Part shown: in pieces, positions 1-49,453 of the stretch | How the letters are laid out: each line of letters begins with the position of its first letter | Numbering within the stretch: position 1 is the stretch's first letter | Assembly: GCA_017998165.1 (NCBI GenBank) | Contig: JAGODO010000001.1 | Span: forward strand, 1 to 49,453 | Reading direction: 5' to 3' | DNA from: Flavobacteriales bacterium | Lineage (GTDB): Bacteria > Bacteroidota > Bacteroidia > Flavobacteriales_F > PHOS-HE28 | Length of the DNA: 49,453 nt | The notes under the pieces: generated by a model | Database searches by the model: none | Told to the model about the DNA's origin: nothing | What the model saw: only the letters and a program-made list of their open reading frames with translations | Program-made: the position numbers and the translations under genes

Positions 1-668
1 TCTACCGCGCGGTGATGCTGAAGACATCACCCACCGGCGAATTCCTCTGGTGGCAGCGCCTGGGCAACTCCGGCTACGACCATAGTATCAGCGGATTGGC
101 CGTGGATGCACAGAACGACATCCTCATGAGCGGCTGGTTCGATGATCGTCTCGAGTTCGATGACGTGGTCTTCGACGGCTTCGGGCCGCACTACGGCTCC
201 TTCGTCGCGCGCTTCACGAACGACAACTCCGTGGAAGAGGTCTTCGTCACGCGCGACAATGCGCCCCGCCGCTTCCTGGGCATGGGCCTCGATGGGGTGG
301 GCAACGTCTACATCACCGGCGGCTTCACCGATACGCTCACGTTCACCGGCACGCCCACCTTGGATGTGCCCGAGCGCGCAGCCTTCCTGGCGCGCAGTGG
401 GGATACGCCCACGGCCATCGCACCGCAAGACATTACCGATGCGCCGGCGATCTTCCCATCGCCCAGCAACGGCCGCAGCAACGTGCGGAGCGAAGCCCCC
501 TTCACCGCCCTGCGCATCTGGAACGCCACAGGGGCGATGGTCGCAGAGCAGGTCTTCGCACCAGCGCGCTCGTGCGCCGTCGCTTTGGATGAACCGGGGG
601 CCTATGTGATCAGCATCTCGCTGGCCGATGGCGGAGTACGGCGCGGGAAGTTGGTGGTGGTGAGGTAG
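1..668 (+). CDS. Secreted repeat protein, 5'-truncated by the window edge, with T9SS type A C-terminal sorting domain
   Basis: The frame is open from base 3. Repeats of the type GWFDD...FDG/ITGGFTDTLTF resemble beta-propeller SBBP-like repeats. The last ~70 aa (IFPSPSNGRSNV...AYVISISLADGGVRRGKLVVVR) fit the por-secretion CTD pattern. Confidence 0.7.
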   Translation, partial: YRAVMLKTSPTGEFLWWQRLGNSGYDHSISGLAVDAQNDILMSGWFDDRLEFDDVVFDGFGPHYGSFVARFTNDNSVEEVFVTRDNAPRRFLGMGLDGVGNVYITGGFTDTLTFTGTPTLDVPERAAFLARSGDTPTAIAPQDITDAPAIFPSPSNGRSNVRSEAPFTALRIWNATGAMVAEQVFAPARSCAVALDEPGAYVISISLADGGVRRGKLVVVR

Positions 669-765
669 AGGACAAGGTCGTGCCGTCGCTCAAGGCCAGC
701 GCCGTAGGCCCATCCGCACATGCCCGCTCCTTCTCCCTGCGTCAAGCCGGAGCACCGAGCACCGT

Positions 766-785
766 CTGCTCGCTTTCAAGAGCAG
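766..785. terminator. Short hairpin between convergent genes (CTGCTC-8 nt-GAGCAG)
   Basis: 6-bp inverted repeat at 766-771/780-785, between the + gene ending at 668 and the - gene ending at 805. No clear U-tract. Confidence 0.2.
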
Positions 786-804
786 GTTGCGGGCCGGAGC
801 CGGA

Positions 805-1734
805 TCATTCCTTGATCATCACGCGCTGATGCATGGTACCGTCCAGCATGACGCGTACCACATAGGCACCGGCGCCGATCGCGGGCAAGTCGATGACGGT
901 CCGTTGATCGCCATTGCCCAACGCGCTCTGGTGTACCAGCGCTCCGATCGAGGAATAGATGGACACCTGTCCTGCCTTGAACCCTCGCGGTGGCCACAAG
1001 GTGATCCGGTCGATGAACGGGTTCGGCCAGAGCATCGCTGCATCGGCCATGGGCGCATCACCCACGCTCGTCAGGTGTTGCCCATGGAGGAGGCTGATCA
1101 TATCGATACCCATCCTCAACGAGCCATTGGGCGCCATCACATCCAGATCGGTATCGTCATCCACCGGAAGGAATTTGATGGTGTGGTAGGACGACGAGGC
1201 CGTGAACGAGACCGTGCGTTCCTCCCAAATGAACGGGTAACTGTCATAAGGGACCAGGCTCGTTGTCGGCTCGGTGATACCGATAAGCATGTTCCCTGCA
1301 TACACGGCCCAGGAACCGGAGGTGTCATAGCTCCCGTACGATTTGACGACCGATTGATAGAAGCGGATGGTATAGGTGCTGTCCGGCACGAACCCGGAGA
1401 CCCCTTGCATGATGCCTTCCTGGAAGTCCCACGTACCTCCGGGACTATCAGCCCGCTCACCACTCATGAAGGTCGCCCCGGAGTAAGCATTACCGAAGAT
1501 CCCCGTGAACGCCGAAGGACCCAGGCTGTCGGTCAGGTCAGGTGTATCGCCCAACGAGCCGTCTGTGGCCAGGCAAACAGGATCCTCCGAGGGGACGTTC
1601 TGCCATCCCGGGGCGACTATGGCCAATGAGGTCGGGGAAGGTCCTTCGAGGTCTCCGTTCACGAAGTCCTGGCCCATCACGCTTGGTCCGACCATCATCG
1701 CGCACAAGGGCATCCCCAATGCTTTCAGGTTCAT
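805..1734 (-). CDS. Secreted hypothetical protein with T9SS type A C-terminal sorting domain
   Basis: ATG start. N-terminal signal peptide MNLKALGMPLCAMMVGPSVMGQ. C-terminus LWPNPFIDRITLW...GAYVVRVMLDGTMHQRVMIKE is typical of the T9SS CTD. Confidence 0.75.
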   Translation of the reverse strand: MNLKALGMPLCAMMVGPSVMGQDFVNGDLEGPSPTSLAIVAPGWQNVPSEDPVCLATDGSLGDTPDLTDSLGPSAFTGIFGNAYSGATFMSGERADSPGGTWDFQEGIMQGVSGFVPDSTYTIRFYQSVVKSYGSYDTSGSWAVYAGNMLIGITEPTTSLVPYDSYPFIWEERTVSFTASSSYHTIKFLPVDDDTDLDVMAPNGSLRMGIDMISLLHGQHLTSVGDAPMADAAMLWPNPFIDRITLWPPRGFKAGQVSIYSSIGALVHQSALGNGDQRTVIDLPAIGAGAYVVRVMLDGTMHQRVMIKE

Positions 1735-1855
1735 GTCGGCTTTTCATGAGGACGTGGGATACGGTCTTTTCGTGGCCCGACCATTTTCACAAAGGCGAGC
1801 GAACGGGCGAGTCATGGCACCGTGGGGTCCGGTTCGCTTCATTTGTCGAGCCTTG

Positions 1856-4549
1856 ATGCGAATTCTTCACCTCCGGTCTTTCCATGCGCTCATCGCACTG
1901 ATGATCGTTGCTGCCACGGCCGCCCAACAAAGCCTGCCCTATCGCGACGCTGTCCTCCCGACCGGTAACCGCGTAGTTGACCTGCTCGCGCGCATGACAC
2001 CTGAGGAGAAGTTCCGGCAGCTCTTCATGGTGGCCGGCGACTTCCGGGGCGATAGCACACGCTTCAACGCTGGGCTCTTCGGCTTCCAGGTGGACGCGAC
2101 CGCGCAAGGCGATGCGGGCGGGCAACTGCTGAACTACTCCGCTGGTGCGGATGCCAAGCGCACACTGGACAAGATCAATGGCATGCAACGGTTCTTCGTG
2201 GAAGACTCGCGGCTCGGCATCCCGATGCTGGCCTTCGATGAGGCACTGCATGGGCTGGTGCGCAAGGGCGCGACCGCGTTCCCACAGAGCATCGGCATAG
2301 CCGCGTCCTGGGATACCACCTTGATGTCGCGTGTGGCCGAGGCGATCGCATCCGAAACCAAAGCGCGCGGCATCCGCATGGTGCTTTCCCCGGTGGTGAA
2401 CCTGGCTACCGACCCGCGGTGGGGCCGCGTGGAAGAGACCTACGGCGAGGATCCGCTGCTGGCTTCGTGCTTCGGCGTGGCGTATGTGAAGGCGATGGAA
2501 AGTCACGGCATCATCACCACGCCGAAGCATTTCGTGGCCAACCATGGCGACGGAGGCCGCGACAGCTACCCGGTGTTCCACGGCGAACGGTTGCTGCGAG
2601 AGAGCTACTTCAAGCCCTTCAAAGCGGCGATCCAGTTGGGCGGCGCGCGGTCGATCATGACATCGTACAACTCGCTGGATGGTCGTCCGTGCAGCGCGAA
2701 CAAACACCTCTTGCAAGATGTGCTGCGCGGCGAATGGGGCTTCCGTGGCTTTGTGATCAGCGATGCGGCGGCGACCGGCGGTGCCAACGTGCTGCACTTC
2801 ACCGCACGCGATTACGAGGACGCCGGACAGCAGAGCGTGGAGAACGGACAGGACGTGATCTTCCAGACGGACTTCGCGCACGCGGATCTGTTCAAGCGGC
2901 CCTTCCTCGACGGCAGCGTGGACCAAGCCGCGATCGACAGCGCAGTGGCGCATGTGCTGCGGATGAAGTTCGAGCTGGGGGTGTTCGATCAGCCCTATGC
3001 AAGCGACTCGCTTTTGAATGCGCTGGATCTGAAAGCGCACCGCGAACTGGCCTACGAGATGGCGGTAAGGGGAGCGGTGCTCTTGAAGAACGACAAGGCT
3101 GCGCTACCACTTCAGCCCTCTGTGGAGCGAATTGCAGTTCTCGGTACCGATGCCAGTGATGGGCGACTTGGTGGTTATAGCGGCCCGGGCATCGACCCGA
3201 TCCCGATCCTGGCAGGACTGTACGAGCGGACAGCGCCTCCTCAGCAGTTGAGCCAACGAGTGAAATGGGCGCCTGGCTGCGAACTCAACGACGCGGCATA
3301 CCGATCAGTTCCACCCGACGTGCTCCATCATCAGGAAGACATGGAATGGAAGGCCGGCCTCCGCGCGGAATACTTCAGCGGCATCGACCTAACAGTACAA
3401 CCGACGCTGACACGCGTCGACAAGTCCATCGACTTCCAATGGACGCTTTTCGGTCCAGCGCCGGGGATCCCGTACGATCACTTCGCAGTGCGTTGGGACG
3501 GCGTCATCACTCCACTCCGGAGCGGCACGTTCAGCATCGGCATCGAAGGCAATGATGGTTATCGCCTATACATGGATGACAAGCTGGTGATCGACCGTTG
3601 GGAAGATCAAGGCTTTCGCACGACGCTAGTACCGCACGACTTCAAAAAAGGCAAGCATTGCGACCTGCACATCGAGTATCGCGAACGCTCTGGGAACGCA
3701 CGCTTCAAACTCATCTGGGATGCTGACATCGATCTCGTGGAGCAAGAGCGGCGCATGAAAGAGGCCGTTGACCTAGCGAAGAGAAGCGATGCGGCCGTTG
3801 TGGTTGTGGGGATCGAAGAAGGTGAGTTCCAGGACCGGAGCAGTTTGAAGCTTCCCGGTCGTCAGGAGGAATTGATCCATCGCGTGGCCGCCACGGGCAA
3901 GCCGGTGATCGTCGTGCTCGTGGGTGGCAGCGCCATCACCATGGATGCCTGGATCGACGACGTGGGCGCCGTGCTCATGGCGTGGTATCCCGGTGAAGCG
4001 GGAGGACTCGCGATCGCGGATCTGTTGCTCGGTACCCGCAACCCCAGCGGCAAACTGCCCATCACCTTCCCGCGCAACGAAGGACAGCTGCCGCTGATCT
4101 ACAACCACTACCCCACCGGCCGCGGCGATGATTACGTGGATGGCACCGGCCATCCGCTCTTCCCCTTCGGCTACGGGCTCAGCTACACTTCCTTCGAGTA
4201 CAGCGATATGAAGTTCGACCGAACAGCCTTCTCAGCGAAGGACACCGTGCTGGTCACGTTCAGCGTGAAGAATACCGGAGCCGTAAGCGGTGAGGAAGTC
4301 GTTCAGCTCTACGCGCACGATGAGCTCTCCAGCATCGCGCGGCCGGTGAAGGAACTGAAGGGCTTTCAGCGTGTGGCCTTGCAGCCCGGAGAAGCGAAGA
4401 CGCTCACCTTCAAGCTCCACGCATCCATGTTCTCCTTCCCGAACGAGGCGATGGAGGAAGTGACTGAACCGGGGACCTTCCGCATCATGATCGGCGGATC
4501 GAGCAAGGACATCCGCTTGCGGGCGATGGTTGAATACCAAGCTCAGTGA
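1856..4549 (+). CDS. bglX: Glycoside hydrolase family 3 beta-glucosidase with PA14 insertion (BglX-like)
   Basis: GH3 motifs are present (GIPMLAFDEALHG, KHFVANHGDGGRDS, GFRGFVISD catalytic Asp region). A PA14-like segment follows (GLRAEYFSG...FAVRWDGVITP...GNDGYRLYMDD), then a C-terminal Fn3-like domain. I chose the ATG at 1856, which gives signal peptide MRILHLRSFHALIALMIVAATAAQQ. The track ORF starts at 1505, but that extension overlaps the divergent gene. Confidence 0.9.
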   Translation: MRILHLRSFHALIALMIVAATAAQQSLPYRDAVLPTGNRVVDLLARMTPEEKFRQLFMVAGDFRGDSTRFNAGLFGFQVDATAQGDAGGQLLNYSAGADAKRTLDKINGMQRFFVEDSRLGIPMLAFDEALHGLVRKGATAFPQSIGIAASWDTTLMSRVAEAIASETKARGIRMVLSPVVNLATDPRWGRVEETYGEDPLLASCFGVAYVKAMESHGIITTPKHFVANHGDGGRDSYPVFHGERLLRESYFKPFKAAIQLGGARSIMTSYNSLDGRPCSANKHLLQDVLRGEWGFRGFVISDAAATGGANVLHFTARDYEDAGQQSVENGQDVIFQTDFAHADLFKRPFLDGSVDQAAIDSAVAHVLRMKFELGVFDQPYASDSLLNALDLKAHRELAYEMAVRGAVLLKNDKAALPLQPSVERIAVLGTDASDGRLGGYSGPGIDPIPILAGLYERTAPPQQLSQRVKWAPGCELNDAAYRSVPPDVLHHQEDMEWKAGLRAEYFSGIDLTVQPTLTRVDKSIDFQWTLFGPAPGIPYDHFAVRWDGVITPLRSGTFSIGIEGNDGYRLYMDDKLVIDRWEDQGFRTTLVPHDFKKGKHCDLHIEYRERSGNARFKLIWDADIDLVEQERRMKEAVDLAKRSDAAVVVVGIEEGEFQDRSSLKLPGRQEELIHRVAATGKPVIVVLVGGSAITMDAWIDDVGAVLMAWYPGEAGGLAIADLLLGTRNPSGKLPITFPRNEGQLPLIYNHYPTGRGDDYVDGTGHPLFPFGYGLSYTSFEYSDMKFDRTAFSAKDTVLVTFSVKNTGAVSGEEVVQLYAHDELSSIARPVKELKGFQRVALQPGEAKTLTFKLHASMFSFPNEAMEEVTEPGTFRIMIGGSSKDIRLRAMVEYQAQ

Positions 4550-4602
4550 AAGAGCAAAAGGTTGCGAGAGTCCTTCTCCCTTTCACCCTCTCGCTCTTTC
4601 AC
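4546..4602. terminator. Compound hairpin between convergent bglX and yaaA
   Basis: GTGAAAGAGC (4546-4555) pairs with GCTCTTTCAC (4593-4602). Inner GCGAGAG (4564-4570) pairs with CTCTCGC (4588-4594). Confidence 0.35.
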
Positions 4603-4607
4603 CCTTC

Positions 4608-5420
4608 CTATCGGATCCTCCCGCCCACCAGTTTCTTCGGAACCAAGGGTGGCCGCTTGTCGCGCAAGAAAACCCACTGGTCCTCCGAGCTCTCCTCCGG
4701 CGCGAAGCGATAGCCATCGCCATCGTACGCTTTGATCTTCTCGGGCTCCAGGATCCGGTGCTGGATGATGTGCCGTGCCATGGCCCCGCGTTGCTGCTTG
4801 GCGAAGACCATGACCACACCGTAGCCGCGCGGTCCCTTGTCCTTGAAGACGGGCGTGATCACCCTGCCTTTGAGGACATCGGGATTCACGGCGCTGAAAT
4901 ACTCGCTGCTCGCACAGTTGACCACCACGTTGGACTTCGTTGCCTTCAGATCGGCATTCAGTGCCTCGGTGATACGGTCGCCCCAATACGCGTAGAGGTC
5001 CTTCGCTTTGCCCACCCCGAAAGGCGTGCCCATCATCAGGCGATAATCCTGCATGAGGTCGAGCGGACGCAGCACGCCATAGAGCCCGCTGAGGATACGC
5101 AGGTGGTGCTGGGCGAAATCGAGGTCCGCCGGGGAAAGGGTGCGCGCATCGAGTCCACGGTATACTTCGCCATTGAATGTGAAGACCGCCGGCCGGGCGT
5201 TCTTCGGCGTGAAGGGCGTGGACCACCGCTCGTAGCGCTCGCGGTTCAACTCCCCCAGCTTGGGGCTGAGGTCCATGAGCGAGGAGAGCTTCTTTGCGCT
5301 GAGGGTCTTCAGTTTCTCGACCAACTGGACCGCTTGTTCAAGAAGTACGGGCTTGGAAGTCCGCGCCACGACAGGCGTTTCCTGAGCGAGGTCCTTGGCG
5401 GGTGAAAGCAGCACGAGCAT
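4608..5420 (-). CDS. yaaA: Peroxide stress protein YaaA (UPF0246/DUF328)
   Basis: From the internal ATG the protein begins MLVLLSPAKDL, the hallmark YaaA N-terminus. It also has RILSGLYGVLRPLD and YAYWGD motifs. Length is about 270 aa. Confidence 0.85.
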   Translation of the reverse strand: MLVLLSPAKDLAQETPVVARTSKPVLLEQAVQLVEKLKTLSAKKLSSLMDLSPKLGELNRERYERWSTPFTPKNARPAVFTFNGEVYRGLDARTLSPADLDFAQHHLRILSGLYGVLRPLDLMQDYRLMMGTPFGVGKAKDLYAYWGDRITEALNADLKATKSNVVVNCASSEYFSAVNPDVLKGRVITPVFKDKGPRGYGVVMVFAKQQRGAMARHIIQHRILEPEKIKAYDGDGYRFAPEESSEDQWVFLRDKRPPLVPKKLVGGRIR

Positions 5421-5474
5421 GGGGGAAATGTAGTGGTCGCGCGGACCGGCCGCGATCCTTCTTTCCTTCGATGC

Positions 5475-5897
5475 ATGGACCGGTCCATTTGGTACGCGCT
5501 CATCTCCATGCTCTTCGCCGGGGTAACGGCCGTGATCGCCAAAGCGGGCATGCGCAATGTGAGCGGCGATGTCGCACTGGTGGTCCGCACGAGCCTGATC
5601 TTCCTGCTGGTCTGGGGCAATGCCGTGGCCTTCCGGCATGTGGGAAAGCTCCATCTGCTCACCGGCCGTGATCTGCTCTTCCTCGGCATCAGCGGTGCCA
5701 CCACCTTCCTCAGTTGGCTGTTCTACTACCGGGCCATCAAGGAGGGCCAGGTGTCCGTGGTGAACGCGATCGACAAAGCGAGTATCGTGGTGACCCTCGT
5801 ACTCTGTTTCGTGTTCCTGAAAGAACCGTTCACCTGGCGCGTCGCATCGGCCACCGTGCTCATCACTGCGGGCTTGCTCCTCCTCATCTGGAAGTAG
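5475..5897 (+). CDS. Small EamA/DMT-superfamily membrane transporter
   Basis: About 140 aa with four hydrophobic helices and EamA-like motifs (FAGVTAVIAKAG, VNAIDKASIVVT). Confidence 0.65.
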   Translation: MDRSIWYALISMLFAGVTAVIAKAGMRNVSGDVALVVRTSLIFLLVWGNAVAFRHVGKLHLLTGRDLLFLGISGATTFLSWLFYYRAIKEGQVSVVNAIDKASIVVTLVLCFVFLKEPFTWRVASATVLITAGLLLLIWK

Positions 5898-5929
5898 GTC
5901 ATCTCCCCCTGTCTTCGCATTTTCGCGGC

Positions 5930-6412
5930 ATGTCCTTCAGCGTTCGCGAGGCGGCTACCGATGACGACTGGTCGCAGGGCCTGGAGGTGTTGGCACGCGT
6001 GTATGTGGGCGAAGGACATTCGGAGCCGTCCAGGGCACAGTTGTTCTACCGACGGGATGTATTGGAGCACGAGGGCACGTTCCTGGTGGCCGTGATGAAA
6101 GGCCGCGTGATCGGGGCGGTGCTTTTGTTGAACGCGGACAGCACGATGCGACAAGTGGCTCGGGCCGGTGAGCGTGAGTTCCGGGTGCTGGCCGTGCTTC
6201 CCGAGGCGCGAGGAGCCGGGGCAGGCAAAGCATTGGTGGAGGCATGCATCGAGCGTGTGGGCGGTGCCGATGGCCTCGTCTTGTGGACACGTCCGGTCAT
6301 GCTTGCGGCCCAGCGGCTCTATGACCGGCTGGGGTTCATGCGTGCGCCGGATCGGGACGCGGCGGATCCACGCGGGTTCACCCGTCTCGTGTACCGCATC
6401 CAGCTCGCCTGA
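5930..6412 (+). CDS. GNAT family N-acetyltransferase
   Basis: Start at the internal ATG (MSFSVREAT). The acetyl-CoA binding segment VLAVLPEARGAGAGKALVEACIE matches the Q/RxxGxG/A motif. Confidence 0.75.
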   Translation: MSFSVREAATDDDWSQGLEVLARVYVGEGHSEPSRAQLFYRRDVLEHEGTFLVAVMKGRVIGAVLLLNADSTMRQVARAGEREFRVLAVLPEARGAGAGKALVEACIERVGGADGLVLWTRPVMLAAQRLYDRLGFMRAPDRDAADPRGFTRLVYRIQLA

Positions 6413-6448
6413 GCGGACGGACCGCAGGGCATTGCTTTTCTTCGGGCC

Positions 6449-7660
6449 ATGCTGCACTCCTCCCCGCTCAATCGCGCCGTGCTGGCCGCGGGCCTGGGGT
6501 TCTTCATCGACGCGTTCGACCTCTTCCTGTTCAGCATCTACCGCATCCCCAGTTTGGAAGAACTCGGCTTGAGCGGAGCGGAACTGACCCGTGCGGGCGA
6601 GCGCCTGCTGGCGATCCAGATGGCGGGCATGATGCTCGGCGGCATACTCACCGGCGTGGTGGGCGACCGTCGCGGGCGTGTGGTGGTGCTCTTCGGCAGC
6701 ATCGTGCTCTACTCCCTGGCCAACATCGCCAACGCGTTCGTGCGCGACGTGGAAACGTATGCGGCGATCCGTTTCCTGGCGGGCCTCGGCCTTGCTGGAG
6801 AACTCGGTGCCGGCATCACGCTCGTCGGGGAGAGCATGACCCCGGAGCGCCGGGGTTACGGCACCATCCTCGTGGCCACGTTGGGCGGCCTCGGCGCGGT
6901 GTGCGCGGCGCTCATCGGCGATGTGATCCCGTGGCGCACCGCCTTCGCCAGTGCGGGCATCGCGGGCCTGCTGTTGCTGTTCTTCCGGATGCGCAGCATG
7001 GAGACCGCCATGTTCAAGCGCGCCAGTGCGAGCGGCCAGTCCAGCGGTTCGTTCATCCATCTCTTCCGGGATCGGCGACGCGCGCTGCGCTACCTGATGT
7101 GCATCGCCATGGGCATTCCGATCTGGTACAGCGTGGGCATGCTGATCACACTCTCCCCGGAGATCGCCGCATCATCCGGTGTGGATACGTGGAAGCTTCC
7201 GAAGGCCTTCGCGCTCTTCCAGGTCGGCGTATGCGTGGGCGACCTGAGCACGGGCCTCTTGAGCCAATGGCTCCGCACCCGCCGTTGGGTGATCGTGGGC
7301 GGCATGGTGCTGGCGATCATCGCCACGGTCGGTTACTTCCTCGCGTTCGCCTCCAACGGGGGCAGCTACATGGCCTGCCTGTTCATGGGCTTGGGTTGTG
7401 GCTACCTGAGCGTGTTCGCCACGGCCACTTCCGAGCATTTCGGAACGAACCTGCGGGTGCTGGTCACCGCCACGGTCACGAACTTCATGCGCGGATCGGT
7501 CACGATCATGATCCCCTTGCACCAAGCCTTGAAACAACAGCCAGGGCTCGGGACGATCGGCTCGTTGGTGGCCATCGGGTGCTGCGTATGGGCACTCGCG
7601 CTCTTCAGTGCGCTCCGCCTGCCGGACACTTATGCGGTGGAAATGGACCACGTGGAGTGA
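6449..7660 (+). CDS. MFS transporter
   Basis: About 12 predicted TM helices, with the MFS loop 2-3 motif GVVGDRRGR. Confidence 0.8.
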   Translation: MLHSSPLNRAVLAAGLGFFIDAFDLFLFSIYRIPSLEELGLSGAELTRAGERLLAIQMAGMMLGGILTGVVGDRRGRVVVLFGSIVLYSLANIANAFVRDVETYAAIRFLAGLGLAGELGAGITLVGESMTPERRGYGTILVATLGGLGAVCAALIGDVIPWRTAFASAGIAGLLLLFFRMRSMETAMFKRASASGQSSGSFIHLFRDRRRALRYLMCIAMGIPIWYSVGMLITLSPEIAASSGVDTWKLPKAFALFQVGVCVGDLSTGLLSQWLRTRRWVIVGGMVLAIIATVGYFLAFASNGGSYMACLFMGLGCGYLSVFATATSEHFGTNLRVLVTATVTNFMRGSVTIMIPLHQALKQQPGLGTIGSLVAIGCCVWALALFSALRLPDTYAVEMDHVE

Positions 7661-7663
7661 AGC

Positions 7664-8704
7664 CTACTTCCTGGCGAGGACCATCTTCCATCCAGGCAGG
7701 GCCATGAGCGCGACCGCCTTCATCGGCGTAAAGCCGCTATGCTTCTGCCAGCCGCCGATCTCCGCCTCGCTCCACGTGCCTGAGGCGCTGGTGAGGGCGA
7801 AGTAGAGGCTGCCCATGGCACCGATCACGTCGCCCGTGCGCGGGGTAGCGCGCCGGATGAACTCGCCGATGCCGAAAAGCCCGCCCGGCTTCAACGCGCG
7901 ATGCACCTTCTTCGCCAGGGCCTGGTTCTGCTCCACATTGAAGTGGTGTACGACGTTGTTGATCATCACCAGATCGTACACGGCTTCGCCGAGGTCGTCA
8001 GTGAGCGCATTCCCCGGCCGGTGCTTCACGCGGTCGGCCATGCCTTCGCGCGCGGCGATGGCGCTGGCCTGGTCGATGGCACCGGGCAATTCCAGGATGG
8101 TGCTGTTGAGCCTGGGGTGCTTGCGGCAGAGTTCAATGGAATAGAGTCCGTGCGCCCCACCGATGTCCAGCATCCGCGTGGCGCTGGCGGGCAGCTTCAA
8201 TTTGCCGGCGAATTCCTTGGCGGTGTTCGTTGACAGGTCACGCATGCCCTCCTGGTAGTCGGCCCACTCCTGCGCGCTCATCTTTTCGTGGAAGTCCAGC
8301 GGTTTACCGGTGCGCACGAAATCCTCCATGTGCGCCACCCAGTTCCACTCCGCGATCTGGAATCGCATCTTGCCGATCAGGTTCGCCGACGAGCTCTTCA
8401 GCAGCCATTTGCGGTACTTCGGCCTCAACGTGTACGTGTCGCTGGACCAGGACACATAGCCCATGGCCACAAGGCAATCGAGCAGGTGCTTGGTGGCCGA
8501 TGGATGTGTTCCGCTCACGGTGGCCACGTCTACCACGGTGCGGGTCCCGGTGCCGAGCGCCTCGAAAACGCCGGTATTCGAAGCGGCCATCACGGCGCGT
8601 GCGAGCGTGTAGGCGGCCTGCGTGTCCACCAAAGGCATGGGGGCGAGGTTCAGCCACAGCGCGATGCGCTCCAACGGGTTCTCGGGGACGGCTTTCAGTT
8701 TCAT
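7664..8704 (-). CDS. Class I SAM-dependent O-methyltransferase (COMT-like, with N-terminal dimerisation/winged-helix region)
   Basis: SAM motif I MLDIGGAHG. Further motifs DLVMINNVVHHF and LKPGGLF. The internal ATG at 8704 avoids overlap with the divergent pirin gene. Confidence 0.75.
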   Translation of the reverse strand: MKLKAVPENPLERIALWLNLAPMPLVDTQAAYTLARAVMAASNTGVFEALGTGTRTVVDVATVSGTHPSATKHLLDCLVAMGYVSWSSDTYTLRPKYRKWLLKSSSANLIGKMRFQIAEWNWVAHMEDFVRTGKPLDFHEKMSAQEWADYQEGMRDLSTNTAKEFAGKLKLPASATRMLDIGGAHGLYSIELCRKHPRLNSTILELPGAIDQASAIAAREGMADRVKHRPGNALTDDLGEAVYDLVMINNVVHHFNVEQNQALAKKVHRALKPGGLFGIGEFIRRATPRTGDVIGAMGSLYFALTSASGTWSEAEIGGWQKHSGFTPMKAVALMALPGWKMVLARK

Positions 8705-8825
8705 GCGGTGGTGGTTCCTGCGAACATAGTCACCACCGTGCCCGGATAGCGCATTGAACTGGCACAAGTCCACCTTCCTGATGGCCTTCTACCTTTCGCT
8801 TGTCGAACAACGAACGCATCCCATC

Positions 8826-9803
8826 ATGGAACGCAAGGAATTCCTTCATCGCGGTATACTCGGAACGGCGCTGGCCTTCATCGGCGGCGCGTTGAGCAGT
8901 TCCGCGAAGGCCGTGGAGAACCTGGCCGGTGCCGGACAACGCGGGGTGGAAGGCGTGCTCTCCCCGACCAACACGCACATGGTGGGCAACGGCTTCAAGG
9001 TGATGAACTATTTCCCGAACGGAAAGGGCTTCGAGGAGCGCATGAGCCCGTTCTTCCTGCTCGATTTCAACGCCGAGGTGAACTTTCCGCCGAGCGAACT
9101 CTCACAAGGGGTCGGCGTGCATCCGCACCGCGGCATCGAGACGATCACCTTCGCGTACAAGGGCAGCGTGGAGCACCACGACAGCAAGGGGAACCACGGC
9201 ATCATCAACGCCGGTGACGTGCAGTGGATGACCGCCGGCGGCGGCGTGCTGCACAAGGAGTACCACGAGCAGACGTTCAATCGCACCGGCGGCGCGTTCG
9301 AGATGCTGCAATTGTGGATCAACCTGCCGAAGAAGCACAAGATGGTCCCCGCGAAATACCAGAGCATCGTACATACGGAAAAACCCAAGGTCGTCCTGCC
9401 AAAGGGCCAGGGCACGATCCATGTGGTGGCCGGGGAGTATGAAGGCGTTAAGGGCATCGCGAGCGCCTACTCGCCGATACACATGTACGACATGCACCTG
9501 AGCGCGGGCGCTGACTTCAGTTTCGACCTGCCCGCGAACTACAACACCGGTATCCTGGTGATCGACGGAGCGATCAAGGTGAACGGAACAGCGGGTCCGG
9601 AGAACCACTACGTGCAGTTGAAGAACGAAGGCGGCTCGATCCGGATCCAGGCGGAGCGCAAGTGCATCCTGTTGGTACTGAGCGGCGAGCCGTTGAACGA
9701 GCCTTACGTGAACTATGGCCCGTTCGTGATGAACACGGAGGAGGAGATCCGCGAAGCGATCGAGGACTACAAGTCGGGCAAATTCGGTTTCCTGGCGGAC
9801 TGA
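8826..9803 (+). CDS. Pirin family protein with an N-terminal Tat-like signal
   Basis: Pirin cupin metal motif HPHRGIETITF...HHDSKGN, plus MTAGGGVLHKE. The N-terminus MERKEFLHRGILGTALAFIGGALSSSAKA resembles a twin-arginine leader (RK variant). Confidence 0.85.
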   Translation: MERKEFLHRGILGTALAFIGGALSSSAKAVENLAGAGQRGVEGVLSPTNTHMVGNGFKVMNYFPNGKGFEERMSPFFLLDFNAEVNFPPSELSQGVGVHPHRGIETITFAYKGSVEHHDSKGNHGIINAGDVQWMTAGGGVLHKEYHEQTFNRTGGAFEMLQLWINLPKKHKMVPAKYQSIVHTEKPKVVLPKGQGTIHVVAGEYEGVKGIASAYSPIHMYDMHLSAGADFSFDLPANYNTGILVIDGAIKVNGTAGPENHYVQLKNEGGSIRIQAERKCILLVLSGEPLNEPYVNYGPFVMNTEEEIREAIEDYKSGKFGFLAD

Positions 9804-10006
9804 CCATGGCCTCTTCGCCCGGCCCTCGCTCATGGTGGCTTACGGGGCGCATGAGCGGGAGCCACTTGAAGGGCTATCGGTCTGCATACGTTCCACTGCT
9901 TTCTGGATCCGCGGTTCGAGCAGGAGGTACGCCAGATAGACATCGGCATTCCCGCGAGGCTGACCGGATCGGAACGCAGGACGTGCGTGGGATGCGGTCG
10001 CATACC

Positions 10007-11215
10007 TCAGCTTTCACCGTGCCGGTATTCCAGCTTCGGAAGGAAGGCTGCCAGGAGGCCGAGCAAAGGCAGGAACGAGCACACATGATAGACGAAGTCG
10101 ATGCTCGTGCGGTCGGCCAGTTCGCCAAGCACCGCCGATCCGATGCCCGCGATCCCGAACGCGAAACCGAAGAAAAGTCCGGACACCAGGCCGATCCTTC
10201 CGGGCAACAATTCCTGCGCGTACACCAGGATCGCCGAGAAAGCCGAGGCGATCACCAGACCGATGATGATGGAGAGCACCGTGGTCCAGAACAGATCGGC
10301 GTAGGGCAAGGCCAGCGCGAATGGAGCCGATCCAAGAATGGAGAACCAGATGACCGGCTTGCGTCCATAACGATCGCCGAGCGGTCCACCCAGTACAGTG
10401 CCCACGGCCATGGCGAAGAGCAGGAAGAACAGGTGCATCTGCGCAGCTTGGACGGCGAGGTGGAAACGGTCCATGAGATAGAAGGTGAAATAGCTGCCCA
10501 AACTCGCGGTGTACACATGCTTGCTGAAGATGAGCGCCAACAGAACGGCAACGGTGATGGCGACCTTTCGCCGAGGCAGATGTGAACGTTGGGAGCCCGC
10601 TCCCTTCCGGGTCTTCAAACGTTCCGGGTGGTGGCGATACCACACGCTCACGCGCCAAAGCACGGTGATGGCCACCAGGGCGATGGCGGCGAACCAGGCG
10701 ATGCTGCTCTGCCCATAAGGCACGATGATCAACGCGGCGAGCAGAGGGCCGAGCGAGGACCCGAGATTGCCCCCGACCTGGAAGATCGATTGGGCCGTGC
10801 CCCGTTTTCCACCCGATGCCAGGCTCGCGATGCGCGATGCCTCCGGATGGAAGACCGCGGAACCGAGCCCCACCAGCGCCACCGCGAACAGGATCCCTCC
10901 CAAGTCACCTGCACGCGAAAGCAAAAGCAGGCCGCACAGTGTGCTGCCCATGCCCACCACCAGCATGAAAGGCACCGGGCGCCTGTCCGTCCATGCGCCC
11001 ACCACCGGCTGCAGGATGGACGCGGTGATCTGGAAGGTGAAGGTAATGAGCCCGATCTGGGCGAAGCTGAGATGGAAGCTCTCTTTCACCAGCGGATAGA
11101 TGGCCGGGACCAACGACTGTATCGTGTCGTTGAGCAGGTGCGAGAAGCTGATCGCGATGAGTATCGGGAAGACCGTGCGTTGGGTTTCCTTCCGGGCGGT
11201 CTCGGCGGGTGTCAT
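10007..11215 (-). CDS. MFS transporter, Fsr (fosmidomycin-resistance)-like
   Basis: 12 TM helices. The N-terminal SFSHLLNDTIQSLVPAIYP motif is typical of the Fsr subgroup, and WTDRR is in loop 2-3. The ATG at 11215 is preferred over the GTG at 11245. Confidence 0.75.
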   Translation of the reverse strand: MTPAETARKETQRTVFPILIAISFSHLLNDTIQSLVPAIYPLVKESFHLSFAQIGLITFTFQITASILQPVVGAWTDRRPVPFMLVVGMGSTLCGLLLLSRAGDLGGILFAVALVGLGSAVFHPEASRIASLASGGKRGTAQSIFQVGGNLGSSLGPLLAALIIVPYGQSSIAWFAAIALVAITVLWRVSVWYRHHPERLKTRKGAGSQRSHLPRRKVAITVAVLLALIFSKHVYTASLGSYFTFYLMDRFHLAVQAAQMHLFFLLFAMAVGTVLGGPLGDRYGRKPVIWFSILGSAPFALALPYADLFWTTVLSIIIGLVIASAFSAILVYAQELLPGRIGLVSGLFFGFAFGIAGIGSAVLGELADRTSIDFVYHVCSFLPLLGLLAAFLPKLEYRHGES

Positions 11216-11328
11216 CAGTGGGGCGAAGATCGCTCGCAGGAACACGATCAGGAGCCGGGCCCTCCCTATGGCCCAACGTTGATCGTGCCATGCTTCGAAG
11301 CGGGATCCGGCATACCCATCTTCGCACC

Positions 11329-11787
11329 ATGCGCATCATCGACTACGCGCCCCGCTACCAAGCCGATCGGAAGCGCATCAATGTGGCGTGGATCGCCGAG
11401 CGCTTCGTTGTTGAGGACGTTGACCTGGAAGTGCTGGACCATCCCGATGAGAACATCCTCTCGAAGGGAGGGCACATCATCCTGGCCATGGAAGGCGATG
11501 AGGTCGTCGGCACCTGCGCCTTGCTGCTCCATGCTCCGGGCGTCTATCAGATGGTGAAGATGGCCGTGGATACCCGCTCGCGCGGAAAAGGCATCGGACG
11601 CGCCCTCGGCTTGGCGATCATCGAGAAAGCCCGGCAACAAGGCGCACGAATGGTGATGCTCTATTCCAACCGCGCCGGTGCCATGGAAGCGATCGACCTC
11701 TACCTCAGGCTTGGTTTCATGGAACTCCCATTGCCCACGAAAGCCTACGCGCGCGCCGATATCTACATGGAACTGGAATTGAGCTAG
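11329..11787 (+). CDS. GNAT family N-acetyltransferase
   Basis: Motif A: MAVDTRSRGKGIGRALGLAIIEKA. Length about 152 aa from the internal ATG. Confidence 0.8.
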   Translation: MRIIDYAPRYQADRKRINVAWIAERFVVEDVDLEVLDHPDENILSKGGHIILAMEGDEVVGTCALLLHAPGVYQMVKMAVDTRSRGKGIGRALGLAIIEKARQQGARMVMLYSNRAGAMEAIDLYLRLGFMELPLPTKAYARADIYMELELS

Positions 11788-11832
11788 CGGCAGGCAGGTA
11801 CGTCGAAGACCTTGGTCTCCGATCTTCGCCGC

Positions 11833-12597
11833 ATGAGCATCCGCATCGGAAAGATCCTTGTAACCGCCGCCATCCTGGTATTCGGTCTACAAGAGTTGCT
11901 GAACATGTGGCGCCAGACCGGCGACGCGATGAGCGTTGCGGTGACCGGGTTCATCAACCTTGTGCTCGCCGGGCTCTTGCTGCGCAGTGCCTTGAAACGG
12001 CCTGACCCTCTGGTTGCTCCTCCACGTGGCTGGACCATCTTCTGGAACGTTCTTGGTGCGCTTTGCGCGCTGAGCTTGATCGGGAACCTGTTCGGACTGG
12101 GAAGGCCGCCCGCAAAGCACCGCATCACCGTGAATGGCTTGACCATCCCACTGGACAAGTGCGTAGAGGGTTCGGTGCGCATTTCCAAGGAACCCGCCGA
12201 GCGCCTCGCGTTCTGTACGTGTACAGCGACCAAGCTCGCCGAACTCGAAGGAGTCTCCACCGTTCATGAACGGGCGCTGGAAAGCGGCCGCTTGGATGAG
12301 GTCATCGAAGATCTGCAACGCGAACAGAAGGTCGACATGAAGCCTTTCGCTGATTGTCTGGCGAACTCGGCGGGCTCGCGGTGGACCCTGGTGATGTCCG
12401 AACGGGTCAGGGCCGAATGCCTCGCGCGCATTGCAGCGGACAGCTCCTATCAAGATCTCGTGGTCTCCAAGTTCTGTGATTGCCTCGCCGAGAAAGTCAC
12501 CCGCTTCTCCCCGTCCGAAGTGGCGTCCTGGGATCCGGACACGACAGGGGTCGCCATCCAACTACGGGCGGAATGCGCGGAGCTTAGCCGCAAGTGA
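11833..12597 (+). CDS. Hypothetical membrane-anchored protein with repeated Cys-containing motifs
   Basis: Three N-terminal hydrophobic helices are followed by a soluble domain with recurring xFC(T/D)C and xxECLA motifs. I recognise no family. Confidence 0.5.
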   Translation: MSIRIGKILVTAAILVFGLQELLNMWRQTGDAMSVAVTGFINLVLAGLLLRSALKRPDPLVAPPRGWTIFWNVLGALCALSLIGNLFGLGRPPAKHRITVNGLTIPLDKCVEGSVRISKEPAERLAFCTCTATKLAELEGVSTVHERALESGRLDEVIEDLQREQKVDMKPFADCLANSAGSRWTLVMSERVRAECLARIAADSSYQDLVVSKFCDCLAEKVTRFSPSEVASWDPDTTGVAIQLRAECAELSRK

Positions 12598-12630
12598 TCG
12601 CCTTGCATGCACGTCCCCGGTTTGGTCGCG

Positions 12631-13557
12631 TCATGAGCTCGCCAGCACCAACCGTGCCTTCTCCTTTCCGAGACGGATCGTCGCGATCGCACCGGAGTTG
12701 AACTTGAGATGGTCCGCAGCGATGCCATCGGAAAAGATCACGCCCTTGTCCGGCATCAATGACGTGATGGTGATCTCCTGCCCTGCTTTCAATCTGCCTG
12801 TAGTGACGGCGATGCCCGAGCGCCGGCTCTGGAACGGCTCGCGCACCACGAACTGGAGTTCATTCTCCCCGAGTCCTTTCGACTTTCTGGCCTTTTCCTG
12901 CGGACCCCGAAGGAGGCCATTGGCCATGTTGTACATCGAACTCAGCCAGCCCGTGCTGCCAGAGCGCGTGGATACCAGGATACCCGATGAGCTCTGCTCC
13001 TCTTCTTCCGCTCCGAACGTGATGCGGTAACGCGCCGAGGTATGATCGCTGATACCGATGAAGAGGTCGTTGAAGGCGAGCAACCGCTGGCCGTCGTTGA
13101 GGCGCGCTTCAGCCAAGGACGCATCGCGGTGCATGTAGGCGCCAGCGACCACGCGTTCCACGGCAGCAAGACAGGTCGCGGAATTGAAAGGCAGCAGCAC
13201 ACCGTCGTAGCGCTCGGGGTCCGGGTTCACGCCGATCATGGGACGGCCGCCGACGTACTTCGCTGCGTTCGCCAGCAGGCCGTCCTGACCGATGGTGATC
13301 ACCACCTGATCGTCGCTGAAGATGAACGACGGCAGGAAGGCGCGCTCCACCACCTTGTTCTTGATCGTCCGCGCCAAACTCCGCTGCACCTCGTCCAACG
13401 CGGTGTGGAATGCGTCGTGTTCGCGCTCGTAGTCCGTGAAGTCGCCACCGTTGCGCTCGATGTAGAAGCGTGCCTGCGACCGCGTGTTGAAGCGTTCCAC
13501 GAGCATCTCCAGCCGCGTGCGGCCCCGAACGATGATCGCGTATTCGATCCGCGTCAT
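12631..13557 (-). CDS. Divergent NAD kinase-fold (NADK/DAGK/PFK superfamily) protein
   Basis: NADK motif I is degenerate: VITIGQDGLL instead of GGDGT. The motif III equivalent is ILVSTRSGSTGWLSS, versus the TPTGSTAY consensus. The start ATG overlaps the upstream SPFH stop (ATGA). Confidence 0.65.
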   Translation of the reverse strand: MTRIEYAIIVRGRTRLEMLVERFNTRSQARFYIERNGGDFTDYEREHDAFHTALDEVQRSLARTIKNKVVERAFLPSFIFSDDQVVITIGQDGLLANAAKYVGGRPMIGVNPDPERYDGVLLPFNSATCLAAVERVVAGAYMHRDASLAEARLNDGQRLLAFNDLFIGISDHTSARYRITFGAEEEEQSSSGILVSTRSGSTGWLSSMYNMANGLLRGPQEKARKSKGLGENELQFVVREPFQSRRSGIAVTTGRLKAGQEITITSLMPDKGVIFSDGIAADHLKFNSGAIATIRLGKEKARLVLASS

Positions 13558-14570
13558 TTCTTCTCCTCCTTGCGCAGCAGCTGCTCCAGCAATTCGGGAC
13601 TGATGTTCAGCGTGCCCACTTTCCCTGCGTTCTCCGCCAGCTCGCGGAAGGCCATGGCGATGTTGGAGCGCGCGTCCTGTTCACCGCGCAAGGCCATCAG
13701 CATGCGCCAGTCCATTTCCTTGTAGGGCTTCAGTGTGGTCTCCAGTACGTAGCCCTGCGCATCGGCCTCCTTGCGCTCGTTCGCCGTCTTCTGGTCGATC
13801 AACATCTTGCGCTGATCTTCCACCGCGATGTCCGCCTGCACCTTCAGTTCGCGCAGCTTGCGTTCGTTCTCGGCCTTCTGCACGTCGCTCTCCATCACCT
13901 TCTCAGCGATCTGTTTGCGCTTCTCCTCAACCGCGATCTCCGTGTTCAGCTCGCTTTCCTTGATCTTCCGCTCCTGCTCCACAGCGAAGTTCCGCCGCTC
14001 GTAGATGGCCTGGTCCGCTTCCTGCTGCAGCAGTTCGCGCGTCCCTGTCTCCAGCGCCCGCGCCATTTCCGGCGAGGCTTTCACCGCCAGCACATTCACG
14101 GAGAGCACCTCCACCCCTAGCGCCGCGATGGCCGCTGAGCCCTTGATCCCCGTGCGGATCTGCTCCTCGATGGCCTTCGCTGAACGGATCGCGTCCTTCA
14201 GCCCGATGCCGTGGATGTAAGAAGCGGTGGCCGTCTGCGCCTCGTTGATGATGCGCTGGTTCAGCTTCTCCAGGTCGTTCTTCTTGTAGATGCCCCGGCC
14301 GTCCACGGTGAAGTCGAGCAATAAGGCGAGCTGCTTGGCGTCGGCCACTTTGTAGCTCACCTGGCCTTGGATGGAGATGCTCTGGTGATCACGCGTGGTC
14401 TCCGCGAAGATGAAGGGCAGGTCGTTGCTGCCCAACGGGATCGCCGCGATGGAGCTGCTGGGGGCGAAGTAGAAGAAGGACAGGCCCCTGCCTTCCTGCA
14501 CCACTTGGCCGTTCTTGTAGTGGATGACGTGCGTCATCGCGTCGAAGCTGATGTACTTGATGCCGAACAT
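13554..14570 (-). CDS. SPFH/band-7 (flotillin/stomatin-like) domain protein with long coiled-coil tail
   Basis: The N-terminal SPFH-like core runs FYFAPSSSIAAIPLG...GVEVLSVNVLAVKASPEMARALE. It is followed by a Glu/Lys/Ala-rich heptad region (ERKIKESELNTEIAVEEKRKQIAEK...). Confidence 0.8.
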   Translation of the reverse strand: MFGIKYISFDAMTHVIHYKNGQVVQEGRGLSFFYFAPSSSIAAIPLGSNDLPFIFAETTRDHQSISIQGQVSYKVADAKQLALLLDFTVDGRGIYKKNDLEKLNQRIINEAQTATASYIHGIGLKDAIRSAKAIEEQIRTGIKGSAAIAALGVEVLSVNVLAVKASPEMARALETGTRELLQQEADQAIYERRNFAVEQERKIKESELNTEIAVEEKRKQIAEKVMESDVQKAENERKLRELKVQADIAVEDQRKMLIDQKTANERKEADAQGYVLETTLKPYKEMDWRMLMALRGEQDARSNIAMAFRELAENAGKVGTLNISPELLEQLLRKEEKK

Positions 14571-14665
14571 GCGCGGAAGGTAACGGGATGGCCGGGATCA
14601 GGGCTGGACTGGAATGCTGTCCGCAGATGACGCGGATGACACAGATGGAATGCGGCTGCCGCGCT

Positions 14666-15382
14666 TCAGGCTCCGGGGCGACGAAGAATGAACTTGCGCT
14701 GAACATTCTGACGAACATCCATACACAGCAATACGCCATCGAGGACCGGCCCGGTCTTCGACAGCAGCTTCAACACCTCGTTCGCTTGCAGGCTGCCGAT
14801 CACCGCGCAGGTGGTGGGCATGATGCCGGTATTCGCGCAGTTGAGCAACGCATCCGCGTAGAAGGCCGACAAGTCAAAGGCCTCGCGCAGGTGGAAGCCC
14901 CGCAGATGGTGGAGCACGGTGACGTAGCCCTCCCATCCCTGCGCGGTAGCGAAGGCCAGCGGAATGCGGTGCCCGCCGCAGGCAGCGTCGATGGCGAAGC
15001 GCGCTTCCAGGTTGTCCGTGCAATCGCAGACCACATTGCGGTCGGCGACCATGTGCGCCAGTACCTCGGTGAACGGCTCGGTGATGGCCTGGATACGGAC
15101 ATCCGGGTTCTGGATCTTCAACCGTTCGGCGAGCACGGCCGCTTTGAATGCGCCGACATCTTCATGTGCGAATTGGAACTGCCGGTGCAGGTTCGTCACG
15201 TCCACACGGTCCGGATCCATGATGGTGATCGAGCCGACACCAGCAGCGGCGAGCAACGTGGCAACGGACGTACCCAAGCCACCAGCACCGATGATCAGTA
15301 CACGTCCGTCGAGCAGCTTCGCCTGGGCTTCTTCACCGAAGCCTTCCACCGCGATCTGCTGCGTGTAGCGCGCCCCGCTCAC
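14666..15382 (-). CDS. ThiF/MoeB/HesA-family E1-like adenylyltransferase (short form, no zinc CxxC pairs, no rhodanese domain)
   Basis: Motifs present: RYTQQI, the Rossmann loop LIIGAGGLGTSVA, MDPDRVDVTNLHRQ, VCDCTDN, and the crossover-loop Cys region NCANTGIMPTTCAVIGSLQANEVLK. The GTG start overlaps the TGA of the upstream ORF (GTGA). Confidence 0.85.
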   Translation of the reverse strand: MSGARYTQQIAVEGFGEEAQAKLLDGRVLIIGAGGLGTSVATLLAAAGVGSITIMDPDRVDVTNLHRQFQFAHEDVGAFKAAVLAERLKIQNPDVRIQAITEPFTEVLAHMVADRNVVCDCTDNLEARFAIDAACGGHRIPLAFATAQGWEGYVTVLHHLRGFHLREAFDLSAFYADALLNCANTGIMPTTCAVIGSLQANEVLKLLSKTGPVLDGVLLCMDVRQNVQRKFILRRPGA

Positions 15383-17949
15383 TTCCGGTTGATCTGTGAA
15401 GTGATGGTACGGTCCGTGATCTTGTCGTCCTCAGCGAGCAGAAAGGCTTTGGAAATGATCACCGATAGACCAGAGTCACCTTCGAACGGCAGGAACAGGT
15501 TCTGTGTCGGCGCTTTGCTGCGGTCCGGTACGATGCACAGATACTGGTCGTTCGGCTCCATCAGGATGTTCGTGCTTCCAAGGTGGATCTTGTAGGTGCG
15601 GATCTTGCCTTTCACCACGAGGAATTTGTCCTGGATGCTGGAGACCTTGGCGATCTTCAAGCGCGGTAACAGGCCGGTGAGGATCTCCTTACGCGTCTTC
15701 GCCACTTCACCCAGATCACCGAAGGAGTAGCTCTGCCAATAGTCGCGGTAGCCCGGCAATGCGCCACCGCTGTCCTGCCATTCGGGATCGTTGCCCACGC
15801 TGGCCACGCCCACGAAGAGGTCCACATCGCGCATCACCTCACTGAAAGCCACCACCGGAACATCCACCAGGTCCATCGGATCCTCGTAGCCGATGCGCCC
15901 GAAACGCACCTGGTCCGTGGCCATGTAGGTCCAGATGCCCGTGTCGTTCGTCGCACCATCGGCGTTCACCTCGTTCAACCAGAACTGCGCGCCGATGCCG
16001 TGATCGGGCAGCGAAACGCTCGCCCATGACCCGTCCTGCCCGTTGTCGAATGCGCCCTGCAAGGCGTACTTCCAGCCGCGGGCCTTGGCCAGCGAGTTGA
16101 ACTGGTGCTGCTTGAGCAGATGCGCTGCCATGCGGTTGCTGTAACTGCGCGTGTTCATCTCCGCGTCCGTCAGCAGATACACCTCTCGGTACGCCTGTTT
16201 CAGCGGTTGGCGGATCTCACGCGCCATCATGAACTCGCGCCATGTGCGGACATCCGCGACGCTCGCCGTGGCTGGATGCCAAAGCGAAACGGACATCGTA
16301 TCCATCGGCGTGAAGGCGTCACCCTTCATGGTCGTCCATGCGCCGTCGACAAGGATGGCAGGCATGATGCGTTCTCCGTCATGGAAATTCCAGATGATGC
16401 GATTCGCCAGGAAGCCGAGCAGTCCATGTTCCACGAAATGCTCCCGGAAGTATGGCATTGCCATAACGCGCGTGCTCCGGAACATCCGGTCGATGCGGTC
16501 GCGCTGCGCGGTGGTGCCCAGGTCCACTTGCTTTACCGCGTCCTTCATCTTCTTCAGCTTGGCGGCGTGGCCTTCCTTCACCGCTGCGGGCACCGATTTC
16601 TGGGGCGTTCCATCGGGCTTCCGCCACTCCAGTTCGCTATCGCCGGGACCGGTCACGGTGAGCGTGGCGGTGTAGCCGTCGAAGTCCCATGCGCGCGACC
16701 CGTCCTTCAATCCCAGGTCATCGCAGGCCTGATCCTCGATCTCGTACACCGTGATGCCCTTGTCCGCCGCCGCTTCCGCGAGGTACCTATCGATCAGTGC
16801 CACCGTGCTGCTCTGCTTGATGCGCAGTTTCAAGCGGCTCAATTGCCCGATACCGTCCAAGCCCTTCGAGCGAAACAAGGTGAAGAGGCACGCGTTACCC
16901 ACAGCCATCGCGGCAGGGCCTTGTTGCGGGATCTTCCGGAAGCTCCGTTCCGCCAGTGCCGCAACCGTGGTGATCGTGCGCGCATCATGGAAGTGCGCGC
17001 ACATCCACACCAGACCCTTCAGCAGATCCATGCTCTGCGTGTGCAGGAACTCCGTGGTGGTGTAGGTCTGCTCGCGTCCGTTGTAGCGGTGAACGTGTTC
17101 CGTGGTCTTTTCCTTCAGTTTGATGACGAAGTCGAACCAGGTCATCACCTGTTGCTTGAACGCGTCCGCGCCCGGGCCGTCGATCAGGGTGCGGGATGCC
17201 GCGAGGTACTTCTCGCTCGGCTTGGATCCGCTCGCTTTCATGGCGTGGCCCAGGATCGGGTACCATTTGTCCCGCAACTCCGGTGACATCGCTTGTACCG
17301 CACTGTTCACTTCCGGAACGAACGGATCATCGCCTTTGATGAGCACCGGATGCACCTCGCCTTCCCCCGCCGGTCCCGCGATGATGGCGTTGATGCGGTC
17401 GATCAGCTTGATCCGCTCCTTCTCGCTCGAATAGTTGGTCGATCCGTTTACCGTGATCCGCGTCGCGATCAGCGTCGCGCGCAGTCCATCCGAAACGGGC
17501 TTCGCCTTGTGCTGGCGTTCGATGTGCGTGAACAGCATCCCGATCGGCCACGATAGCAAGTTGACGTTTCCCCAACGGCCGTGGGTCGAGAACGTGTCCA
17601 ACAAGCGCGCGACATCCGCGTCGTCCACTACCAGCGACGCCCGAAGTACCTGTTGCACCAAGGCGATGCGGAACTCATTCCGCATGTGGTCATCACTACC
17701 GAATGTGATCGAACGCCTACCGCTCTGCCATTGATGGGTGGCGCGAGCCAAGTAGTCGAGCAGGTCAACGCGCTTCTTGTCCGGCCACGTGGACACTGCT
17801 TCCGTCCAGGCCTTCATCGACGCGACCTTCAGGCCCGCATAGTTTCCACCGTTGGCCCGATGTTCCGCTTCCAGGTCGGCGATCACCCGATCATATTCCG
17901 GATGACCGCCCAAGCCGATGGCGCTCTTCAGTTTGTCCAGCAATCCCAT
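15379..17949 (-). CDS. Large (856 aa) uncharacterised protein, DUF4132-like (MolR/YehI-type) C-terminal two thirds
   Basis: Coding is clear: it is translationally coupled on both sides. The segments HGLLGFLANRIIWNF, WHPATAS...REIRQPLKQAYREVYLLTDAE and KIRTYKIHLGSTNILMEPNDQYLCIVPD...LFLPFEGDSGLSVIISKAFLLAEDDKITD match my recollection of DUF4132-containing proteins. I saw no E2 HPN-Cys or JAMM motif. Confidence 0.55.
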   Translation of the reverse strand: MGLLDKLKSAIGLGGHPEYDRVIADLEAEHRANGGNYAGLKVASMKAWTEAVSTWPDKKRVDLLDYLARATHQWQSGRRSITFGSDDHMRNEFRIALVQQVLRASLVVDDADVARLLDTFSTHGRWGNVNLLSWPIGMLFTHIERQHKAKPVSDGLRATLIATRITVNGSTNYSSEKERIKLIDRINAIIAGPAGEGEVHPVLIKGDDPFVPEVNSAVQAMSPELRDKWYPILGHAMKASGSKPSEKYLAASRTLIDGPGADAFKQQVMTWFDFVIKLKEKTTEHVHRYNGREQTYTTTEFLHTQSMDLLKGLVWMCAHFHDARTITTVAALAERSFRKIPQQGPAAMAVGNACLFTLFRSKGLDGIGQLSRLKLRIKQSSTVALIDRYLAEAAADKGITVYEIEDQACDDLGLKDGSRAWDFDGYTATLTVTGPGDSELEWRKPDGTPQKSVPAAVKEGHAAKLKKMKDAVKQVDLGTTAQRDRIDRMFRSTRVMAMPYFREHFVEHGLLGFLANRIIWNFHDGERIMPAILVDGAWTTMKGDAFTPMDTMSVSLWHPATASVADVRTWREFMMAREIRQPLKQAYREVYLLTDAEMNTRSYSNRMAAHLLKQHQFNSLAKARGWKYALQGAFDNGQDGSWASVSLPDHGIGAQFWLNEVNADGATNDTGIWTYMATDQVRFGRIGYEDPMDLVDVPVVAFSEVMRDVDLFVGVASVGNDPEWQDSGGALPGYRDYWQSYSFGDLGEVAKTRKEILTGLLPRLKIAKVSSIQDKFLVVKGKIRTYKIHLGSTNILMEPNDQYLCIVPDRSKAPTQNLFLPFEGDSGLSVIISKAFLLAEDDKITDRTITSQINRK

Positions 17950-17951
17950 CG

Positions 17952-18341
17952 CTATCCGCCCACCAACGGCGTAAGTTTCACGAAGCTGATGCGCGTGCTC
18001 TTGCTCAGGCGCACTTCCTCTTCCAGCGTTTCGGCCTGCCGGTCATCCACCAGCATGAAGAAGACGTTGCGCGTGAACGCATCCAGCGCGACGTACACCT
18101 GCTTCTCGCCGTCCACCGCGCGCTTGTTCTTCAGCTTGAAGCCGTTCAGCGTGCGCTCGGCATCACTGGGCTCCACAAGGCCATTGAAGAACTCCGGGCG
18201 CTTATCGTTGTAACGCCGCACTTCTTCCAGCACGCGGGCTTCGATGATGTCCCGGACGGTAACGAGCTCACTGGCGAATTCCAGTTCGATCTCGTTCAGG
18301 ATGTCCCCGGCGAAGGTCTCGTCCTTGATGGCGATGAGCAT
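17952..18341 (-). CDS. Ubiquitin-like/MoaD-ThiS-like candidate, 129 aa, ending in Gly-Gly-stop
   Basis: ATG start. The C-terminus ...RISFVKLTPLVGG is followed directly by TAG. The N-terminal strand-strand-helix pattern (MLIAIKDE, ILNEIELEF, VTVRDIIEARVLEEV) is consistent with a beta-grasp. It lies 2 nt upstream of the next ORF and two genes from the E1. Confidence 0.6.
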   Translation of the reverse strand: MLIAIKDETFAGDILNEIELEFASELVTVRDIIEARVLEEVRRYNDKRPEFFNGLVEPSDAERTLNGFKLKNKRAVDGEKQVYVALDAFTRNVFFMLVDDRQAETLEEEVRLSKSTRISFVKLTPLVGG

Positions 18342-18564
18342 ACGTGGTGCGCCGAGGCCCGGCGCTGGTATCAGGTTGTTGTGTTCAGCGCGTCGAAGAT
18401 GCGCGATCGCTCGATGCCGACCACCAGCACCGGGTTGAAGTGATCATGTGGGGAAGATCGTCATCCATGAACGACAGGCGTCCGTTCCATGGAAAGAGTT
18501 GTTCCAGTTCAACGCGCCATCCCCGTCCCTGTACCAATTTCAACCCATCAAACCCGACCCGACC

Positions 18565-19458
18565 ATGAGCACATACCTGATCCTCGGCGCCACCGGCAAC
18601 ACCGGCAAACCCATCGCGCAAGGGCTTCTCGACAAGGGGCACACTGTCCGCATCCTCGTGCGTGACGCCGCCAAAGCCAAGGAACTCACCGATCAAGGCG
18701 CGGTCCTGTTCCAAGGCGATGCCATCGACAGCGACCTGTTGAAGCGCGCCCTTGCCGGAGCGGACGCGGCCTATTTCCTGGTGCCGCCCAGCTGGGGCGC
18801 TGAGGACTTCTCGGCCCACCAACGGGAGCATGTGGACGCGTTCACCCGAGCGCTGCGTGGCTCGGGCGTGAACCATGTGGTGACCCTCAGCAGCATCGGC
18901 GCGCACCTGTCGGAAGGCAACGGCGTGGTACAGGGTCTGCACTACATGGAGCAGGCGCTGAACGGCATCAGCGGGTTGAACAGCCTGCATCTGCGTTCCA
19001 CCTATTTCATGGAGAACAACCTCGGCGGCGCGGGCATGGTCAAGAACATGGGCCTGATGGGGGGGGCCGTTCGCCCCGACCTGAAACTCCCCATGGTGGC
19101 CACGCGCGATGTCGCCGCAAAGGCCCTTGATCACCTCCTGAAGCTCGACTTCGACGGCCATGGCCACGAATACGTGCTCGGGCCCCGGGAAGTCACGCTT
19201 CCTGAAGTTGCAGGCGTGCTGGGGGCCGCGATCGGCCAACCCGACCTGAAGTATGCCCAGTTCCCTTACGACCAGGCCGCACAGGGCATGATGCAGATGG
19301 GTGCCAGCGCGAGCATGGCCCAGCGCATGATGGAGTTCGTGGAGTGTTTGAATTCCGGGAGGATCCTTGAAGAGGCCCGCCGCGATGCGGTGAACACCAC
19401 GCCGACGGACATCAAGGAATTCGCACCGGTGTTCAAAGCGGTGTACGAGATGAACTGA
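18565..19458 (+). CDS. NmrA-family / NAD(P)-binding atypical SDR protein
   Basis: From the internal ATG the protein begins MSTYLILGATGNTGKPIAQGLL (Rossmann GxxGxxG). The rest has NmrA-like architecture. Confidence 0.8.
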   Translation: MSTYLILGATGNTGKPIAQGLLDKGHTVRILVRDAAKAKELTDQGAVLFQGDAIDSDLLKRALAGADAAYFLVPPSWGAEDFSAHQREHVDAFTRALRGSGVNHVVTLSSIGAHLSEGNGVVQGLHYMEQALNGISGLNSLHLRSTYFMENNLGGAGMVKNMGLMGGAVRPDLKLPMVATRDVAAKALDHLLKLDFDGHGHEYVLGPREVTLPEVAGVLGAAIGQPDLKYAQFPYDQAAQGMMQMGASASMAQRMMEFVECLNSGRILEEARRDAVNTTPTDIKEFAPVFKAVYEMN

Positions 19459-19559
19459 GCGCCACCGCACCTATCGGTCCGGCACAGCGCGGCAAGAGGT
19501 ACGGCGAGGGGTGGCGGCATGATCGCGCCGCTACCTTCGCCCCCCATTCCAGCAACCAC

Positions 19560-20000
19560 ATGCCCATCACACGCAGAGCCACCGCCACTTGGAGCGGCAC
19601 TGGCAAAGAAGGCTCCGGAGCCGTTACCACCACGAGCGGAGTGCTCAACAACACGCCGCATTCGTTCCTCACGCGTTTCGTGAGCGAGGACGGCAAGGCC
19701 GGCACCAACCCGGAGGAACTGGTCGCCGCCGCGCATGCGAGTTGCTTCACCATGAAGCTGAGCTTCGTGCTGAACGCCGCCGGCTTCACACCTGACAAGT
19801 TGGAGTGTACCGCCAACGTGAAGATGGACAAGGTGGGCGACGGCAATGGCGTGGTGGGCATCCACCTCGAGTTGAAAGGCACCGTGCCCGGCATCGATGC
19901 GGCGAAGTTCCAAGCCTGCGCGGAGGACGCGAAGGCGAATTGCCCGATCAGCCAGTTGCTGAAGAGCGTGCCGATCACGCTGAGTGCGACGTTGGGCTGA
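19560..20000 (+). CDS. osmC: OsmC family peroxiredoxin
   Basis: Both conserved Cys contexts are present (AAHASCFTM and KANCPIS). Length is 146 aa. Confidence 0.85.
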   Translation: MPITRRATATWSGTGKEGSGAVTTTSGVLNNTPHSFLTRFVSEDGKAGTNPEELVAAAHASCFTMKLSFVLNAAGFTPDKLECTANVKMDKVGDGNGVVGIHLELKGTVPGIDAAKFQACAEDAKANCPISQLLKSVPITLSATLG

Positions 20001-20052
20001 TCGATCTTTCCTTCGGGCAACCGCCTTGCATGGTTGCGTCTTGCTATCGAAC

Positions 20053-21135
20053 ATGAGGCTGCGCGAACTATCCATCCTCTTCGCTACCTGCTGGCTGAAC
20101 AACGCGACGGGCCAGCCCCCGATCACGGTTGAGTGGGTGGCCTTCCGACCTTATGGCTATGGCACGGTCTTCACACAGGCACACATCGATCGCGACCCGA
20201 TCACGGGCAAGTACCTCTGGGCCGTTGAGGACGGCTGCCCCGGCGGTGATGAGGCCGCTTTCCTGTTCGACAGCACGGGCGCCGAAGTGACCCTGAGTTT
20301 TCCGGATTGCTTCAACGTGGGCAGCTTGGACCACTTGGAGGACATCGAGGTCGTTGGGGATTCGCTCTACTACATCGAGTATCACCAAGCCATCGCCGGG
20401 AGTCCGCAGGACGTCTTCTGGCACCTGTTCGGTCAGGGAGAACTCGTCATACACAGCGCGCCCGAAACGGACTGGGAGTTCGGGAATGATCTGGTGGTTG
20501 ACGGCAACGACCTTTTTGTCTGCGGTGTTTCCGGTTATGGAAGTCCCGCTCCTGATGGCCAATTGATACGAGCGAACCTCAATACCGTGCCCGTTTGGAA
20601 CATCTTATGGGACAACGGAGGTCCCTTGCCGAATACGGGATTCCTCAGCGTGGCCCCGCATGGTGATACCATCGCTGCCGCCGTGTTCCCGCAAGTAGCC
20701 CTCTTCGATCGGGGTTCAGGTGCCTTCATTGACACCCTCAGCCTTTTCCAATCCATCTGGACGGGCGAACGCGCAGGACATATCCAGGAACATGATGGGG
20801 TCTTGCATTGGGCCGTTCGCATGGGTACTACCATCCATTACGGCGCGTGGGATCTCGCTTCCGGCCCTGTTTGGAGCGGTGAGCAGGTGTTCCAATCAGC
20901 CGTGGGCGACGTGGATGTGGTCGTGGATGACGACGGTCACACCTGGATCGGCTGTACGGCGGACGGTGCAGGCCAGATCCTCCGCATCGACCCCTCGGGC
21001 ACGTTGCTCGGGGTGTACCCCACGTATGCTGGCGTGAGCGATCTGGAATGGACGAACGGCAAGATCAGCATCACGGGCAAATTCGCGACCGGCGATCCCA
21101 CTTCGTATGTGATCACCGGCGTGCCCATTCCGTGA
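20053..21135 (+). CDS. Hypothetical secreted protein (beta-propeller-like)
   Basis: Signal peptide from the internal ATG (MRLRELSILFATCWLNNATGQ). No recognisable CTD or catalytic motif. Confidence 0.5.
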   Translation: MRLRELSILFATCWLNNATGQPPITVEWVAFRPYGYGTVFTQAHIDRDPITGKYLWAVEDGCPGGDEAAFLFDSTGAEVTLSFPDCFNVGSLDHLEDIEVVGDSLYYIEYHQAIAGSPQDVFWHLFGQGELVIHSAPETDWEFGNDLVVDGNDLFVCGVSGYGSPAPDGQLIRANLNTVPVWNILWDNGGPLPNTGFLSVAPHGDTIAAAVFPQVALFDRGSGAFIDTLSLFQSIWTGERAGHIQEHDGVLHWAVRMGTTIHYGAWDLASGPVWSGEQVFQSAVGDVDVVVDDDGHTWIGCTADGAGQILRIDPSGTLLGVYPTYAGVSDLEWTNGKISITGKFATGDPTSYVITGVPIP

Positions 21136-21155
21136 CAGGTCCCAGCCGAAACGGG

Positions 21156-22529
21156 ATGAAACACATGCGCAACACCTTACACCCCTTCGTCGTGCTGATG
21201 TGCATCACCACATCAGGGGCGCTCGCGCAAACGCCGCTGCAACCGCTGTGGTCGCATACGTGGCCTTACGGGAGCGGCGAGCCGTACGCCACGCTCACTC
21301 CCGGGATCGACAACCATGTGAGCCTCGACCCCATCTCCGGCAACGTGTTCGTGTCCATCGATGACCAGGACCAACTATTCAGCCAACGATGGGACGTACT
21401 GCTGTCCTTCACCCCTGGCGGGACCGAAGTGACCCCTGATCCCATTCCCTTGCTCGGCGTGCAGAACGATGCTTCATATCCCGACCTCAACCTGGAGAAC
21501 ACCAGACAAATGGAGGTGTTCGCGGGCGCGGCCCTGCAAGCGCACGGTCATGGTGCCGTGATCATCAATGGAGCCGGCCGATCCTTCCTGCTGCGCCAGG
21601 ATGATGGAACCACCTGGCAGCTGAGCCTCGGCATCGGGGACTTCGGCGCCGATCCCACCACAAGTGTTCTCTTGGATGCTGATGGCCCCGTACTCGGGGG
21701 CTCGGCCGATGGGACCACGGGATGGTTGTGTACCGTTGGCGATCAAGGATGGCCGCAATGGGCGCATTCGTACGTGGGCACCCACCCCATCTTCGACGTA
21801 CTGGCGGTGAACGGGACCCTCTATGCCGCATCGCATGGAACCGTACTGATGGTCGACCGCGCCACCGGTGTGCTGACCGGCCAGATACCCATATCCGTCA
21901 GTGCGTACCGCATGCACCTGGCCACGGATGGCGAAGCCCTTTACTACGCATGGTCCAATACGGCCGGACAGCACTGGGGCAAGCGGTCACTTACCGGGGA
22001 CGTGATCTGGGATCAGCAGGCGACCGGGGATCTGGATGTGACGGAAATGAAGGTGGATGCGCTCGGACGGGTCTGGATGAGCCTGAACCCCTGGTTCCCT
22101 GAAAGTGGCGGCCGGCTGTTGATCTCCACTGCGGATGGCAGCGCGTATGAACAGTTCTCCTATGGCGCGAGCATCAACGACATCGAGCTGGACAGCGAAC
22201 GGGCCTATCTCACCGGATGGTCGGACACGACCACGACCGGAACCTACCTGATCGCGGTGAGCGCGGAGATGAACGTCGGTAACGCCCATGTCGAACGACC
22301 GTCGGCACTGACGTTAGGGCCAAACCCGGCATGCGATGTATTGAACATCAGTAGTAACATGGCTCTCCGCGACATGGAGATCCTGGATGCGGCAGGCCGG
22401 ACGATCCTGCGTCAAGTTGCCGGCTCACGCTCGATCCCCATCGCTCTTCTTTCTCCCGGTGCATACTGGTTGAACGCGCGAACAACGGATGGCGCCGTCC
22501 TGCAGCGACGGTTCATGGTGGCCCGCTGA
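21156..22529 (+). CDS. Secreted hypothetical protein with T9SS type A C-terminal sorting domain
   Basis: Signal peptide MKHMRNTLHPFVVLMCITTSGALAQ. CTD: LGPNPACDVLNISSN...GAYWLNARTTDGAVLQRRFMVAR. Confidence 0.7.
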   Translation: MKHMRNTLHPFVVLMCITTSGALAQTPLQPLWSHTWPYGSGEPYATLTPGIDNHVSLDPISGNVFVSIDDQDQLFSQRWDVLLSFTPGGTEVTPDPIPLLGVQNDASYPDLNLENTRQMEVFAGAALQAHGHGAVIINGAGRSFLLRQDDGTTWQLSLGIGDFGADPTTSVLLDADGPVLGGSADGTTGWLCTVGDQGWPQWAHSYVGTHPIFDVLAVNGTLYAASHGTVLMVDRATGVLTGQIPISVSAYRMHLATDGEALYYAWSNTAGQHWGKRSLTGDVIWDQQATGDLDVTEMKVDALGRVWMSLNPWFPESGGRLLISTADGSAYEQFSYGASINDIELDSERAYLTGWSDTTTTGTYLIAVSAEMNVGNAHVERPSALTLGPNPACDVLNISSNMALRDMEILDAAGRTILRQVAGSRSIPIALLSPGAYWLNARTTDGAVLQRRFMVAR

Positions 22530-22554
22530 ATCAGCTACGGGGGGCTTGGTTGAT

Positions 22555-22983
22555 CACAATTCTTGCCGCTCCGCATGCGGCATCACCTCCCCCGCTTCCA
22601 CCCAGCGTTTCAACAGGCGGAGCAATTGCGCCCAGCAGTAGCTGCTGATGCGGAAGTGCTCGCTCCTCCGCCCAGCCGCGATGGTAGAAGCGGACCTTCG
22701 TGCCACCCACAACCGCTGACGGATCGAAGCCCACGCGTGTGCCGATCCAGTCGTCCATGGAAGCGGTCATCTCCCATTCAAAAGCGCGTTCGGCATCGAA
22801 CCGGGAAACGCGCGCGCGCCAGTCCCACGGGTCACCGAAATAGAGCCTGTACTCGCCCCCCAGCACGGGTGTGCCGGAGCACTCCAAGGTCCACCACTTG
22901 TCGATCCGCCCTGGTTCGATGAGGGCGGCGAACACGTCTCCCGGGGACGCTTTGATGAAGAAGTCGTGCAGGATGTCAGGCAT
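22555..22983 (-). pseudogene. SRPBCC/AHSA1 (Aha1-like) family protein with an apparent frameshift near 22660-22668
   Basis: The N-terminal 107 aa are a typical AHSA1 domain (FIKASPGDVFAALIEPGRIDKWW...TKVRFYHRGWAEE). After GWAE the annotated frame becomes low-complexity. The +1 frame reads SEHFRISSYCWAQLLRLLKRWVEAGEVMPHAERQEL-stop (stop at 22555-22557), which is the expected C-terminal helix. Confidence 0.6.
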
Positions 22984-23015
22984 ATGCCGAAGATAGCGGG
23001 GCTATTTTGCGGCGG

Positions 23016-24044
23016 ATGGTGCGGACATGGCCAATTACTGAATGGTTGAGCGCAGCAGCGCCCATGATCGATGTCCGATCGCCGGGCGAGTTCGCGCGCG
23101 GTCATATTCCCGGCGCCACCAACATCCCGCTCTTCAGCGATGATGAGCGCGCCGTGGTCGGCACCCTCTACAAGCAGAGCGGACGTGATGCGGCCATGCT
23201 GGAAGGATTGCGCATCGTTGGCCCGAAGCTGGCCCCCATGGTCGAACAGGCCCGTACCATCGCTGCGGAGGGACGCATCCGGGTACACTGCTGGCGCGGA
23301 GGGGAGCGCAGCGGAAGCGTCGCGTGGCTGCTCGACAAGTCGGGCTTCCACGAAGTCACGACACTGAAGGGCGGGTACAAGTCCTTCCGCAACCAGGTGC
23401 TGAACGCGTTCAACGCACCGGTCGATCTGCGTGTGCTCGGAGGTTACACCGGCACAGGCAAGACAGCGTTGCTCGGGTACCTGCGCAACATGGGCGAACA
23501 GGTGATCGATCTGGAAGCGCTCGCACATCACAAGGGCTCGTCCTATGGGGCCATCGGCGAGCTCCCCCAGCCGACCACTGAGCACTTCGAGAACCTGCTG
23601 TGGAACGAACTCCGCCACCGCGATGCGACGCGACCGCTCTGGGTGGAGGATGAAAGCCTGATGATCGGCCGGACCAAGATCCCCGAGCCGTTCTTCGAAC
23701 AGATGCGCGGCGCCCTGCTCTTCTTCGCCGATATGCCCAGGACAGAACGTGCCGCCCGATTGGTCACCGATTACGGGAAATACCCGAAGGAACAACTCGC
23801 CGAAGCGACGAAGCGCATCGAGAAGCGGCTCGGCCCCCAGAATTGCAAGACCGCACTCACCGCGCTTGAGGCCGATGATCTCTTCACCGTGGCGATGATC
23901 ACGCTGACTTACTACGACAAGACCTATCTGCGTGGCGCTTCGCTCAGGGATCCAGCGCACGTGATCAACCTGCCCGCTTCGGCGAACGATCTTCGCGGCT
24001 TGGCCGAACGGCTCATCGCCCATGTCCACGCTCCCCGCCACTGA
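23016..24044 (+). CDS. selU: tRNA 2-selenouridine(34) synthase
   Basis: Rhodanese domain with active-site CWRGGERS. P-loop GGYTGTGKT. DVRSPGEFARGHIPGATNIPL at the N-terminus. Confidence 0.85.
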   Translation: MVRTWPITEWLSAAAPMIDVRSPGEFARGHIPGATNIPLFSDDERAVVGTLYKQSGRDAAMLEGLRIVGPKLAPMVEQARTIAAEGRIRVHCWRGGERSGSVAWLLDKSGFHEVTTLKGGYKSFRNQVLNAFNAPVDLRVLGGYTGTGKTALLGYLRNMGEQVIDLEALAHHKGSSYGAIGELPQPTTEHFENLLWNELRHRDATRPLWVEDESLMIGRTKIPEPFFEQMRGALLFFADMPRTERAARLVTDYGKYPKEQLAEATKRIEKRLGPQNCKTALTALEADDLFTVAMITLTYYDKTYLRGASLRDPAHVINLPASANDLRGLAERLIAHVHAPRH

Positions 24045-25077
24045 ACCCGTGTGCCTCACACAGCATAGCCATGGCGCGGGCTGTGGCTGCAAGATCGCGC
24101 CCGCCCAGCTGGAGATCATCCTGAAAAGCGCGTTGGGCACCTTGCCGGATCCCAAACTGCTGGTGGGCTACGGCAGCCGGGATGATGCGGCCGTGTACGA
24201 CCTGGGCGACGGCCGCTGCGTGATCAGTACGACGGACTTCTTCTCCCCCATCGTCGACGATGCGTTCGACTTCGGTCGGATCGCCGCGACCAATGCCGTG
24301 TCCGATGTGTATGCGATGGGAGGACGGCCCTTGCTGGCCATCGCGATCCTGGGCTGGCCCGTGGAAAAACTCGGCCCCGATCTTGCGCAGCAGGTGGTGG
24401 AAGGCGGACGACGCGCGTGCCACGACATGGGCATACCGCTCGCAGGCGGCCACAGCATCGATGCGCCGGAACCGTTCTTCGGCCTGGCTGTGACCGGTGA
24501 AGTGCGCAAGGAGCATCTCAAACGCAACGACACAGCGCACGCCGGAGATGTCATCTTCCTGACGAAACCGATCGGTATCGGCCTGTTGAGCACCGCGCAG
24601 AAACGGGGCAAGCTCCGGCCGGAACACGCCCACGTCGCCCGGGACCTGATGGTGATGCCCAACAGCATCGGTACGCGGCTCGGCGAACGTTCCGGAGTGC
24701 ATGCCCTCACCGACGTCACCGGGTTCGGCCTTGCCGGGCACCTGCTCGAAATGTGCCGGGGCGCCGGTCTGGGGGCCCGCATCCGATTCGATGACATCCC
24801 TCGGATACCAGAGGCCCTGATCTACCTGAATGAAGGTTGTTTTCCGGATGGTTCCTTCCGCACGTGGAAGAGCTGCGCCGGAGAGATACAGGGCGCATCG
24901 TCGATGGAAAGGATGCTGTTCATGGCCGACCCCCAGACGAGCGGTGGCCTGCTCATCGCATGCGCACCGGAGGCGAGCGGCGAGGTGAGCGCGATGCTGG
25001 GATCCGCGGGCCTTGCGTCGAAGATGATCGGCGTTTTCGAACCCGCCCAGGGAGCTCCCGGCGTGTTTGTCGAATAG
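24022..25077 (+). CDS. selD: Selenide, water dikinase (selenophosphate synthetase), Cys-type
   Basis: N-terminal SHGAGCGCKI loop, with Cys rather than a UGA/Sec codon. AIR-synthase-like fold motifs are present (DDAAVY, GGHSID). It overlaps selU by 23 nt. Confidence 0.9.
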   Translation: MSTLPATEPVCLTQHSHGAGCGCKIAPAQLEIILKSALGTLPDPKLLVGYGSRDDAAVYDLGDGRCVISTTDFFSPIVDDAFDFGRIAATNAVSDVYAMGGRPLLAIAILGWPVEKLGPDLAQQVVEGGRRACHDMGIPLAGGHSIDAPEPFFGLAVTGEVRKEHLKRNDTAHAGDVIFLTKPIGIGLLSTAQKRGKLRPEHAHVARDLMVMPNSIGTRLGERSGVHALTDVTGFGLAGHLLEMCRGAGLGARIRFDDIPRIPEALIYLNEGCFPDGSFRTWKSCAGEIQGASSMERMLFMADPQTSGGLLIACAPEASGEVSAMLGSAGLASKMIGVFEPAQGAPGVFVE

Positions 25078-25167
25078 CGATGGTTCTCCGGCATCCCGGC
25101 CACGACAAGCAAGGCAACTCGTTATTTTGGGCCTGCTCCGCAGGAAACCAAAAACCACCTCCCGGTC

Positions 25168-25767
25168 ATGGCCAAAAAAAGATTGAACGAAAAGGATATC
25201 GATACGCTGCTAAGCCAGTACCGCTCTGAACGACGACGCCTGAATTTCCAATTGGGCATGGTGCGCATGGCGCTGAAAGACCTCAAACGCGCGCAGGCCG
25301 CGTTGCCGAAAACCCCGCCCAAACCCAACGTGGTGATGCTTCCGGATGGTACCGTAAAGCGCCGACCGGGCCGGCCCCGCAAGGGTGAAGTAGTGGCGAA
25401 GAAGCCGAAACGCGGCCCCGGACGTCCGCCCAAGCGCGTGCGCCCTCCCCGTGAACTGAACAACTGGGACAACATGGTGCTCGGGGCCATCCGGAATTCA
25501 GGGCGGTTGATGCCCAAAGAGGAACTCGTGAAGCACGCCATCCATTGGGCGGGCAGCCACGAACCCGGAATGAAGCGGCCCGTAGTGGAGACCTTCGTTA
25601 CCCGCACGCTGCAAAAGCTCAGTGGGCGGAAGAAAATGCTGGGCATGCACCATACCGGGCTTCGCCGCGGCAACCACTACGGATTGAAGGAGTGGTTCTT
25701 CCAGAGCAGCGGGAAGCTCCGCCGACAGCACCTGAGCAGATTGCGGCTGACGGAGAACGAGAAGTAG
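25168..25767 (+). CDS. Basic hypothetical protein with two AT-hook motifs
   Basis: KRRPGRPRKG (nt 25360-25386) and KRGPGRPPKR (nt 25408-25437) sit between an N-terminal coiled-coil-like segment and a C-terminal basic domain. pI is clearly high. Confidence 0.6.
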   Translation: MAKKRLNEKDIDTLLSQYRSERRRLNFQLGMVRMALKDLKRAQAALPKTPPKPNVVMLPDGTVKRRPGRPRKGEVVAKKPKRGPGRPPKRVRPPRELNNWDNMVLGAIRNSGRLMPKEELVKHAIHWAGSHEPGMKRPVVETFVTRTLQKLSGRKKMLGMHHTGLRRGNHYGLKEWFFQSSGKLRRQHLSRLRLTENEK

Positions 25768-25774
25768 GAACCGG

Positions 25775-25808
25775 GGACGACTGGACCGGGGACCACCTAT
25801 GGTCGTCC
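25775..25808 (+). terminator. Hairpin downstream of the AT-hook gene (GGACGAC...GTCGTCC followed by TTGTTCTT)
   Basis: 7-bp inverted repeat 25775-25781/25802-25808 with a T-rich tail. The loop is long (20 nt). Confidence 0.3.
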
Positions 25809-25863
25809 TTGTTCTTGGGATGCCCTGGCCGCCGCGAACTGCGCCGGGGTACATTCGCCCGTG

Positions 25864-26982
25864 ATGAGAACCTGCCTGTCCGTGATCCTCGCCGCACCGC
25901 TGCTGTGCGGAGGCGTTTGCAAACCCACCATGCTGGGCGGGCCATCGAAACTGGAAGAGATCAAGCTTCCTGCGGGATTCTCCATCGGCGTGTTCGCCGA
26001 GGGGGTGAAGACCGTGCGCGCGATGGCCTACAGCCCCGCCGGTATCATCTATGCCGGATCGAACGACGAAGGCGTCCTGTACGCGATGCCGGACAAGGAC
26101 CATGATGGCGTGGCGGACAGCGTGTACACCATCGCCAGCGGCCTGCAGATGCCGGTCGGTGTGGCTTGGCACAACGGGGACCTGTACTTCTCGGCGGTCA
26201 GCAGGATATCGGTGCTGCGGGATATCGACCGGCACTTGGCCGACCCGCCGGCGCCGGTGATCGTGTACGACAAGTACCCGACCGCCACACACCACGGCTG
26301 GAAATTCATCGGTGTTGGTCCTGACGGCAAATTGTACGTGCCCGTGGGCGCGCCTTGCAACATCTGCCTGAGCGAGGACAGCATCTTCGCCTCCATCACA
26401 CGGCTGAATACCGATGGCACCGGGCTGGAGATCATCGCCCACGGCGTGCGCAACAGCGTCGGTTTCGATTGGGACCCGCGCGACTCGTCCCTCTGGTTCA
26501 CCGAGAACGGCCGCGACTGGATGGGCGACGATATGCCGAGCTGCGAGCTCAACCACCTCAGCGCGACCGGTCAGCATTTCGGTTATCCGTTCTGCCATCA
26601 AGGCGACACGCTCGATCCGGAATTCGGGAAAGGAAAGAGCTGCTCGGGCTACGTACCTCCCATGGCCAAGCTGGGACCACACACCGCACCTCTGGGCATG
26701 CGCTTCTACCGAGGCTCCATGTTCCCGGAAAAATATCGCGGAGCCCTGTTCATCGCCGAACATGGCAGCTGGAACCGGAGCAAGCCTGTCGGCTATCGCA
26801 TCGCGGTGGCGTACCCGGCGGCTGACGGCACCGTTGAGCACGAGGTCTTCGCCGAAGGATGGCTGAGCGGCAGCAGTGCCTGGGGCCGCCCGGTGGACGT
26901 GCAGGAACTTCCCGATGGCTCGTTGCTCGTCAGCGATGATGCCGCCGACAGGATCTATCGCATCACCTACAGCGCACCTTGA
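25864..26982 (+). CDS. PQQ-dependent sugar (glucose/sorbosone) dehydrogenase family protein
   Basis: Six-bladed propeller motifs are present (HHGWKFIGVGPDGKLYVPVGAPCN, AHGVRNSVGFDWDP...LWFTENGRD, GRPVDV...DGSLLVSDD). Signal or lipoprotein-like N-terminus. Confidence 0.8.
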   Translation: MRTCLSVILAAPLLCGGVCKPTMLGGPSKLEEIKLPAGFSIGVFAEGVKTVRAMAYSPAGIIYAGSNDEGVLYAMPDKDHDGVADSVYTIASGLQMPVGVAWHNGDLYFSAVSRISVLRDIDRHLADPPAPVIVYDKYPTATHHGWKFIGVGPDGKLYVPVGAPCNICLSEDSIFASITRLNTDGTGLEIIAHGVRNSVGFDWDPRDSSLWFTENGRDWMGDDMPSCELNHLSATGQHFGYPFCHQGDTLDPEFGKGKSCSGYVPPMAKLGPHTAPLGMRFYRGSMFPEKYRGALFIAEHGSWNRSKPVGYRIAVAYPAADGTVEHEVFAEGWLSGSSAWGRPVDVQELPDGSLLVSDDAADRIYRITYSAP

Positions 26983-27084
26983 AGGTTCTTTTTTCAGTGC
27001 GACGGTGACGCTTCACCCGGCCCCACGTCCGAACGCCGGACTTGGGGAAAGGGAGGATGGGAGAGATCCACCTGGACCCGCAAG

Positions 27085-27110
27085 CGAAGGGCGTCTTCGG
27101 ATGCCCTTCG
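27085..27110 (+). terminator. Stem-loop CGAAGGGC-10 nt-GCCCTTCG in the intergenic region
   Basis: 8-bp perfect inverted repeat about 100 nt downstream of the dehydrogenase stop. Weak T tail (TCATT). Confidence 0.25.
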
Positions 27111-27192
27111 TCATTGGCCGTGTGGAAAACTCATTTGATAGATCCACCGATCCCGGGTCGGCCGCGCCCGCGCACGAGGGCAGCTTTGCCAA

Positions 27193-27681
27193 ATGAAGCA
27201 CTGGTTGTTCCCGGTCGCATGCCTGTTCTGCATCAACCTCCAGGCTCAACGGAGCGGCTTTGGTGCGGGTCTCATCATCGGTGAACCCACGGGGATCTCG
27301 GTGAAAGGATGGATCGCCTCGGACCGCGCCATTGACGGGGCGCTCGCGTGGGACCTCGGACATGGCAGCGCGTTCCGTATCCACGGCGACTACCTGTTCC
27401 ACAAATACGACCTGATCAAGGTCGGGAAAGGCGCGATGCCGTTGTACTACGGGCCTGGTCTGCGCATGCGCTTCTGGAACGATGGCCGGCACTGGCGGCA
27501 TGGTGACTGGTACTACGAACGGGGCAGCATGGATCTGGCCGTGCGCTTTCCCGTGGGCCTGGCGTATCAGTTCGACGGAGCTCCGGTGGATCTCTTCGTG
27601 GAACTGGTCCCTTCGCTGGGGCTGATACCGTCGACCTACTTCGATCTGGACCTGGCCATCGGTGGCCGCTACTGGTTCTGA
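27193..27681 (+). CDS. Small outer-membrane beta-barrel protein (hypothetical)
   Basis: Signal peptide MKHWLFPVACLFCINLQAQ, alternating amphipathic strands and a C-terminal aromatic residue (GGRYWF). Confidence 0.55.
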   Translation: MKHWLFPVACLFCINLQAQRSGFGAGLIIGEPTGISVKGWIASDRAIDGALAWDLGHGSAFRIHGDYLFHKYDLIKVGKGAMPLYYGPGLRMRFWNDGRHWRHGDWYYERGSMDLAVRFPVGLAYQFDGAPVDLFVELVPSLGLIPSTYFDLDLAIGGRYWF

Positions 27682-28319
27682 CGCTTCAATAGCGAACCTT
27701 CAAGCCAGGGGCGCTTGGCGAACGGGCTTTTGTACAGCCACCAGTATGCGGCCCAAGCGGTGCCCGTGCCGATCATCGCGCCGCAGAGCACGTCTTCCGT
27801 GAAATGCTGGGAGAGATAGACGCGGGAGAACGCGAGCAGACCGGAAAGCAAGGCGAGCAGCGCGGCGGGGACCGGACGGCCGATCAGCACCGCGGCGACG
27901 AAACACATGCTGAACGCACAGGTGCTGTGCCCGCTGGGAAAACTGTTGTGGTGGAGCATTTCCACACCGGGCACCAACCGCAGATCGGGCATGCCCCCAA
28001 TGAATGTCGACGGCCGGTCGACGTCGGCGAAGAGCGTGTGCTTGAGCGATTGTGCGATAATGGAACTGCCCAGGACGCTCACAGCGACCATCAAGAACCA
28101 ACGCCAGCGGACGAACAGGAAGGCCAGACCGAACGCGGTAGGTACCAAGCCGTCGGCCAAGTGCGTACCGTACTTGAACCACGGGTCCAGCGCGGGCGTG
28201 GTGATGCGGTTGATGGCGGCATGCAACTCCAGATGACCGTTCAGCAGGACTGCGAAGTACGGCGTCAGCGCGAGCGCGATCACCACTGAAACGAATGTCC
28301 GGACAGACAGGTCACGCAT
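27669..28319 (-). CDS. PAP2 superfamily phosphatase (membrane)
   Basis: PAP2 motifs: KHTLFADVDRP, PSGHS and SRVYLSQHFTEDV. Multiple TM helices. Confidence 0.85.
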   Translation of the reverse strand: MRDLSVRTFVSVVIALALTPYFAVLLNGHLELHAAINRITTPALDPWFKYGTHLADGLVPTAFGLAFLFVRWRWFLMVAVSVLGSSIIAQSLKHTLFADVDRPSTFIGGMPDLRLVPGVEMLHHNSFPSGHSTCAFSMCFVAAVLIGRPVPAALLALLSGLLAFSRVYLSQHFTEDVLCGAMIGTGTAWAAYWWLYKSPFAKRPWLEGSLLKRQNQ

Positions 28320-28322
28320 GCG

Positions 28323-28673
28323 TTGTTCGCCCAGGCTGGTGCCGAGGCGATATGGTCAAATGTATCCGGCGACCGGTTCCGCCACGCCCTTGGCGACGAA
28401 CAACGCATGGTTGATGTCCATGTTCCGCCGTACACCGATCGGGGTATTGCCGGACCGGAGCGCTACGGGAACATTCGCCTCATCAAACCACACAGCATGT
28501 CGACCACGGGAAAGCGCTTCGCGAAACGCACCAGCGACAAGGGGATCCACCGCGTGCTCGACGCGCGCACGAAAGCCGTTCTGAACGCGGTCCTGGACGA
28601 GCGTCGGGGCCATTCCCTGGCCGCCTGGTTGCGCGCCATGGACCGCGATCCGGCACGCGCCGACCGGGGTTGA
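28323..28673 (+). CDS. Uncertain small ORF; coding strand unresolved against the overlapping ORF 28356-28679 (-)
   Basis: Both ORFs have elevated third-position GC. The + frame looks slightly higher and would converge with the giant gene on the hairpin at 28682-28707. The - frame would fit an operon between the giant gene and PAP2. I recognise no family for either. Confidence 0.25.
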   Translation: MFAQAGAEAIWSNVSGDRFRHALGDEQRMVDVHVPPYTDRGIAGPERYGNIRLIKPHSMSTTGKRFAKRTSDKGIHRVLDARTKAVLNAVLDERRGHSLAAWLRAMDRDPARADRG

Positions 28674-28681
28674 ACCCACGA

Positions 28682-28707
28682 AGAAGGGGGCCCGTGGGCC
28701 CCCTTCT
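28682..28707. terminator. Strong GC-rich hairpin (11-bp stem AGAAGGGGGCC / GGCCCCCTTCT, 4-nt loop)
   Basis: Perfect inverted repeat 19 nt downstream of the stop of the 28726-32439 gene on the minus strand. Confidence 0.6.
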
Positions 28708-28725
28708 ATGCCTCTGCCCGCAATG

Positions 28726-31700
28726 TCATGGTAGCTGCTGCGTGCGTATGTTGTTCGGTGTGTTGCCGCCGATGTTGACGATGATGGGGTCGCGGTCGTT
28801 GGCTGTTCCGGTGTACTTCACCTGCCCGTCCAAGGTGATGTCGGATTGCACGTAACCACTGATGATGTTGTTCGGGGTGGTGGACCCCACCGCCACCAGG
28901 ATGGGATCACGGTCGTTGCCGGTGCCGGTATACTTCAGCACATTGTCGCGCGCCACGTTGCCGCTCCAAAGACCCATGCGTCCCGGATTCACGATGGCGC
29001 GGGCATCCGTTCCGTAGGTGCTGGTGAATGGTTGGGTGAAATCCAAGGTCGCCGCGTTGGCGCCGAGGGCTTGTGCCGTTCCGGTCATTACGCCGAGACT
29101 GTTGCGGTGCCGCACGGCCACATGGTAGTTCCCGTTGGCCACGTTGAACAGCAACCGGCTGTAGCCATTGGTGCCCACGATATCACCGTCGCGTTGCAAC
29201 AAAGCGCTGCGCGTTGCGATGATGGTGGAGGGTGTGGTCGCATTGCGCAGTTCGACGAGCACCCAGTCCACGACGGCGTTCTTGCCGGTAATGGCGAGGG
29301 TGGCCCCGCTCACCGTTTCACCGCCGCCGCCGCCCACATGCGTGAAGCCCAGGCCTGTGAAGGGCTCCGTCGTGGGAACCAGGGAAGCGGCCCGCAGATC
29401 GTCGCGCATCAGGTTGTTTGACGTGTTGAACGCCCCTTGCAGGTTCGCGCGCAGGATGACGCTCGGCACACAATCCTGCCAGCGCGCGAGCACCGATCCG
29501 GGGATCACCGTGCGCGTGCTGTTCGTGGGCGTCTGCCAATAGAGCGAGACGTTGTCGCCACCGGCCCCTTCCTTGTGCAGCATTTCCACATAGTAGTAGC
29601 GTCCGGCCACCAGGGGGATCGAGGCGCTCGTCTGCTCAGGATACTTGGTGAACTCGGCCACGTTCGTCCACTCCGGTACGCTGCAGATCTGCACCTTGTA
29701 GGCCGGTTCCGCGTTCAGGCTCAGGTAAACGACGGAGGCATCATCGCTACAGGTGGTGAAGACATAGTTGCCGGTCGTGGGAGCGATGATGTAACCGCGG
29801 AAACGCGTGCCGTAGTTGTCACCGATCTCTGCCCCTCCGGTGAACGATGTCGGGTAGTTGGTGCTGCTGGGTGAGTTCGGATAGTTGGGTGAAGCGGTCA
29901 GATTCGGCACATAGCTGCCCGTGATGTTGTTCCACACCTGGCGCATGATGCTGCCCGAGGCGCCCACGCACTGCGGAGCGGCGTAGCTGATCACGCTGAT
30001 CACCTTGGTGGCGGTGCCGGTAAGGCCGGTATTGTCGGTCACGGTGAGGGTCACATAGTAGTCGCCCACATCGGTGAACGTCTTGTTCTGGGTGACTCCC
30101 GAAGCGGATGTGCCGTCACCGAAATCCCATACGTAACTGACGATACTGCCGTTGTCGGAACTGGACGCGCCGCTCAGGGTCACGTTCAACGGGCCGGGGC
30201 CGAAGTTGACACTGCTGAAAATGGCCGCCGTGGGTGCGATGCTCGTGCAGCGCGGATAGAGCCAGTTGGTGACCGTTGTGCTCAAGCCGGCGGCGTCGGT
30301 CACCTTCAGTTTCACCTCGTAGTAGAAGTCGTCCGTGTAACAGCCTTCACCGGTGATGACCGTGCTCCCGGTAGGCTGGGTGGTCGGTGTCTCCGGATGC
30401 GAGTGATTGTTGTGGTGCAGAATGGTCTGCCACTGATAGGCGATCTGTGCCGGGGTGTGCTCAAGGTCGGTCACGTTGGCCGTGAGCGCATAGGTGGTAT
30501 CCACTCCCGGCGGATACAGATGTCCATTGGGGAAGCTGGTGATCGTCGGCTGCGGCGGGGTGTTGTTCACGCTCACCAACAGCGTGGTCTGGTTGGTGAG
30601 GCCGCCGACATCGGTCACGGTGAGCGTAACGGTGTAGCTGGTCGGCTGGCTCGTTCCCGGGGTGAATGTGTGATTGATGGTCTGGCCTGTGCCGGTGAAG
30701 CTGTCACCGAAATTCCAGGAGTAGGTCAGCGCCCCGTTCTCCGGATCACTGCTGCTGGCGGCGTTGAAACCGACGGTGAGCGGGCCCGGACCGTATTGCA
30801 CGGTCTGGGTGGCGGCCGCTACCGGCGGGAGATTCGTGACACCGATGGGCGAGACCTTCCAAATGGCGTTGGCCTCGTACTTCACGTACCACAAGGCGCC
30901 ATCCGGTCCCTGGTTCATGAACACGACGGCCCCAAGAGCTCCACCGAAGTTCGCCACGGAAACCGGCTGCTCTTGTGCGTTGAAGGCGAACTTCTTGATC
31001 CATGCACCGCCGTAGTCCCCGTGCATGTAGACGTTCTGGTAGCCGGTGGGCCAGCCCAAACCGGTGATCCATGTTCCTCCAACAGAGGCGTTCCCTCCGA
31101 ACCGCGGCCCGGGAACCGGGGCACCTACTGCGTCCAAGTCATAGGTAACGGCCGTGTTCCCGCTGAAGCCCATGCTGCGGCTGCGATTGCCATGCTGCCA
31201 ATCGATGGCCGGTCGGGAATGGAAGAAATGCGGGATCACCGTGGGCACCTGCACCGCGCTGTTACAGGGGTTGGGGTGTCCGTTGATATGCACGGGCACG
31301 TCCTGCTTGATCAGGTCCTGGAAATAGAAGTACTGCTGTGAACATCCACCGATGCCATAGAGCGGGTTCGGAGCATCCTGGTTGTAAGTGAGGGCGTTCA
31401 TGTAGCCGTCGTTCTGTTCGCCTCCTTCGAAGATGGGCCAGCCGAAGTTCATACCGCCCTCATAGCACACATGGAGATCCTCCCAGGTGGCCCAGCCCAC
31501 ATCGCCGATATAGAACGCCCCTGGGTTGCCATCGGCCGGGTTGGAACTCCCCGTGCCCGGCCGACGCGTCATGCGGAAGGGATTCCGCAGGCCCATGGCC
31601 CATACCCGGCTTCGCGGCGCACGCGGCGCGGTGGGGTCGTAATAGGGATTGCTCGGTATACCGTCACCCGTATTGGGGTCGATGCGCAGCAGCTTGCCGT

Positions 31701-32439
31701 TGTGGCAGTCCACGAGTTGGGAACGCATGGCGCCCACGTTCTCCTTCGGCTTTAGGATGCTGTCGGTGAGCGCCTGGCTGAAATAGGTCCCGCCATCACT
31801 TCCCACATCCACGTTGTTGTAGCTGGCCCCATCCCCTACCGTGGCGAGCAGGGTTCCGTCCGCGCCGAACACCAGTTGGCCGGTGCTGTGCGATTCGTGC
31901 AAAAGGGGCACCCCGGTCTTTCTTGTTTCTCCCAACAACACCAGCCGGCTGTTGTAGTCGACCGTGTTGTAGCTGGGTCCGATGGCGGTGTAACGCGAGA
32001 TGCGCATGATCGTGGCCGCATAGTACTGGTTGGTGGCCGCGTTGTAGTTGGGTGTTCCGAAGTTCATCAGGTGGTGCCGGTCCACCGCGTACATCAGGTA
32101 GATCTTCCCGTTCGTCAGGAAGTTCGGGTCCAGCGTGAAGCCCAGCAGGCCATGGTCGCGCCAGCCCCCCACCTCGTCGCTGATGTCGATCAGCGGTTGT
32201 GCGAGCCGCACTCCGTTCTCCACGATCCACACTTTGCCGTTGCGCTCCCACACATACCATCGCCCGTTGGCGTCGAAGGTGAACCCTACCGGTTCGGTCC
32301 AACCGGCCATGACCAAGGCATTGTTGAAGCCCGAAGGAACGGTTTGCGCTTGTGTTCCAAGGTTACCTGCGAGCCACAAGCAGGCCGCGAACAGGAAGGT
32401 CGAAAAGCGCTTGGGGAAGAGTGCGGCGGGGATGTTCAT
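28726..32439 (-). CDS. Giant secreted multidomain protein: glucose/sorbosone dehydrogenase-like propeller + PKD repeats + PA14 + unusual C-terminal module
   Basis: - Signal peptide from the internal ATG (MNIPAALFPKRFSTFLFAACLWLAGNLGTQAQ).
- GSDH-like N-terminal ~550 aa (GWRDHGLLGFTLDPNF).
- PKD domains (YSWNFGD..., YVWDFGDGTS...VTLTVTDNTGL).
- PA14 (RFRGYIIAPTTGNYVFTTCSDDASVVYL...YYVEMLHKEGAGGDNVSLYW).
- The C-terminus has DWVLVELR and two KYTGTxNDRDPI repeats, and no T9SS CTD. Confidence 0.8.
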   Translation of the reverse strand: MNIPAALFPKRFSTFLFAACLWLAGNLGTQAQTVPSGFNNALVMAGWTEPVGFTFDANGRWYVWERNGKVWIVENGVRLAQPLIDISDEVGGWRDHGLLGFTLDPNFLTNGKIYLMYAVDRHHLMNFGTPNYNAATNQYYAATIMRISRYTAIGPSYNTVDYNSRLVLLGETRKTGVPLLHESHSTGQLVFGADGTLLATVGDGASYNNVDVGSDGGTYFSQALTDSILKPKENVGAMRSQLVDCHNGKLLRIDPNTGDGIPSNPYYDPTAPRAPRSRVWAMGLRNPFRMTRRPGTGSSNPADGNPGAFYIGDVGWATWEDLHVCYEGGMNFGWPIFEGGEQNDGYMNALTYNQDAPNPLYGIGGCSQQYFYFQDLIKQDVPVHINGHPNPCNSAVQVPTVIPHFFHSRPAIDWQHGNRSRSMGFSGNTAVTYDLDAVGAPVPGPRFGGNASVGGTWITGLGWPTGYQNVYMHGDYGGAWIKKFAFNAQEQPVSVANFGGALGAVVFMNQGPDGALWYVKYEANAIWKVSPIGVTNLPPVAAATQTVQYGPGPLTVGFNAASSSDPENGALTYSWNFGDSFTGTGQTINHTFTPGTSQPTSYTVTLTVTDVGGLTNQTTLLVSVNNTPPQPTITSFPNGHLYPPGVDTTYALTANVTDLEHTPAQIAYQWQTILHHNNHSHPETPTTQPTGSTVITGEGCYTDDFYYEVKLKVTDAAGLSTTVTNWLYPRCTSIAPTAAIFSSVNFGPGPLNVTLSGASSSDNGSIVSYVWDFGDGTSASGVTQNKTFTDVGDYYVTLTVTDNTGLTGTATKVISVISYAAPQCVGASGSIMRQVWNNITGSYVPNLTASPNYPNSPSSTNYPTSFTGGAEIGDNYGTRFRGYIIAPTTGNYVFTTCSDDASVVYLSLNAEPAYKVQICSVPEWTNVAEFTKYPEQTSASIPLVAGRYYYVEMLHKEGAGGDNVSLYWQTPTNSTRTVIPGSVLARWQDCVPSVILRANLQGAFNTSNNLMRDDLRAASLVPTTEPFTGLGFTHVGGGGGETVSGATLAITGKNAVVDWVLVELRNATTPSTIIATRSALLQRDGDIVGTNGYSRLLFNVANGNYHVAVRHRNSLGVMTGTAQALGANAATLDFTQPFTSTYGTDARAIVNPGRMGLWSGNVARDNVLKYTGTGNDRDPILVAVGSTTPNNIISGYVQSDITLDGQVKYTGTANDRDPIIVNIGGNTPNNIRTQQLP

Positions 32440-32572
32440 CGGGGAGTTCAGCTGATAGGCCGCCGAAATTACCCCATACATCTATGCGGGGCAAGGCTCT
32501 GATAAGGTCACCGCAGCGGCCGGACATCGGCTGGACTTGGCTTGGCCTTGTTACCTTGGCGTTCGATCGGGA

Positions 32573-32842
32573 ATGCACCATATCAACCTTCGTATTACCG
32601 GCAAGGTGCAAGGGGTCTGGTACCGCAAAAGCGCCGAGGAGGAAGCCCTGCGTCTCGGCGTAACAGGCTTCGCCATGAACCTGCCTGACGGGAGCGTTCG
32701 CATAGAAGCGGAAGGATTGCGGGAAGCACTCGGTCGGTTCGTGGCGTGGTGCCGGACCGGGCCACCGAGGGCCGTCGTGGAGAACGTCGCGGTGATGGAT
32801 GGCCCGCTTGTCGGGTATCCGGATTTCGAGACACGGCGATGA
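32573..32842 (+). CDS. acyP: Acylphosphatase
   Basis: ITGKVQGVWYRKSAEEEALRLGVTGFAMNLPDGSV matches the acylphosphatase signature (GxVQGVxFR ... GWVxNxxDG). Confidence 0.85.
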   Translation: MHHINLRITGKVQGVWYRKSAEEEALRLGVTGFAMNLPDGSVRIEAEGLREALGRFVAWCRTGPPRAVVENVAVMDGPLVGYPDFETRR

Positions 32843-32936
32843 TCCACTGTTGCGATCCGCTGACCGTCACCCTCTGACGGGCAGATACATTCGCGGCCTC
32901 GTTCGCCAAAACCTATGCAGGCGGACCTTCTGACGC

Positions 32937-34079
32937 ATGAAGTCCTATCCTCTCCTCCTCCTGTTGCTGCCCATGATGGGCTGTGCCGGCGTCAACGACC
33001 CGACCGCGCTGACCGTTGGCGCACAGTCCGTGCATACCGACAGCCTCGCGGCCGCTCCTCCGGGGATCGATTGGAACGCGGACAGCCTGATCGCGCCTGA
33101 GGAGAAACACTTCGCGCACCTGCGCAAACTCACCTACGGCGGGAACAATGCGGAAGCCTACTGGAGCTTTGATGGGAAGATGCTCAGTTTCCAATCCGAC
33201 TTCGCCGATTGGGGTCATGGTTGCGACCAGATCCATGTATTCGATCCGTTCCATGATGACCTGAGCAAAGGCGCCCCGCCGCAATTGAGCCTGAACGGAG
33301 GGCGGACCACCTGCAGCTACTTCCTCCCGGGCGACAGCCTGGTGCTCTTCGCCAGTACCGAAAGCGGCGGCAAAGAGTGCCCGCACACCGCACCGCACAC
33401 CCCTGGAGGAAAGTACTTGTGGAACATCTACAAGGATTATGACATCTACGTGAGCGACCTGAAGGGACGGCGCCGCGCGCAGTTGACGAAAACGCTCGGC
33501 TACGATGCCGAAGCGACCATTTCACCCAAGGGGGACCGCATCGTGTTCACCAGCGTGCGCGATGGCGACCTGGACCTCTACACGATGAACATCGACGGCT
33601 CGGATGTGAAGCGGGTGACCACCGATCTGGGCTACGACGGCGGCGCGTTCTTCAGTCCGGATGGCAGCATGTTGTGCTGGCGTGCTTCGCGGCCAAAAAC
33701 GCGCGACGAAGTGAAGGAGTACACCGACCTCTTGAAGCAGGGCCTCGTTCAACCGACCAGCATGGAGCTCTTTATCGCCAACGCCGACGGCTCTGGTGCG
33801 CACGCCATCACCTCGCTCGGCAAGGCGAACTGGGCACCTAGCTGGAGCCACGATGGCAAGAAGCTCATCTTCGCCAGCAACCACACCAGCGAGCGCGGCT
33901 TCCCCTTCACCCTGTACATGATCAACACGGACGGCACAGGTCTGGAACAAGTCTCTTTCTCCGATGCCTTCGATGCCTTTCCGATGTTCAGCCCGAACGG
34001 ACGCTACATGGCCTTCAGCAGCAACCGCGGCGGGAAGAACCGCGAGACGAACCTTTTCCTGGCGGAGTGGAAAGACTGA
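32937..34079 (+). CDS. Lipoprotein with WD40-like PD40 (TolB-type) beta-propeller repeats
   Basis: Lipobox LLPMMGC. Repeated PD40 motifs (SPKGDRIVFTS, FFSPDGSMLCW, PSWSHDGKKLIFAS, MFSPNGRYMAFSS). Confidence 0.75.
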   Translation: MKSYPLLLLLLPMMGCAGVNDPTALTVGAQSVHTDSLAAAPPGIDWNADSLIAPEEKHFAHLRKLTYGGNNAEAYWSFDGKMLSFQSDFADWGHGCDQIHVFDPFHDDLSKGAPPQLSLNGGRTTCSYFLPGDSLVLFASTESGGKECPHTAPHTPGGKYLWNIYKDYDIYVSDLKGRRRAQLTKTLGYDAEATISPKGDRIVFTSVRDGDLDLYTMNIDGSDVKRVTTDLGYDGGAFFSPDGSMLCWRASRPKTRDEVKEYTDLLKQGLVQPTSMELFIANADGSGAHAITSLGKANWAPSWSHDGKKLIFASNHTSERGFPFTLYMINTDGTGLEQVSFSDAFDAFPMFSPNGRYMAFSSNRGGKNRETNLFLAEWKD

Positions 34080-34090
34080 ATGACCGGTGT

Positions 34091-34120
34091 CCATGTGGTC
34101 ATGTGACCATGTGCACATGG
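34091..34120. promoter_or_regulatory. Cluster of CATGTG-based palindromes (candidate operator)
   Basis: The sequence is CCATGTGGTCATGTGACCATGTGCACATGG. GGTCATGTGACC (34097-34108) is an inverted repeat. CCATGTGCACATGG (34107-34120) is a perfect 14-bp palindrome. The cluster lies in the 63-nt intergenic region upstream of the 34143 ORF. Confidence 0.3.
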
Positions 34121-34142
34121 ATGCGACCGCGATATTCGCGCC

Positions 34143-34451
34143 GTGGGCGAAGCAGGAACAGGATGGCGTGATCGACTGGCGCGGCGATGGGGGGTGTCCC
34201 CACAACGCGTGCTCATCATCCTGCTTGTCTTCGCTTGTACGGGGTGTACGGTGCTGTTCTTGAAGGAGCCTCTGACCGCAAGGGTCGCCGGCGATGGCGA
34301 AAAGCCGCTGTGGTTCTCCGTCCTCTATTACGTTCTGGTCCTCCCCTTCTACAACGTGCTGCTCCTGGCCTACGGGGCGCTCTTCGGGCAATTCAGGTTC
34401 TTCTGGGAGTTCGAGAAGCGCTTCTTCCGGCGACTTTCCGGCAGGCGCTGA
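34143..34451 (+). CDS. Small two-TM membrane protein (DUF6787-like, recollection)
   Basis: GTG start. The pattern RWGVSPQRVLIILLVFACTGCTVLFLK...VLVLPFYNVLLLAYGALFGQFRFFWEFEKR is typical of a small conserved Bacteroidota membrane protein. Confidence 0.5.
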   Translation: MGEAGTGWRDRLARRWGVSPQRVLIILLVFACTGCTVLFLKEPLTARVAGDGEKPLWFSVLYYVLVLPFYNVLLLAYGALFGQFRFFWEFEKRFFRRLSGRR

Positions 34452-34895
34452 TCACCTGAGCGCACGCACTACGCGCACAGCTTCGCGCGTCTGGTTCTTC
34501 TTCAAGCGGCATTCCCACACGGTGAGCACCTTCCACCCTGCTCTCTTCAGTTCCTTCGATTTTCGTTCGTCACGTGCCACGTTCGTTGCCAACTTGTTCT
34601 TCCACCAGGTGCGGTTCGTCTTCGGCGTGTAGCGCTGGCAATGCGGGCAACAGTGCCAGAAGCAGCCGTGCACGAACACCGCGACTTTCCGACCCACGAA
34701 GGTGATGTCCGGACGCCCCGGCGTGGTGGCATGATGCAATCGATATCCTTTCACCCCTGCCGCGCTCAGGGCTGAGCGCATCAACTGCTCCGGTTTCGTG
34801 TTCTTCGACCGGATACGGCTCATCACCGCGCTGACCTGTGCGTTCTTGGGCCTGGGTGAACGCTTGTCGCGGATGTATGAACGTGCGGCGAGCAC
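34452..34895 (-). CDS. vsr: Very short patch repair endonuclease
   Basis: Motifs present: MSRIRSKNTKPE, GRPDITFVGRKVAVFVHGCFWHCCPHC (catalytic Asp plus Zn ligands), WWKNKLATNVARD and VLTVWEC. The GTG start overlaps the TAG of the upstream gene by 1 nt. Confidence 0.85.
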   Translation of the reverse strand: MLAARSYIRDKRSPRPKNAQVSAVMSRIRSKNTKPEQLMRSALSAAGVKGYRLHHATTPGRPDITFVGRKVAVFVHGCFWHCCPHCQRYTPKTNRTWWKNKLATNVARDERKSKELKRAGWKVLTVWECRLKKNQTREAVRVVRALR

Positions 34896-36892
34896 TATAA
34901 CACCGTGACCTCCGTACGCCGGTTCTGCGCGCGACCCTCCTCGGTGTCGTTGCTCGCCACGGGTTTCATTTCACCGAATCCAGCGGCCGTCACACGCGTG
35001 GGTTCGATGCCATAGCCGGTGAGGTATTTCATCACGGCGTTGGCGCGTTCATCGCTCAATTTCTGGTTCTCCGCGTCGGCACCCACGTTGTCCGTGTGGC
35101 CGCCGACCTCGATGCGCAAGGTCGGGTTCGCCTTCATCAAGCGCAGCAGTTTGTCCAGTTCGAGGTTGCTCGCCGGAAGTAGTTCGGCGCTGGCCGTGTT
35201 GAAGAAGATGTTGCGGAGGGCGATCACACTGCCTGCGGAAAGCGGGCTCAGTGGAACCTCAAGCGAATACGGCTTGTCCGGCGTGCTGTTCGCGATACTG
35301 TAGTTCTCGCTGAAGAACAGGTATCCCTCGGCGCTCGCGTTCAGCGCATAGTCACGGCCTGTCGGAAGACAAACCAGGAACTCACCGCTCTTGGGATCGC
35401 TGTAGGCGGCGGTGGCCAGTTTGCCCGTGGCCAGGTCGTACATCTGCACATCCGCTTCCAGTGACTTGCCGGTCGTCTTGTCGGACACACGCCCTGTGAC
35501 GTAGTTCACCGGCGTCGCGCGCGTCCCCTCCGGAAGCTCGAAGCTGTACAAGTCCAGGTCGCCGAAACCGCCTTCGCGATCGCTGGCGAAGAAGGCCATG
35601 CGGCCATCGCATCCCACGAGGACGCTGTTCTCATCACCGCTGGTATTGATCGGATAGCCCAGGTTCATCGGCTTGCCCCAATTCCCTTCGTCATCCAAGC
35701 GGCTCACGTAGATGTCCAATCCGCCCATGCCGGGGAAACCATCGCTGCTGAAGTACAGCGTGCGGCCGTCCGGATGGATCTGCACGCTCTCCTCTTGGAA
35801 CGGCGTGTTGATCGTCTTTCCTAATGGCTCCGGCTTGCTGAAGTTGCCGTCGTCACCAAGGACGCTTTTCATGATGTCCATGCTCTTCAGGCCGTCCTGC
35901 GCCTGGGTGGCACGTACGAAGTAGAGCGTCTTGCCATCGCTGCCGAGCGAAGGCTGGCTTTCCCAATTGCGCGAGTTCAGCGGAGGTCCGAGATTGTCCG
36001 GCGGTGTCCAACGCTCACCGATCCGGCGGCTGATGAAGAGGTCGCAACTGCCCAGACCTTTCAACCCGGCGCCGTAGTCGTTCTCCAACAGAGAGCACTT
36101 CGTGAACACGATGAAGCGACCGTCCGGACTGAGCGTTCCCGCGCCTTCGTTCATGGTCTTCGTATCCACGGAGGGGATCGGCGAGCCTTGACCCCACGCC
36201 GTATCACCAAAGTAGCTCACGAAGAAATCCTCCTGCATGCCGTACGGTGACGTCGGCTCATCCACGCGGCGCGTGTAGAGCAAGGTCATGTTATCCGCCG
36301 TGATGCACGGGTAGTACTCCGGGAACTTCGTGTTCACGCCGGGTCCAAGGTTCTTCAACTCGAAAGGAACGGGGTGCTGCACCGCTTCACGCGCGAAGGA
36401 GCACTTCTCGATGCCCAGCAATGCGCGCGCCTTGCGCTGCGGTTCGTCATCCACCGACAGGTAGAGGCGGTAGTTCTTCTCCGCTTCATCGTACTTGCCC
36501 GCAGCGAACTGCAGCTCCGCCTGGTGCAAGGAGGCCGGCTTGAAGTACTGTGCCGAAATGGCCAGCACTTCGCTCCACGACGCCATGGCCTCGGTGGCCT
36601 TGTCCTGCTGTTCGTACATCTCGGCCAGATAGATGCGCGGCTCGATGAACGCCGGATCCTGCGCGGCCGCCTTCTTCAGGTCCTCTTCCGCGCACGCCCA
36701 TTTCCGTTGGCGCATACAATCGCCGCCGCTCTCGTACAGCTTGATCGCCCGCTTGTCTTTTGTGGTGTAGTTCACTTGCGCCTGAAGAGCGGGCAGTAGG
36801 CAATGGCAGTAGGCAGCAGCAACAACGATGCTCCTCAGTCCTGCCACTGCCCACTGCCGCTGCCTGCTGTCAGTTCCACTGGAAAACCTCAT
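34895..36892 (-). CDS. OmpA family envelope protein (TPR + PD40 propeller + CarboxypepD_reg-like + OmpA_C)
   Basis: N-terminal TPR-like helices, PD40 repeats (LSPDGRFIVFT, GSDGKTLYFV, IHPDGRTLYFSS) and C-terminal OmpA peptidoglycan-binding motifs (GHTDNVGADAENQKLSDERANAV...NRRTEV). Confidence 0.8.
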   Translation of the reverse strand: MRFSSGTDSRQRQWAVAGLRSIVVAAAYCHCLLPALQAQVNYTTKDKRAIKLYESGGDCMRQRKWACAEEDLKKAAAQDPAFIEPRIYLAEMYEQQDKATEAMASWSEVLAISAQYFKPASLHQAELQFAAGKYDEAEKNYRLYLSVDDEPQRKARALLGIEKCSFAREAVQHPVPFELKNLGPGVNTKFPEYYPCITADNMTLLYTRRVDEPTSPYGMQEDFFVSYFGDTAWGQGSPIPSVDTKTMNEGAGTLSPDGRFIVFTKCSLLENDYGAGLKGLGSCDLFISRRIGERWTPPDNLGPPLNSRNWESQPSLGSDGKTLYFVRATQAQDGLKSMDIMKSVLGDDGNFSKPEPLGKTINTPFQEESVQIHPDGRTLYFSSDGFPGMGGLDIYVSRLDDEGNWGKPMNLGYPINTSGDENSVLVGCDGRMAFFASDREGGFGDLDLYSFELPEGTRATPVNYVTGRVSDKTTGKSLEADVQMYDLATGKLATAAYSDPKSGEFLVCLPTGRDYALNASAEGYLFFSENYSIANSTPDKPYSLEVPLSPLSAGSVIALRNIFFNTASAELLPASNLELDKLLRLMKANPTLRIEVGGHTDNVGADAENQKLSDERANAVMKYLTGYGIEPTRVTAAGFGEMKPVASNDTEEGRAQNRRTEVTVL

Positions 36893-37491
36893 GGGATATT
36901 CAGGTACTTATGCGTCTGGAGCGATACGCGCCAGCGCGGGTGGGTCTTGATGTATTCGGTGATACAGGGCATCATCTCCTCGCGCTTGCCCCATTCGGGT
37001 TGAAGGAACAGAAGGCAGGAAGACCTGACCTGTGTCGCTTGCTCCTCAGCCCATTTCAGGTCGTGCTTGTTGAAGACGATCACCTTCAATTCATCGGCTC
37101 TGACGAAGCTCTCCGGTAGCGCGGTCTTGAACTTCTTGGGGCTCAAGCACACATGGTGCCATTCCCCGCTTACGGGGTGGGCGCCGCTGGTCTCGATGTG
37201 GGTGCGGAAGCCCGCCTCGCGCAATGCCGAAGTGAGTTCTGACAGGTCGTGCATCAGCGGCTCCCCACCGGTGATCACCGCGATGCGGCCGGGATACCGG
37301 TCCGCCTCAGCGACGATGCTCTCCACAGTATGCACCGGATGCTTGCTCGCATCCCAACTCTCCTTCACGTCGCACCATGTGCAACCCACATCGCAACCGG
37401 CCAAACGGATGAAGTACGCGGCCTGGCCCGTGAACAGCCCTTCCCCCTGGAGGGTGTAGAAGGACTCCATGACAGGAAGCGGGCGCGACAT
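36889..37491 (-). CDS. queE: 7-carboxy-7-deazaguanine synthase (radical SAM)
   Basis: ESFYTLQGEGLFTGQAAYFIRLAGCDVGCTWCD (CxxxCxxC cluster) and ITGGEPL. Its stop overlaps the start of the OmpA-family gene (ATGA). Confidence 0.9.
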   Translation of the reverse strand: MSRPLPVMESFYTLQGEGLFTGQAAYFIRLAGCDVGCTWCDVKESWDASKHPVHTVESIVAEADRYPGRIAVITGGEPLMHDLSELTSALREAGFRTHIETSGAHPVSGEWHHVCLSPKKFKTALPESFVRADELKVIVFNKHDLKWAEEQATQVRSSCLLFLQPEWGKREEMMPCITEYIKTHPRWRVSLQTHKYLNIP

Positions 37492-37606
37492 GCGCGCAAA
37501 GAAACGACTGCCGGTCCGCCCGGAGAGCGGCGAAAGCCGTGGCAGCCCGGCCCATGCTGTACGACTTCAACTTGCCCCAGGCCGGGCTGGTGTCTGGTGG
37601 ACCGAC

Positions 37607-37963
37607 AAAAAAAGCCCACACAGGGCCACGTTCAGGGAACCCATGAAATCACATGGGCGGGGTCGCGATGATGGCTTCCGTAATCCTCGTGTTGCCGAAG
37701 CAAGTCCCTACCGAAGTAAGGCTGAGGCCCGCCGTACACCACCGAGGGTGCGACCCCTGATGGAAATTGTTGGTTCCGATGAACAGTTGGCCTGTGTGGG
37801 CTTCGCGTTATCCTCGGCTGCGCTCGGACTGACAGTCAGATGCAGGAGGTAGAAGTCACTTCAGGTGCGTGTGAAAGAACAGCGAGACGAAAGTAGTCCC
37901 GCGGATGAGAAATCCAACACCGGTTGAAAAGTCAGTTCGACCGGTGGTTCCATCATCGTCCCC
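37607..37963 (-). ncRNA. Candidate structured non-coding RNA of unknown class (core 37607-37801; possible 5' extension to 37963)
   Basis: All of the following are on the minus strand:
- Two adjacent UUCG-capped hairpins, at 37706-37721 (CCUUAC-UUCG-GUAGGG) and 37692-37703 (UUGC-UUCG-GCAA).
- A 13-bp 5'/3' closing helix, 37789-37801 with 37614-37627, extended by GUUCA/UGAAC and GGAACC/GGUUCC.
- The closing helix is followed directly by U7 (37607-37613).
- A 14-bp alternative or pseudoknot pairing, 37950-37963 with 37659-37674.
There is no credible ORF in the region. Confidence 0.4.
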
Positions 37964-38008
37964 TGTGGTTCGATACGGGTTCCGAATCCCGTTCCACGCG
38001 CTATGGCC

Positions 38009-40041
38009 CTAACGCACCAGCGTTACCGACCCGTGGAGCTTCGCATGATCAGCGGCATCCTTGAAACGATAGTCGAGCGCCCAGAAATAGACACCATCAG
38101 GCACTGCACTCCCTTCGCTGGCGCCGCCCCAACCAACGGCGATGCGGTCCGTACTGAAGATCCGTTGCCCCCATCGGTTGAACACATCGAGGTGTGCGGT
38201 GGCCACACCATTCATGCGCACGGGAACGAACCGATCATTCTCACCGTCGCCGTTCGGGCTGAAGACGTTCGGCATCTCGATATAGGTGGAGCAATCCACC
38301 ACGGTGATCATCACGCTGTCGGTGACCAGGCAGCCCCCTTCCCCGGTGCTCACGTGGTACAGTCCGGAGTCTGTTACGAGGTAGGTCGGGCCTGTCGAAC
38401 CATCCTGCCAGGTGAGCGACGCTCCGTCAGCTTGAGGGTCCAGCACCAGGGTTTGGCCCATGCACAATGCCCGATCCTCCCCGAGATCCACGTGGAAGGC
38501 ATCCCCATCGAAGCGCGCGATGTAGGCATTGCAACCGTTGGTGCTTGACGTGAATGAAGCGGTGTCAGGGCCCGGATCAAGATCGGCCGTTTGCTTGAAG
38601 CTGCCCGCGAGGAACTGGGTGGTGCCCTTCACCCCGAACGCTGGAGGTATCGTACTGCCACCGTAGCCGTTGTTCCCCATGGTTCGCGCCCAGCAGAGGT
38701 CGCCATCGGGATCGTACTTGGCCCAGACATCGGCGAACGCGCTCTGGGCCGGGGTGATCAAGTAGGTGACTCCCGGACCCAAGTCGAAATCACCGCTGGC
38801 GAAGGACCCGGAGATGTACACGTTGCCTTCCTGGTCCAGTTCCACCTGCCAAGGCTTGGTGAAGAGATAGATACCGCCGCCCCAAAGCAGTTCCCCGTCC
38901 GCATTGAACCTGCCCACGAAAGCGGAGTTCTGAAGTTGCAGGCTTGGCAAGGTGACCACACCCGGTCCCGGATCAAGGTCCAGGCCGATGCCGACGTAAT
39001 CACCGAGCACAGCGAACGAGCCATCATCGGCCACCGCCAGTTCCACGGCATCGCCATCGGCGTTGTTCAACACAGGCAGATCGAGTGACCAGATCAGGTT
39101 GCCATCTGTATCGTACTTGGAGATGAAGGCGTCGTTCACCCAGGATGTGGAAGTCATCACATTCGTTCCTGGACCAGGATCGAAATCCACATCGCCCGCG
39201 AAATGACCACCCAGCAGGATCGTGCCATCGGGTGAGGATCGGATGGACCGGGGGCCGCCGTAGATGCCGATCTCCGTGAGGGCCTTGCTCCAGAGGTGAT
39301 CGCCATTGGCACTGTACTTCGCGAAGAACATTGCGTAGTTGGTGGAAGTGAGGGTATTGGTACCGGGTCCGGGATCGGGATCGATGCTCTGGTAGAACGA
39401 ACCCGTGGCCAGGATGGAACCGTCGTCCGCCACATCAAGTGCTTCCGGCATCACACCCGAACTGCCACCGAAGTTCCTGGCCCAGATGAACGCTCGTTGG
39501 GATCATACTTCGCGATGATCACCTGGTTGGGACTGCCCGGAGGAAGGAAGAGCGTAGCGTCAGCCGGACCCGGGTCCATGTCCAGCGCACCGGTAGCCCC
39601 AACCAGAATGACGAGGTTTCCTTGCGGATCGAACTCCAAGCCGCGCGGGTATATCCATGCCGTGTCCCCGTCGCCGAAGAGGTCGGCCCAGATCAGCGCG
39701 CCCTGCGCATCATATTTCGCGAGGAAGAAGCCATAGAGTGCGGTGGACTGTTCCTGAACACCTGGTCCCATGTCGAAGTCGATGGTGTCGTTACAATGCC
39801 CCAGTACATACACATTGAGCGCGCCGTCCACCACCAGCTCATCGCTCATGCTCTCGCCAGGGTGCAGATTCTGCATGGTCTGTGTGCCATGGCCACGCAA
39901 CTGCCCGGCCCAGGTCAAGCGCTGCGCATAAAGTGGCTGCAAGACCAGGCAGATAAAGGTACCGATGAGCAGGCGTTGGATCACGGATCTCGCGTTCTCA
40001 TTCACCGGACACGGTTCGCGGCGAAAGCGTTGCCTTGTCAA
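38009..40041 (-). pseudogene. SBBP-repeat secreted protein with T9SS type B (gliding-motility CHU_C) C-terminal domain, split by a frameshift near 39493-39496
   Basis: ORFs 39451-40041 (signal peptide plus repeats) and 38009-39454 (the same KYDxxGxxxW / DxDPGPG repeats) abut each other. Shifting frame at AACGAGCG restores KYDPN-G-A-FIWARNFGGSSGVMPEALDV, which matches the repeat consensus. The C-terminus is MPNVFSPNGDGENDRFVP...GVYFWALDY. Confidence 0.7.
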
Positions 40042-40062
40042 TTCCTGTCCCGCACCACCGTT

Positions 40063-40605
40063 TCAGCCCTCCCCCTTCTGCCCAACGAACTGATCGTCCT
40101 TGTCCTCGAACAGGATGTTGAACGTGGTGAGCGAACCATAACAGCGCGTGATGTACTGCTGCAGTTCGACCTTCTCCTGTTCGCTCAGGGCCGGATGCGC
40201 GTTGATCTTCTGCTCCAGCACACGGAAGCGGTCACGGATCATCACGATCTTGTGGAAGAAGTCCTCGATCGGCACTTCCTTGCTCTTGATGGTGGCATCA
40301 GCGCTCTTCATTTCGAGCATGCCCTTCTGCCAGCGGCGCGCGAGTTGCACAGGGCGCTGCGGCATGTCAGCTTCACGCAGCACGGCGCGCAACGCGTCCT
40401 TCACGCTGTCCATGTCCAGTTCCGCTGCGCCGATCTCCACGCCGGGGGCTATCGTGACCAGTCCCTCAAAGCTGCGGCTGATGGGCTGCTCGCCGTGTTC
40501 CTTGAAGAAGATGTGGACCGTGCGCTGGTCCATCTCATATACCACACCCACGCCGAGGGTCGGGTGTTTCACACGGGCACCGATGCTGATGTCGTATAGT
40601 TCCAT
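40063..40605 (-). CDS. Hypothetical protein with N-terminal DUF3553/Tudor-like motif
   Basis: IGARVKHPTLGVGVVYEMDQRTVHIFF resembles the GxxVxHxxFGxGxV module found at UvrD/PcrA C-termini. The rest is helical. Confidence 0.55.
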   Translation of the reverse strand: MELYDISIGARVKHPTLGVGVVYEMDQRTVHIFFKEHGEQPISRSFEGLVTIAPGVEIGAAELDMDSVKDALRAVLREADMPQRPVQLARRWQKGMLEMKSADATIKSKEVPIEDFFHKIVMIRDRFRVLEQKINAHPALSEQEKVELQQYITRCYGSLTTFNILFEDKDDQFVGQKGEG

Positions 40606-40628
40606 TCCGCGAACTTAGTTCGCCGACT

Positions 40629-41084
40629 TCAGCGCACGTCGAGTACGTTGTAGGTGGTGCCGCCGAAGAGCACACGATCCCCTTTCCGCTTGCCGCGCAA
40701 GGCCGCGAACAAGGGTGCCTCGGAAGTAAGCCCTTGGAACGTGCGGCCATCCGCTTCGAACTCCTCGATGCTCGGCCCGATGATGAAGTTCCGGTGATCC
40801 GTGCTCACGACGGCGCCCACATCGATCACCTCCATCTGCGCATGCGCGTCCATGCTCTGGAGACCCATCAACTGGTTTTCCAGCCGTTCCAATTGGTCGC
40901 CGAAGCGATCGAGCAGTTCAATGTCGGCCACACGGGTCATCTCGCTCTGGCTCGCGGTCTCGTGCAGCTCATCCATGATGGTCGCGGAGCGCAGGTCGTT
41001 GATACGGTCCTTGTGGCTGTCGATCATGGAGATCAGCTCGCGTTCCGCCTCGCGGAAGACATGGTGTTTGATCAGGGGTAGCAT
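40629..41084 (-). CDS. GreA/GreB-family C-terminal domain protein
   Basis: An N-terminal coiled-coil is followed by VIDVGAVVSTDHRNFIIGPSIEEFEADGRTFQGLTSEAPLFAALRGKRKGDRVLF, which is similar to the GreA C-terminal FKBP-like domain (SPLARALxGKxxGD). Confidence 0.6.
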   Translation of the reverse strand: MLPLIKHHVFREAERELISMIDSHKDRINDLRSATIMDELHETASQSEMTRVADIELLDRFGDQLERLENQLMGLQSMDAHAQMEVIDVGAVVSTDHRNFIIGPSIEEFEADGRTFQGLTSEAPLFAALRGKRKGDRVLFGGTTYNVLDVR

Positions 41085-41141
41085 AGCATTCGGGTATGCC
41101 CCCAAACTATCCCGGCAGTTCCCGTCCGGACCTGATGGACA

Positions 41142-42113
41142 TCAGGAAGGCAAGCGCTCGGGCGCTTCCACGGGCGTGAAGTCGCTCAGCTTGTTCAGGT
41201 CCAATCGCATGGTGCCTTCCTTGGAGCTGAAGGCACGCACGTATCGGCCGCCCCAAACGATCTCATCGAAACGGAACGAGTGCCGCGTGATCACCTGTTG
41301 CATATAGCCTTCGTCGATGCCCTTCAGTACGAGGATCACCTCCGCGCGGCGTTGGATCAGGTCGGTGTTGGAGATCCCCGCGAGCGGGCTGTCCGGTAAA
41401 ATGGGATGCACCAGTGTCCAGCTCAAGGGCAGGAAGCTCACCTTGTCGAACTGCAACTTCAGGTTGTAGTAGTTCAGGCGTTCGCCCTGGTCGTCCACGT
41501 CAGCCATGACCAGCATCAAGCGGGCTTCCATTTCCATCAGCAAGGTGGTGCGTCGATTCGCCAGGCGCAGTTGCAAGCTCCAACCGTCCTTGAACGGAGC
41601 GATGAGCGCCTTATCACTGTATGCGATGCGCGTGGTGGGCCGTGCGAAGCGCGCATAGATCACCGCACTTATGAGCGAGAAGCCGAGAATGCCGAACACA
41701 CCTTCCACAGCGGCGAGGATCCATGTGGCCGGACTGTTCGGGTAAAGCGAACCGTAGCCCACGGTGGTCAGCGTTTGCACGCTCATGCCGAGGGCGCTGA
41801 TCCAACGCGTAGTGAGCGAGGTCATGTCGGCATTGCCCATTTGCTCCACACCGATGAGCATGTAGAGCGACCCGAAGACAAGGTTCATGCTGATGTAGCC
41901 GAGCAGGAAAGTGAGCACCAAGCGCCACACCGGCATGGTGGCCAGTGCCACGAACCCCTCGCGCAGGCCGCTCACCTGACCGATGCGGTCCACCTGGAAC
42001 TTGCCGTCGCGCGCCATTACGCGCTCCAGCGGTCGCTCGAACGTGGTGCCGATGCCCGGGTCCTCGGTGCGGATCGCTCGGGTCTTGAAAGCTAACAGAG
42101 GGGTTATCGCCAT
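41142..42113 (-). CDS. Inward-rectifier-type K+ channel (KirBac-like)
   Basis: Two TM helices flank a pore helix and the selectivity filter SVQTLTTVGYGS. The cytoplasmic IRK_C-like beta-rich domain follows (ARFARPTTRIAYSDKALIAPFKDGWSLQLRLAN). Confidence 0.8.
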   Translation of the reverse strand: MAITPLLAFKTRAIRTEDPGIGTTFERPLERVMARDGKFQVDRIGQVSGLREGFVALATMPVWRLVLTFLLGYISMNLVFGSLYMLIGVEQMGNADMTSLTTRWISALGMSVQTLTTVGYGSLYPNSPATWILAAVEGVFGILGFSLISAVIYARFARPTTRIAYSDKALIAPFKDGWSLQLRLANRRTTLLMEMEARLMLVMADVDDQGERLNYYNLKLQFDKVSFLPLSWTLVHPILPDSPLAGISNTDLIQRRAEVILVLKGIDEGYMQQVITRHSFRFDEIVWGGRYVRAFSSKEGTMRLDLNKLSDFTPVEAPERLPS

Positions 42114-42165
42114 CGGGGTCGAAGATCGCAGCGAAAAACGGTTGGTGGTAGATGATCGGCGAGGC

Positions 42166-42185
42166 GGGCGACGAATTCGTCGCCC
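42166..42185 (-). terminator. Perfect 20-bp palindrome GGGCGACGAATTCGTCGCCC directly after the M14 peptidase stop
   Basis: It forms an 8-bp GC-rich stem with an AATT loop, starting 1 nt after the TAG at 42186-42188. A TTTTT run lies about 30 nt further downstream on the minus strand. Confidence 0.45.
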
Positions 42186-43907
42186 CTACTCCCCGATCAC
42201 CCGCAGCACGGGATACTTCCGGAACGACGGTTCGAAGTACGGCGAGCGCTGGTACACGAAGTACAGTTGCGCCCAAGCATCCTTGGCGAATGCGGGATCG
42301 GCTCTGCGCTTGGCTTCGAGCGCGGCTTTCAACGCTGGTTCTTTCTTCAACAGATCCGCAGCGATGTCCTCAAAGACGTAATCGCTGAACCATTCCTTCT
42401 GCTGCAGCGCGCTATCGAAGAAGCCCCACGCGAAGTAGCTGTCCTCCCCTTCCGGTTCCAGCGTTTCCATGATGAGGCGATCCGTGACCTGTCCAGTGCG
42501 CACCAGATAGTCACCGGCAACGGCCGAGTGCTCCCCGCGTTGTGATGAGCAGCGGATATCCCGGTGGAGATGGTGCCCTTCGTACGGCTGTTGCCCTGTC
42601 TTGAACTCCGCGATGCTGTCCACTTCCACGGTGAAGGATCGTTCGCGGTCGAGATGTTCGACCTTGACACCGTTGATCTCCAAGCGCTGCACGATCGCCG
42701 CCGCCCAGGCCTGCGGGATGATGTAGCCCAGCGGCTTCCGCTTGATGAGCGAAGGGGCGTAGTGGTCGCGCCAAGGGACTTTCGTATCCGTGGGCCGTGT
42801 GTGATCATAGCGGATCCTCGGCAGCCCCGTCAGTTCGCTGGTCGTGTGTTCAGCCGCCCAGCCCTTCCACGGCAGGGGCTCCACATGCGTCGTATCGAGC
42901 ACCCAGTTCAGGCCGATCTCATCCATGGAAGCCGTGTGCTTCTTCGCGGCGGTCCGCGCTTTCCGCAGTTCCTCCGGATGCTCGTTCATCGCAGCGAGCG
43001 TTGCCAGCATGAGTTGGAAGGTGGCGTTCACCCGATCCGCATACGGTTTCAACATGTGGCTTTCCGCCAGGATGCCGATGCGGTCGAACAGCGCGTTGTA
43101 GCCCGTACTGTAGCGAGGGCTGTCATAGAACCCCACGAGCCCCTCCTCGGGCGTATCACCCTCCGTCTCGAAGTAGGGGCACATCAACATGTTCTTGCTG
43201 TTCATCCACTCATACAGCCGTGGCATCATCATACCCGTCATGAATGCGCTGAGCCCTCCATCGAGCTTGTCCTTCTGTGTGGTCAGCAATTCCATCAGGT
43301 ACTGGTGATCGGCACCGTCGCTCACGTGCGTTTCGAAGTAGACATCGGGATCCATGATATTCAGCGCTTCGGCCATGGTCCACATGTTACGGGAGTCCGT
43401 CTTGATGAAGTCACGGTTCAGGTCCAGGTTGCGCGCGTTGCCACGGAAGCCGTAAGCCAACGGTCCATCCTGATTCGCGCGGCTGAAGGAACCGCGTCGC
43501 TTCGCACCGCTCACATTGTACATGGGTACGATGCACACCGCCGTATGCACGGTGAGGCCCATCAGCTGGTCGCTTTCCAGCAGCGCTTGCGCGAGCAGCA
43601 AGCTCGCGTCCACACCATCGGGTTCACCCGGATGGATGCCGTTGGTGATCCAGAGAATGTTCTTCCCTGCAGCACGGATGCTGTCCGGCGTGGAACCACT
43701 CCCGTCCGAAATGATGAACACATGGATCGGTGAACCGTCGTCGTCCTCTCCGATCTCGAAGAGAGCTGCTCCGGAGTGCATGCGGTCCAACTCCTGATAG
43801 CGGGCGATGGCTTGCTCCCAGGTAGCGGAGGAATCCCTGGAGAATGTCCATTGCGCGAAGCATCGGACCGTGAGCACGGCAAGGATCAGGGCTGAACAGG
43901 GGCGCAT
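42186..43907 (-). CDS. M14 family zinc carboxypeptidase (secreted)
   Basis: Start at the internal ATG, giving signal peptide MRPCSALILAVLTVRCFAQ. Zn motif ITNGIHPGEPDG (HxxE), plus NLDLNRDF and FETHVSDG. The 236-aa upstream extension in the track overlaps the sixA-like gene on the other strand and is rejected. Confidence 0.8.
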   Translation of the reverse strand: MRPCSALILAVLTVRCFAQWTFSRDSSATWEQAIARYQELDRMHSGAALFEIGEDDDGSPIHVFIISDGSGSTPDSIRAAGKNILWITNGIHPGEPDGVDASLLLAQALLESDQLMGLTVHTAVCIVPMYNVSGAKRRGSFSRANQDGPLAYGFRGNARNLDLNRDFIKTDSRNMWTMAEALNIMDPDVYFETHVSDGADHQYLMELLTTQKDKLDGGLSAFMTGMMMPRLYEWMNSKNMLMCPYFETEGDTPEEGLVGFYDSPRYSTGYNALFDRIGILAESHMLKPYADRVNATFQLMLATLAAMNEHPEELRKARTAAKKHTASMDEIGLNWVLDTTHVEPLPWKGWAAEHTTSELTGLPRIRYDHTRPTDTKVPWRDHYAPSLIKRKPLGYIIPQAWAAAIVQRLEINGVKVEHLDRERSFTVEVDSIAEFKTGQQPYEGHHLHRDIRCSSQRGEHSAVAGDYLVRTGQVTDRLIMETLEPEGEDSYFAWGFFDSALQQKEWFSDYVFEDIAADLLKKEPALKAALEAKRRADPAFAKDAWAQLYFVYQRSPYFEPSFRKYPVLRVIGE

Positions 43908-43988
43908 GCGACGAAGATGGGGATCGGGCCCTGACCATGTTCCGGACACCCTTACTTTGGTATGCCCCGCCAAAGCGGGATGGGACAC

Positions 43989-44492
43989 ATGCGTACCCTC
44001 TACCTCACCCGCCACGCGAAGAGTTCCTGGGATGATCCAGCAACGGACGATTTCCATCGGCCACTGAATGACCGGGGCGAGCGCGATGCGCCGTTCATGG
44101 CCCGGGTGTTCAAGGAGCGCGGCGAGCCCTTGGACCGTTTGGTCAGCAGCCCGGCCGTGCGCGCGATCACCACCTGCAGGATCTTCGCCAAGTCGCTCGG
44201 TGTTGCGGAAACGGCGATCACGCAGGACAAAGGGATCTACCTCGCACCTACCGAAATGCTGCTCCGCATCGTGAACCTGTTGAACGACGACTGGCAGCGC
44301 GTAATGCTCTTCGGGCACAACCCCGGCTTCACGGACCTGGCCCAATACATCAGCGATGCCGACATCGGCGAGATGGCCACCTGCGCCACCGCGCGCATCG
44401 ACTTCACCGTGGACTCCTGGGCCGAAGTGAGCATGGGGCTTGGCACACTCGTCTGGCACGACTACCCCAAGAGACACCCGGAGCTCAAGTAG
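43989..44492 (+). CDS. sixA: Histidine phosphatase superfamily protein (SixA-like)
   Basis: LYLTRHAKS (RHG/RHA catalytic motif) and FGHNPG. Length about 167 aa. Confidence 0.75.
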   Translation: MRTLYLTRHAKSSWDDPATDDFHRPLNDRGERDAPFMARVFKERGEPLDRLVSSPAVRAITTCRIFAKSLGVAETAITQDKGIYLAPTEMLLRIVNLLNDDWQRVMLFGHNPGFTDLAQYISDADIGEMATCATARIDFTVDSWAEVSMGLGTLVWHDYPKRHPELK

Positions 44493-44536
44493 GAAGTGGA
44501 AAGTAGAAAGTGAGGACGATGCGCTTTCCACTTTCC
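44492..44536. terminator. Hairpin between convergent genes (GGAAGTGGAAAG ... CTTTCCACTTTCC)
   Basis: Near-perfect 12-bp inverted repeat (one bulge), spanning the gap between the + gene ending at 44492 and the - gene ending at 44542. Confidence 0.4.
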
Positions 44537-44541
44537 ACCTA

Positions 44542-45882
44542 TCACTCGGAGACCTTTTCCCGATAGATGCTCCGTTTCTGCAGGCTCTCGAAGGGCCGAT
44601 ACACGTAGTACACATGGCCGTCGAATACCTGCGTGCGCTCCGGGTAGCGGTATGTGAGCCGGACGCGTTCGCCGAGCTTTCCGCTTACCGGATCGATGGC
44701 GCGCAACCATTGATAGCCATTGCGCTGGAACACGGCGAACAGGGCGCCGCGTGCCCGATCCTGGATCACACGCCCCGACCAGTCGCGTCCTTCCACCTTC
44801 GAGAGATAAGGAAGCGGAACGTGGCCGACCTCCTTCGGGTCCCGGGTGAATTTCCGTAACCGGGCCGAAGCGTGGTCGAACACGAGCATCGTATCGCCCA
44901 CGACGAACAGCGGCGCGTACACAGGCTTGAACCATACGTTGTGCTGGAATCCGCTCATGTAGCCGGCTACGACCTCCTTGTCCACACCGAGTTCCGATGC
45001 CAGGTTCATCGCCACCACCTTCTCGGGTCCCTTCAGGTACTTGTACTCGCTGCGGAAAAGCGACAGCATGAAGGTGTCCATCACCGTGCAGACCACGCGC
45101 ACGGAATCGTTCACAGGGTCATAGGCGAGGTGATCGAAGACGGGCATCACCAGGTCGCTGTTGCTGCCCAGCACCCATCCCGGTATGCTGTCGGTCCAGG
45201 GCAGCACCTTGTCTTGCAAGTCCTTTAGACCGAAGGGTACCAACTCGATGTCATCCGCGGTACGCGCCACGCCGAACGCGCGGGAGGTCCCTTCGATGAC
45301 GACCGTGTTGCGCAGATCGCGCCGCAGGCCGAGCACCTCTTCAGGCACGGGGCAGCTCGCGTACTCGCGATAGTTGGAATCCAACAGGACGAGCCGGACA
45401 TCGCGCAGGATCTCCTTGCCGGCATCTCCCTCGGCCCGCAGCATGCGTGGATGCTCGTACGCCAGCACCCAGATGCCTTCCTCGTTGATGAGCAGGTCCG
45501 CGGCGTGGAGATCCGCGCGCTGGAAGATCACCTCGGGCTTGCGCGTTACAACGACCGGCTCCAGTTCCGTGGAGGTCAGGCGGACGGTCATCGTGCTCTT
45601 TGGCCGTTGATCCCAGCGAACCTGCACCGTCCTCGTCCTGTAGCTAGGCGCACTGAAAACAATGTCCACGCGAACATCCGTCAGTTGCCGCACGAGGCAG
45701 AACCCCTTGTCATCCGTCAACCCGTGCATGGTCGCCCCCTGATCGGTCCAGGTCAAGCTGACGTTCCCGATAGGTGCGCCTTCCAGACTGTCCAGCACGG
45801 TGAACCCGATGGTGCGCGGTTGCGCCATCGCGAACTGGCCCACGAACAGGGCACAAAAAGCCGCACACCATCCCCGCATCAT
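44542..45882 (-). CDS. Hypothetical secreted protein with N-terminal carboxypeptidase-regulatory-like domain
   Basis: Signal peptide MMRGWCAAFCALFVGQFAMAQ. The next ~90 aa fit a CarboxypepD_reg-like beta-sandwich pattern (GFTVLDSLEGAPIGNVSL...GFCLV). The rest is unassigned. Confidence 0.6.
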   Translation of the reverse strand: MMRGWCAAFCALFVGQFAMAQPRTIGFTVLDSLEGAPIGNVSLTWTDQGATMHGLTDDKGFCLVRQLTDVRVDIVFSAPSYRTRTVQVRWDQRPKSTMTVRLTSTELEPVVVTRKPEVIFQRADLHAADLLINEEGIWVLAYEHPRMLRAEGDAGKEILRDVRLVLLDSNYREYASCPVPEEVLGLRRDLRNTVVIEGTSRAFGVARTADDIELVPFGLKDLQDKVLPWTDSIPGWVLGSNSDLVMPVFDHLAYDPVNDSVRVVCTVMDTFMLSLFRSEYKYLKGPEKVVAMNLASELGVDKEVVAGYMSGFQHNVWFKPVYAPLFVVGDTMLVFDHASARLRKFTRDPKEVGHVPLPYLSKVEGRDWSGRVIQDRARGALFAVFQRNGYQWLRAIDPVSGKLGERVRLTYRYPERTQVFDGHVYYVYRPFESLQKRSIYREKVSE

Positions 45883-45953
45883 CGCGCGTTCTACCTTCAC
45901 GATGCGAAATTCGTGCGGATCGCACATCGGCCCCACCACCCGCTCCTGACCAC

Positions 45954-46475
45954 ATGCACCGCCCCGCAGCGCGCGACCACTACGCCACGCTCGGCCTGCG
46001 ACGCTCCTCGAGCGCACAGGAGATCAAGCGCGCCTACCGCGATCTGGCCAAGCAATGCCACCCGGACATCGACCCATCGCCCCAGGCCGGAGCGCGCTTC
46101 ATGGCCGTTCACGCCGCATACGCCACGCTCAGTGACCCCATGTTACGTATCGCCTACGATGCTCAACTCGCGGATCGCGACCGCCGTGACATGCCCAGAC
46201 CACGTCCGGAACGCTCTGATGCCCCACCACGCTATCGTCAGCGGCAGGAGGAACCGGAGCCGGACATGAACGTACGTTCCTGGGCATTCATCGGCTTGCA
46301 TCTCACCGGCCTGCTCTTCGGCTCCTTGCTCGTGTTGACCCTGCTGGGCGGCATCACCTTCCGCGGCTGGTCGTGGGGCTGGGTGATCTTCATCGCTCCG
46401 GGATTGATCGTGATCCCGGATGCGTGGGCAGGATTGATGATGGTCGCGAAGCGCAAACGCCCGGCTCAGGCCTGA
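45954..46475 (+). CDS. J-domain (DnaJ-like) membrane protein
   Basis: DHYATLGLRRSSSAQEIKRAYRDLAKQCHPD (HPD motif), followed by two C-terminal TM helices. Confidence 0.75.
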   Translation: MHRPAARDHYATLGLRRSSSAQEIKRAYRDLAKQCHPDIDPSPQAGARFMAVHAAYATLSDPMLRIAYDAQLADRDRRDMPRPRPERSDAPPRYRQRQEEPEPDMNVRSWAFIGLHLTGLLFGSLLVLTLLGGITFRGWSWGWVIFIAPGLIVIPDAWAGLMMVAKRKRPAQA

Positions 46476-46541
46476 TCCATCGGCACGCCACCCCGGGAGA
46501 AGTGGTTCTCGTCTCGAGCTATCGGGGCTGGGAATGAGGAT

Positions 46542-47612
46542 TCAATTCACCGGCACCATCCATCCGAACGGATCGGCGATACGGCCCCGGCGGATGTCAT
46601 CCAGCGTCTGTCCGATTCGGTTGCTGAGCTTCCGTTCGGACACCGGAGGCAGTTCGTAGTCGACCCCGTCGTAGGCGATGCTGCGGATATGCGCGATGGT
46701 CGCTGCTGTGCCAGCACCGAACGCCGCTTTCAACCGGCCTTGTTTCAACGCGTCCACCACCTCCTTCACGCTTACACGGCGCACTTCCATCGGTATCTTC
46801 TCGTGCTGCGCGATGCGGATGATGCTGTCGCGCGTAACGCCGTGCAGGATCGTCCCGGTCGTTGCAGGTGTGAGCAGCGTATCGTCGATGCGGAAGAAGA
46901 CGTTCATCGTGCCGCTCTCCTCGAAGTAGGCATGTTCCTCGCCATCGGTCCAGAGCAACTGGTGATAGCCCTGGTCCGCCGCGAGCTTCGCGGGGTAAAG
47001 GGACGCGGCATAGTTGCCACCACACTTGGCCTCGCCCGTTCCTCCGGGGAACGCGCGACTGTATTCCGTCTCGATCTTCACACGCACCTCCTCCTTGTAG
47101 TACCCGCGCACCGGGCAGGTGAAGATGAGGAAGCGATAACCATCGCTGGGACGCACACCGATGTATTCATCGCTGGCGTAGAGCAACGGACGGATGTAGA
47201 GCGCACCCTCCTCGTCCGTTGGGATCCATCCGCTGTCGATGTCCACAAGGGTCTTCAGCGCTTCCATGAAGATATCCTCGGGGATCTCCGGCATGCACAT
47301 GCGGACGGCGCTGCGGTTCATGCGCTCGATGTTCGCCTGCGGTCGGAAGAGGCTCACCCGTCCGTCGGGGGTTTTGTAGGCTTTCAGGCCTTCGAAGATG
47401 GTCTGGCAATAATGAAGCACCAGGGACGCCGGGCTCATCTGCAGATCCGCGAACTCCGCGATGCGCGGCTGTTGCCATTGGCCGTCCTGGAAATCCATGA
47501 TGAACATGTGATCGCTGAAGACACGGCCGAACTTCACATCGTTCAGGTCCGTCTCCGGCAAGCGGCTCCGCTTCGTGCGCTCGATGGCTATCTTTTGCCC
47601 AGTGGTGATCAT
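46542..47612 (-). CDS. ilvE: Branched-chain amino acid aminotransferase
   Basis: From the internal ATG (MITTGQK). Class IV aminotransferase motifs are present (FEGLKAY, catalytic-Lys context EAKCGGNY, LTPATTGTILHGVTR). Confidence 0.9.
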   Translation of the reverse strand: MITTGQKIAIERTKRSRLPETDLNDVKFGRVFSDHMFIMDFQDGQWQQPRIAEFADLQMSPASLVLHYCQTIFEGLKAYKTPDGRVSLFRPQANIERMNRSAVRMCMPEIPEDIFMEALKTLVDIDSGWIPTDEEGALYIRPLLYASDEYIGVRPSDGYRFLIFTCPVRGYYKEEVRVKIETEYSRAFPGGTGEAKCGGNYAASLYPAKLAADQGYHQLLWTDGEEHAYFEESGTMNVFFRIDDTLLTPATTGTILHGVTRDSIIRIAQHEKIPMEVRRVSVKEVVDALKQGRLKAAFGAGTAATIAHIRSIAYDGVDYELPPVSERKLSNRIGQTLDDIRRGRIADPFGWMVPVN

Positions 47613-47729
47613 GGATACCTGTAGCTCTGTCGTCAAATGTAGCGCGGCCCGCTCGTGGCAAGGGTCCGCCGATGTCGCGATCCTACGGCATTTTTCAACG
47701 CTTTGATACACTCCGGCCATATTCGTCCT

Positions 47730-49453
47730 GTGCAGGACATCCGTGAAGTGCTCAAAAGCACCTGGGGCTATGACGCCTTCCGCCCCCGGCAGGAGGAGGT
47801 GATCCGGTCGGTGCTGGAGGGGCACGACACCCTCGCGCTGCTACCGACCGGCGGTGGGAAAAGCCTGTGCTTCCAAGTGCCCGCGCTGGCCCAAGGCCGC
47901 CTGTGCCTGGTGATCAGTCCCCTCATCGCCTTGATGAAGGACCAGGTTGAACGCTTGAAGAAGCTGGGCGTCCGCGCATCCGCGATCACCAGCGGTATGG
48001 ACCATCGGGAGGTCGACAACACCTTGGAGAGTGCGGCGGTCGGCAAGCTCGCCTTCCTCTATGTCTCACCAGAGCGGCTCGCCACCGAAGTGTTCCAAGC
48101 GCGGCTGCACCGCCTGCCCCTGGGTCTTATCGCCGTGGATGAAGCCCATTGCATCAGCCAGTGGGGTTATGACTTCCGTCCCTCCTACCTGCGGATCGCC
48201 GAACTGCGCGAGAAGCATCCGACGGTACCGGTACTCGCGCTCACCGCGAGCGCCACAACAAAGGTCGCGGAGGACATCATGGAGCGCCTTTGCTTCCGGG
48301 AGAAGAAGATGGTACGCGGCTCCTTCCAGCGCCCGGAACTCACCCTGTGGATCAGCCGGGGTGAAGACAAGTCAGGACGCCTGCTGCGTATCGCGGAACA
48401 TGTGCAGGGCAGCGGCATCGTTTACCTGCGCGAGCGGAAAGGCACCGTGCGGATCGCGCAGTTCCTGCGGCAGCATGGGATCAGTACCGCTTCCTACCAT
48501 GCCGGCCTCACCTACGAGGAGCGTGATCGCGTGCAGCGCCAATGGACGGACGGTGAGATCCGCTTCGTTGCGGCCACGAACGCTTTCGGCATGGGCATCG
48601 ACAAGGCCGACGTGCGATGCGTGGTGCACATGGAACCACCTCCGGATCTGGAGAGCTACTACCAGGAGGCCGGTCGTGCGGGCCGCGATGGCCGACCTTC
48701 ATTCGCGTTCCTGCTGATGCACGGAAGTGATGAGGACAAACTGCGGGAGAAGTTCGCCGCGTCCTACCCCAGCCTCGGCGAAGTGCGGCGTGTGTACCAG
48801 GCCTTCGCCGACCTGCACCACATAGCGCTGGGGAGCGGGCAGAATGAGACCTACGACCTGGACCTGCGTGCCATCGCCACCCGCACCGCGCTGAGGCCTT
48901 CCACGGTAAGCCATTGCCTGAAGGCACTGGAACTGGACGGCGGCCTCGTGCTGAGCGACGGTGTGCGGACCCCTTCACGCGTGGGCATGCGCGCGAGCGA
49001 CCGCACCGTATACGACATGCGTGTGAAGGACAACCGGCTCGGTCCGCTGCTCGAAGCGCTGCTCCGCGCGCATGGCGGTCTTTTCGAGGAACCGGCGATC
49101 ATCGATGAGGACCGCATCGCCCGGCAACTCGGCATTGCCCCGGCGACCGTTGCGGCGATGCTCCGTGAACTCGACAAGATGAAGGTCATCTTCTACAAAC
49201 GCCGCAGCGAGCTGCCCACGATCACGCTGCTCACACCGCGACGCGATGCCCAGCTGCTGATGCTCGACAAGGACGCCCTGGAAGCCCGAAAGGAGCGGGC
49301 GCGCGCACGGATGGAGGCCATGGTACGCTTCACCTTCCGTGCGGATGAATGCCGGGAACGCTCGCTGCTGCACTATTTCGGTGAGTACGCGAACGAGGAC
49401 TGCGGCCGATGCGATGCGTGCAAGGGCCGGAGCCCCAACGAACAGGGTACCGT
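47730..49453 (+). CDS. recQ: RecQ family ATP-dependent DNA helicase, 3'-truncated by the window edge (not in the supplied ORF track)
   Basis: I translated this frame myself. An in-frame TAG lies at 47640-47642 and the frame has no stop from 47643 to the window end. Motifs: WGYDAFRPRQ, LLPTGGGKSLCFQ (Walker A), DEAHCISQWGYDFRP, LTASAT, ATNAFGMGIDK, QEAGRAGRDG. A Cys-rich zinc motif begins at the edge (CGRCDAC). I propose the GTG at 47730 as the start; GTG 47655 and TTG 47703 are alternatives. Confidence 0.85.
   Translation, partial: MQDIREVLKSTWGYDAFRPRQEEVIRSVLEGHDTLALLPTGGGKSLCFQVPALAQGRLCLVISPLIALMKDQVERLKKLGVRASAITSGMDHREVDNTLESAAVGKLAFLYVSPERLATEVFQARLHRLPLGLIAVDEAHCISQWGYDFRPSYLRIAELREKHPTVPVLALTASATTKVAEDIMERLCFREKKMVRGSFQRPELTLWISRGEDKSGRLLRIAEHVQGSGIVYLRERKGTVRIAQFLRQHGISTASYHAGLTYEERDRVQRQWTDGEIRFVAATNAFGMGIDKADVRCVVHMEPPPDLESYYQEAGRAGRDGRPSFAFLLMHGSDEDKLREKFAASYPSLGEVRRVYQAFADLHHIALGSGQNETYDLDLRAIATRTALRPSTVSHCLKALELDGGLVLSDGVRTPSRVGMRASDRTVYDMRVKDNRLGPLLEALLRAHGGLFEEPAIIDEDRIARQLGIAPATVAAMLRELDKMKVIFYKRRSELPTITLLTPRRDAQLLMLDKDALEARKERARARMEAMVRFTFRADECRERSLLHYFGEYANEDCGRCDACKGRSPNEQGT

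Follow-up and report, generated by a model that had tools for sequence, protein, structure and literature searches.

The SPFH/band-7 gene and the NAD-kinase-fold gene located behind a Ubl-DUF4132-E1 cassette in a Flavobacteriales genome probably constitute an autonomous operon of the nrtX-nrtY family, translationally coupled, accessory to the genome, and spread by horizontal transfer. Their position behind the cassette is a juxtaposition inherited in one narrow lineage and not a conserved functional unit. The window, i.e., the whole stretch of DNA that was analysed, comprises 49,453 nucleotides, and the features of the locus within it are collected in Table 1. The gene identities proposed in the sequence-only reading, an SPFH protein and a protein of NAD-kinase fold, were borne out by the Band_7 match of the first product (NrtX) and by the sequence and structure matches of the second one (NrtY) to NADK2. 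The start codons of both genes are consistent with the N-termini of their families, and M1 shows no variation across the SPFH alignment.

Table 1. Features of the nrtX-nrtY locus and the adjacent cassette, in window coordinates
Feature	Position	Strand	Details
E1 (ThiF-type) gene	15382..14666	minus	238 aa; stop TGA at 14668-14666; Pfam ThiF 2e-59
Spacer, E1 stop to SPFH start	14665..14571	minus	95 nt
TACCTTCC box	14575..14582	minus	5-12 nt upstream of SPFH ATG
nrtX-type SPFH/band-7 gene	14570..13554	minus	338 aa; Pfam Band_7 E 7e-14
ATGA stop/start overlap, SPFH/kinase genes	13557-13554	minus	read from sequence ...AAG AAA TGA CGC...
nrtY-type NADK2-like NAD-kinase-fold gene	13557..12631	minus	308 aa
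Neighbour cassette, outside the module: Ubl-like (129 aa), DUF4132/DUF7737 (856 aa), ThiF-type E1 (238 aa)	14666..18341	minus	Pfam DUF4132 9e-39, DUF7737 2e-40

The 80 pair loci come from at least eight phyla. In 78 of them, the gene immediately upstream of the kinase-like gene is the SPFH gene, and the remaining two loci are interrupted by contig ends. The translational coupling suspected from the ATGA motif was confirmed; the same 4-nt overlap is present in 44 of 79 homologous pairs, most others being spaced between -11 and +15 nt. A third conserved partner gene was rejected: clustering of all ORFs of the 80 loci returned as recurrent items only shadow ORFs inside both genes, and the Pfam scan of 121 flanking genes gave 157 families, the commonest of which was met in only four. 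The pairwise distances of NrtX and NrtY are correlated (Mantel r 0.86, a value reached by none of 2000 permutations). The pair has a scattered distribution: it was found in 11 of the 300 genomes sampled from the phylum, in 9 of 101 from one family, and in 4 of 80 from the genus to which the window belongs. Phyla and families are interleaved on its tree; for these reasons the pair is regarded as accessory and mobile. Among 3413 profile matches, there is one 574-aa SPFH-kinase fusion and, since it is a singleton on an assembled contig of 6.7 kb, it provides weak evidence for an interaction between NrtX and NrtY. Another apparent fusion, a 602-aa ORF in locus L080, is merely an out-of-frame upstream extension.

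In sequence comparisons and in its predicted fold, NrtY is closest to the NADK2/C5orf33 type and is a second NAD-kinase-fold enzyme of this bacterium; a separate canonical NAD kinase (NadK) is encoded on contig C153 of the same genome. No Pfam family matched NrtY at E 0.01 or better, and the best score with NCBIfam NAD kinase models, 23.7 bits (E 2.7e-5), is below the 309-bit cut-off. A phmmer search against PDB returned NADK2 (E 1.6e-7), and a profile search gave NADK2 at 6e-12, canonical NAD kinases at 9e-6 to 1, and no lipid kinases. For the AF2 model (pLDDT 89.6), the best Foldseek matches were the NADK2 structures 7r4l, 7r4j, and 7n29 (E 1e-19, TM 0.74-0.76). NADK2/C5orf33, together with plant NADK3, gives the best sequence and fold match. 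The two-domain fold is the same as in canonical NadK/PpnK; unlike these proteins, NrtY scores far under the family cut-offs and has different NAD-site residues.

The residues considered in NrtY are G90-Q91-D92-G93, N163-D164, S190/S191, and W204, and the catalytic Asp, the last Gly of the first motif, N163-D164, S190, S191, and W204 are invariant in 67 family members. N163-D164 align to ALNE of NADK2, and the segment SSSG...GSTGW aligns to SSG...GSKAW. The NE/D motif of NAD kinases is responsible for the recognition of adenine and ribose (PMC9763689), the D161N variant of NADK2 is nearly inactive (PMC9245612), and C5orf33-type proteins have Ser and Trp (S306, W319) at the positions where canonical NAD kinases carry Asp and Tyr (PMC3535332). 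The catalytic Asp, the NE/D motif, the Ser and Trp residues, and a G-x-N-x-D-P motif-1-like segment are shared by NrtY and NADK2 (PMC3535332, PMC9245612), and so is an additional helical stretch that follows GSxxW at the site of the NADK2 insert. However, NrtY is only 21-22% identical to NADK2, its insert is shorter, it is bacterial, and its gene is always paired with an SPFH gene. The two proteins also differ in motif 1, where NrtY has P106-M-I-G-V-N111-P112-D113-P, with Pro at the place of Thr/Ser in PX-GXN(T/S)DP, and in the GGDG motif, which in NrtY reads GQDG, the second Gly being replaced and the Asp and the last Gly kept. Across the family this second position is occupied by Q, P, or R, and only two of the roughly 126 representatives whose motif could be placed have Gly there; the strict GGDG is likewise absent in 7 of 65 eukaryotic C5orf33 homologues (PMC3535332). 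The earlier surmise of an NAD-handling role for the kinase-fold protein proved sound as far as the NADK2-like fold and the N-D motif go, and NAD would be the substrate expected from them. Since GQDG is present instead of GGDG, the substrate may nevertheless be other than NAD, and NrtY is considered here a putative kinase.

SPFH proteins usually organise membrane domains, and a membrane scaffold had been proposed for NrtX as well. This proposal did not hold. No membrane anchor is present in the AF2 model of NrtX (pLDDT 77), which opens with beta-strands at residue 5, and the sole hydrophobic maximum (19 residues, 145-163) is a strand within the SPFH domain. In the model, this domain (residues 1-165) is followed by a long helix of about 118 residues (167-284) and small C-terminal helices. 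Foldseek matched it with probability 1.0 to HflK/C, erlin, stomatin, QmcA, prohibitin, flotillin, and the major vault protein. The SPFH domain with a long helix is thus a feature that NrtX has in common with HflK/C-FtsH, QmcA-YbbJ, stomatin, flotillin, prohibitin, and vault, and the modelled domain and helix match those of ring or cage builders (HflK/C, stomatin, flotillin, vault); in contrast to the membrane SPFH proteins, NrtX lacks an N-terminal transmembrane segment or hairpin. NrtX is about 70% identical across phyla. Similar to SPFH-NfeD operons, its gene is tightly coupled to a partner gene, but the partner is a soluble kinase-fold enzyme and not NfeD, and NfeD is missing from the 25 commonest of the 157 Pfam families identified in the flanking genes. 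No article in the literature collection that was searched mentions both SPFH and NAD kinase.

The assignment to a family comes from protein P0350, named "NrtR-regulated hypothetical OrfY," which is 37% identical to NrtY of the window over 294 aa (E 9e-70) and whose gene is preceded, 10 nt upstream, by a Band_7 gene. In the article of Rodionov et al. (2008, Nucleic Acids Res 36:2047, PMC2330246), nrtX-nrtY ("NrtR-regulated hypothetical OrfX/OrfY") appear as predicted members of the NrtR regulon, of unknown function, and the operator has a GT-N7-AC core. The order is the same in the window, a Band_7 gene and then a NADK-like gene on the same strand. As the main text of the 2008 article gives no description of the proteins (PMC2330246), the window pair is equated with nrtX-nrtY by way of the annotation as OrfY and the context common to both. 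A NrtR gene is located within 10 kb of the pair in 7 of 80 loci (about 9% of relatives). It adjoins the pair in Pedobacter and Acidobacteriota, and only a DUF4291 gene stands in between in Chryseolinea. Upstream of the operon, six of the seven NrtR-bearing loci have predicted GT-N7-AC operators, which are 21-bp palindromes, and within the 5.3-Mb Pedobacter genome the exact palindrome pattern occurs only at the two sites upstream of the operon. Genes related to ADP-ribose (SIR2, NADAR, Macro, ARH, and the ART-like DUF4291) accompany the pair in two lineages (PMC12522546). The window pair differs from these other nrtX-nrtY loci in that it lacks both NrtR and an operator and sits behind the Ubl-DUF4132-E1 cassette. 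No NrtR (NrtR_WHD) was detected in the window genome (G000, 73% complete) or in five congeners (91-100% complete), and no operator was found upstream of the pair, the best score being -1.5; NrtR control at the window's own gap was therefore rejected. The link of the window pair to NAD and ADP-ribose is borrowed from the above-mentioned 9% or so of relatives and may apply to it by analogy. New in this work are a lineage of the nrtXY module without NrtR and the association of the module with the Ubl cassette at the genome level.

That no terminator separates the E1 and SPFH genes, as had been noted from the sequence, is supported by three analyses of the spacer: a consensus scan of 14571..14665 found no terminator-like or sigma-70-like site, the RNA fold was no better than that of shuffled sequence (z +0.97), and an Rfam search gave no match. 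On these data, a terminator or RNA element in the spacer was rejected. Read-through transcription from the cassette into the pair is possible. The spacer itself is unconserved, with a length of 47, 113, or 147 nt in relatives, and the DNA similarity shared with G548, the nearest relative, is interrupted within it. Homology to pair-only relatives starts at 14572-14582, at or just inside the TACCTTCC box, and a TAnnTTnC box occurs at the same distance in six relatives, regardless of the upstream gene. Two roles can be considered for TACCTTCC, that of a weak -7 promoter element of the Bacteroidota type (consensus TAnnTTTG) or that of a part of the translation-initiation region.

One of the alternative explanations is that the pair functionally extends the Ubl-DUF4132-E1 cassette and is co-transcribed with it, the SPFH protein or the kinase serving as a target or effector of Ubl activation. 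The arrangement on which this idea was based in the sequence-only reading, with the pair on the same strand 95 nt behind E1 and no terminator between them, is correct. G548, L087-L089, and L090 all keep the five-gene block with a varying downstream flank, and at least four assemblies have preserved it. The cassette is also present in 10 of 80 pair-bearing genomes compared to 3 of 300 in the phylum sample, i.e., about 10-fold more often, albeit without linkage, and no comparable enrichment was observed for the DUF4132 paralogue of about 1700 aa. However, the comparison of gene neighbourhoods that had been suggested gives no support to the idea that the SPFH and NADK-like genes travel with the trio: there is no E1, DUF4132, or Ubl gene within 10 kb of the pair in any of the 80 loci. 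Adjacency of cassette and pair is confined to the closest relatives, whose kinases are 89-93% identical, and the cassette is absent upstream of the pair in relatives with 81%, 80%, and 70% identity. In other genomes containing both, the two are unlinked, being 2.9 Mb apart in G135. All three cassette-bearing genomes of the phylum sample also carry the pair, but genomes with the cassette alone (G386, G410, G487) show that the cassette does not strictly require the pair. Many genomes have only the pair, and both situations are met within the window genus: G487 carries the cassette but no pair, and G520, G528, and G537 carry the pair but no cassette. With the spacer varying between 47 and 147 nt and homology breaking inside it, the extension of the cassette by the pair is considered quite improbable. 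A weak functional tie between them may exist, because the co-occurrence at the genome level is above chance and the five-gene block has been kept. The tempting inference from position is nonetheless removed, and analyses of the Ubl/E1 cassette should treat it as a unit of three genes with no SPFH or kinase effectors.

NAD is known to be contested in phage defence, and the pair might be an anti-phage or conflict module acting on NAD(P), e.g., converting or sequestering NAD on infection with an SPFH cage as a sensor or effector. Its patchy, horizontally transferred, self-contained two-gene character and the presence, in two lineages, of neighbouring ART-like, SIR2, Macro, and NADAR genes are in line with this possibility. 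However, PADLOC gave no match for either protein, the matches to defence models are merely scattered among the 121 neighbours with no defence-island signal, no toxin-like or nuclease partner is present, and control by the metabolite-sensing NrtR suits homeostasis better. The defence reading offered earlier was set aside on the PADLOC results for the pair proteins and their neighbours, and we regard it as very unlikely. The alteration of the phosphate-binding GGDG loop suggests another reading, in which NrtY is catalytically inactive and acts as a dinucleotide-binding sensor or a regulatory subunit of an SPFH assembly. GQDG is invariant here, the family at large has the substitutions described above, and NAD-kinase models score far under their cut-offs, all of which would fit an inactive protein; the invariance of the catalytic Asp, the last Gly, the N-D motif, and the Ser/Trp residues of the NAD site, the very strong conservation across the whole active-site region, and the eukaryotic homologues that likewise lack a strict GGDG argue the other way, so that loss of activity seems unlikely. 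It is also conceivable that NrtY is a kinase of lipids or other small molecules, from the NADK/DAG-kinase superfamily, working at a membrane microdomain of the kind SPFH proteins usually organise, and one divergent relative does have a C-terminal multi-TM tail. This reading was rejected because the profile and fold searches return NAD kinases only, with no DgkB, YegS, or sphingosine kinase; in addition, the NAD-specific N-D motif is kept, the SPFH partner has no membrane anchor, and the NrtR/ADP-ribose context points elsewhere, which leaves it with hardly any likelihood.

For the autonomous nrtX-nrtY operon, the most likely mechanism is as follows. NrtY would phosphorylate NAD(H) or a very close dinucleotide containing ADP-ribose and thereby provide NADP(H) under high NAD turnover. 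In a putative complex, an oligomer of NrtX may hold or gate NrtY, and in some lineages NrtR, an ADP-ribose-sensing repressor, would switch the operon. A more far-reaching version, to which we give little credence, assumes that NrtX forms a soluble vault-like cage enclosing or gating the NADK2-type kinase, a compartmentalised NADP(H) device that answers NAD-turnover stress, is related to the ancestor of mitochondrial NADK2, and has been recruited in this lineage into the Ubl-DUF4132-E1 system, with Ubl conjugation acting on the device. Such recruitment would account for the preservation of the five-gene block as well as for the unlinked co-occurrence at the genome level.

The significance of the pair reaches beyond the window, as in several thousand homologues from many phyla a second NAD-kinase-fold enzyme, with mitochondrial NADK2 as its closest characterised relative, is always coupled to an anchorless SPFH protein. 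A second bacterial enzyme of this fold is unexpected in view of reviews that describe a single NAD kinase in bacteria (PMC9245612, PMC8553519). The substrate of NrtY and a possible role of an SPFH cage for a soluble enzyme would bear on bacterial NAD(P) homeostasis, on the biology of SPFH proteins beyond membranes, and on the origin of NADK2.

The two overlapping genes that the sequence-only reading placed just past the E1 stop are real, as shown by the coordinates and the shared ATGA, and their SPFH and NAD-kinase-fold identities are right. The absence of a terminator from the spacer also stands, since a scan for terminator-like and promoter-like sites in the gap returned none, its folding is not special (z +0.97), and it has no match in Rfam. 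The motif CATCTG[CT]G is present two or three times in the E1-SPFH spacer of the window (14600-14640, minus strand) and of the related loci L087 (6700-6790) and L090 (6890-6930), and the 47-nt spacer of the related genome G548 lacks it.

Coordinates of the cassette, the spacer and the SPFH/kinase pair in the window
Feature	Coordinates	Strand	Details
Ubl-like ORF	18341..17952	minus	129 aa
DUF4132/DUF7737 protein gene	17949..15379	minus	856 aa; DUF4132 and DUF7737 matched by Pfam
ThiF-type E1 gene	15382..14666	minus	238 aa; ThiF matched by Pfam
E1-SPFH spacer	14665..14571	minus	95 nt
SPFH gene	14570..13554	minus	338 aa; Pfam Band_7 E 7e-14
NAD-kinase-like gene	13557..12631	minus	308 aa; no curated Pfam/NCBIfam model passed
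SPFH/kinase-like stop/start overlap	13557-13554	minus	ATGA

The predicted model of the SPFH protein (NrtX type) consists of the SPFH domain (1-165), a ~118-residue helix (167-284) and short C-terminal helices. Its structural matches, HflK/C, erlin, stomatin, QmcA, prohibitin, flotillin and major vault protein, all form rings or cages. The protein is unusually conserved, with ~70% identity across phyla. No N-terminal hydrophobic segment was found in it, the sole hydrophobic maximum being a strand inside the SPFH domain; thus, the sequence gives no support to the proposed role as a membrane scaffold. The kinase-like protein (NrtY type) clearly has the NAD-kinase fold. The phmmer search against PDB returned NADK2 only (E 1.6e-7), and Foldseek with the AF2 model (pLDDT 89.6, pTM 0.85) placed human NADK2 at the top (E 1e-19, TM 0.74-0.76) and bacterial NAD kinases next. 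The family profile likewise gave its strongest match to NADK2 (6e-12), followed by canonical NAD kinases, with no lipid kinases among its matches. Invariant in 67 members are G90-Q91-D92-G93, N111-P112, D118-G119, N163-D164, S190-S191-G192, T197, G200 and G203-W204. Kept features include the catalytic Asp of NADK2 (D161, whose substitution D161N leaves the enzyme nearly dead; PMC9245612), the NE/D motif of NAD kinases, which recognizes adenine and ribose (PMC9763689), and the Ser...Trp pair that separates C5orf33/NADK2-type enzymes from canonical NAD kinases (PMC3535332). In contrast to the GGDG of NAD kinases, the second Gly is replaced by Gln in the window's protein, and the position is Q, P or R in almost every representative of the family. 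Reviews describe one NAD kinase in bacteria (PMC9245612, PMC8553519); a canonical NAD kinase is encoded on another contig of the window's genome, so NrtY is a second, paralogous enzyme. Two divergent relatives are singletons in the protein collection: P0226 (557 aa), in which several hydrophobic segments extend the kinase-like protein at its C-terminus, and P0200 (574 aa), in which SPFH and kinase are fused and the motif reads GPDG.

The two genes make up a conserved unit in their own right. More than 6400 homologues of the kinase-like protein were found among the candidates scored, and a scan with one genome per species gave 531 confirmed loci, of which 80, from at least eight phyla, were kept. 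The SPFH gene lies immediately upstream of the kinase-like gene in 78 of the 80, and the remaining two end at a contig edge. Of 79 pairs, 44 have a stop/start overlap of exactly 4 nt and most others fall within -11 to +15 nt, and pairwise distances of the two proteins are correlated (Mantel r 0.86). Clustering of all ORFs at the 80 loci revealed no third conserved gene, only shadow ORFs inside the two, and none of the 157 Pfam families across the 121 nearest genes recurs more than four times. The distribution is rare and patchy (11/300 phylum genomes, 9/101 of another family, f12, and 4/80 of the window's genus), and phyla and families are interleaved on the maximum-likelihood tree, a pattern consistent with an accessory operon spread by horizontal transfer. 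Kinase genes near-identical or sister to Bacteroidota ones also occur on some contigs labelled Cyanobacteriota, Acidobacteriota or Bifidobacterium (L053 vs L047, L007 vs L005, L018 vs L003); such contigs are likely mis-binned, not products of recent transfer.

The window's pair adds a new member without NrtR to the nrtX-nrtY family, which had been listed earlier but is uncharacterized. The study that lists nrtX-nrtY and gives the NrtR operator core, GT-N7-AC, does not describe the two proteins in its main text (Rodionov et al., 2008; PMC2330246), and an independent tie was therefore sought. It is given by a homologue annotated as "NrtR-regulated hypothetical OrfY," which shares 37% identity with the kinase of the window (E 9e-70) and has a Band_7 gene 10 nt upstream. 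Neither the window's genome nor five congeners contain an NrtR gene, and no NrtR operator was found in the 95-nt gap. Association with NrtR and ADP-ribose functions is confined to a minority of lineages: at 7/80 loci, from four or five lineages, the pair has an NrtR gene (Nudix and NrtR winged helix) no more than 10 kb away. This gene is directly upstream of the pair in Pedobacter and overlaps the kinase stop in Acidobacteriota; in Chryseolinea, it is followed by DUF4291, a predicted ADP-ribosyltransferase-like family (PMC12522546), and then by the SPFH and kinase genes. Paired 21-bp palindromes with the GT-N7-AC core stand just upstream of the SPFH gene (of DUF4291 in Chryseolinea), and the 5.3-Mb Pedobacter genome has no exact match to the pattern beyond its two sites there. 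In Dysgonomonas, NrtR, SIR2, NADAR, GNAT, ADP-ribosylglycohydrolase and Macro genes lie beside the pair. At L041 (Dysgonomonas, 10959-18301) and L058, the gene directly after that of the kinase encodes an 829-aa methyltransferase-domain protein, and beyond it this island (GNAT/YoaP) runs on the opposite strand. At four Saprospiraceae/Lewinellaceae loci (L077, L013, L057, L079), the SPFH start is preceded at 29-113 nt by another 21-bp palindrome, TTAGTTT-N7-AAACTAA, laid out as the NrtR operator but with a TT/AA instead of GT/AC core.

The suggestion that the pair works as a unit with the Ubl/E1 cassette was not borne out. No E1, DUF4132 or Ubl-like ORF lies within 10 kb of the pair at any of the 80 loci, and the modules travel together only in the closest relatives. 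The cassette is directly upstream where the kinase is 93% (L087-L089, spacer 147 nt; G548) or 89% (L090, 113 nt) identical to the window's, and an unrelated gene takes its place at 81% (L083), 80% (L085, L086) and 70% (L084). DNA homology between the window and pair-only relatives runs from 2-12 nt before the SPFH start codon to the kinase stop, and with G548 it breaks within the E1-SPFH spacer. Among congeners, the three-gene cassette stands without the pair in G487 (100% complete), and the pair without the cassette in G520, G528 and G537. Taken together, these data identify the adjacency as a juxtaposition passed down in a single narrow lineage. On either side of the five-gene block, the sequence varies among relatives (window 18448-19458 and 9818-12640): L087, L090 and G548 all lack the NmrA-like gene that separates OsmC (19560-20000) from the Ubl gene in the window, and G548 also lacks the 2.8 kb that follow the pair (MFS transporter, GNAT, 261-aa ORF).

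At the genome level, one signal still speaks for a tie: the ~860-aa DUF4132 orthologue occurs in 10/80 pair-bearing genomes and in 3/300 of the phylum sample, all three also carrying the pair, unlinked; in G135, cassette orthologue and pair are 2.9 Mb apart. The ~1700-aa DUF4132 paralogue displays no comparable enrichment. In f12, the pair is present in 1/3 cassette genomes vs 9/101 overall, and G386 and G410 carry the cassette but no pair. We read this co-occurrence as shared ecology or a weak tie, and neither module as needing the other. In the pair-bearing Acidobacteriota genome of L076 (G374, contig C11, 241762-243659), the DUF4132 orthologue is broken by stop codons and is probably a pseudogene. 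The ~1700-aa architecture, found in other Bacteroidota families (G211, G239, G163, G223, G047, G375), has no association with the pair.

In 8/52 loci, the SPFH start is preceded at 27-34 nt by a canonical Bacteroidota -7 box (TAnnTTTG). The window's relatives have a TAnnTTnC box 5-12 nt before the ATG irrespective of the upstream gene, and in two of them this gene is divergently transcribed, which requires a separate promoter for the pair. The motif pattern suggests that the window's pair may have its own promoter too.

Neither the pair proteins nor their neighbors resemble defense systems, and the conflict reading is not supported. The case for a physical NrtX-NrtY complex is thin, coming from the tight coupling, co-inheritance and one singleton fusion protein. 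In the mechanism we propose, NrtY would phosphorylate NAD(H) or a close relative, an NrtX oligomer would hold or gate NrtY, and the operon may thereby raise NADP(H) while NAD is consumed.

Follow-up and report, generated by a model that had tools for sequence, protein, structure and literature searches.

A conserved bacterial operon of a predicted ubiquitin-like protein, a DUF4132-DUF7737 partner and, at about half of related loci, a minimal E1

ThiS-ThiF and MoaD-MoeB, like the cassette reported here, combine a small beta-grasp protein bearing a free C-terminal Gly-Gly with a same-family adenylyltransferase of ~240 aa; they likewise keep a crossover-loop cysteine, and their carrier is bound more tightly to the protein that uses it than to its E1. 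In E. coli ThiF, this cysteine forms an acyl-disulfide with ThiS. Like the cassette, the archaeal SAMP-UbaA, Thermus TtuB-TtuC and eukaryotic Urm1-Uba4 systems combine a GG-ended beta-grasp protein with a MoeB-type E1 and have no E2 or E3; they are known both to carry sulfur and to conjugate to proteins, which shows that conjugation remains possible where an E2 is missing. Bil, Bub and type II CBASS (Cap2/Cap3) resemble the cassette in that the E1 of a compact operon activates a ubiquitin-like protein (Ubl) or a Ubl-like C-terminus. Many Bub operons are tied to DNA-damage-responsive regulators (PMC11601603).

Within the window (the whole 49,453-nt stretch of Flavobacteriales DNA that was analysed), three minus-strand genes encode a Ubl, a DUF4132+DUF7737 protein that we label BIG, and a minimal E1 (Table 1). 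The Ubl gene ends in the codons GGC GGA TAG (17960-17952), the ATG of BIG lies 2 nt downstream of that TAG, and the GTG start of the E1 overlaps the TGA of BIG in the GTGA at 15382-15379. The first-pass annotation, made from sequence alone, had placed these three reading frames with the GTGA overlap and the GG end, and all were confirmed. Its description of the large protein as DUF4132-like and of unknown function held for DUF4132, and DUF7737 was additionally found. Its statement that the cassette has no E2, JAB or sulfur-transfer partner also held: domain and neighbourhood searches found no E2, JAB, rhodanese, thiamine or Moco genes in the cassette or conserved beside it.

Table 1. Positions of the cassette genes, domains and cysteine codons in the window
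Feature	Position	Strand	Detail	Basis
Ubl gene	17952..18341	-	129 aa, C-terminus ...KLTPLVGG	ORF and sequence
BIG gene	15379..17949	-	856-aa partner	ORF, Pfam
BIG residues 1-410	16720..17949	-	alpha-helical repeat (HEAT/ARM-like)	model secondary structure, Foldseek
BIG residues 447-626	16072..16611	-	DUF4132	PF13569, E 9e-39
BIG residues 750-853	15391..15702	-	DUF7737	PF24879, E 2e-40
BIG Cys805 codon	15535..15537	-	motif E-P-N-D-Q-Y-L-C-I-V-P-D-R; proposed acceptor of activated Ubl C-terminus	
Minimal E1 gene	14666..15382	-	238 aa, ThiF/MoeB-type adenylyltransferase	ORF, Pfam, NCBIfam
E1 Cys182 codon	14837..14839	-	crossover loop	aligned to 1zud, 1jw9

The cassette belongs to a conserved bacterial operon. 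Demonstrated in this analysis are its genes with their conserved pairing, the beta-grasp model, the invariant terminal GG, a separate E1 clade and GG-cysteine covariation. The invariant unit is the Ubl-BIG pair, and an E1 is present at only about half of related loci. Of 80 genome loci, about 70 have Ubl and BIG side by side, with BIG directly downstream, and the same pairing is found in Deinococcus, Novosphingobium and Nonomuraea. An E1 follows BIG in 31 of ~64 informative loci, spanning several Bacteroidota classes, and the locus can dispense with it, since 32 loci have the pair with no E1 within 8 kb. Because the 129-aa family is widespread (431 species genomes; 1,821 clusters at 50% identity) and the spacing recurs across loci (a 2-nt Ubl-BIG gap in most, a BIG-E1 gap of -4 to +4 nt), the arrangement goes far beyond chance. 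The reading of the trio as a unit in the first-pass annotation held only in part, in that the pair is near-universal and the tight, same-order trio recurs in 31 genomes. Across the 80 loci there was no other conserved neighbour, including any E2, JAB, rhodanese, desulfurase, JAMM or known sulfur-acceptor enzyme; the cassette was absent from phage records, and no shared motif was found in upstream regions.

The 129-aa protein is predicted to be a ubiquitin-like beta-grasp with a flexible GG tail. Its AF2 model (pLDDT 88, pTM 0.84) shows a beta-grasp core into which a hairpin and a helix are inserted, followed by the tail F-V-K-L-T-P-L-V-G-G, of which residues 125-129 are disordered. Nearly all Foldseek matches to this model are ubiquitin, SUMO, NEDD8, MoaD, MOCS2A, SAMP1 or Urm1, with weak E-values, and to this extent the earlier expectation of a beta-grasp held. 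A Pfam search of the protein gave zero matches, and it has no sequence-level similarity to ThiS or MoaD. Ubl sequences are 60-70% identical across classes; F-x-K-L-T-P-L-[VI]-G-G does not vary within alignment A1 of Ubl homologues, and Gly-Gly stands at the very C-terminus in 119 of 120 close and 143 of 150 distant homologues. Conservation of the terminal GG, on which the first reading of the locus depended, therefore held in the close family and failed in one distant clade with long-form partners, where the Ubl has three conserved residues beyond the glycine.

The E1 matches Pfam ThiF (E 2e-59) and is annotated HesA/MoeB/ThiF in databases. Its best NCBIfam models are ThiF, MoeB, MoeZ and UbaA, all scoring under the equivalog cut-offs, and its top-ranked solved structures are E. 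coli ThiF (1zud) and MoeB (1jw9), with E about 4e-37. Conserved residues include GxGGLG, D56, R67/Q68, K80, D119/D122 and R127; CxxC zinc motifs are absent from the cassette E1s. Cys182 aligns with the cysteine of 'nCrtaG' in E. coli ThiF and 'tCveaG' in MoeB, and is invariant in 31 cassette E1s, though also general to the wider family. The cassette E1s (232-245 aa) form their own clade of 45 sequences that excludes 85 MoeB/ThiF/MoeZ-like proteins, and two database members of this clade were verified in trio context. Distances among E1s track those among BIG proteins (r = 0.88, Mantel 0/2000). E1-rhodanese fusions rank next among database relatives, and typical Bacteroidota relatives are such fusions of 340-380 aa.

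BIG runs from an N-terminal helical solenoid through DUF4132 to DUF7737 (AF2 model, pLDDT 78.7). The N-terminal repeat is the variable section of the family, and long forms (DUF5724+DUF4132+DUF7737) swap in a DUF5724 of ~1,200 aa. Foldseek with the whole protein returned helical solenoid matches only, and neither sequence nor profile searches of the PDB, the latter also with the C-terminal half, found a homologue. DUF7737 is modelled as a helix, a four-strand beta-meander, a conserved flexible loop and two helices, and residues H789, G791, S792, P821 and D825 are invariant across phyla. The loop (799-824) holds Cys805 and is modelled with low confidence (low pLDDT). Cys805 is the sole invariant cysteine and is unchanged in 61 short-form BIG proteins. 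In sequence, no resemblance of DUF7737 to E2/UBC enzymes could be detected (probability 0.7% with hhalign), and BIG has no PP-loop, PLP or radical-SAM family match and no Fe-S-like cysteine cluster.

A terminal GG on the Ubl goes with C805 in the DUF7737 loop of BIG. Both occur in all short forms, in three Deinococcus species, and in Novosphingobium and Nonomuraea. In 3 genomes and 51 metagenome loci, where the Ubl tail reads G-R-[LM]-W or the like, BIG lacks the cysteine and has A, S, N or H at that position instead; a single Acetobacter plasmid homologue has neither an upstream Ubl gene nor the cysteine. This covariation rests on few independent events, the non-GG cases being essentially one Bacteroidota clade and the Ubl-less Acetobacter homologue.

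Our favoured reading, held over its rivals but tentatively and with the balance leaning slightly against it, is a self-contained operon for Ubl activation and hand-over, in which the E1 activates the Ubl and passes it to the BIG cysteine; the mechanism is inferred, and there are no thioester, adduct or adenylate data for any member. Because the chemistry of the ThiF/MoeB/E1 family is known and the catalytic motifs are intact, the E1 would consume ATP and adenylate the Ubl at its exposed C-terminal glycine. The activated C-terminus would then move, possibly via E1 Cys182, to Cys805 in the flexible DUF7737 loop of BIG, whose synthesis from the adjoining gene would keep pace with that of the Ubl. 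BIG may thus be a non-canonical cysteine-dependent acceptor or ligase, with its DUF4132+DUF7737 half as catalytic module and its variable helical-repeat half as binding platform, and the Ubl would finish on BIG or on a bound client. At loci without an adjacent E1, a housekeeping MoeB/ThiF-type E1 may activate the Ubl. The suggestion of a dedicated Ubl-activation module is supported, with its chemistry, conjugation or sulfur transfer, unresolved; among the roles first offered for BIG (target, ligase or scaffold, effector), acceptor or ligase is now favoured, by inference only. Several observations count against the transfer reading: among solved structures and NCBIfam models alike, the E1 comes closest to sulfur-carrier activators, half of the loci lack a nearby E1, there is no E2/UBC similarity or PDB profile match, and the Cys805 loop is of low confidence.

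A sulfur-carrier role is possible, and nearly as likely as transfer to the BIG cysteine. Under this alternative, the E1 would adenylate the Ubl, a cysteine desulfurase or rhodanese encoded elsewhere would make a C-terminal thiocarboxylate, and BIG would use the sulfur, as ThiG does for ThiS or MoaE for MoaD, with Cys805 contributing through an acyl-disulfide or a persulfide. Distantly encoded sulfur donors likewise serve E. coli thiFS and moaD/moeB. In its favour are the E1's resemblance to ThiF, MoeB, MoeZ and UbaA, with E1-rhodanese fusions as next relatives; the alignment of Cys182 with the ThiF crossover-loop cysteine; and a ThiS-like linkage, the carrier being always beside its user protein and only sometimes beside the E1 (ThiS-ThiF linkage is about 20%; Iyer 2006). 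Also on this side, the D. radiodurans operon adjoins two YeeE/YedE genes and trxC, DR_A0165 was seen to bind thioredoxin in a pull-down, and its dosage shifts H2O2 survival (PMC9650054). Against it, a rhodanese, desulfurase, JAMM protein or known sulfur acceptor is conserved in 0 of 80 loci; the window has no thiamine, Moco or cysteine biosynthesis genes; BIG offers one invariant cysteine and none of the sulfur-chemistry signatures searched for above; and the Ubl, without ThiS/MoaD similarity, is larger and more constrained than usual carriers.

It is unlikely that the Ubl is merely a non-covalent, stoichiometric regulator of BIG whose tail plugs a DUF4132/DUF7737 pocket without essential covalent transfer, the E1 being an accessory modulator in some lineages or a relic. 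In its favour, the pair is the universal unit and is found without an E1 at half of the loci, the xG-R-[LM]-W clade suggests that the partnership persists without an activatable C-terminus, the best-conserved BIG loops are disordered in the lone model, as expected if they fold on a partner, and the gene spacing is compatible with translational coupling and 1:1 production. However, the terminal GG is strictly kept with or without an E1 across four phyla, the dedicated E1 clade has intact catalytic residues and is co-inherited with the pair, and GG loss coincides with cysteine loss, which points to chemistry beyond docking. Least credible is a coincidental housekeeping neighbour, the refutation raised at the outset: despite the E1's annotation and good, sub-cut-off ThiF/MoeB scores, and with other copies in the genome uncounted, this is very unlikely because the zinc-motif-free E1s form their own clade and co-diverge with BIG, and it is further opposed by identical order with overlapping or abutting stop-start codons in 31 species of several classes, by the absence of thi and moa genes nearby, and by the longer, rhodanese-fused form of typical Bacteroidota relatives.

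The sole member with experimental data is D. radiodurans DR_A0165-DR_A0166, which shows DdrO/IrrE-dependent induction and dosage-dependent peroxide survival. It is homologous to the Ubl-BIG pair (hhalign probability 96.8%, E 3e-10), with the 2-nt gap kept. DR_A0165 (SEP068184) resembles the Ubl in its size (134 aa), its LTALAGG end and its position upstream of the partner, and DR_A0166 likewise ends in DUF4132+DUF7737 with the cysteine motif kept (FLCIVP). At 1,626 aa, DR_A0166 is of the long form and, unlike BIG, carries DUF5724 at its N-terminal side; unlike the trio in the window, the locus has no adjacent E1. The pair is reported to form a putative DdrO-controlled operon, and DRA0166 protein rises after mitomycin C (PMC8533742). 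Gamma rays and H2O2 induce DR_A0165, whose deletion raises and whose overexpression lowers H2O2 survival (PMC9650054). Neither study recognised the ubiquitin-like nature and GG end of the small protein, and one called it Deinococcus-restricted. By analogy with this operon, the cassette likely acts in a stress response; there are no regulation or phenotype data in Bacteroidota.

In the literature searched, no published system describes the Ubl-BIG-E1 operon: it is absent from Iyer et al. 2006 and does not fit the Bil/Bub operon schemes in Corbett-lab preprints, so that the initial claim of no match among known bacterial Ubl operons held against these sources. Set against ThiS and MoaD, the cassette Ubl is about double their size and carries no trace of either in its sequence; its E1 differs from ThiF and MoeB in lacking both zinc CxxC pairs and falling below every NCBIfam equivalog cut-off; and BIG is unrelated to ThiG or MoaE, in a cassette without thiamine/Moco context. 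In the SAMP, TtuB and Urm1 systems, the E1s retain zinc motifs, a rhodanese domain or both and act on several carriers; a JAMM protease is usual there, and none of these systems has a large, indispensable partner protein containing a cysteine that covaries. An E2 (or E2-E1 fusion) and a peptidase are encoded in every Bil, Bub and type II CBASS operon, whereas the cassette has none detectable; in PADLOC only its E1 matches a model, through the similarity of its adenylation domain to E1-E2 models, and this E1 groups with ThiF/MoeB rather than with the Cap2/BilD type. YehI and MolR are DUF4132 proteins of the E. coli yeh cluster. YehI differs from BIG in that it has neither DUF7737 nor a matching cysteine loop, is not accompanied by a Ubl (YehK being unrelated), and adjoins WGR, MoxR, VWA and SWIM genes. 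What YehI shares with BIG is DUF4132 alone (BLASTP E 1e-11, BIG residues 341-604), and molR has been listed among the genes of the LexA regulon, a further link to DNA damage.

An ORF check reproduced exactly the arrangement proposed in the first-pass annotation, in which a ubiquitin-like protein with a Gly-Gly end (Ubl), a large DUF4132-like protein (BIG) and a minimal ThiF/MoeB-type adenylyltransferase (E1) are encoded one after the other: its coordinates, the GG end and the overlaps all held. The profile searches that it had suggested identified the E1 as ThiF (PF00899, E 2e-59) and BIG as DUF4132 plus DUF7737, and placed the Ubl in no Pfam family at E <= 0.1. The stretch is the complete contig (49,453 bp) of a Flavobacteriales MAG, with a G+C content of ~61% that is even along its length, and no thiamine or molybdopterin (thi, moa) genes were found in it.

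Locations of the cassette genes and of the other loci discussed (L-numbers are homologous loci in other genomes or metagenomes)
Feature	Location	Strand	Remarks
Ubl gene	window 18341..17952	minus	129 aa, ends KLTPLVGG, then TAG
BIG gene	window, ATG at 17949, end 15379	minus	856 aa; start 2 bases past Ubl stop
E1 gene	window, GTG 15382, end 14666	minus	238 aa; GTG overlaps BIG TGA
SPFH/NAD-kinase-like module	window 12631-14570	minus	adjoins Ubl-BIG-E1 trio
SPFH/NAD-kinase-like module	L008 11718-13648; L094 871-2826		beside trio; one in a close relative, one in Carboxylicivirga
NmrA-like NAD(P)-binding protein gene	window 18448-19458	plus	divergent, upstream of Ubl gene
OsmC-like peroxiredoxin gene	window 19560-20000	plus	after NmrA-like gene
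YaaA peroxide-stress protein gene	window 4608-5654	minus	~10 kb from cassette
Four tandem BIG paralogues	L042 2530-13805		Rapidithrix thailandica; single Ubl gene
Two tandem BIG paralogues	L061 2976-6931		Saprospiraceae MAG; single Ubl gene
Decayed cassette	L010 8001-8617		Pedobacter sp. ASV1-7
DR_A0165-DR_A0166 locus	L091/L088, record 41666-49257		D. radiodurans megaplasmid

Because the Ubl has no sequence likeness to known beta-grasp families and its structural matches have weak E-values, its assignment to the ubiquitin-like, beta-grasp fold is a prediction that rests on a model. With 54 homologues as input, AlphaFold2 gave a confident model (pLDDT 88, pTM 0.84) in which two N-terminal strands and a long helix are followed by an inserted hairpin and helix and by three C-terminal strands; the tail (residues 125-129) is disordered. 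Its Foldseek matches in the PDB are nearly all beta-grasp proteins, i.e., ubiquitin, SUMO, NEDD8, ISG15, MoaD, MOCS2A, SAMP1 and Urm1 (including MoaD 1jwb_D, MOCS2A 5mpo_A and SAMP1 4hro_B, all at E > 0.02); none is better than E 0.02, and target-normalised TM-scores are 0.45-0.64. By sequence, no likeness to ThiS, MoaD, ubiquitin, Urm1 or SAMP1 was detected, and hhalign probabilities against ThiS, MoaD, Urm1 and SAMP1 were < 0.1%, single-sequence templates making this a weak test. The beta-grasp fold that the first-pass annotation expected is thus upheld by AlphaFold2 and Foldseek, at the level of a model and without sequence support.

The Ubl family comprises 1,821 clusters at 50% identity, and its members are 60-70% identical between classes of Bacteroidota. 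In an alignment of the close family, the C-terminal motif F-x-K-L-T-P-L-[VI]-G-G is invariant. Of 120 close homologues, 119 end exactly at the Gly-Gly, as do 143 of the 150 best distant ones; the exceptions (1/120 and 7/150) appear truncated or frameshifted. Conservation of the terminal GG, on which the idea of a ubiquitin-like protein had been staked, therefore holds in both sets and fails in one clade of long-form relatives.

In the model of BIG (pLDDT 78.7), the stretch from residue 1 to 410 folds as a helical solenoid; with Foldseek, the whole model retrieved only ARM/HEAT-like solenoid matches. The C-terminal half is alpha/beta, and the invariant polar residues fall mainly in it (H558, Q581, R588, E589, Y591, S604, R606, R624, R707, D710, R753, Y786, H789, S792 and D825); the confidence of the model is low in the two loops of this half with the highest conservation (715-747 and 799-824). 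Pfam places DUF4132 at residues 447-626 (PF13569, 133.7 bits against a cut-off of 27) and DUF7737 at residues 750-853. Matches to other Pfam families were not found, and nothing in the PDB is alike by sequence or profile, a profile of the C-terminal half included. Long relatives of BIG have DUF5724 instead of the solenoid and retain DUF4132 and DUF7737 (long forms, as opposed to the solenoid-bearing short forms). In DUF7737, a helix precedes a four-strand meander, which leads into the loop E-P-N-D-Q-Y-L-C805-I-V-P-D-R and then two helices. This topology, with its E-P-N...Cys loop, is reminiscent of UBC enzymes, yet hhalign gave a probability of only 0.7% against seven E2s, and we do not claim homology to E2 enzymes.

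The best matches of the E1 among solved structures are E. coli ThiF and MoeB, about equally (E ~4e-37; aligned to 1zud and 1jw9), and it scores under every NCBIfam equivalog cut-off (e.g., 147 bits for the UbaA model, whose cut-off is 450). Among the 31 orthologues encoded in cassettes, GxGGLG, R67/Q68, K80, D119/D122 and R127 are conserved, and the crossover-loop cysteine, Cys182, is invariant and aligns with that of ThiF and MoeB. All 31 are 232-245 aa with no extra domain, and neither pair of a zinc CxxC is present in the aligned region of any of them. In a neighbour-joining tree, calculated without bootstrap, these proteins group with 14 short database proteins in a single clade that leaves out 85 MoeB/ThiF/MoeZ-like proteins; the two database proteins whose gene context was examined both lie in trios. 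Distances among the E1s correlate with those among the BIG proteins (r = 0.88, Mantel 0/2000). That the E1 is a housekeeping gene lying here by chance, a doubt raised in the annotation, is therefore unlikely, given its own clade, the trio context of its relatives and its co-divergence with BIG; ThiF/MoeB paralogues were not counted in whole genomes.

With one genome scanned per species, the Ubl family turned up in 431 species, almost all of them Bacteroidota, and the best 80 loci were sorted by arrangement. Ubl, BIG and E1 occur in the order of the window at 31 loci and Ubl and BIG with no E1 within 8 kb at 32; no BIG was found downstream of the Ubl gene at four, and the contig was too short for a decision at 13. 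Conservation of the trio, as anticipated beforehand, is thus only partly borne out. Clustering of all neighbouring ORFs at the 80 loci yielded no fourth conserved gene. The gap between Ubl and BIG is 2 nt at most loci, and that between BIG and E1 is -4 to +4 nt. The intermixing of trio and pair-only states inside families such as Chitinophagaceae, Saprospiraceae and Flavobacteriaceae suggests that the E1 was lost from the cassette repeatedly. The pair, including its GG end, is also present in Novosphingobium, Nonomuraea and Deinococcus. Crude k-mer counts in 81 regions upstream of the Ubl gene (Bacteroidota loci) returned only AT-rich words and no shared operator.

Several loci depart from the usual arrangement. 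Tandem BIG paralogues surround a single Ubl gene in two genomes (table), and the YLCIVPDR cysteine motif is kept in all four Rapidithrix copies; such arrays might fit one Ubl that serves several diversified partners. In the decayed Pedobacter cassette, the GG-ended Ubl is intact and BIG is cut to its first ~68 codons, and at L053 and L077 no BIG homologue was detected downstream of the Ubl gene; the Ubl of these last two loci could perhaps be serviced from elsewhere in the genome. P0323, a 969-aa entry of a representative library, is a high-G+C read-through of a DUF4132 protein, an apparently frameshifted stretch and a GG-ended Ubl (at 841-969), and in its organism the large gene seems to precede the Ubl gene, contrary to the order elsewhere.

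Downstream of the trio lies a conserved two-gene module, joined by an ATGA overlap, that encodes a 338-aa protein of the SPFH/Band-7 type and one of 308 aa that weakly resembles NAD kinases. We set this aside as separate from the cassette, as it adjoins the trio at only two further loci of more than 80 and is not found in the other ~78; it has no match in PADLOC or PHROGs. In Carboxylicivirga, the copies (59% and 51% identical) lie in opposite orientation and neighbour a NUDIX/NrtR regulator. The NmrA-like, OsmC-like and YaaA genes give the window an oxidative-stress flavour, but they are not conserved at other loci, and any link to the cassette is at most anecdotal.

How the Ubl ends correlates with which residue BIG carries at position 805. 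A free GG is accompanied by cysteine in 61 short forms, the four Rapidithrix tandem paralogues, Novosphingobium, Nonomuraea and three Deinococcus long forms. In the long forms of Bacteroides finegoldii, Chondrinema and Fulvitalea, the Ubl ends in LSGRLW, LAGSIW and LAGSTY and the position is occupied by Ala, Ser and Asn, respectively; at 51 gut-metagenome loci of the same clade, the Ubl ends in L-[AST]-G-R-[LMI]-[WY] and the residue is A, S, N or H, never Cys. An Acetobacter plasmid homologue has neither the cysteine nor a Ubl gene upstream; the small ORF that precedes it was rejected as a Ubl, showing no resemblance and no GG end. This covariation speaks for chemistry between the Ubl C-terminus and Cys805, with the reservation that the non-GG cases represent few independent evolutionary events. 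The metagenome scan, intended to broaden this comparison, yielded mostly one gut-Bacteroides clade because its ranking followed the first query sequence, and it adds depth and few independent events.

The non-GG clade itself (L089/L092, a B. finegoldii plasmid, L096, L099 and the metagenome loci L100-L179) has large proteins of ~1,690 aa with DUF5724, DUF4132 and DUF7737, lacking the cysteine, and small partners ending in L-[AST]-G-R-[LMI]-[WY]. It is very common in human-gut metagenomes, with at least 567 confirmed stretches.

In Deinococcus radiodurans, DR_A0165 (134 aa, ending in LTALAGG) lies 2 nt upstream of DR_A0166, whose domains are DUF5724, DUF4132 and DUF7737, and hhalign identifies it as a homologue of the window Ubl (probability 96.8%, E 2.7e-10 against the close-family alignment). 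DR_A0165, published as a stress-response "small peptide", is therefore likely to be a GG-ended ubiquitin-like protein encoded just upstream of its large partner. One study (PMC8533742) reported that an RDRM lies upstream of DRA0165, that depleting DdrO strongly up-regulates the putative drA0165-drA0166 operon and that mitomycin C raises the DRA0166 protein in an IrrE-dependent manner; it cited E. coli molR as a LexA regulon member. Another (PMC9650054) studied DR_A0165 as the small ORF peptide "SEP068184", induced by gamma rays and H2O2; its deletion raised and its overexpression lowered H2O2 survival, it bound thioredoxin in a pull-down, and it was judged Deinococcus-specific. The two disagree on regulation, the first placing an RDRM at -83 with DdrO dependence and the second finding no RDRM and placing the gene outside the RDR regulon. 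Neither noted a ubiquitin-like fold or the GG end, and PMC9650054 used C-terminal tags, which would mask that end. Induction by DNA damage or oxidative stress is reported for Deinococcus only. On the megaplasmid, two YeeE/YedE-family genes and trxC precede the pair, and a DUF99 gene and molybdate transport genes (modA) follow it; this sulfur/redox flavour may or may not be meaningful.

The best-supported reading is that the E1 hands the Ubl over to BIG, an inference for which we judge the odds to fall slightly short of favourable. The E1 would adenylate the terminal glycine of the Ubl, and the activated Ubl would pass to Cys805 of BIG, perhaps via Cys182 of the E1. BIG would then be a non-canonical acceptor or ligase with its solenoid as a binding platform, and a housekeeping E1 would substitute at loci without their own. 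A bolder version, no more than possible, is that DUF4132 plus DUF7737 would found a new class of Ubl acceptors or ligases that depend on a cysteine, without sequence kinship to UBC, HECT, RBR or NEL. With a GG-ended partner and a minimal E1, it would make up one more bacterial pathway of the ubiquitination-like kind, which would occur across Bacteroidota, Deinococcota, Pseudomonadota and Actinomycetota and act in the response to DNA damage and oxidative stress and not in phage defence.

The main rival, also possible, is that the Ubl is a sulfur carrier and BIG a sulfur-using enzyme. In its favour, the E1 is most closely related to enzymes of sulfur-carrier systems, the genes are linked much as ThiS is with ThiG and ThiF, and the Deinococcus operon lies beside YeeE/YedE and TrxC genes. 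Against it, the pair is not linked to any family of sulfur donors or acceptors, and just a single cysteine of BIG is invariant. A purely non-covalent partnership between Ubl and BIG is suggested by the non-GG clade and is unlikely, as the GG is strictly kept elsewhere. Coincidental proximity of a housekeeping E1 is the weakest alternative, the clade and co-divergence of the cassette E1s making it very improbable.

Bacterial Ubl pathways are an active field, and those characterised all use an E2 and a peptidase, unlike this operon; known sulfur carriers, again unlike it, all feed recognisable biosynthetic enzymes. A full-text search of the literature for DUF4132, DUF7737 and DUF5724 found no functional study, and with a partner Ubl, an E1 and a candidate catalytic cysteine, DUF4132 and DUF7737 for the first time gain a concrete biochemical setting that can be tested. 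A related variant without the GG end, frequent in Bacteroides of the human gut, also emerges from our analysis. Should the cysteine accept the Ubl as a thioester, BIG would represent a new type of ligase; sulfur carriage by the system would instead imply a new sulfur-dependent product, still to be identified.

The first-pass annotation could match the cassette to no known Ubl operon, and this claim held: the architecture is not in the operon catalogue of Iyer et al. 2006 or in PADLOC, and the schemes that the preprints consulted give for Bil and Bub operons do not accommodate it. An origin as a defence system or from phage was rejected, in that PADLOC matches only the E1 adenylation domain, PHROGs gave one weak DUF4132 match, tblastn found nothing in 50,697 phage records, and the neighbours of the cassette in the window are ordinary chromosomal genes. 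Unlike Bil, Bub and type II CBASS, the cassette has no UBC-like E2 (no cassette protein but the E1 has a Pfam or PADLOC match of this kind, and DUF7737 fails against E2s), and no JAB/JAMM or other Ubl peptidase is present in it or its conserved neighbours. Nor is its E1 of the Cap2/BilD type, the PADLOC E1-E2 models matching only ~100-130 residues of the adenylation domain and ThiF and MoeB being its best matches over the full length.

With ThiS/MoaD-ThiF/MoeB, the cassette shares a small beta-grasp protein with an exposed C-terminal Gly-Gly (here LVGG, then stop) and an adenylyltransferase with intact nucleotide-binding and catalytic residues. It differs in that the Ubl is not in the ThiS/MoaD sequence family and that no sulfur acceptor (ThiG, MoaE, CysM, TtuA) or donor (rhodanese, desulfurase) is linked at the 80 loci, donors in trans not being excluded. 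SAMP-UbaA, TtuB-TtuC and Urm1-Uba4 likewise combine a GG-ended beta-grasp protein with a MoeB-type E1 and no E2, but their E1s have a zinc CxxC and/or a C-terminal rhodanese, and the 31 cassette E1s have neither. BIG shares with the MolR/YehI-like family a PF13569 match above the gathering score; however, only DUF4132 is common to it and E. coli YehI, which has no DUF7737 and no Ubl partner, and the WGR domain and MoxR-VWA-SWIM neighbourhood of the yeh cluster are absent from BIG and its neighbours. YehK was considered as a Ubl and rejected, as it does not end in GG. DR_A0165-DR_A0166 shares a homologous small protein directly upstream of a DUF4132+DUF7737 protein, with the same 2-nt spacing. 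Set against these systems, we class the cassette as the known Ubl-plus-E1 kind in a new form, and see a realistic possibility that BIG is a ligase of a new type.

Follow-up and report, generated by a model that had tools for sequence, protein, structure and literature searches.

What could be the role of a large DUF4132-type protein whose gene lies between those of a small protein ending in Gly-Gly and of an E1-like enzyme? The question is raised by 49,453 nucleotides of DNA from a Flavobacteriales bacterium (GCA_017998165.1 JAGODO010000001.1:1-49453), hereafter called the window. An earlier note on this sequence had pointed out an 856-aa protein in this setting. Here, we report that this protein forms the large half of a conserved module of two genes, in which its partner is a 129-aa ubiquitin-like protein (Ubl) encoded upstream, and that the module is a widespread, uncharacterised bacterial gene pair. 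One cysteine of the large protein, Cys805, tracks the Gly-Gly end of the Ubl, which suggests an undescribed ubiquitin-like relay that has its own activating enzyme at this locus.

Organization of the locus

All three genes are on the minus strand. The open reading frame of the Ubl (17952..18341) ends in LTPLVGG-TAG, and 2 nt later follows the ATG of the 856-aa gene (15379..17949), whose stop codon overlaps the GTG start of a 238-aa minimal ThiF/MoeB-type E1 (14666..15382) by 4 nt, as GTGA. With this gap upstream and this overlap downstream, the 856-aa protein is indeed sandwiched between a GG-protein and an E1, as had been stated. The other neighbours in the window are SPFH, NADK-like and NmrA-like genes. 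The SPFH and NADK-like genes downstream were rejected as parts of the module, being kept only in the close relatives L002 and L003, and an open reading frame upstream of the Ubl (18385-19470, minus strand) was discarded as a shadow of the plus-strand NmrA-like gene. No other conserved neighbour, E3, deconjugating peptidase or target is evident beside the module loci.

Domains and predicted fold of the large protein

Two Pfam domains are matched over their full profiles, that is, DUF4132 (PF13569, profile 1-179) at aa 447-626 (16072..16611, minus strand; E = 9.2e-39, 133.7 bits against a cut-off of 27) and DUF7737 (PF24879, profile 1-103) at aa 750-853 (15391..15702, minus strand; E = 2.2e-40, 137.2 bits against a cut-off of 27). 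The DUF4132-like assignment of the earlier note is thus confirmed, and all the motifs quoted for it are found: HGLLGFLANRIIW at residue 508, WHP at 557, QPLKQAYREVY at 581, YKIHLGSTNILMEPNDQYLCIVP at 786, LFLPFEGD at 818 and LSVIISKAFLLAED at 828. However, ascribing the whole C-terminal motif block to DUF4132 holds for aa 447-626 only, since the terminal block is the separate Pfam family DUF7737. Invariant polar residues are dense across aa 557-850; those of DUF4132 (H558, K584, R588, E589, E597, R606 and H610) do not vary in either of the clades described below. Proteins with DUF4132 and DUF7737 form a large family: the profile of the 856-aa protein retrieves 9,620 cluster representatives at E<=1e-3, with clusters at 50% identity.

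The N-terminal part (aa 1 to ~410; 16720..17949, minus strand) is an ARM/HEAT-like alpha-solenoid according to the AF2 secondary structure, with a beta-hairpin insert at aa 281-300, and no Pfam profile matches it even at E<=10. The DUF5724 region of the long-form homologues has no HMM match to the short-form N-terminus, and homology between the two was rejected. A cryptic E2, RWD, papain-like or JAB fold, which the earlier note had proposed to look for in the N-terminal ~400 aa, was not found by structure prediction; the solenoid occupies this region instead. Foldseek searches with the full-length model are dominated by the solenoid in both PDB and BFVD. The PDB matches are of the ARM/HEAT type only (MTP, CRM1, CAND1, CAP-G), none at E<=1e-3, and as the two databases together gave ARM/HEAT-type or meaningless matches, an E2, JAB or papain fold at the N-terminus was rejected. 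Searches of the PDB by sequence gave no relatives of either the large protein or the Ubl.

The signatures said to be missing are indeed missing. The HPN of E2 enzymes is absent from the 856-aa protein, and no JAB profile of Pfam matches it. The two HxH sites (HVH at residue 285 and HFH at residue 319), which had been judged not to fit JAMM, are unconserved among 41 homologues and therefore do not form a metal site. As for DUF7737, its predicted order in the AF2 secondary structure is a helix, five short strands, the cysteine, a loop and two helices; the element order of aa 748-853 is compatible with the UBC fold (helix, four-strand meander, Cys loop, helices), the full-length Foldseek search giving solenoid matches only. 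At aa 745-856 no UQ_con/Prok-E2 or any other profile besides DUF7737 is matched in Pfam at E<=10, and hhalign of DUF7737 against four human E2s (UBE2D2, UBE2N, UBE2I and UBE2L3) gave a probability of 1.4%. Homology of DUF7737 to E2 was therefore rejected at the sequence level.

A conserved gene pair

The AF2 model of the 129-aa protein (pLDDT 82.5) is of the beta-grasp type, and its best Foldseek PDB matches are MoaD, MOCS2A, ubiquitin, SUMO and Urm1, with MoaD at the top. The protein has an insert of ~45 aa, and its tail is conserved over ~8 residues (KLTPLVGG). A Gly-Gly beta-grasp gene lies beside 31 of the 34 full-length short-form homologues, from four phyla, so that the neighbourhood does give a functional context, as had been expected. 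The Ubl homologues beside short-form loci all end in GG-stop. What is conserved, however, is not the Ubl-DUF4132-E1 sandwich that had been envisaged but the Ubl with the large protein; the cis E1 is facultative and follows the large gene in 9 of the 34 short-form loci. Of 35 genome loci, 30 have the Ubl, always with GG-stop. DUF7737 occurs in 10 of 401 Bacteroidota genomes and the Ubl in the identical 10, always adjacent, and each of the five Actinomycetota loci fetched has an adjacent Ubl. The pair is also found in Actinomycetota, Pseudomonadota, Verrucomicrobiota and Deinococcus, at least five phyla in all.

Could three unrelated genes be adjacent by chance, with the E1 being the ordinary MoeB/ThiF of the genome? 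The best scores of the E1, which are to the ThiF and MoeB models, would agree with this. However, the neighbours recur in more than 100 loci of several phyla, their co-occurrence is perfect across the 401 genomes, 2 nt separate the first two genes and the last two overlap by 4 nt, and the genome has a separate MoaE-MoaD-ThiF cluster, on another contig. Chance adjacency is already refuted by these comparative data, and the separate cluster also led us to reject the module E1 as a housekeeping MoeB.

The Ubl linkage follows the C-terminal DUF7737 rather than DUF4132 as such, since E. coli YehI has only DUF4132 and its small neighbour YehK has no match to the Ubl profile. Aa 904-1145 of YehI match the first half of the C-terminal profile (E = 5e-23), and YehI ends after DUF4132, without DUF7737. 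YehI/MolR have DUF4132 in common with the window protein and in addition an N-terminal WGR domain, for which the window protein has no Pfam match at E<=10; WGR occurs in only one of nine extended short-form representatives. The neighbours of YehI are yehL, yehM, yehP and yehQ (MoxR-VWA-SWIM), whereas the window locus has no MoxR, VWA or SWIM neighbours. A literature search on MolR, WGR and SWIM gave irrelevant papers only.

Phage records gave no matches to the module, and relatives are held by 37 large plasmid or chromid records, mostly non-mobilizable. Among the PADLOC/NCBIfam defence models (CBASS Cap2/3, Bil, Bub, 6A-MBL), none matches the Ubl or the large protein, and matches to E1-E2 models are limited to the adenylation core of the E1. 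A phage-defence or mobile-element context was rejected on these grounds.

The Gly-Gly terminus and Cys805

Cys805 (codon TGC, 15535..15537, minus strand) lies in DUF7737 and is the only invariant cysteine of the large protein, kept in all 41 homologues and, among representatives with a mutual identity of at most 50%, in 147 of 148. At the window locus, the partner ending in LTPLVGG-stop occurs together with a Cys at the YLCIVP position. Among 101 loci, 38 combine Cys805 with a Gly-Gly terminus, and in 63 the residue is not Cys and the tail is capped (G-x-[YLM]-W), while neither mixed combination occurs; the position is S, A or N wherever the partner has no GG terminus. Three long-form proteins (L056, L085 and L111) belong to the Cys+GG group, and consequently the link is not simply one of short or long architecture. 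It should be noted that the tree has a single change of the Cys state and a single change of the GG state, both on one branch. The covariation is therefore a single evolutionary event without statistical weight, and statistical support for it was rejected.

The Gly-Gly codons of the Ubl occur as 13 synonymous codon pairs, followed by any of the three stop codons. Therefore, selection acts on the protein, and the alternative that these codons are kept as the ribosome-binding site of the next gene was rejected. The most likely reading, to which we give a probability of roughly 45%, is that Cys805 takes over the Gly-Gly end once the E1 has activated it.

Members of the cysteine-less, capped-tail sister clade are frequent in metagenomes of gut Bacteroides. 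Asn794 is invariant within the Cys clade only, whereas His789 is kept in both. His789 and Cys805, invariant and 16 residues apart, could also be read as the active site of a Cys/His peptidase or transpeptidase, by which DUF7737 would remove or move the Ubl in a deubiquitinase-like manner on conjugates made by the E1 alone; LxGG-type tails resemble protease recognition sites. Yet no peptidase profile is matched at E<=10, the retention of His789 in the Cys-less clade points to a structural role, and the Ubl is already made with its GG end and hence needs no processing. An obligatory one-to-one pairing with a deconjugating enzyme, and no ligase, would be unusual too, and a peptidase is thus very improbable.

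The ThiF/MoeB-type E1

The 238-aa E1 matches Pfam ThiF (PF00899, E = 2e-59), and its NCBIfam scores fall below every equivalog cut-off, with ThiF/MoeB as the closest models. It has neither CxxC zinc pairs nor a rhodanese domain, and keeps the crossover-loop Cys182. In an alignment of 10 module E1s from three divergent groups, GxGGLG, DCTDN and the crossover-loop Cys are present throughout, and no member has the zinc CxxC pairs; the branching of their tree neither supports nor contradicts a single origin. An E1 is immediately downstream in 10 loci, all of them Cys+GG, and in none of 70 in the cysteine-less clade. Among the ThiF-family matches in two Flavobacteriaceae genomes, the module E1 ranks first or stands alone. 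About 74% of the Cys+GG loci are without a cis E1, and for these the use of an E1 in trans has to be assumed; a canonical MoeB/ThiF is encoded elsewhere in each of five genomes that lack a cis E1.

This large share of loci without an E1 would also suit a purely non-covalent partnership. In it, the Ubl would be a beta-grasp regulatory or structural subunit whose tail docks into DUF7737, fit or redox sensing would account for the retention of Cys805 and Gly-Gly, and the E1 would serve only now and then as an accessory. Conservation of the tail extends over ~8 residues, beyond the needs of the E1 alone, and the pair persists with a capped, non-conjugatable tail in 59 of the 64 loci of the non-Cys clade. 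However, an exact Gly-Gly-stop across phyla in spite of synonymous codon change is a hallmark of C-terminal activation. Moreover, an E1 gene overlapping the large gene is found in three divergent lineages, only with the GG/Cys form, and where it is the only ThiF-family gene, as in two genomes, it has no other evident client. We therefore regard such a partnership as unlikely.

Comparison with known systems

In MoaD-MoaE/MoeB and ThiS-ThiG/ThiF, a small Gly-Gly beta-grasp protein is likewise encoded beside a larger partner, and the MoeB/ThiF-type E1 that activates it may be encoded elsewhere. The large protein of the window has no similarity to MoaE or ThiG; MoaE (PF02391) is unmatched, and the MoaE of the genome is on another contig. 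Unlike MoaE and ThiG, the large proteins of the module have 856-1700 aa, a solenoid and an invariant Cys, and the Ubl differs from MoaD in its insert and in having no cofactor-biosynthesis neighbourhood.

Could the pair nevertheless be a sulfur carrier in the style of MoaD-MoaE or ThiS-ThiG? The E1 would adenylate the Ubl, a persulfide on Cys805 would give the thiocarboxylate via an acyl-disulfide, and a conserved DUF4132 pocket would spend the sulfur on a substrate. The top structural matches of the Ubl (MoaD and MOCS2A) and the similarity of the E1 to ThiF/MoeB models agree with this, as does the absence of E2, E3 and deconjugating peptidase from profile and neighbourhood searches. An E1 shared in trans is typical of sulfur carriers, and the canonical MoeB/ThiF of the five genomes mentioned above would serve. 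On the other hand, MoaE, rhodanese, TusA and every other sulfurtransferase profile are unmatched even at E<=10, the cis E1s have no rhodanese domain, and sulfur-metabolism neighbours are not conserved. In addition, the pair is retained in a large clade from which both GG and Cys have disappeared, which is hard to square with a terminus that serves sulfur only. Overall, a sulfur-carrier pair appears rather improbable.

Archaeal SAMP/UbaA and Thermus TtuB/TtuC likewise have a MoeB-like E1, with a crossover-loop cysteine, whose substrate is a Gly-Gly beta-grasp protein, and they work without canonical E2 or E3; systems of this type can do both sulfur transfer and protein conjugation. They are not known to have a dedicated giant partner protein, whereas the Ubl of the module goes with a single partner gene, and the state of its terminus follows that of the partner's cysteine.

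The fate of the sister clade recalls that of UEV, a cysteine-less ubiquitin-conjugating fold that still binds ubiquitin. One module clade has, like an E2, an invariant Cys and an activatable Gly-Gly, and the sister clade has lost both and keeps the pair. The likeness to UBC/UEV is in this pattern of loss; a sequence relationship of DUF7737 to them is undetectable (Pfam at E<=10, hhalign). Because the only role of a sulfur carrier needs the terminus, and yet the pair survives without GG and Cys, we infer that this fits degeneration of a conjugation system of the UEV/UBL type better than a sulfur carrier.

With Bil, Bub and CBASS Cap2/Cap3 (e.g., PMC10557695), the module has an operon-encoded bacterial Ubl and E1 in common. 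Unlike them, it lacks a UBC-type E2 as well as any deconjugating peptidase, JAB or other, and has neither phage matches nor a defence-island neighbourhood.

The Deinococcus member

D. radiodurans DR_A0165/DR_A0166 is the same module and the only member with experimental data. DR_A0165 is a 134-aa beta-grasp-like protein that ends in LTALAGG, 2 nt upstream of the DUF4132-DUF7737 protein DR_A0166, which has FLCIVP at the Cys position. DR_A0166 is a long form (1626 aa, compared with 856 aa in the window), and there is no adjacent E1, unlike at the window locus. The operon is derepressed when DdrO is depleted (PMC8533742), and DR_A0165 rises after H2O2 and gamma irradiation, while its deletion raises H2O2 survival (PMC9650054). 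The RDRM motif was not found upstream of DR_A0165 (PMC9650054), which conflicts partly with the DdrO report (PMC8533742). The authors treated DR_A0165 as a Deinococcus-specific sORF peptide, unlinked to the large gene, and the pair was not recognised as a conserved module (PMC8533742, PMC9650054). Consequently, the expectation that the window would give the family its first functional context stands as far as the context is concerned but not as to its being the first, since stress induction of this pair had been reported earlier. The D. radiodurans pair also adjoins trxC and two YeeE/YedE genes, and DR_A0165 pulls down thioredoxin (PMC9650054); both points speak for a sulfur carrier. Given the induction by oxidative and radiation stress in Deinococcus, a stress response is the probable role of the system.

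Proposed relay and implications

The window locus is the fullest version of the module, with the Ubl, the large partner and a dedicated E1, and therefore allows an explicit, testable scheme of the handover to Cys805. The Gly-Gly terminus would be adenylated by the dedicated E1 here, and by a housekeeping MoeB/ThiF-type E1 wherever none is encoded in cis. The activated carboxyl would then pass to Cys805 as a thioester, so that DUF7737 would act like an E2 or a HECT-type carrier, although it is a sequence relative of neither. Finally, the recipient of the Ubl would be either the large protein itself or a target bound by its solenoid/DUF4132 part. The cysteine-less, capped-tail clade provides a natural negative control for this scheme.

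A bolder and more doubtful proposal is that DUF7737 may represent a new class of Ubl-thioester-forming domain, unrelated by sequence to UBC and HECT. Together with the solenoid/DUF4132 body, the Gly-Gly Ubl and the minimal E1, it may constitute a third, stress-induced type of bacterial Ubl conjugation, with thousands of clusters in at least five phyla and a pseudo-enzyme sister clade. If the relay to Cys805 is true, it would be another bacterial ubiquitin-like relay, built on a non-UBC carrier, would bear on the origin of E2-like functions, and would explain the radiation- and oxidation-induced operon of Deinococcus.

Gene organization and domains

The large gene P0001 (15379-17949, minus strand; an ORF of 856 aa) is tightly packed between two small genes on the same strand. 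The upstream one, P0002 (17952-18341, minus strand), is a 129-aa ORF ending in ...KLTPLVGG-TAG, with its TAG 2 nt from the ATG of the large gene, and the downstream one, P0003 (14666-15382, minus strand), is a 238-aa ORF of the ThiF family (PF00899, E 2e-59), the family of E1 enzymes, whose GTG overlaps the TGA of the large gene as GTGA. After the E1 gene, an SPFH/band-7 gene (338 aa) and a NAD-kinase-like gene (308 aa; weak NCBIfam NADK matches, without a Pfam match) occupy 12631-14570 on the minus strand. Only the closest relatives (loci L002 and L003) have this pair downstream, so it lies outside the conserved module. The ORF at 18385-19470 (minus strand), upstream of the small gene, was rejected as the shadow of a plus-strand NmrA-like gene.

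The motifs that the earlier note quoted from the large protein are all present, at aa 508, 557, 581, 786, 818 and 828. Its assignment of the C-terminal ~450 aa to DUF4132 holds for aa 447-626 (Pfam, E 9.2e-39), but the terminal block is a family of its own, DUF7737 (aa 750-853, E 2.2e-40). No further Pfam domain was found in the three segments of P0001 even at E<=10, and no sequence relative was found in the PDB. In the AF2 model (pLDDT 83.2, pTM 0.67), aa 1 to ~410 form helical repeats with one beta-hairpin insert, followed by an alpha/beta part. DUF7737 consists there of a helix (748-763), five short strands (770-804), Cys805, a loop and two helices (826-839 and 847-853). Foldseek searches of the PDB and BFVD returned only ARM/HEAT-type solenoids (MTP, CRM1, CAND1, CAP-G), with no match at E<=1e-3. 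With solenoid matches only and nothing more in Pfam at E<=10, the N-terminal 400 aa therefore contain no cryptic E2, JAB or papain fold, which had been put forward as candidates; the HPN signature of E2 enzymes is likewise absent from the sequence, as previously noticed. A deubiquitinase-like role is very unlikely.

Conservation was scored in a 41-sequence alignment covering four phyla. Most invariant residues are polar, and the whole set clusters in aa 557-850; it includes H558, R571, K584, R588, E589, E597, R606, H610, D679, E704, R707, D708, D710, D721, H789, S792, N794, C805, E823, D825 and K834. Among the four cysteines of P0001 only Cys805 is invariant, and no conservation of the two HxH sites was found in this alignment.

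The AF2 model of P0002 is a beta-grasp fold with a helical insert (pLDDT 82.5), that is, a ubiquitin-like protein (Ubl). Every top Foldseek match in the PDB is MoaD, MOCS2A, ubiquitin, SUMO or Urm1, with E-values of only 0.01-0.05 and probabilities up to 1.0. The Gly-Gly codons of the Ubl genes comprise 13 different synonymous pairs, followed by all three stop codons, and therefore the Gly-Gly end is selected at the protein level.

Distribution of the gene pair

A scan with one genome per species gave 35 loci in Bacteroidota, Pseudomonadota, Actinomycetota and Verrucomicrobiota. Of these, 30 have a small-protein homologue directly upstream, while contig ends truncate most of the remaining loci, and all 30 homologues end in ...L(T/V)PL(V/T)GG-stop. 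All-against-all clustering of the neighbouring ORFs placed a ThiF-type E1 beside the large gene in 9 loci in addition to the window, and revealed no other conserved neighbours. Across 401 evenly sampled Bacteroidota genomes, DUF7737 occurs in 10, the small-protein family in exactly the same 10 and DUF4132 in 11, and each small gene adjoins a DUF7737 gene; that the genes are neighbours by chance is highly unlikely. Among Actinomycetota, 6/251 genomes carry DUF7737, with a Gly-Gly partner in all five loci fetched. The full-length profile matched 9,620 cluster representatives at E<=1e-3 (2,463 at E<=1e-30); relatives were found in 37 plasmid or chromid records and none in phages. In three loci (L008, L020 and L034) with full-length, Cys-bearing short-form genes, the Ubl gene was not detected in the fetched flanks; the large protein of L020 has an N-terminal extension of ~190 aa.

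In E. coli YehI, the match to the C-terminal profile is confined to the DUF4132 half, and the protein stops shortly beyond it; the neighbouring genes are of the MoxR, VWA and SWIM types, and YehK has no match to the Ubl profile. Therefore, the partnership with a Ubl is a trait of the DUF7737-bearing branch. P0216, an extended short-form representative of 1,121 aa with an N-terminal WGR before DUF4132-DUF7737, appears from its sequence to bridge the MolR-type and Ubl-partnered branches.

The pair is also present on chromosome II of Deinococcus radiodurans, where a 134-aa gene ending in LRLTALAGG (DR_A0165) lies 2 nt upstream of the gene for a 1,626-aa DUF4132 protein with ...FLCIVP... (DR_A0166). 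The drA0165-drA0166 operon is strongly upregulated upon DdrO depletion (PMC8533742). The DR_A0165 product, predicted to be MoaD/SAMP1-like, increases after H2O2 and gamma irradiation and binds the thioredoxin DR_A0164, and deletion of its gene gives higher H2O2 survival; no RDRM motif was found for DR_A0165, and its product was taken as Deinococcus-specific (PMC9650054). No paper linking the small to the large protein, or describing the module, was found in the literature searched. In this D. radiodurans chromosome II record (L148; NZ_OV024759.1, 717-7661), the pair directly follows two YeeE/YedE-family genes and trxC, a sulfur/redox neighbourhood that the other loci do not show.

Cys805 and the tail of the partner

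Besides the short form of ~860 aa, there is a long form of ~1,700 aa with the architecture DUF5724-DUF4132-DUF7737. Its small partner is homologous to the Ubl (E 1e-10 to 1e-15 against the Ubl profile), and in Bacteroidota ends in ...LTFLAGSYW or ...LAMLSGRLW, not in Gly-Gly. A low-confidence segment of P0001, NDPEWQDSGGALPGYRDYWQSYSF (aa 720-742; 15850-15930, minus strand), in which W724, D726, Y737, W738 and Y741 are invariant across all short forms, is missing from every long form, those with Cys and Gly-Gly included.

In the alignment of the C-terminal 460 aa of all forms, with 80 metagenome loci added, Cys at 805 accompanies a Gly-Gly tail in 38 loci and Ser, Ala or Asn (rarely Leu, Pro or Phe) accompanies a capped tail G-x-[YLM]-W in 63, with 0 loci for each of the mixed combinations, a correlation without statistical support because the two traits change only once each, on the same branch of the C-terminal-region tree. 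The pattern is one evolutionary event, after which one side kept its states strictly and the other came under relaxed constraint. It does not simply follow architecture, since the long forms of L056 (Actinomycetota), L085, L111 and DR_A0166 have both Cys and Gly-Gly. Asn794 parallels Cys805, being invariant where the cysteine is present and variable where it is absent, while His789, Ser792, Asp825 and Lys834 are retained in both clades. Among 150 representatives of <=50% mutual identity, 148 have the domain, with Cys805 in 147 and Asn794 in all 148.

The long form of L074 has Ser at 805 and a partner ending in ...LVALTGGYF, with Gly-Gly intact and capped by two residues, and may be an intermediate between the two tail states. 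Four metagenome loci (L079, L090, L098 and L124) carry tandem duplicates of ~1,660-aa DUF5724-DUF4132-DUF7737 genes with Asn or Ser at 805, and the small partner was not detected in their flanks.

The E1 genes

In 10 loci, all of them short-form Bacteroidota with Cys and Gly-Gly, the start of an E1 gene overlaps the stop of the large gene. Among short-form loci whose sequence extends far enough downstream, 9/34 have the E1 gene, versus 0/70 in the cysteine-less clade. The 10 E1s form three groups with mutual identity of only 28-40%, and all retain GxGGLG, DCTDN and the crossover-loop cysteine (Cys182 in P0003) and lack both zinc CxxC pairs. P0003, in which a rhodanese domain was also looked for and found absent, scores below every cut-off of the NCBIfam equivalog models. 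It is an extra E1 copy, because the same genome has its own MoaE-MoaD-ThiF cluster on another contig (C343). In two Flavobacteriaceae genomes (loci L016 and L019; G656 and G657), the module E1 tops the ThiF-family matches genome-wide, and in G657 it is the sole one; these genomes seem to be without a canonical MoeB/ThiF. All five genomes without the E1 in cis carry a canonical MoeB/ThiF elsewhere (256-278 bits).

A possible conjugation relay

We suggest, with a probability of about 45%, a relay from E1 through the Gly-Gly end of the Ubl and Cys805 to a target. The Gly-Gly terminus would be adenylated by an E1, which is encoded in cis here and in other genomes is presumably a housekeeping MoeB/ThiF acting in trans. 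Cys805 of DUF7737 would then take over the acyl group, assisted by Asn794, and the Ubl would move on either to a target that the solenoid/DUF4132 body binds or to the large protein. What the data show is the gene linkage, the folds of the Ubl and of the solenoid, the family of the E1, and the joint occurrence of Gly-Gly, Cys805, Asn794 and the E1; all chemical steps of the relay are inferred. Alternatively, the two proteins could form a sulfur relay like that of MoaD and MoaE. However, the pair is kept in a clade that has lost both Gly-Gly and Cys, which resembles UEV/UBL degeneration and counts against a pure sulfur carrier. This alternative is less likely than the conjugation relay, though still a serious candidate, and a purely non-covalent partnership of the Ubl and the large protein is about as likely as the sulfur relay. 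The chemistry of a Ubl with an E1 is of an already known kind; no description was found, in the literature searched, of an obligate partner of such giant size whose cysteine domain is not of the UBC type.

Follow-up and report, generated by a model that had tools for sequence, protein, structure and literature searches.

A Gly-Gly-ending candidate ubiquitin-like protein family encoded beside DUF4132-DUF7737 proteins in bacteria

Bacterial ubiquitin-like proteins (Ubls) are known as sulfur carriers, such as ThiS and MoaD, and lately also as modifiers in anti-phage operons that carry an E2 and a JAB gene. ThiS has a length of 66 aa and forms an acyl-disulfide with C184 of ThiF, and in E. coli the genes moaD and moaE lie together while moeB lies apart. 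Here we describe a candidate Ubl from a Flavobacteriales bacterium, encoded in a 49,453-nucleotide stretch of DNA that was analysed as a whole and is termed "the window" below. It is the first gene of a minus-strand operon, followed by the gene for a large partner protein with DUF4132 and DUF7737 domains and then by a ThiF/MoeB-type E1:

17952..18341, minus strand: Ubl gene, ATG start, 129 aa, predicted single beta-grasp domain, LVGG end, TAG stop at 17952-17954
15379..17949, minus strand: partner gene (DUF4132-DUF7737), 856 aa, start 2 nt after the Ubl stop
14666..15382, minus strand: ThiF/MoeB-type E1, 238 aa, 4-nt overlap with the partner stop, Pfam ThiF E=2e-59
14837-14839, minus strand: E1 Cys182, which aligns with ThiF C184 and MoeB C187

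The three genes are translationally coupled, by the 2-nt gap between Ubl and partner and the 4-nt overlap between partner and E1. A promoter scan returned 0 promoter-like sites, and terminator-like sites occurred at chance level.

Comparison with described Ubl systems

By analogy, this module would be most similar in its working to the MoaD/MoeB, ThiS/ThiF or SAMP/UbaA pairs. As in MoaD-MoaE/MoeB and ThiS/ThiF, a small protein, here a predicted beta-grasp, has a flexible tail whose C-terminal GG is unprocessed, and the E1 resembles those of the MoaD and ThiS systems in being a stand-alone ThiF/MoeB-type adenylyltransferase of ~240 aa with an equivalent of ThiF C184. The Ubl also lies beside the protein that would use it, with the E1 possibly encoded elsewhere, which is the arrangement of MoaD-MoaE. 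However, the window Ubl is 129 aa long and not 66-81 aa as in MoaD/ThiS, because it holds a conserved insert and an extra helix, and its partner is an 856-aa protein made of a predicted solenoid, DUF4132 and DUF7737 instead of MoaE or ThiG. Genes for sulfur donors or cofactor biosynthesis, as in the MoaD/ThiS systems, are not among the recurrent neighbours of the module in the 83 loci that we analysed. Judged by sequence, the protein does not qualify as a member of the ThiS/MoaD families, whose partner enzymes are missing as well.

A GG-terminated Ubl with a single conserved-Cys E1, in an operon without E2, E3 or JAB, also recalls SAMP/UbaA, Thermus TtuB/TtuC and Urm1/Uba4, but the present family differs from SAMP, TtuB and Urm1 by its near-obligatory large partner and its conserved insert, and has no detectable sequence relationship to them. 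The Bil, Bub, CBASS Cap2/Cap3 and 6E/6A-MBL operons likewise encode a Ubl together with an E1-type adenylation domain, whereas no E2/UBC, JAB or other deubiquitinase is detectable in the window module with Pfam, PADLOC or NCBIfam models. The module further differs from defence operons in that PADLOC models matched neither Ubl nor partner, phage relatives are missing from the collections searched, and DUF4132-DUF7737 belongs to no described system. In the full-text literature we found no paper that ties DUF4132 or DUF7737 to a Ubl or an E1: DUF7737 was mentioned in none, and the four papers that name DUF4132 deal with other subjects. What is new here is the Ubl family and its partner family, within a known Ubl/E1 kind of system.

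The Ubl family and its predicted fold

The 129-residue ORF is a genuine gene. A search of a collection of 5.8 billion proteins gave 376 relatives at E<=1e-3, and the 120 of these that were listed have identities of 60-97%, with 87 of the 120 being exactly 129 aa long. With a profile of the family, searched against 1.84 billion cluster representatives, we found 1,857 clusters (50% identity) at E<=1e-3, of which 849 reach E<=1e-10, and most family members are 129-135 aa long. The window protein ends in SFVKLTPLVGG with the TAG immediately after, and a terminal GG is likewise present in 119 of the 120 close relatives listed, in 143 of 150 listed representatives of the 50%-identity clusters and in all 119 members listed of a distant high-GC branch, which makes 381 of 389 listed relatives; the few that lack it are truncated or frameshifted predictions. 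A preliminary description of this DNA had named a sequencing error at the TAG as a way in which the candidate might fail, and the conservation of the terminal GG among the listed relatives indicates that the stop is authentic. The protein segments quoted in that description are all found in the ORF translation.

Database models did not recognise the protein. Pfam gave nothing at E<=0.1, PF02597 (ThiS) included, no PADLOC model matched, and the sole NCBIfam line was sub-threshold and meaningless (E=0.008, 16 bits; cut-off 125). Sequence searches of the PDB found no MoaD, ThiS or ubiquitin chain at E<=10, whether with the single sequence, with a family profile of 64 sequences or with a profile from which the insert had been excised; all three queries gave chance matches only. 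Homology to ThiS, MoaD or ubiquitin is therefore not demonstrable at the level of sequence. The protein is most likely a Ubl of a widespread bacterial family, unannotated and undescribed so far, that carries a Gly-Gly end.

We modelled the Ubl with AlphaFold2 from an alignment of 39 sequences (mean pLDDT 81.7, pTM 0.73). The model comprises the following parts:

18204..18341, minus strand: Ubl residues 1-46, with strand b1 (2-8), strand b2 (14-21), a short strand (26-28) and the long helix a1 (29-46); pLDDT 88-95
18111..18203, minus strand: Ubl insert, residues 47-77 (KRPEFFNGLVEPSDAERTLNGFKLKNKRAVD), a loop, a short helix (60-65) and a loop; pLDDT ~50
17976..18110, minus strand: Ubl residues 78-122, with a second helix (78-90) and strands 94-98, 109-111 and 118-122; pLDDT 92-95
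17955..17975, minus strand: Ubl tail LTPLVGG, residues 123-129, the best-conserved segment of the family and the presumed adenylation site

Outside residues 47-77 the pLDDT is 88-95, and residues 123-129 form a free tail. The N-terminal segment had been proposed as the first half of a beta-grasp, and strands 2-8 and 14-21 with helix 29-46 are modelled there; the C-terminal segment, proposed as the last half, holds strands 94-98, 109-111 and 118-122 before the free tail. The model has one domain and not two, in line with the earlier suggestion of a single beta-grasp with an insertion, and the ending noted at that stage, a hydrophobic strand followed by P-x-x-GG, turned out to be the most conserved portion of the family.

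The top matches of the model in a Foldseek search of the PDB were nearly all beta-grasp proteins, including several MoaD chains (1fm0_D, 6jbz_B, 3rpf_C, 1jwb_D, 5mpo) together with ubiquitin, SUMO, Urm1, ISG15 and a multi-ubiquitin protein of bacterial origin. These matches scored weakly, with a best E of 0.024, a range of 0.02-0.2 with none below 1e-3, and target-normalised TM values of 0.43-0.58, and similarly weak matches came from the viral library, among them viral ubiquitin, the Rad23 UBL and a SUMO-like protein. The structural comparison proposed in the preliminary description thus placed MoaD, ubiquitin, SUMO and Urm1 on top, but with a best E of only 0.024. Because of these weak scores, we treat the beta-grasp as likely but model-based, the assignment resting on one AlphaFold2 model and on the Foldseek matches.

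The candidate had also been described as about twice the size of ThiS/MoaD, with an internal insert rich in charged residues. Its size holds at 129 aa, and the model places the extra residues between the two halves of the predicted beta-grasp, as a loop, a helix at 60-65 and another loop (residues 47-77), with helix 78-90 preceding the next strand. The insert is nevertheless not a variable charged spacer. In an alignment of 64 sequences, 33-59% identical to the window Ubl, the most frequent residue reaches a mean frequency of 0.52 in the insert region (residues 47-92), compared with 0.49 in the N-terminal core (1-46), 0.56 in the C-terminal core and 0.86 in the tail, and the only indels are small insertions that follow residues 49 and 67. 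At this level of overall identity conservation is at least 90% for L55, P58, E62, N66 and D77, and also for Q81 and F89 in the second helix, where A85 is invariant. Most of the family signature lies within the insert, namely G-L-V-x-P (54-58), E62, L-N-G (65-67), D77, Q81, A85 and F89, and these motifs persist in the Ubl of Actinomadura and are partly retained in that of Novosphingobium. A variable charged linker is ruled out by these statistics, and the alignment of homologues that had been suggested as a check finds the insert as conserved as the core and almost fixed in length. Since its conservation is core-like, indels are rare and its motifs are present, we consider the insert a fixed structural or functional element. 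The hallmarks of the family are a length of ~130 aa, an unprocessed and near-invariant C-terminal GG, and, separating helix 1 from strand 3, a conserved insertion of ~31 residues together with a second helix.

Genomic neighbourhood, E1 and partner

Scanning one genome per species, we detected a Ubl relative in 460 genomes; 80 loci were retrieved and 83 loci were analysed. Of these 83, the Ubl has the DUF4132-DUF7737 partner as a neighbour in 77 and ThiF as a neighbour in 36. When all ORFs of the 83 loci were clustered against one another, no recurrent family emerged beyond Ubl, DUF4132-DUF7737 and ThiF, and flanking genes vary among loci, close relatives included. Neither in the window cassette nor as recurrent neighbours in the 83 loci did we find an E2, a JAB or other deubiquitinase, a rhodanese, ThiG or MoaE, nor is there a recurring cysteine desulfurase or other biosynthetic gene around the module in these loci. 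The downstream SPFH and NAD-kinase-like genes of the window were considered as module members and dropped, as they lie beside the module in 1 of the 83 loci.

The pair of Ubl and DUF4132-DUF7737 recurs in Bacteroidota, Actinomycetota and Alphaproteobacteria. In Actinomadura the Ubl comes after three DUF4132-DUF7737 paralogs, on high-GC metagenome contigs it precedes its partner, and on a Novosphingobium megaplasmid a Ubl ending in PLKGG overlaps an 843-aa DUF4132-DUF7737 gene, in all three cases without an adjacent ThiF. No adjacent E1 was present at any non-Bacteroidota locus examined. Because the pair recurs without an adjacent ThiF, the conserved core is a two-gene module of Ubl and DUF4132-DUF7737, and the dedicated E1 is an addition in a subset of Bacteroidota that includes the window. 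Since the E1 is missing beside the pair at more than half of the loci, and at all non-Bacteroidota loci examined, C-terminal activation is not demonstrably family-wide. A phage or plasmid origin of the module was rejected, because Ubl relatives are absent from IMG/VR (with the patterns used) and from GenBank phages, and PLSDB holds only 4 large replicons with a relative.

Over its full length, the window E1 can be aligned with ThiF and MoeB of E. coli (E about 4e-37). Its AGGLG Gly-rich loop, Arg67 (MoeB Arg73) and Asp123 (MoeB Asp130) are invariant in all 37 cassette E1s, Cys182 is kept in 36 of the 37, and a Gln occupies the position of MoeB Arg14, a residue that contacts ATP, in 24 of the 37 including the window E1. 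Besides this Gln, the window E1 differs from MoeB and ThiF by missing both CxxC zinc motifs, and from Uba4 by having no rhodanese domain. It did not reach any of the NCBIfam ThiF/MoeB equivalog cut-offs (190.9 with 275 required for ThiF, 153 with 377 required for MoeB), for which reason we place it in a separate clade of minimal E1-like enzymes; its matches to the PADLOC E1-E2 models are partial and cover the adenylation domain only. Sequence comparison thus presents the cassette E1 as a ThiF-family adenylation domain that keeps the adenylation core and may be active.

The partner protein was modelled with a pLDDT of 76.7 (AlphaFold2). Its N-terminal ~410 residues are predicted as a helical-repeat solenoid, and its C-terminal half is mixed alpha/beta and contains both DUF4132 and DUF7737:

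16072..16611, minus strand: DUF4132, partner residues 447-626, E=9e-39
15391..15702, minus strand: DUF7737, partner residues 750-853, E=2e-40
15583-15585, minus strand: partner His789, conserved across phyla
15535-15537, minus strand: partner Cys805, conserved across phyla

With the whole partner as query, Foldseek returned only HEAT/ARM-type helical-repeat matches, through the N-terminal half. The partner shares a DUF4132 region with E. coli YehI/YehH(MolR) (BLASTP E=1e-11, window partner residues 341-604), but the alignment ends at residue 604, upstream of DUF7737, and YehI is found in a setting of MoxR/VWA/SWIM genes. YehK, the small gene beside YehI, was compared as a possible Ubl counterpart and is unrelated (hhalign probability 0.2%).

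We aligned partners from Bacteroidota, Actinomadura and other high-GC members. His789 is present in every one of them, and a single degenerate short paralog lacks Cys805; Cys317 is unconserved outside Bacteroidota. The DUF7737 model runs from a helix (746-763) through five short strands (770-804) and a loop into two helices. This order of helix, beta-meander, Cys and helix, together with the His...Cys pair, recalls acyl-transfer domains such as E2s. Searches did not support an assignment of DUF7737 as an E2: the region matched DUF7737 alone in Pfam at E<=10, its profile had no match in the PDB, and hhalign gave a probability of 0.2% against UbcH5B, Ubc9 and Ubc13. We keep the resemblance as a speculative lead, and a role of Cys805 as thioester acceptor would be a conjecture from sequence conservation.

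The insert of the Ubl is conserved wherever the partner is present, with or without an adjacent E1, and we therefore infer that it is a recognition element for the DUF4132-DUF7737 protein. Most plausibly it is this protein that the insert recognises, as it is seen in the three phyla named above while the E1 adjoins fewer than half of the loci. High conservation combined with low model confidence suggests that the insert may become ordered only upon binding a partner. Residues 712-746 of the partner are likewise highly conserved and modelled with very low confidence, so that the two segments form a possible candidate interface, which might order only in the complex.

Possible modes of action and significance

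The reading that we prefer, to which we give an even chance, is that the Ubl is activated at its C-terminus and dedicated to the DUF4132-DUF7737 partner, which it would recognise through the insert and to which, or through which, it would be attached covalently. Adjacency, conservation and the predicted fold are what we observe, and from them we infer each chemical step. The E1 would bind the Ubl, adenylate Gly129 and possibly pass the Ubl to its own Cys182. The activated Ubl would then be handed to the DUF4132-DUF7737 protein, recognised via the conserved insert, and its tail would be received at the conserved His789/Cys805 site of DUF7737. Finally, the Ubl would become covalently linked either to the partner or to a client bound by the partner's N-terminal solenoid. 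Loci without an adjacent E1 would need a MoeB/ThiF-type E1 encoded elsewhere. Counting against this reading are the weak structural scores of the Ubl, the lack of a sequence link to ThiS, MoaD or ubiquitin, the many loci with no E1 beside the pair, the Gln and the missing zinc motifs of the cassette E1, and the searches with DUF7737, which matched neither an E2 nor any solved structure. We favour covalent attachment, either E2-independent or via Cys805, because the partner is scaffold-like and no sulfur-metabolism genes co-occur with the module.

A more far-reaching form of this reading, which we advance only tentatively and consider improbable, would see in the Ubl, DUF7737 and the ThiF-type E1 a new type of protein-conjugation pathway, minimal but complete, in which DUF7737 would be thioester-forming (E2-like or transpeptidase-like), the insert would dock and the solenoid would select targets. 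If true, many free-living Bacteroidota, Actinomycetota and Proteobacteria would possess such a pathway, and it would have no relationship to Bil, Bub and CBASS.

It is also rather unlikely, though deserving of attention, that the Ubl serves as a sulfur carrier in the manner of ThiS, MoaD, CysO or QbsE, whereby Gly129 would be adenylated by the E1 and then converted by a sulfur donor to a thiocarboxylate, and the partner, with the Ubl tail inserted, would take the role of MoaE or ThiG in thiolating either a small molecule or a nucleic acid. MoaD chains are the best structural matches of the Ubl, its terminal GG requires no processing, the E1 is nearest to ThiF and MoeB (E=4e-37) with Cys182 aligned to ThiF C184, and a carrier placed beside its user protein with the E1 often elsewhere resembles moaD-moaE versus moeB. 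On the other hand, the Ubl is unmatched by Pfam ThiS, the E1 stays under every NCBIfam ThiF/MoeB equivalog cut-off, the HEAT/ARM-like solenoid in the N-terminal half of the partner is typical of protein-protein scaffolds, and the recurrent neighbours of the module include no gene for a rhodanese, a cysteine desulfurase, a ThiG/MoaE-like protein or another biosynthetic function.

Unlikelier still is a purely non-covalent subunit or regulator, in which the Ubl would bind the partner by insert and tail, the GG would be kept for binding and the E1 would be a lineage-specific addition. This would agree with the presence of the pair in three phyla while an E1 adjoins it in only 36 of 83 loci and at no non-Bacteroidota locus inspected, and the expansion of partner paralogs around a single Ubl would fit a shared binding subunit. 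We rate it lower because the terminal Gly-Gly is near-invariant: a GG placed exactly at the terminus is a hallmark of C-terminal activation and hard to explain by binding alone, and translational coupling joins the pair to a dedicated E1 in the window and 35 other loci. As for the size of the Ubl, which at 129 aa is about twice that of ThiS (66 aa), an origin from two tandem small beta-grasp domains or from a frame or stop error is highly improbable and effectively refuted, since both chain ends join in one sheet in the model, which has a single long helix, an inserted region and no second b-b-a-b-b unit, and the length and GG-stop ending are conserved over hundreds of independent assemblies.

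The family fits neither the sulfur-carrier nor the anti-phage group of bacterial Ubls: it has the GG end and frequently an E1, but its partner is a two-DUF protein, and its conserved insert is missing from the known families with which we compared it (ThiS, MoaD and ubiquitin). The module is present in culturable genera, including Flavobacterium, Pedobacter, Mucilaginibacter, Actinomadura and Novosphingobium, and since it is also small and widespread, it is directly testable. If the Ubl is a sulfur carrier, it would point to a thiolation pathway not yet known. If the module instead conjugates proteins, it would represent a new branch of prokaryotic ubiquitin-like signalling, either E2-independent or with a new E2, and would give a first functional handle on DUF7737 and on DUF4132, including E. 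coli YehI/MolR.

Conserved segments of the Ubl and its partner

Two segments of the cassette proteins, one in the DUF4132-DUF7737 partner and one in the ubiquitin-like protein (Ubl), combine high conservation with very low model confidence:

15712-15816, partner residues 712-746
18111-18203, Ubl residues 47-77

Both were modeled with a pLDDT of 35-55 despite their conservation. The two segments are candidate contact surfaces for each other, in an interface that would fold only in the complex.

Partner paralogs and unusual arrangements in relatives

The DUF4132-DUF7737 partner is expanded into paralogs at two of the related loci. In Rapidithrix (L043 1264-13808), one Ubl is surrounded by four tandem genes of ~870 aa each, and in Actinomadura (L084 2203-8393) three paralogs of 726, 411, and 767 aa are followed by the Ubl, the 411-aa copy having lost the conserved Cys. 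On a Fulvitalea megaplasmid (L091 935-6049), a DUF5724 protein of 1,704 aa lies next to the Ubl/DUF4132 pair, as does a leucine-rich-repeat protein. The profile search also returned a 969-aa protein, P0203, in which a DUF4132 protein is apparently fused to the Ubl. Because the C-terminal part of its DUF4132 protein looks like out-of-frame sequence ahead of the Ubl, this fusion is probably an artefact of a frameshift or of gene calling. The gene order in P0203 is reversed, the partner coming first and then the Ubl.

Gene pairs near the cassette

The flanks of the cassette vary between close relatives (the window and the loci L005 and L007). Downstream of the E1 gene by ~95 nt, on the same strand, lie two genes that overlap by 4 nt:

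13554..14570 (-), SPFH/Band_7 gene
12631..13557 (-), 308-aa gene with weak NAD-kinase similarity

This pair stands beside the cassette in one close relative only, L007 (95 and 93% aa identity), and PADLOC gave no match for either gene, so that the two may form a module separate from the cassette. Another overlapping pair, at a distance of ~5 kb, is not conserved together with the cassette:

23007..24044 (+), rhodanese-domain protein gene
24022..25077 (+), AIR-synthase-related, SelD-like protein gene

By eye, these two genes resemble a selenouridine synthase paired with a selenophosphate synthetase.

Divergence of the cassette E1

The E1 gene of the window occupies 14666-15382 (-). Among the 37 cassette E1s from the 83 neighborhood loci, 24 carry Gln at the MoeB Arg14 position and 36 retain the ThiF-C184-equivalent cysteine; the two CxxC zinc motifs that ThiF and MoeB carry are absent from the clade. 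Within the cassette (14666-18341), the E1 diverges much faster than the neighboring genes when compared with L005 and L007; against L005, aa identity is 95% for the Ubl and 94% for the partner and only 56% for the E1. This disparity in sequence identity suggests that the E1 is subject to allele exchange, or to relaxed or diversifying selection.
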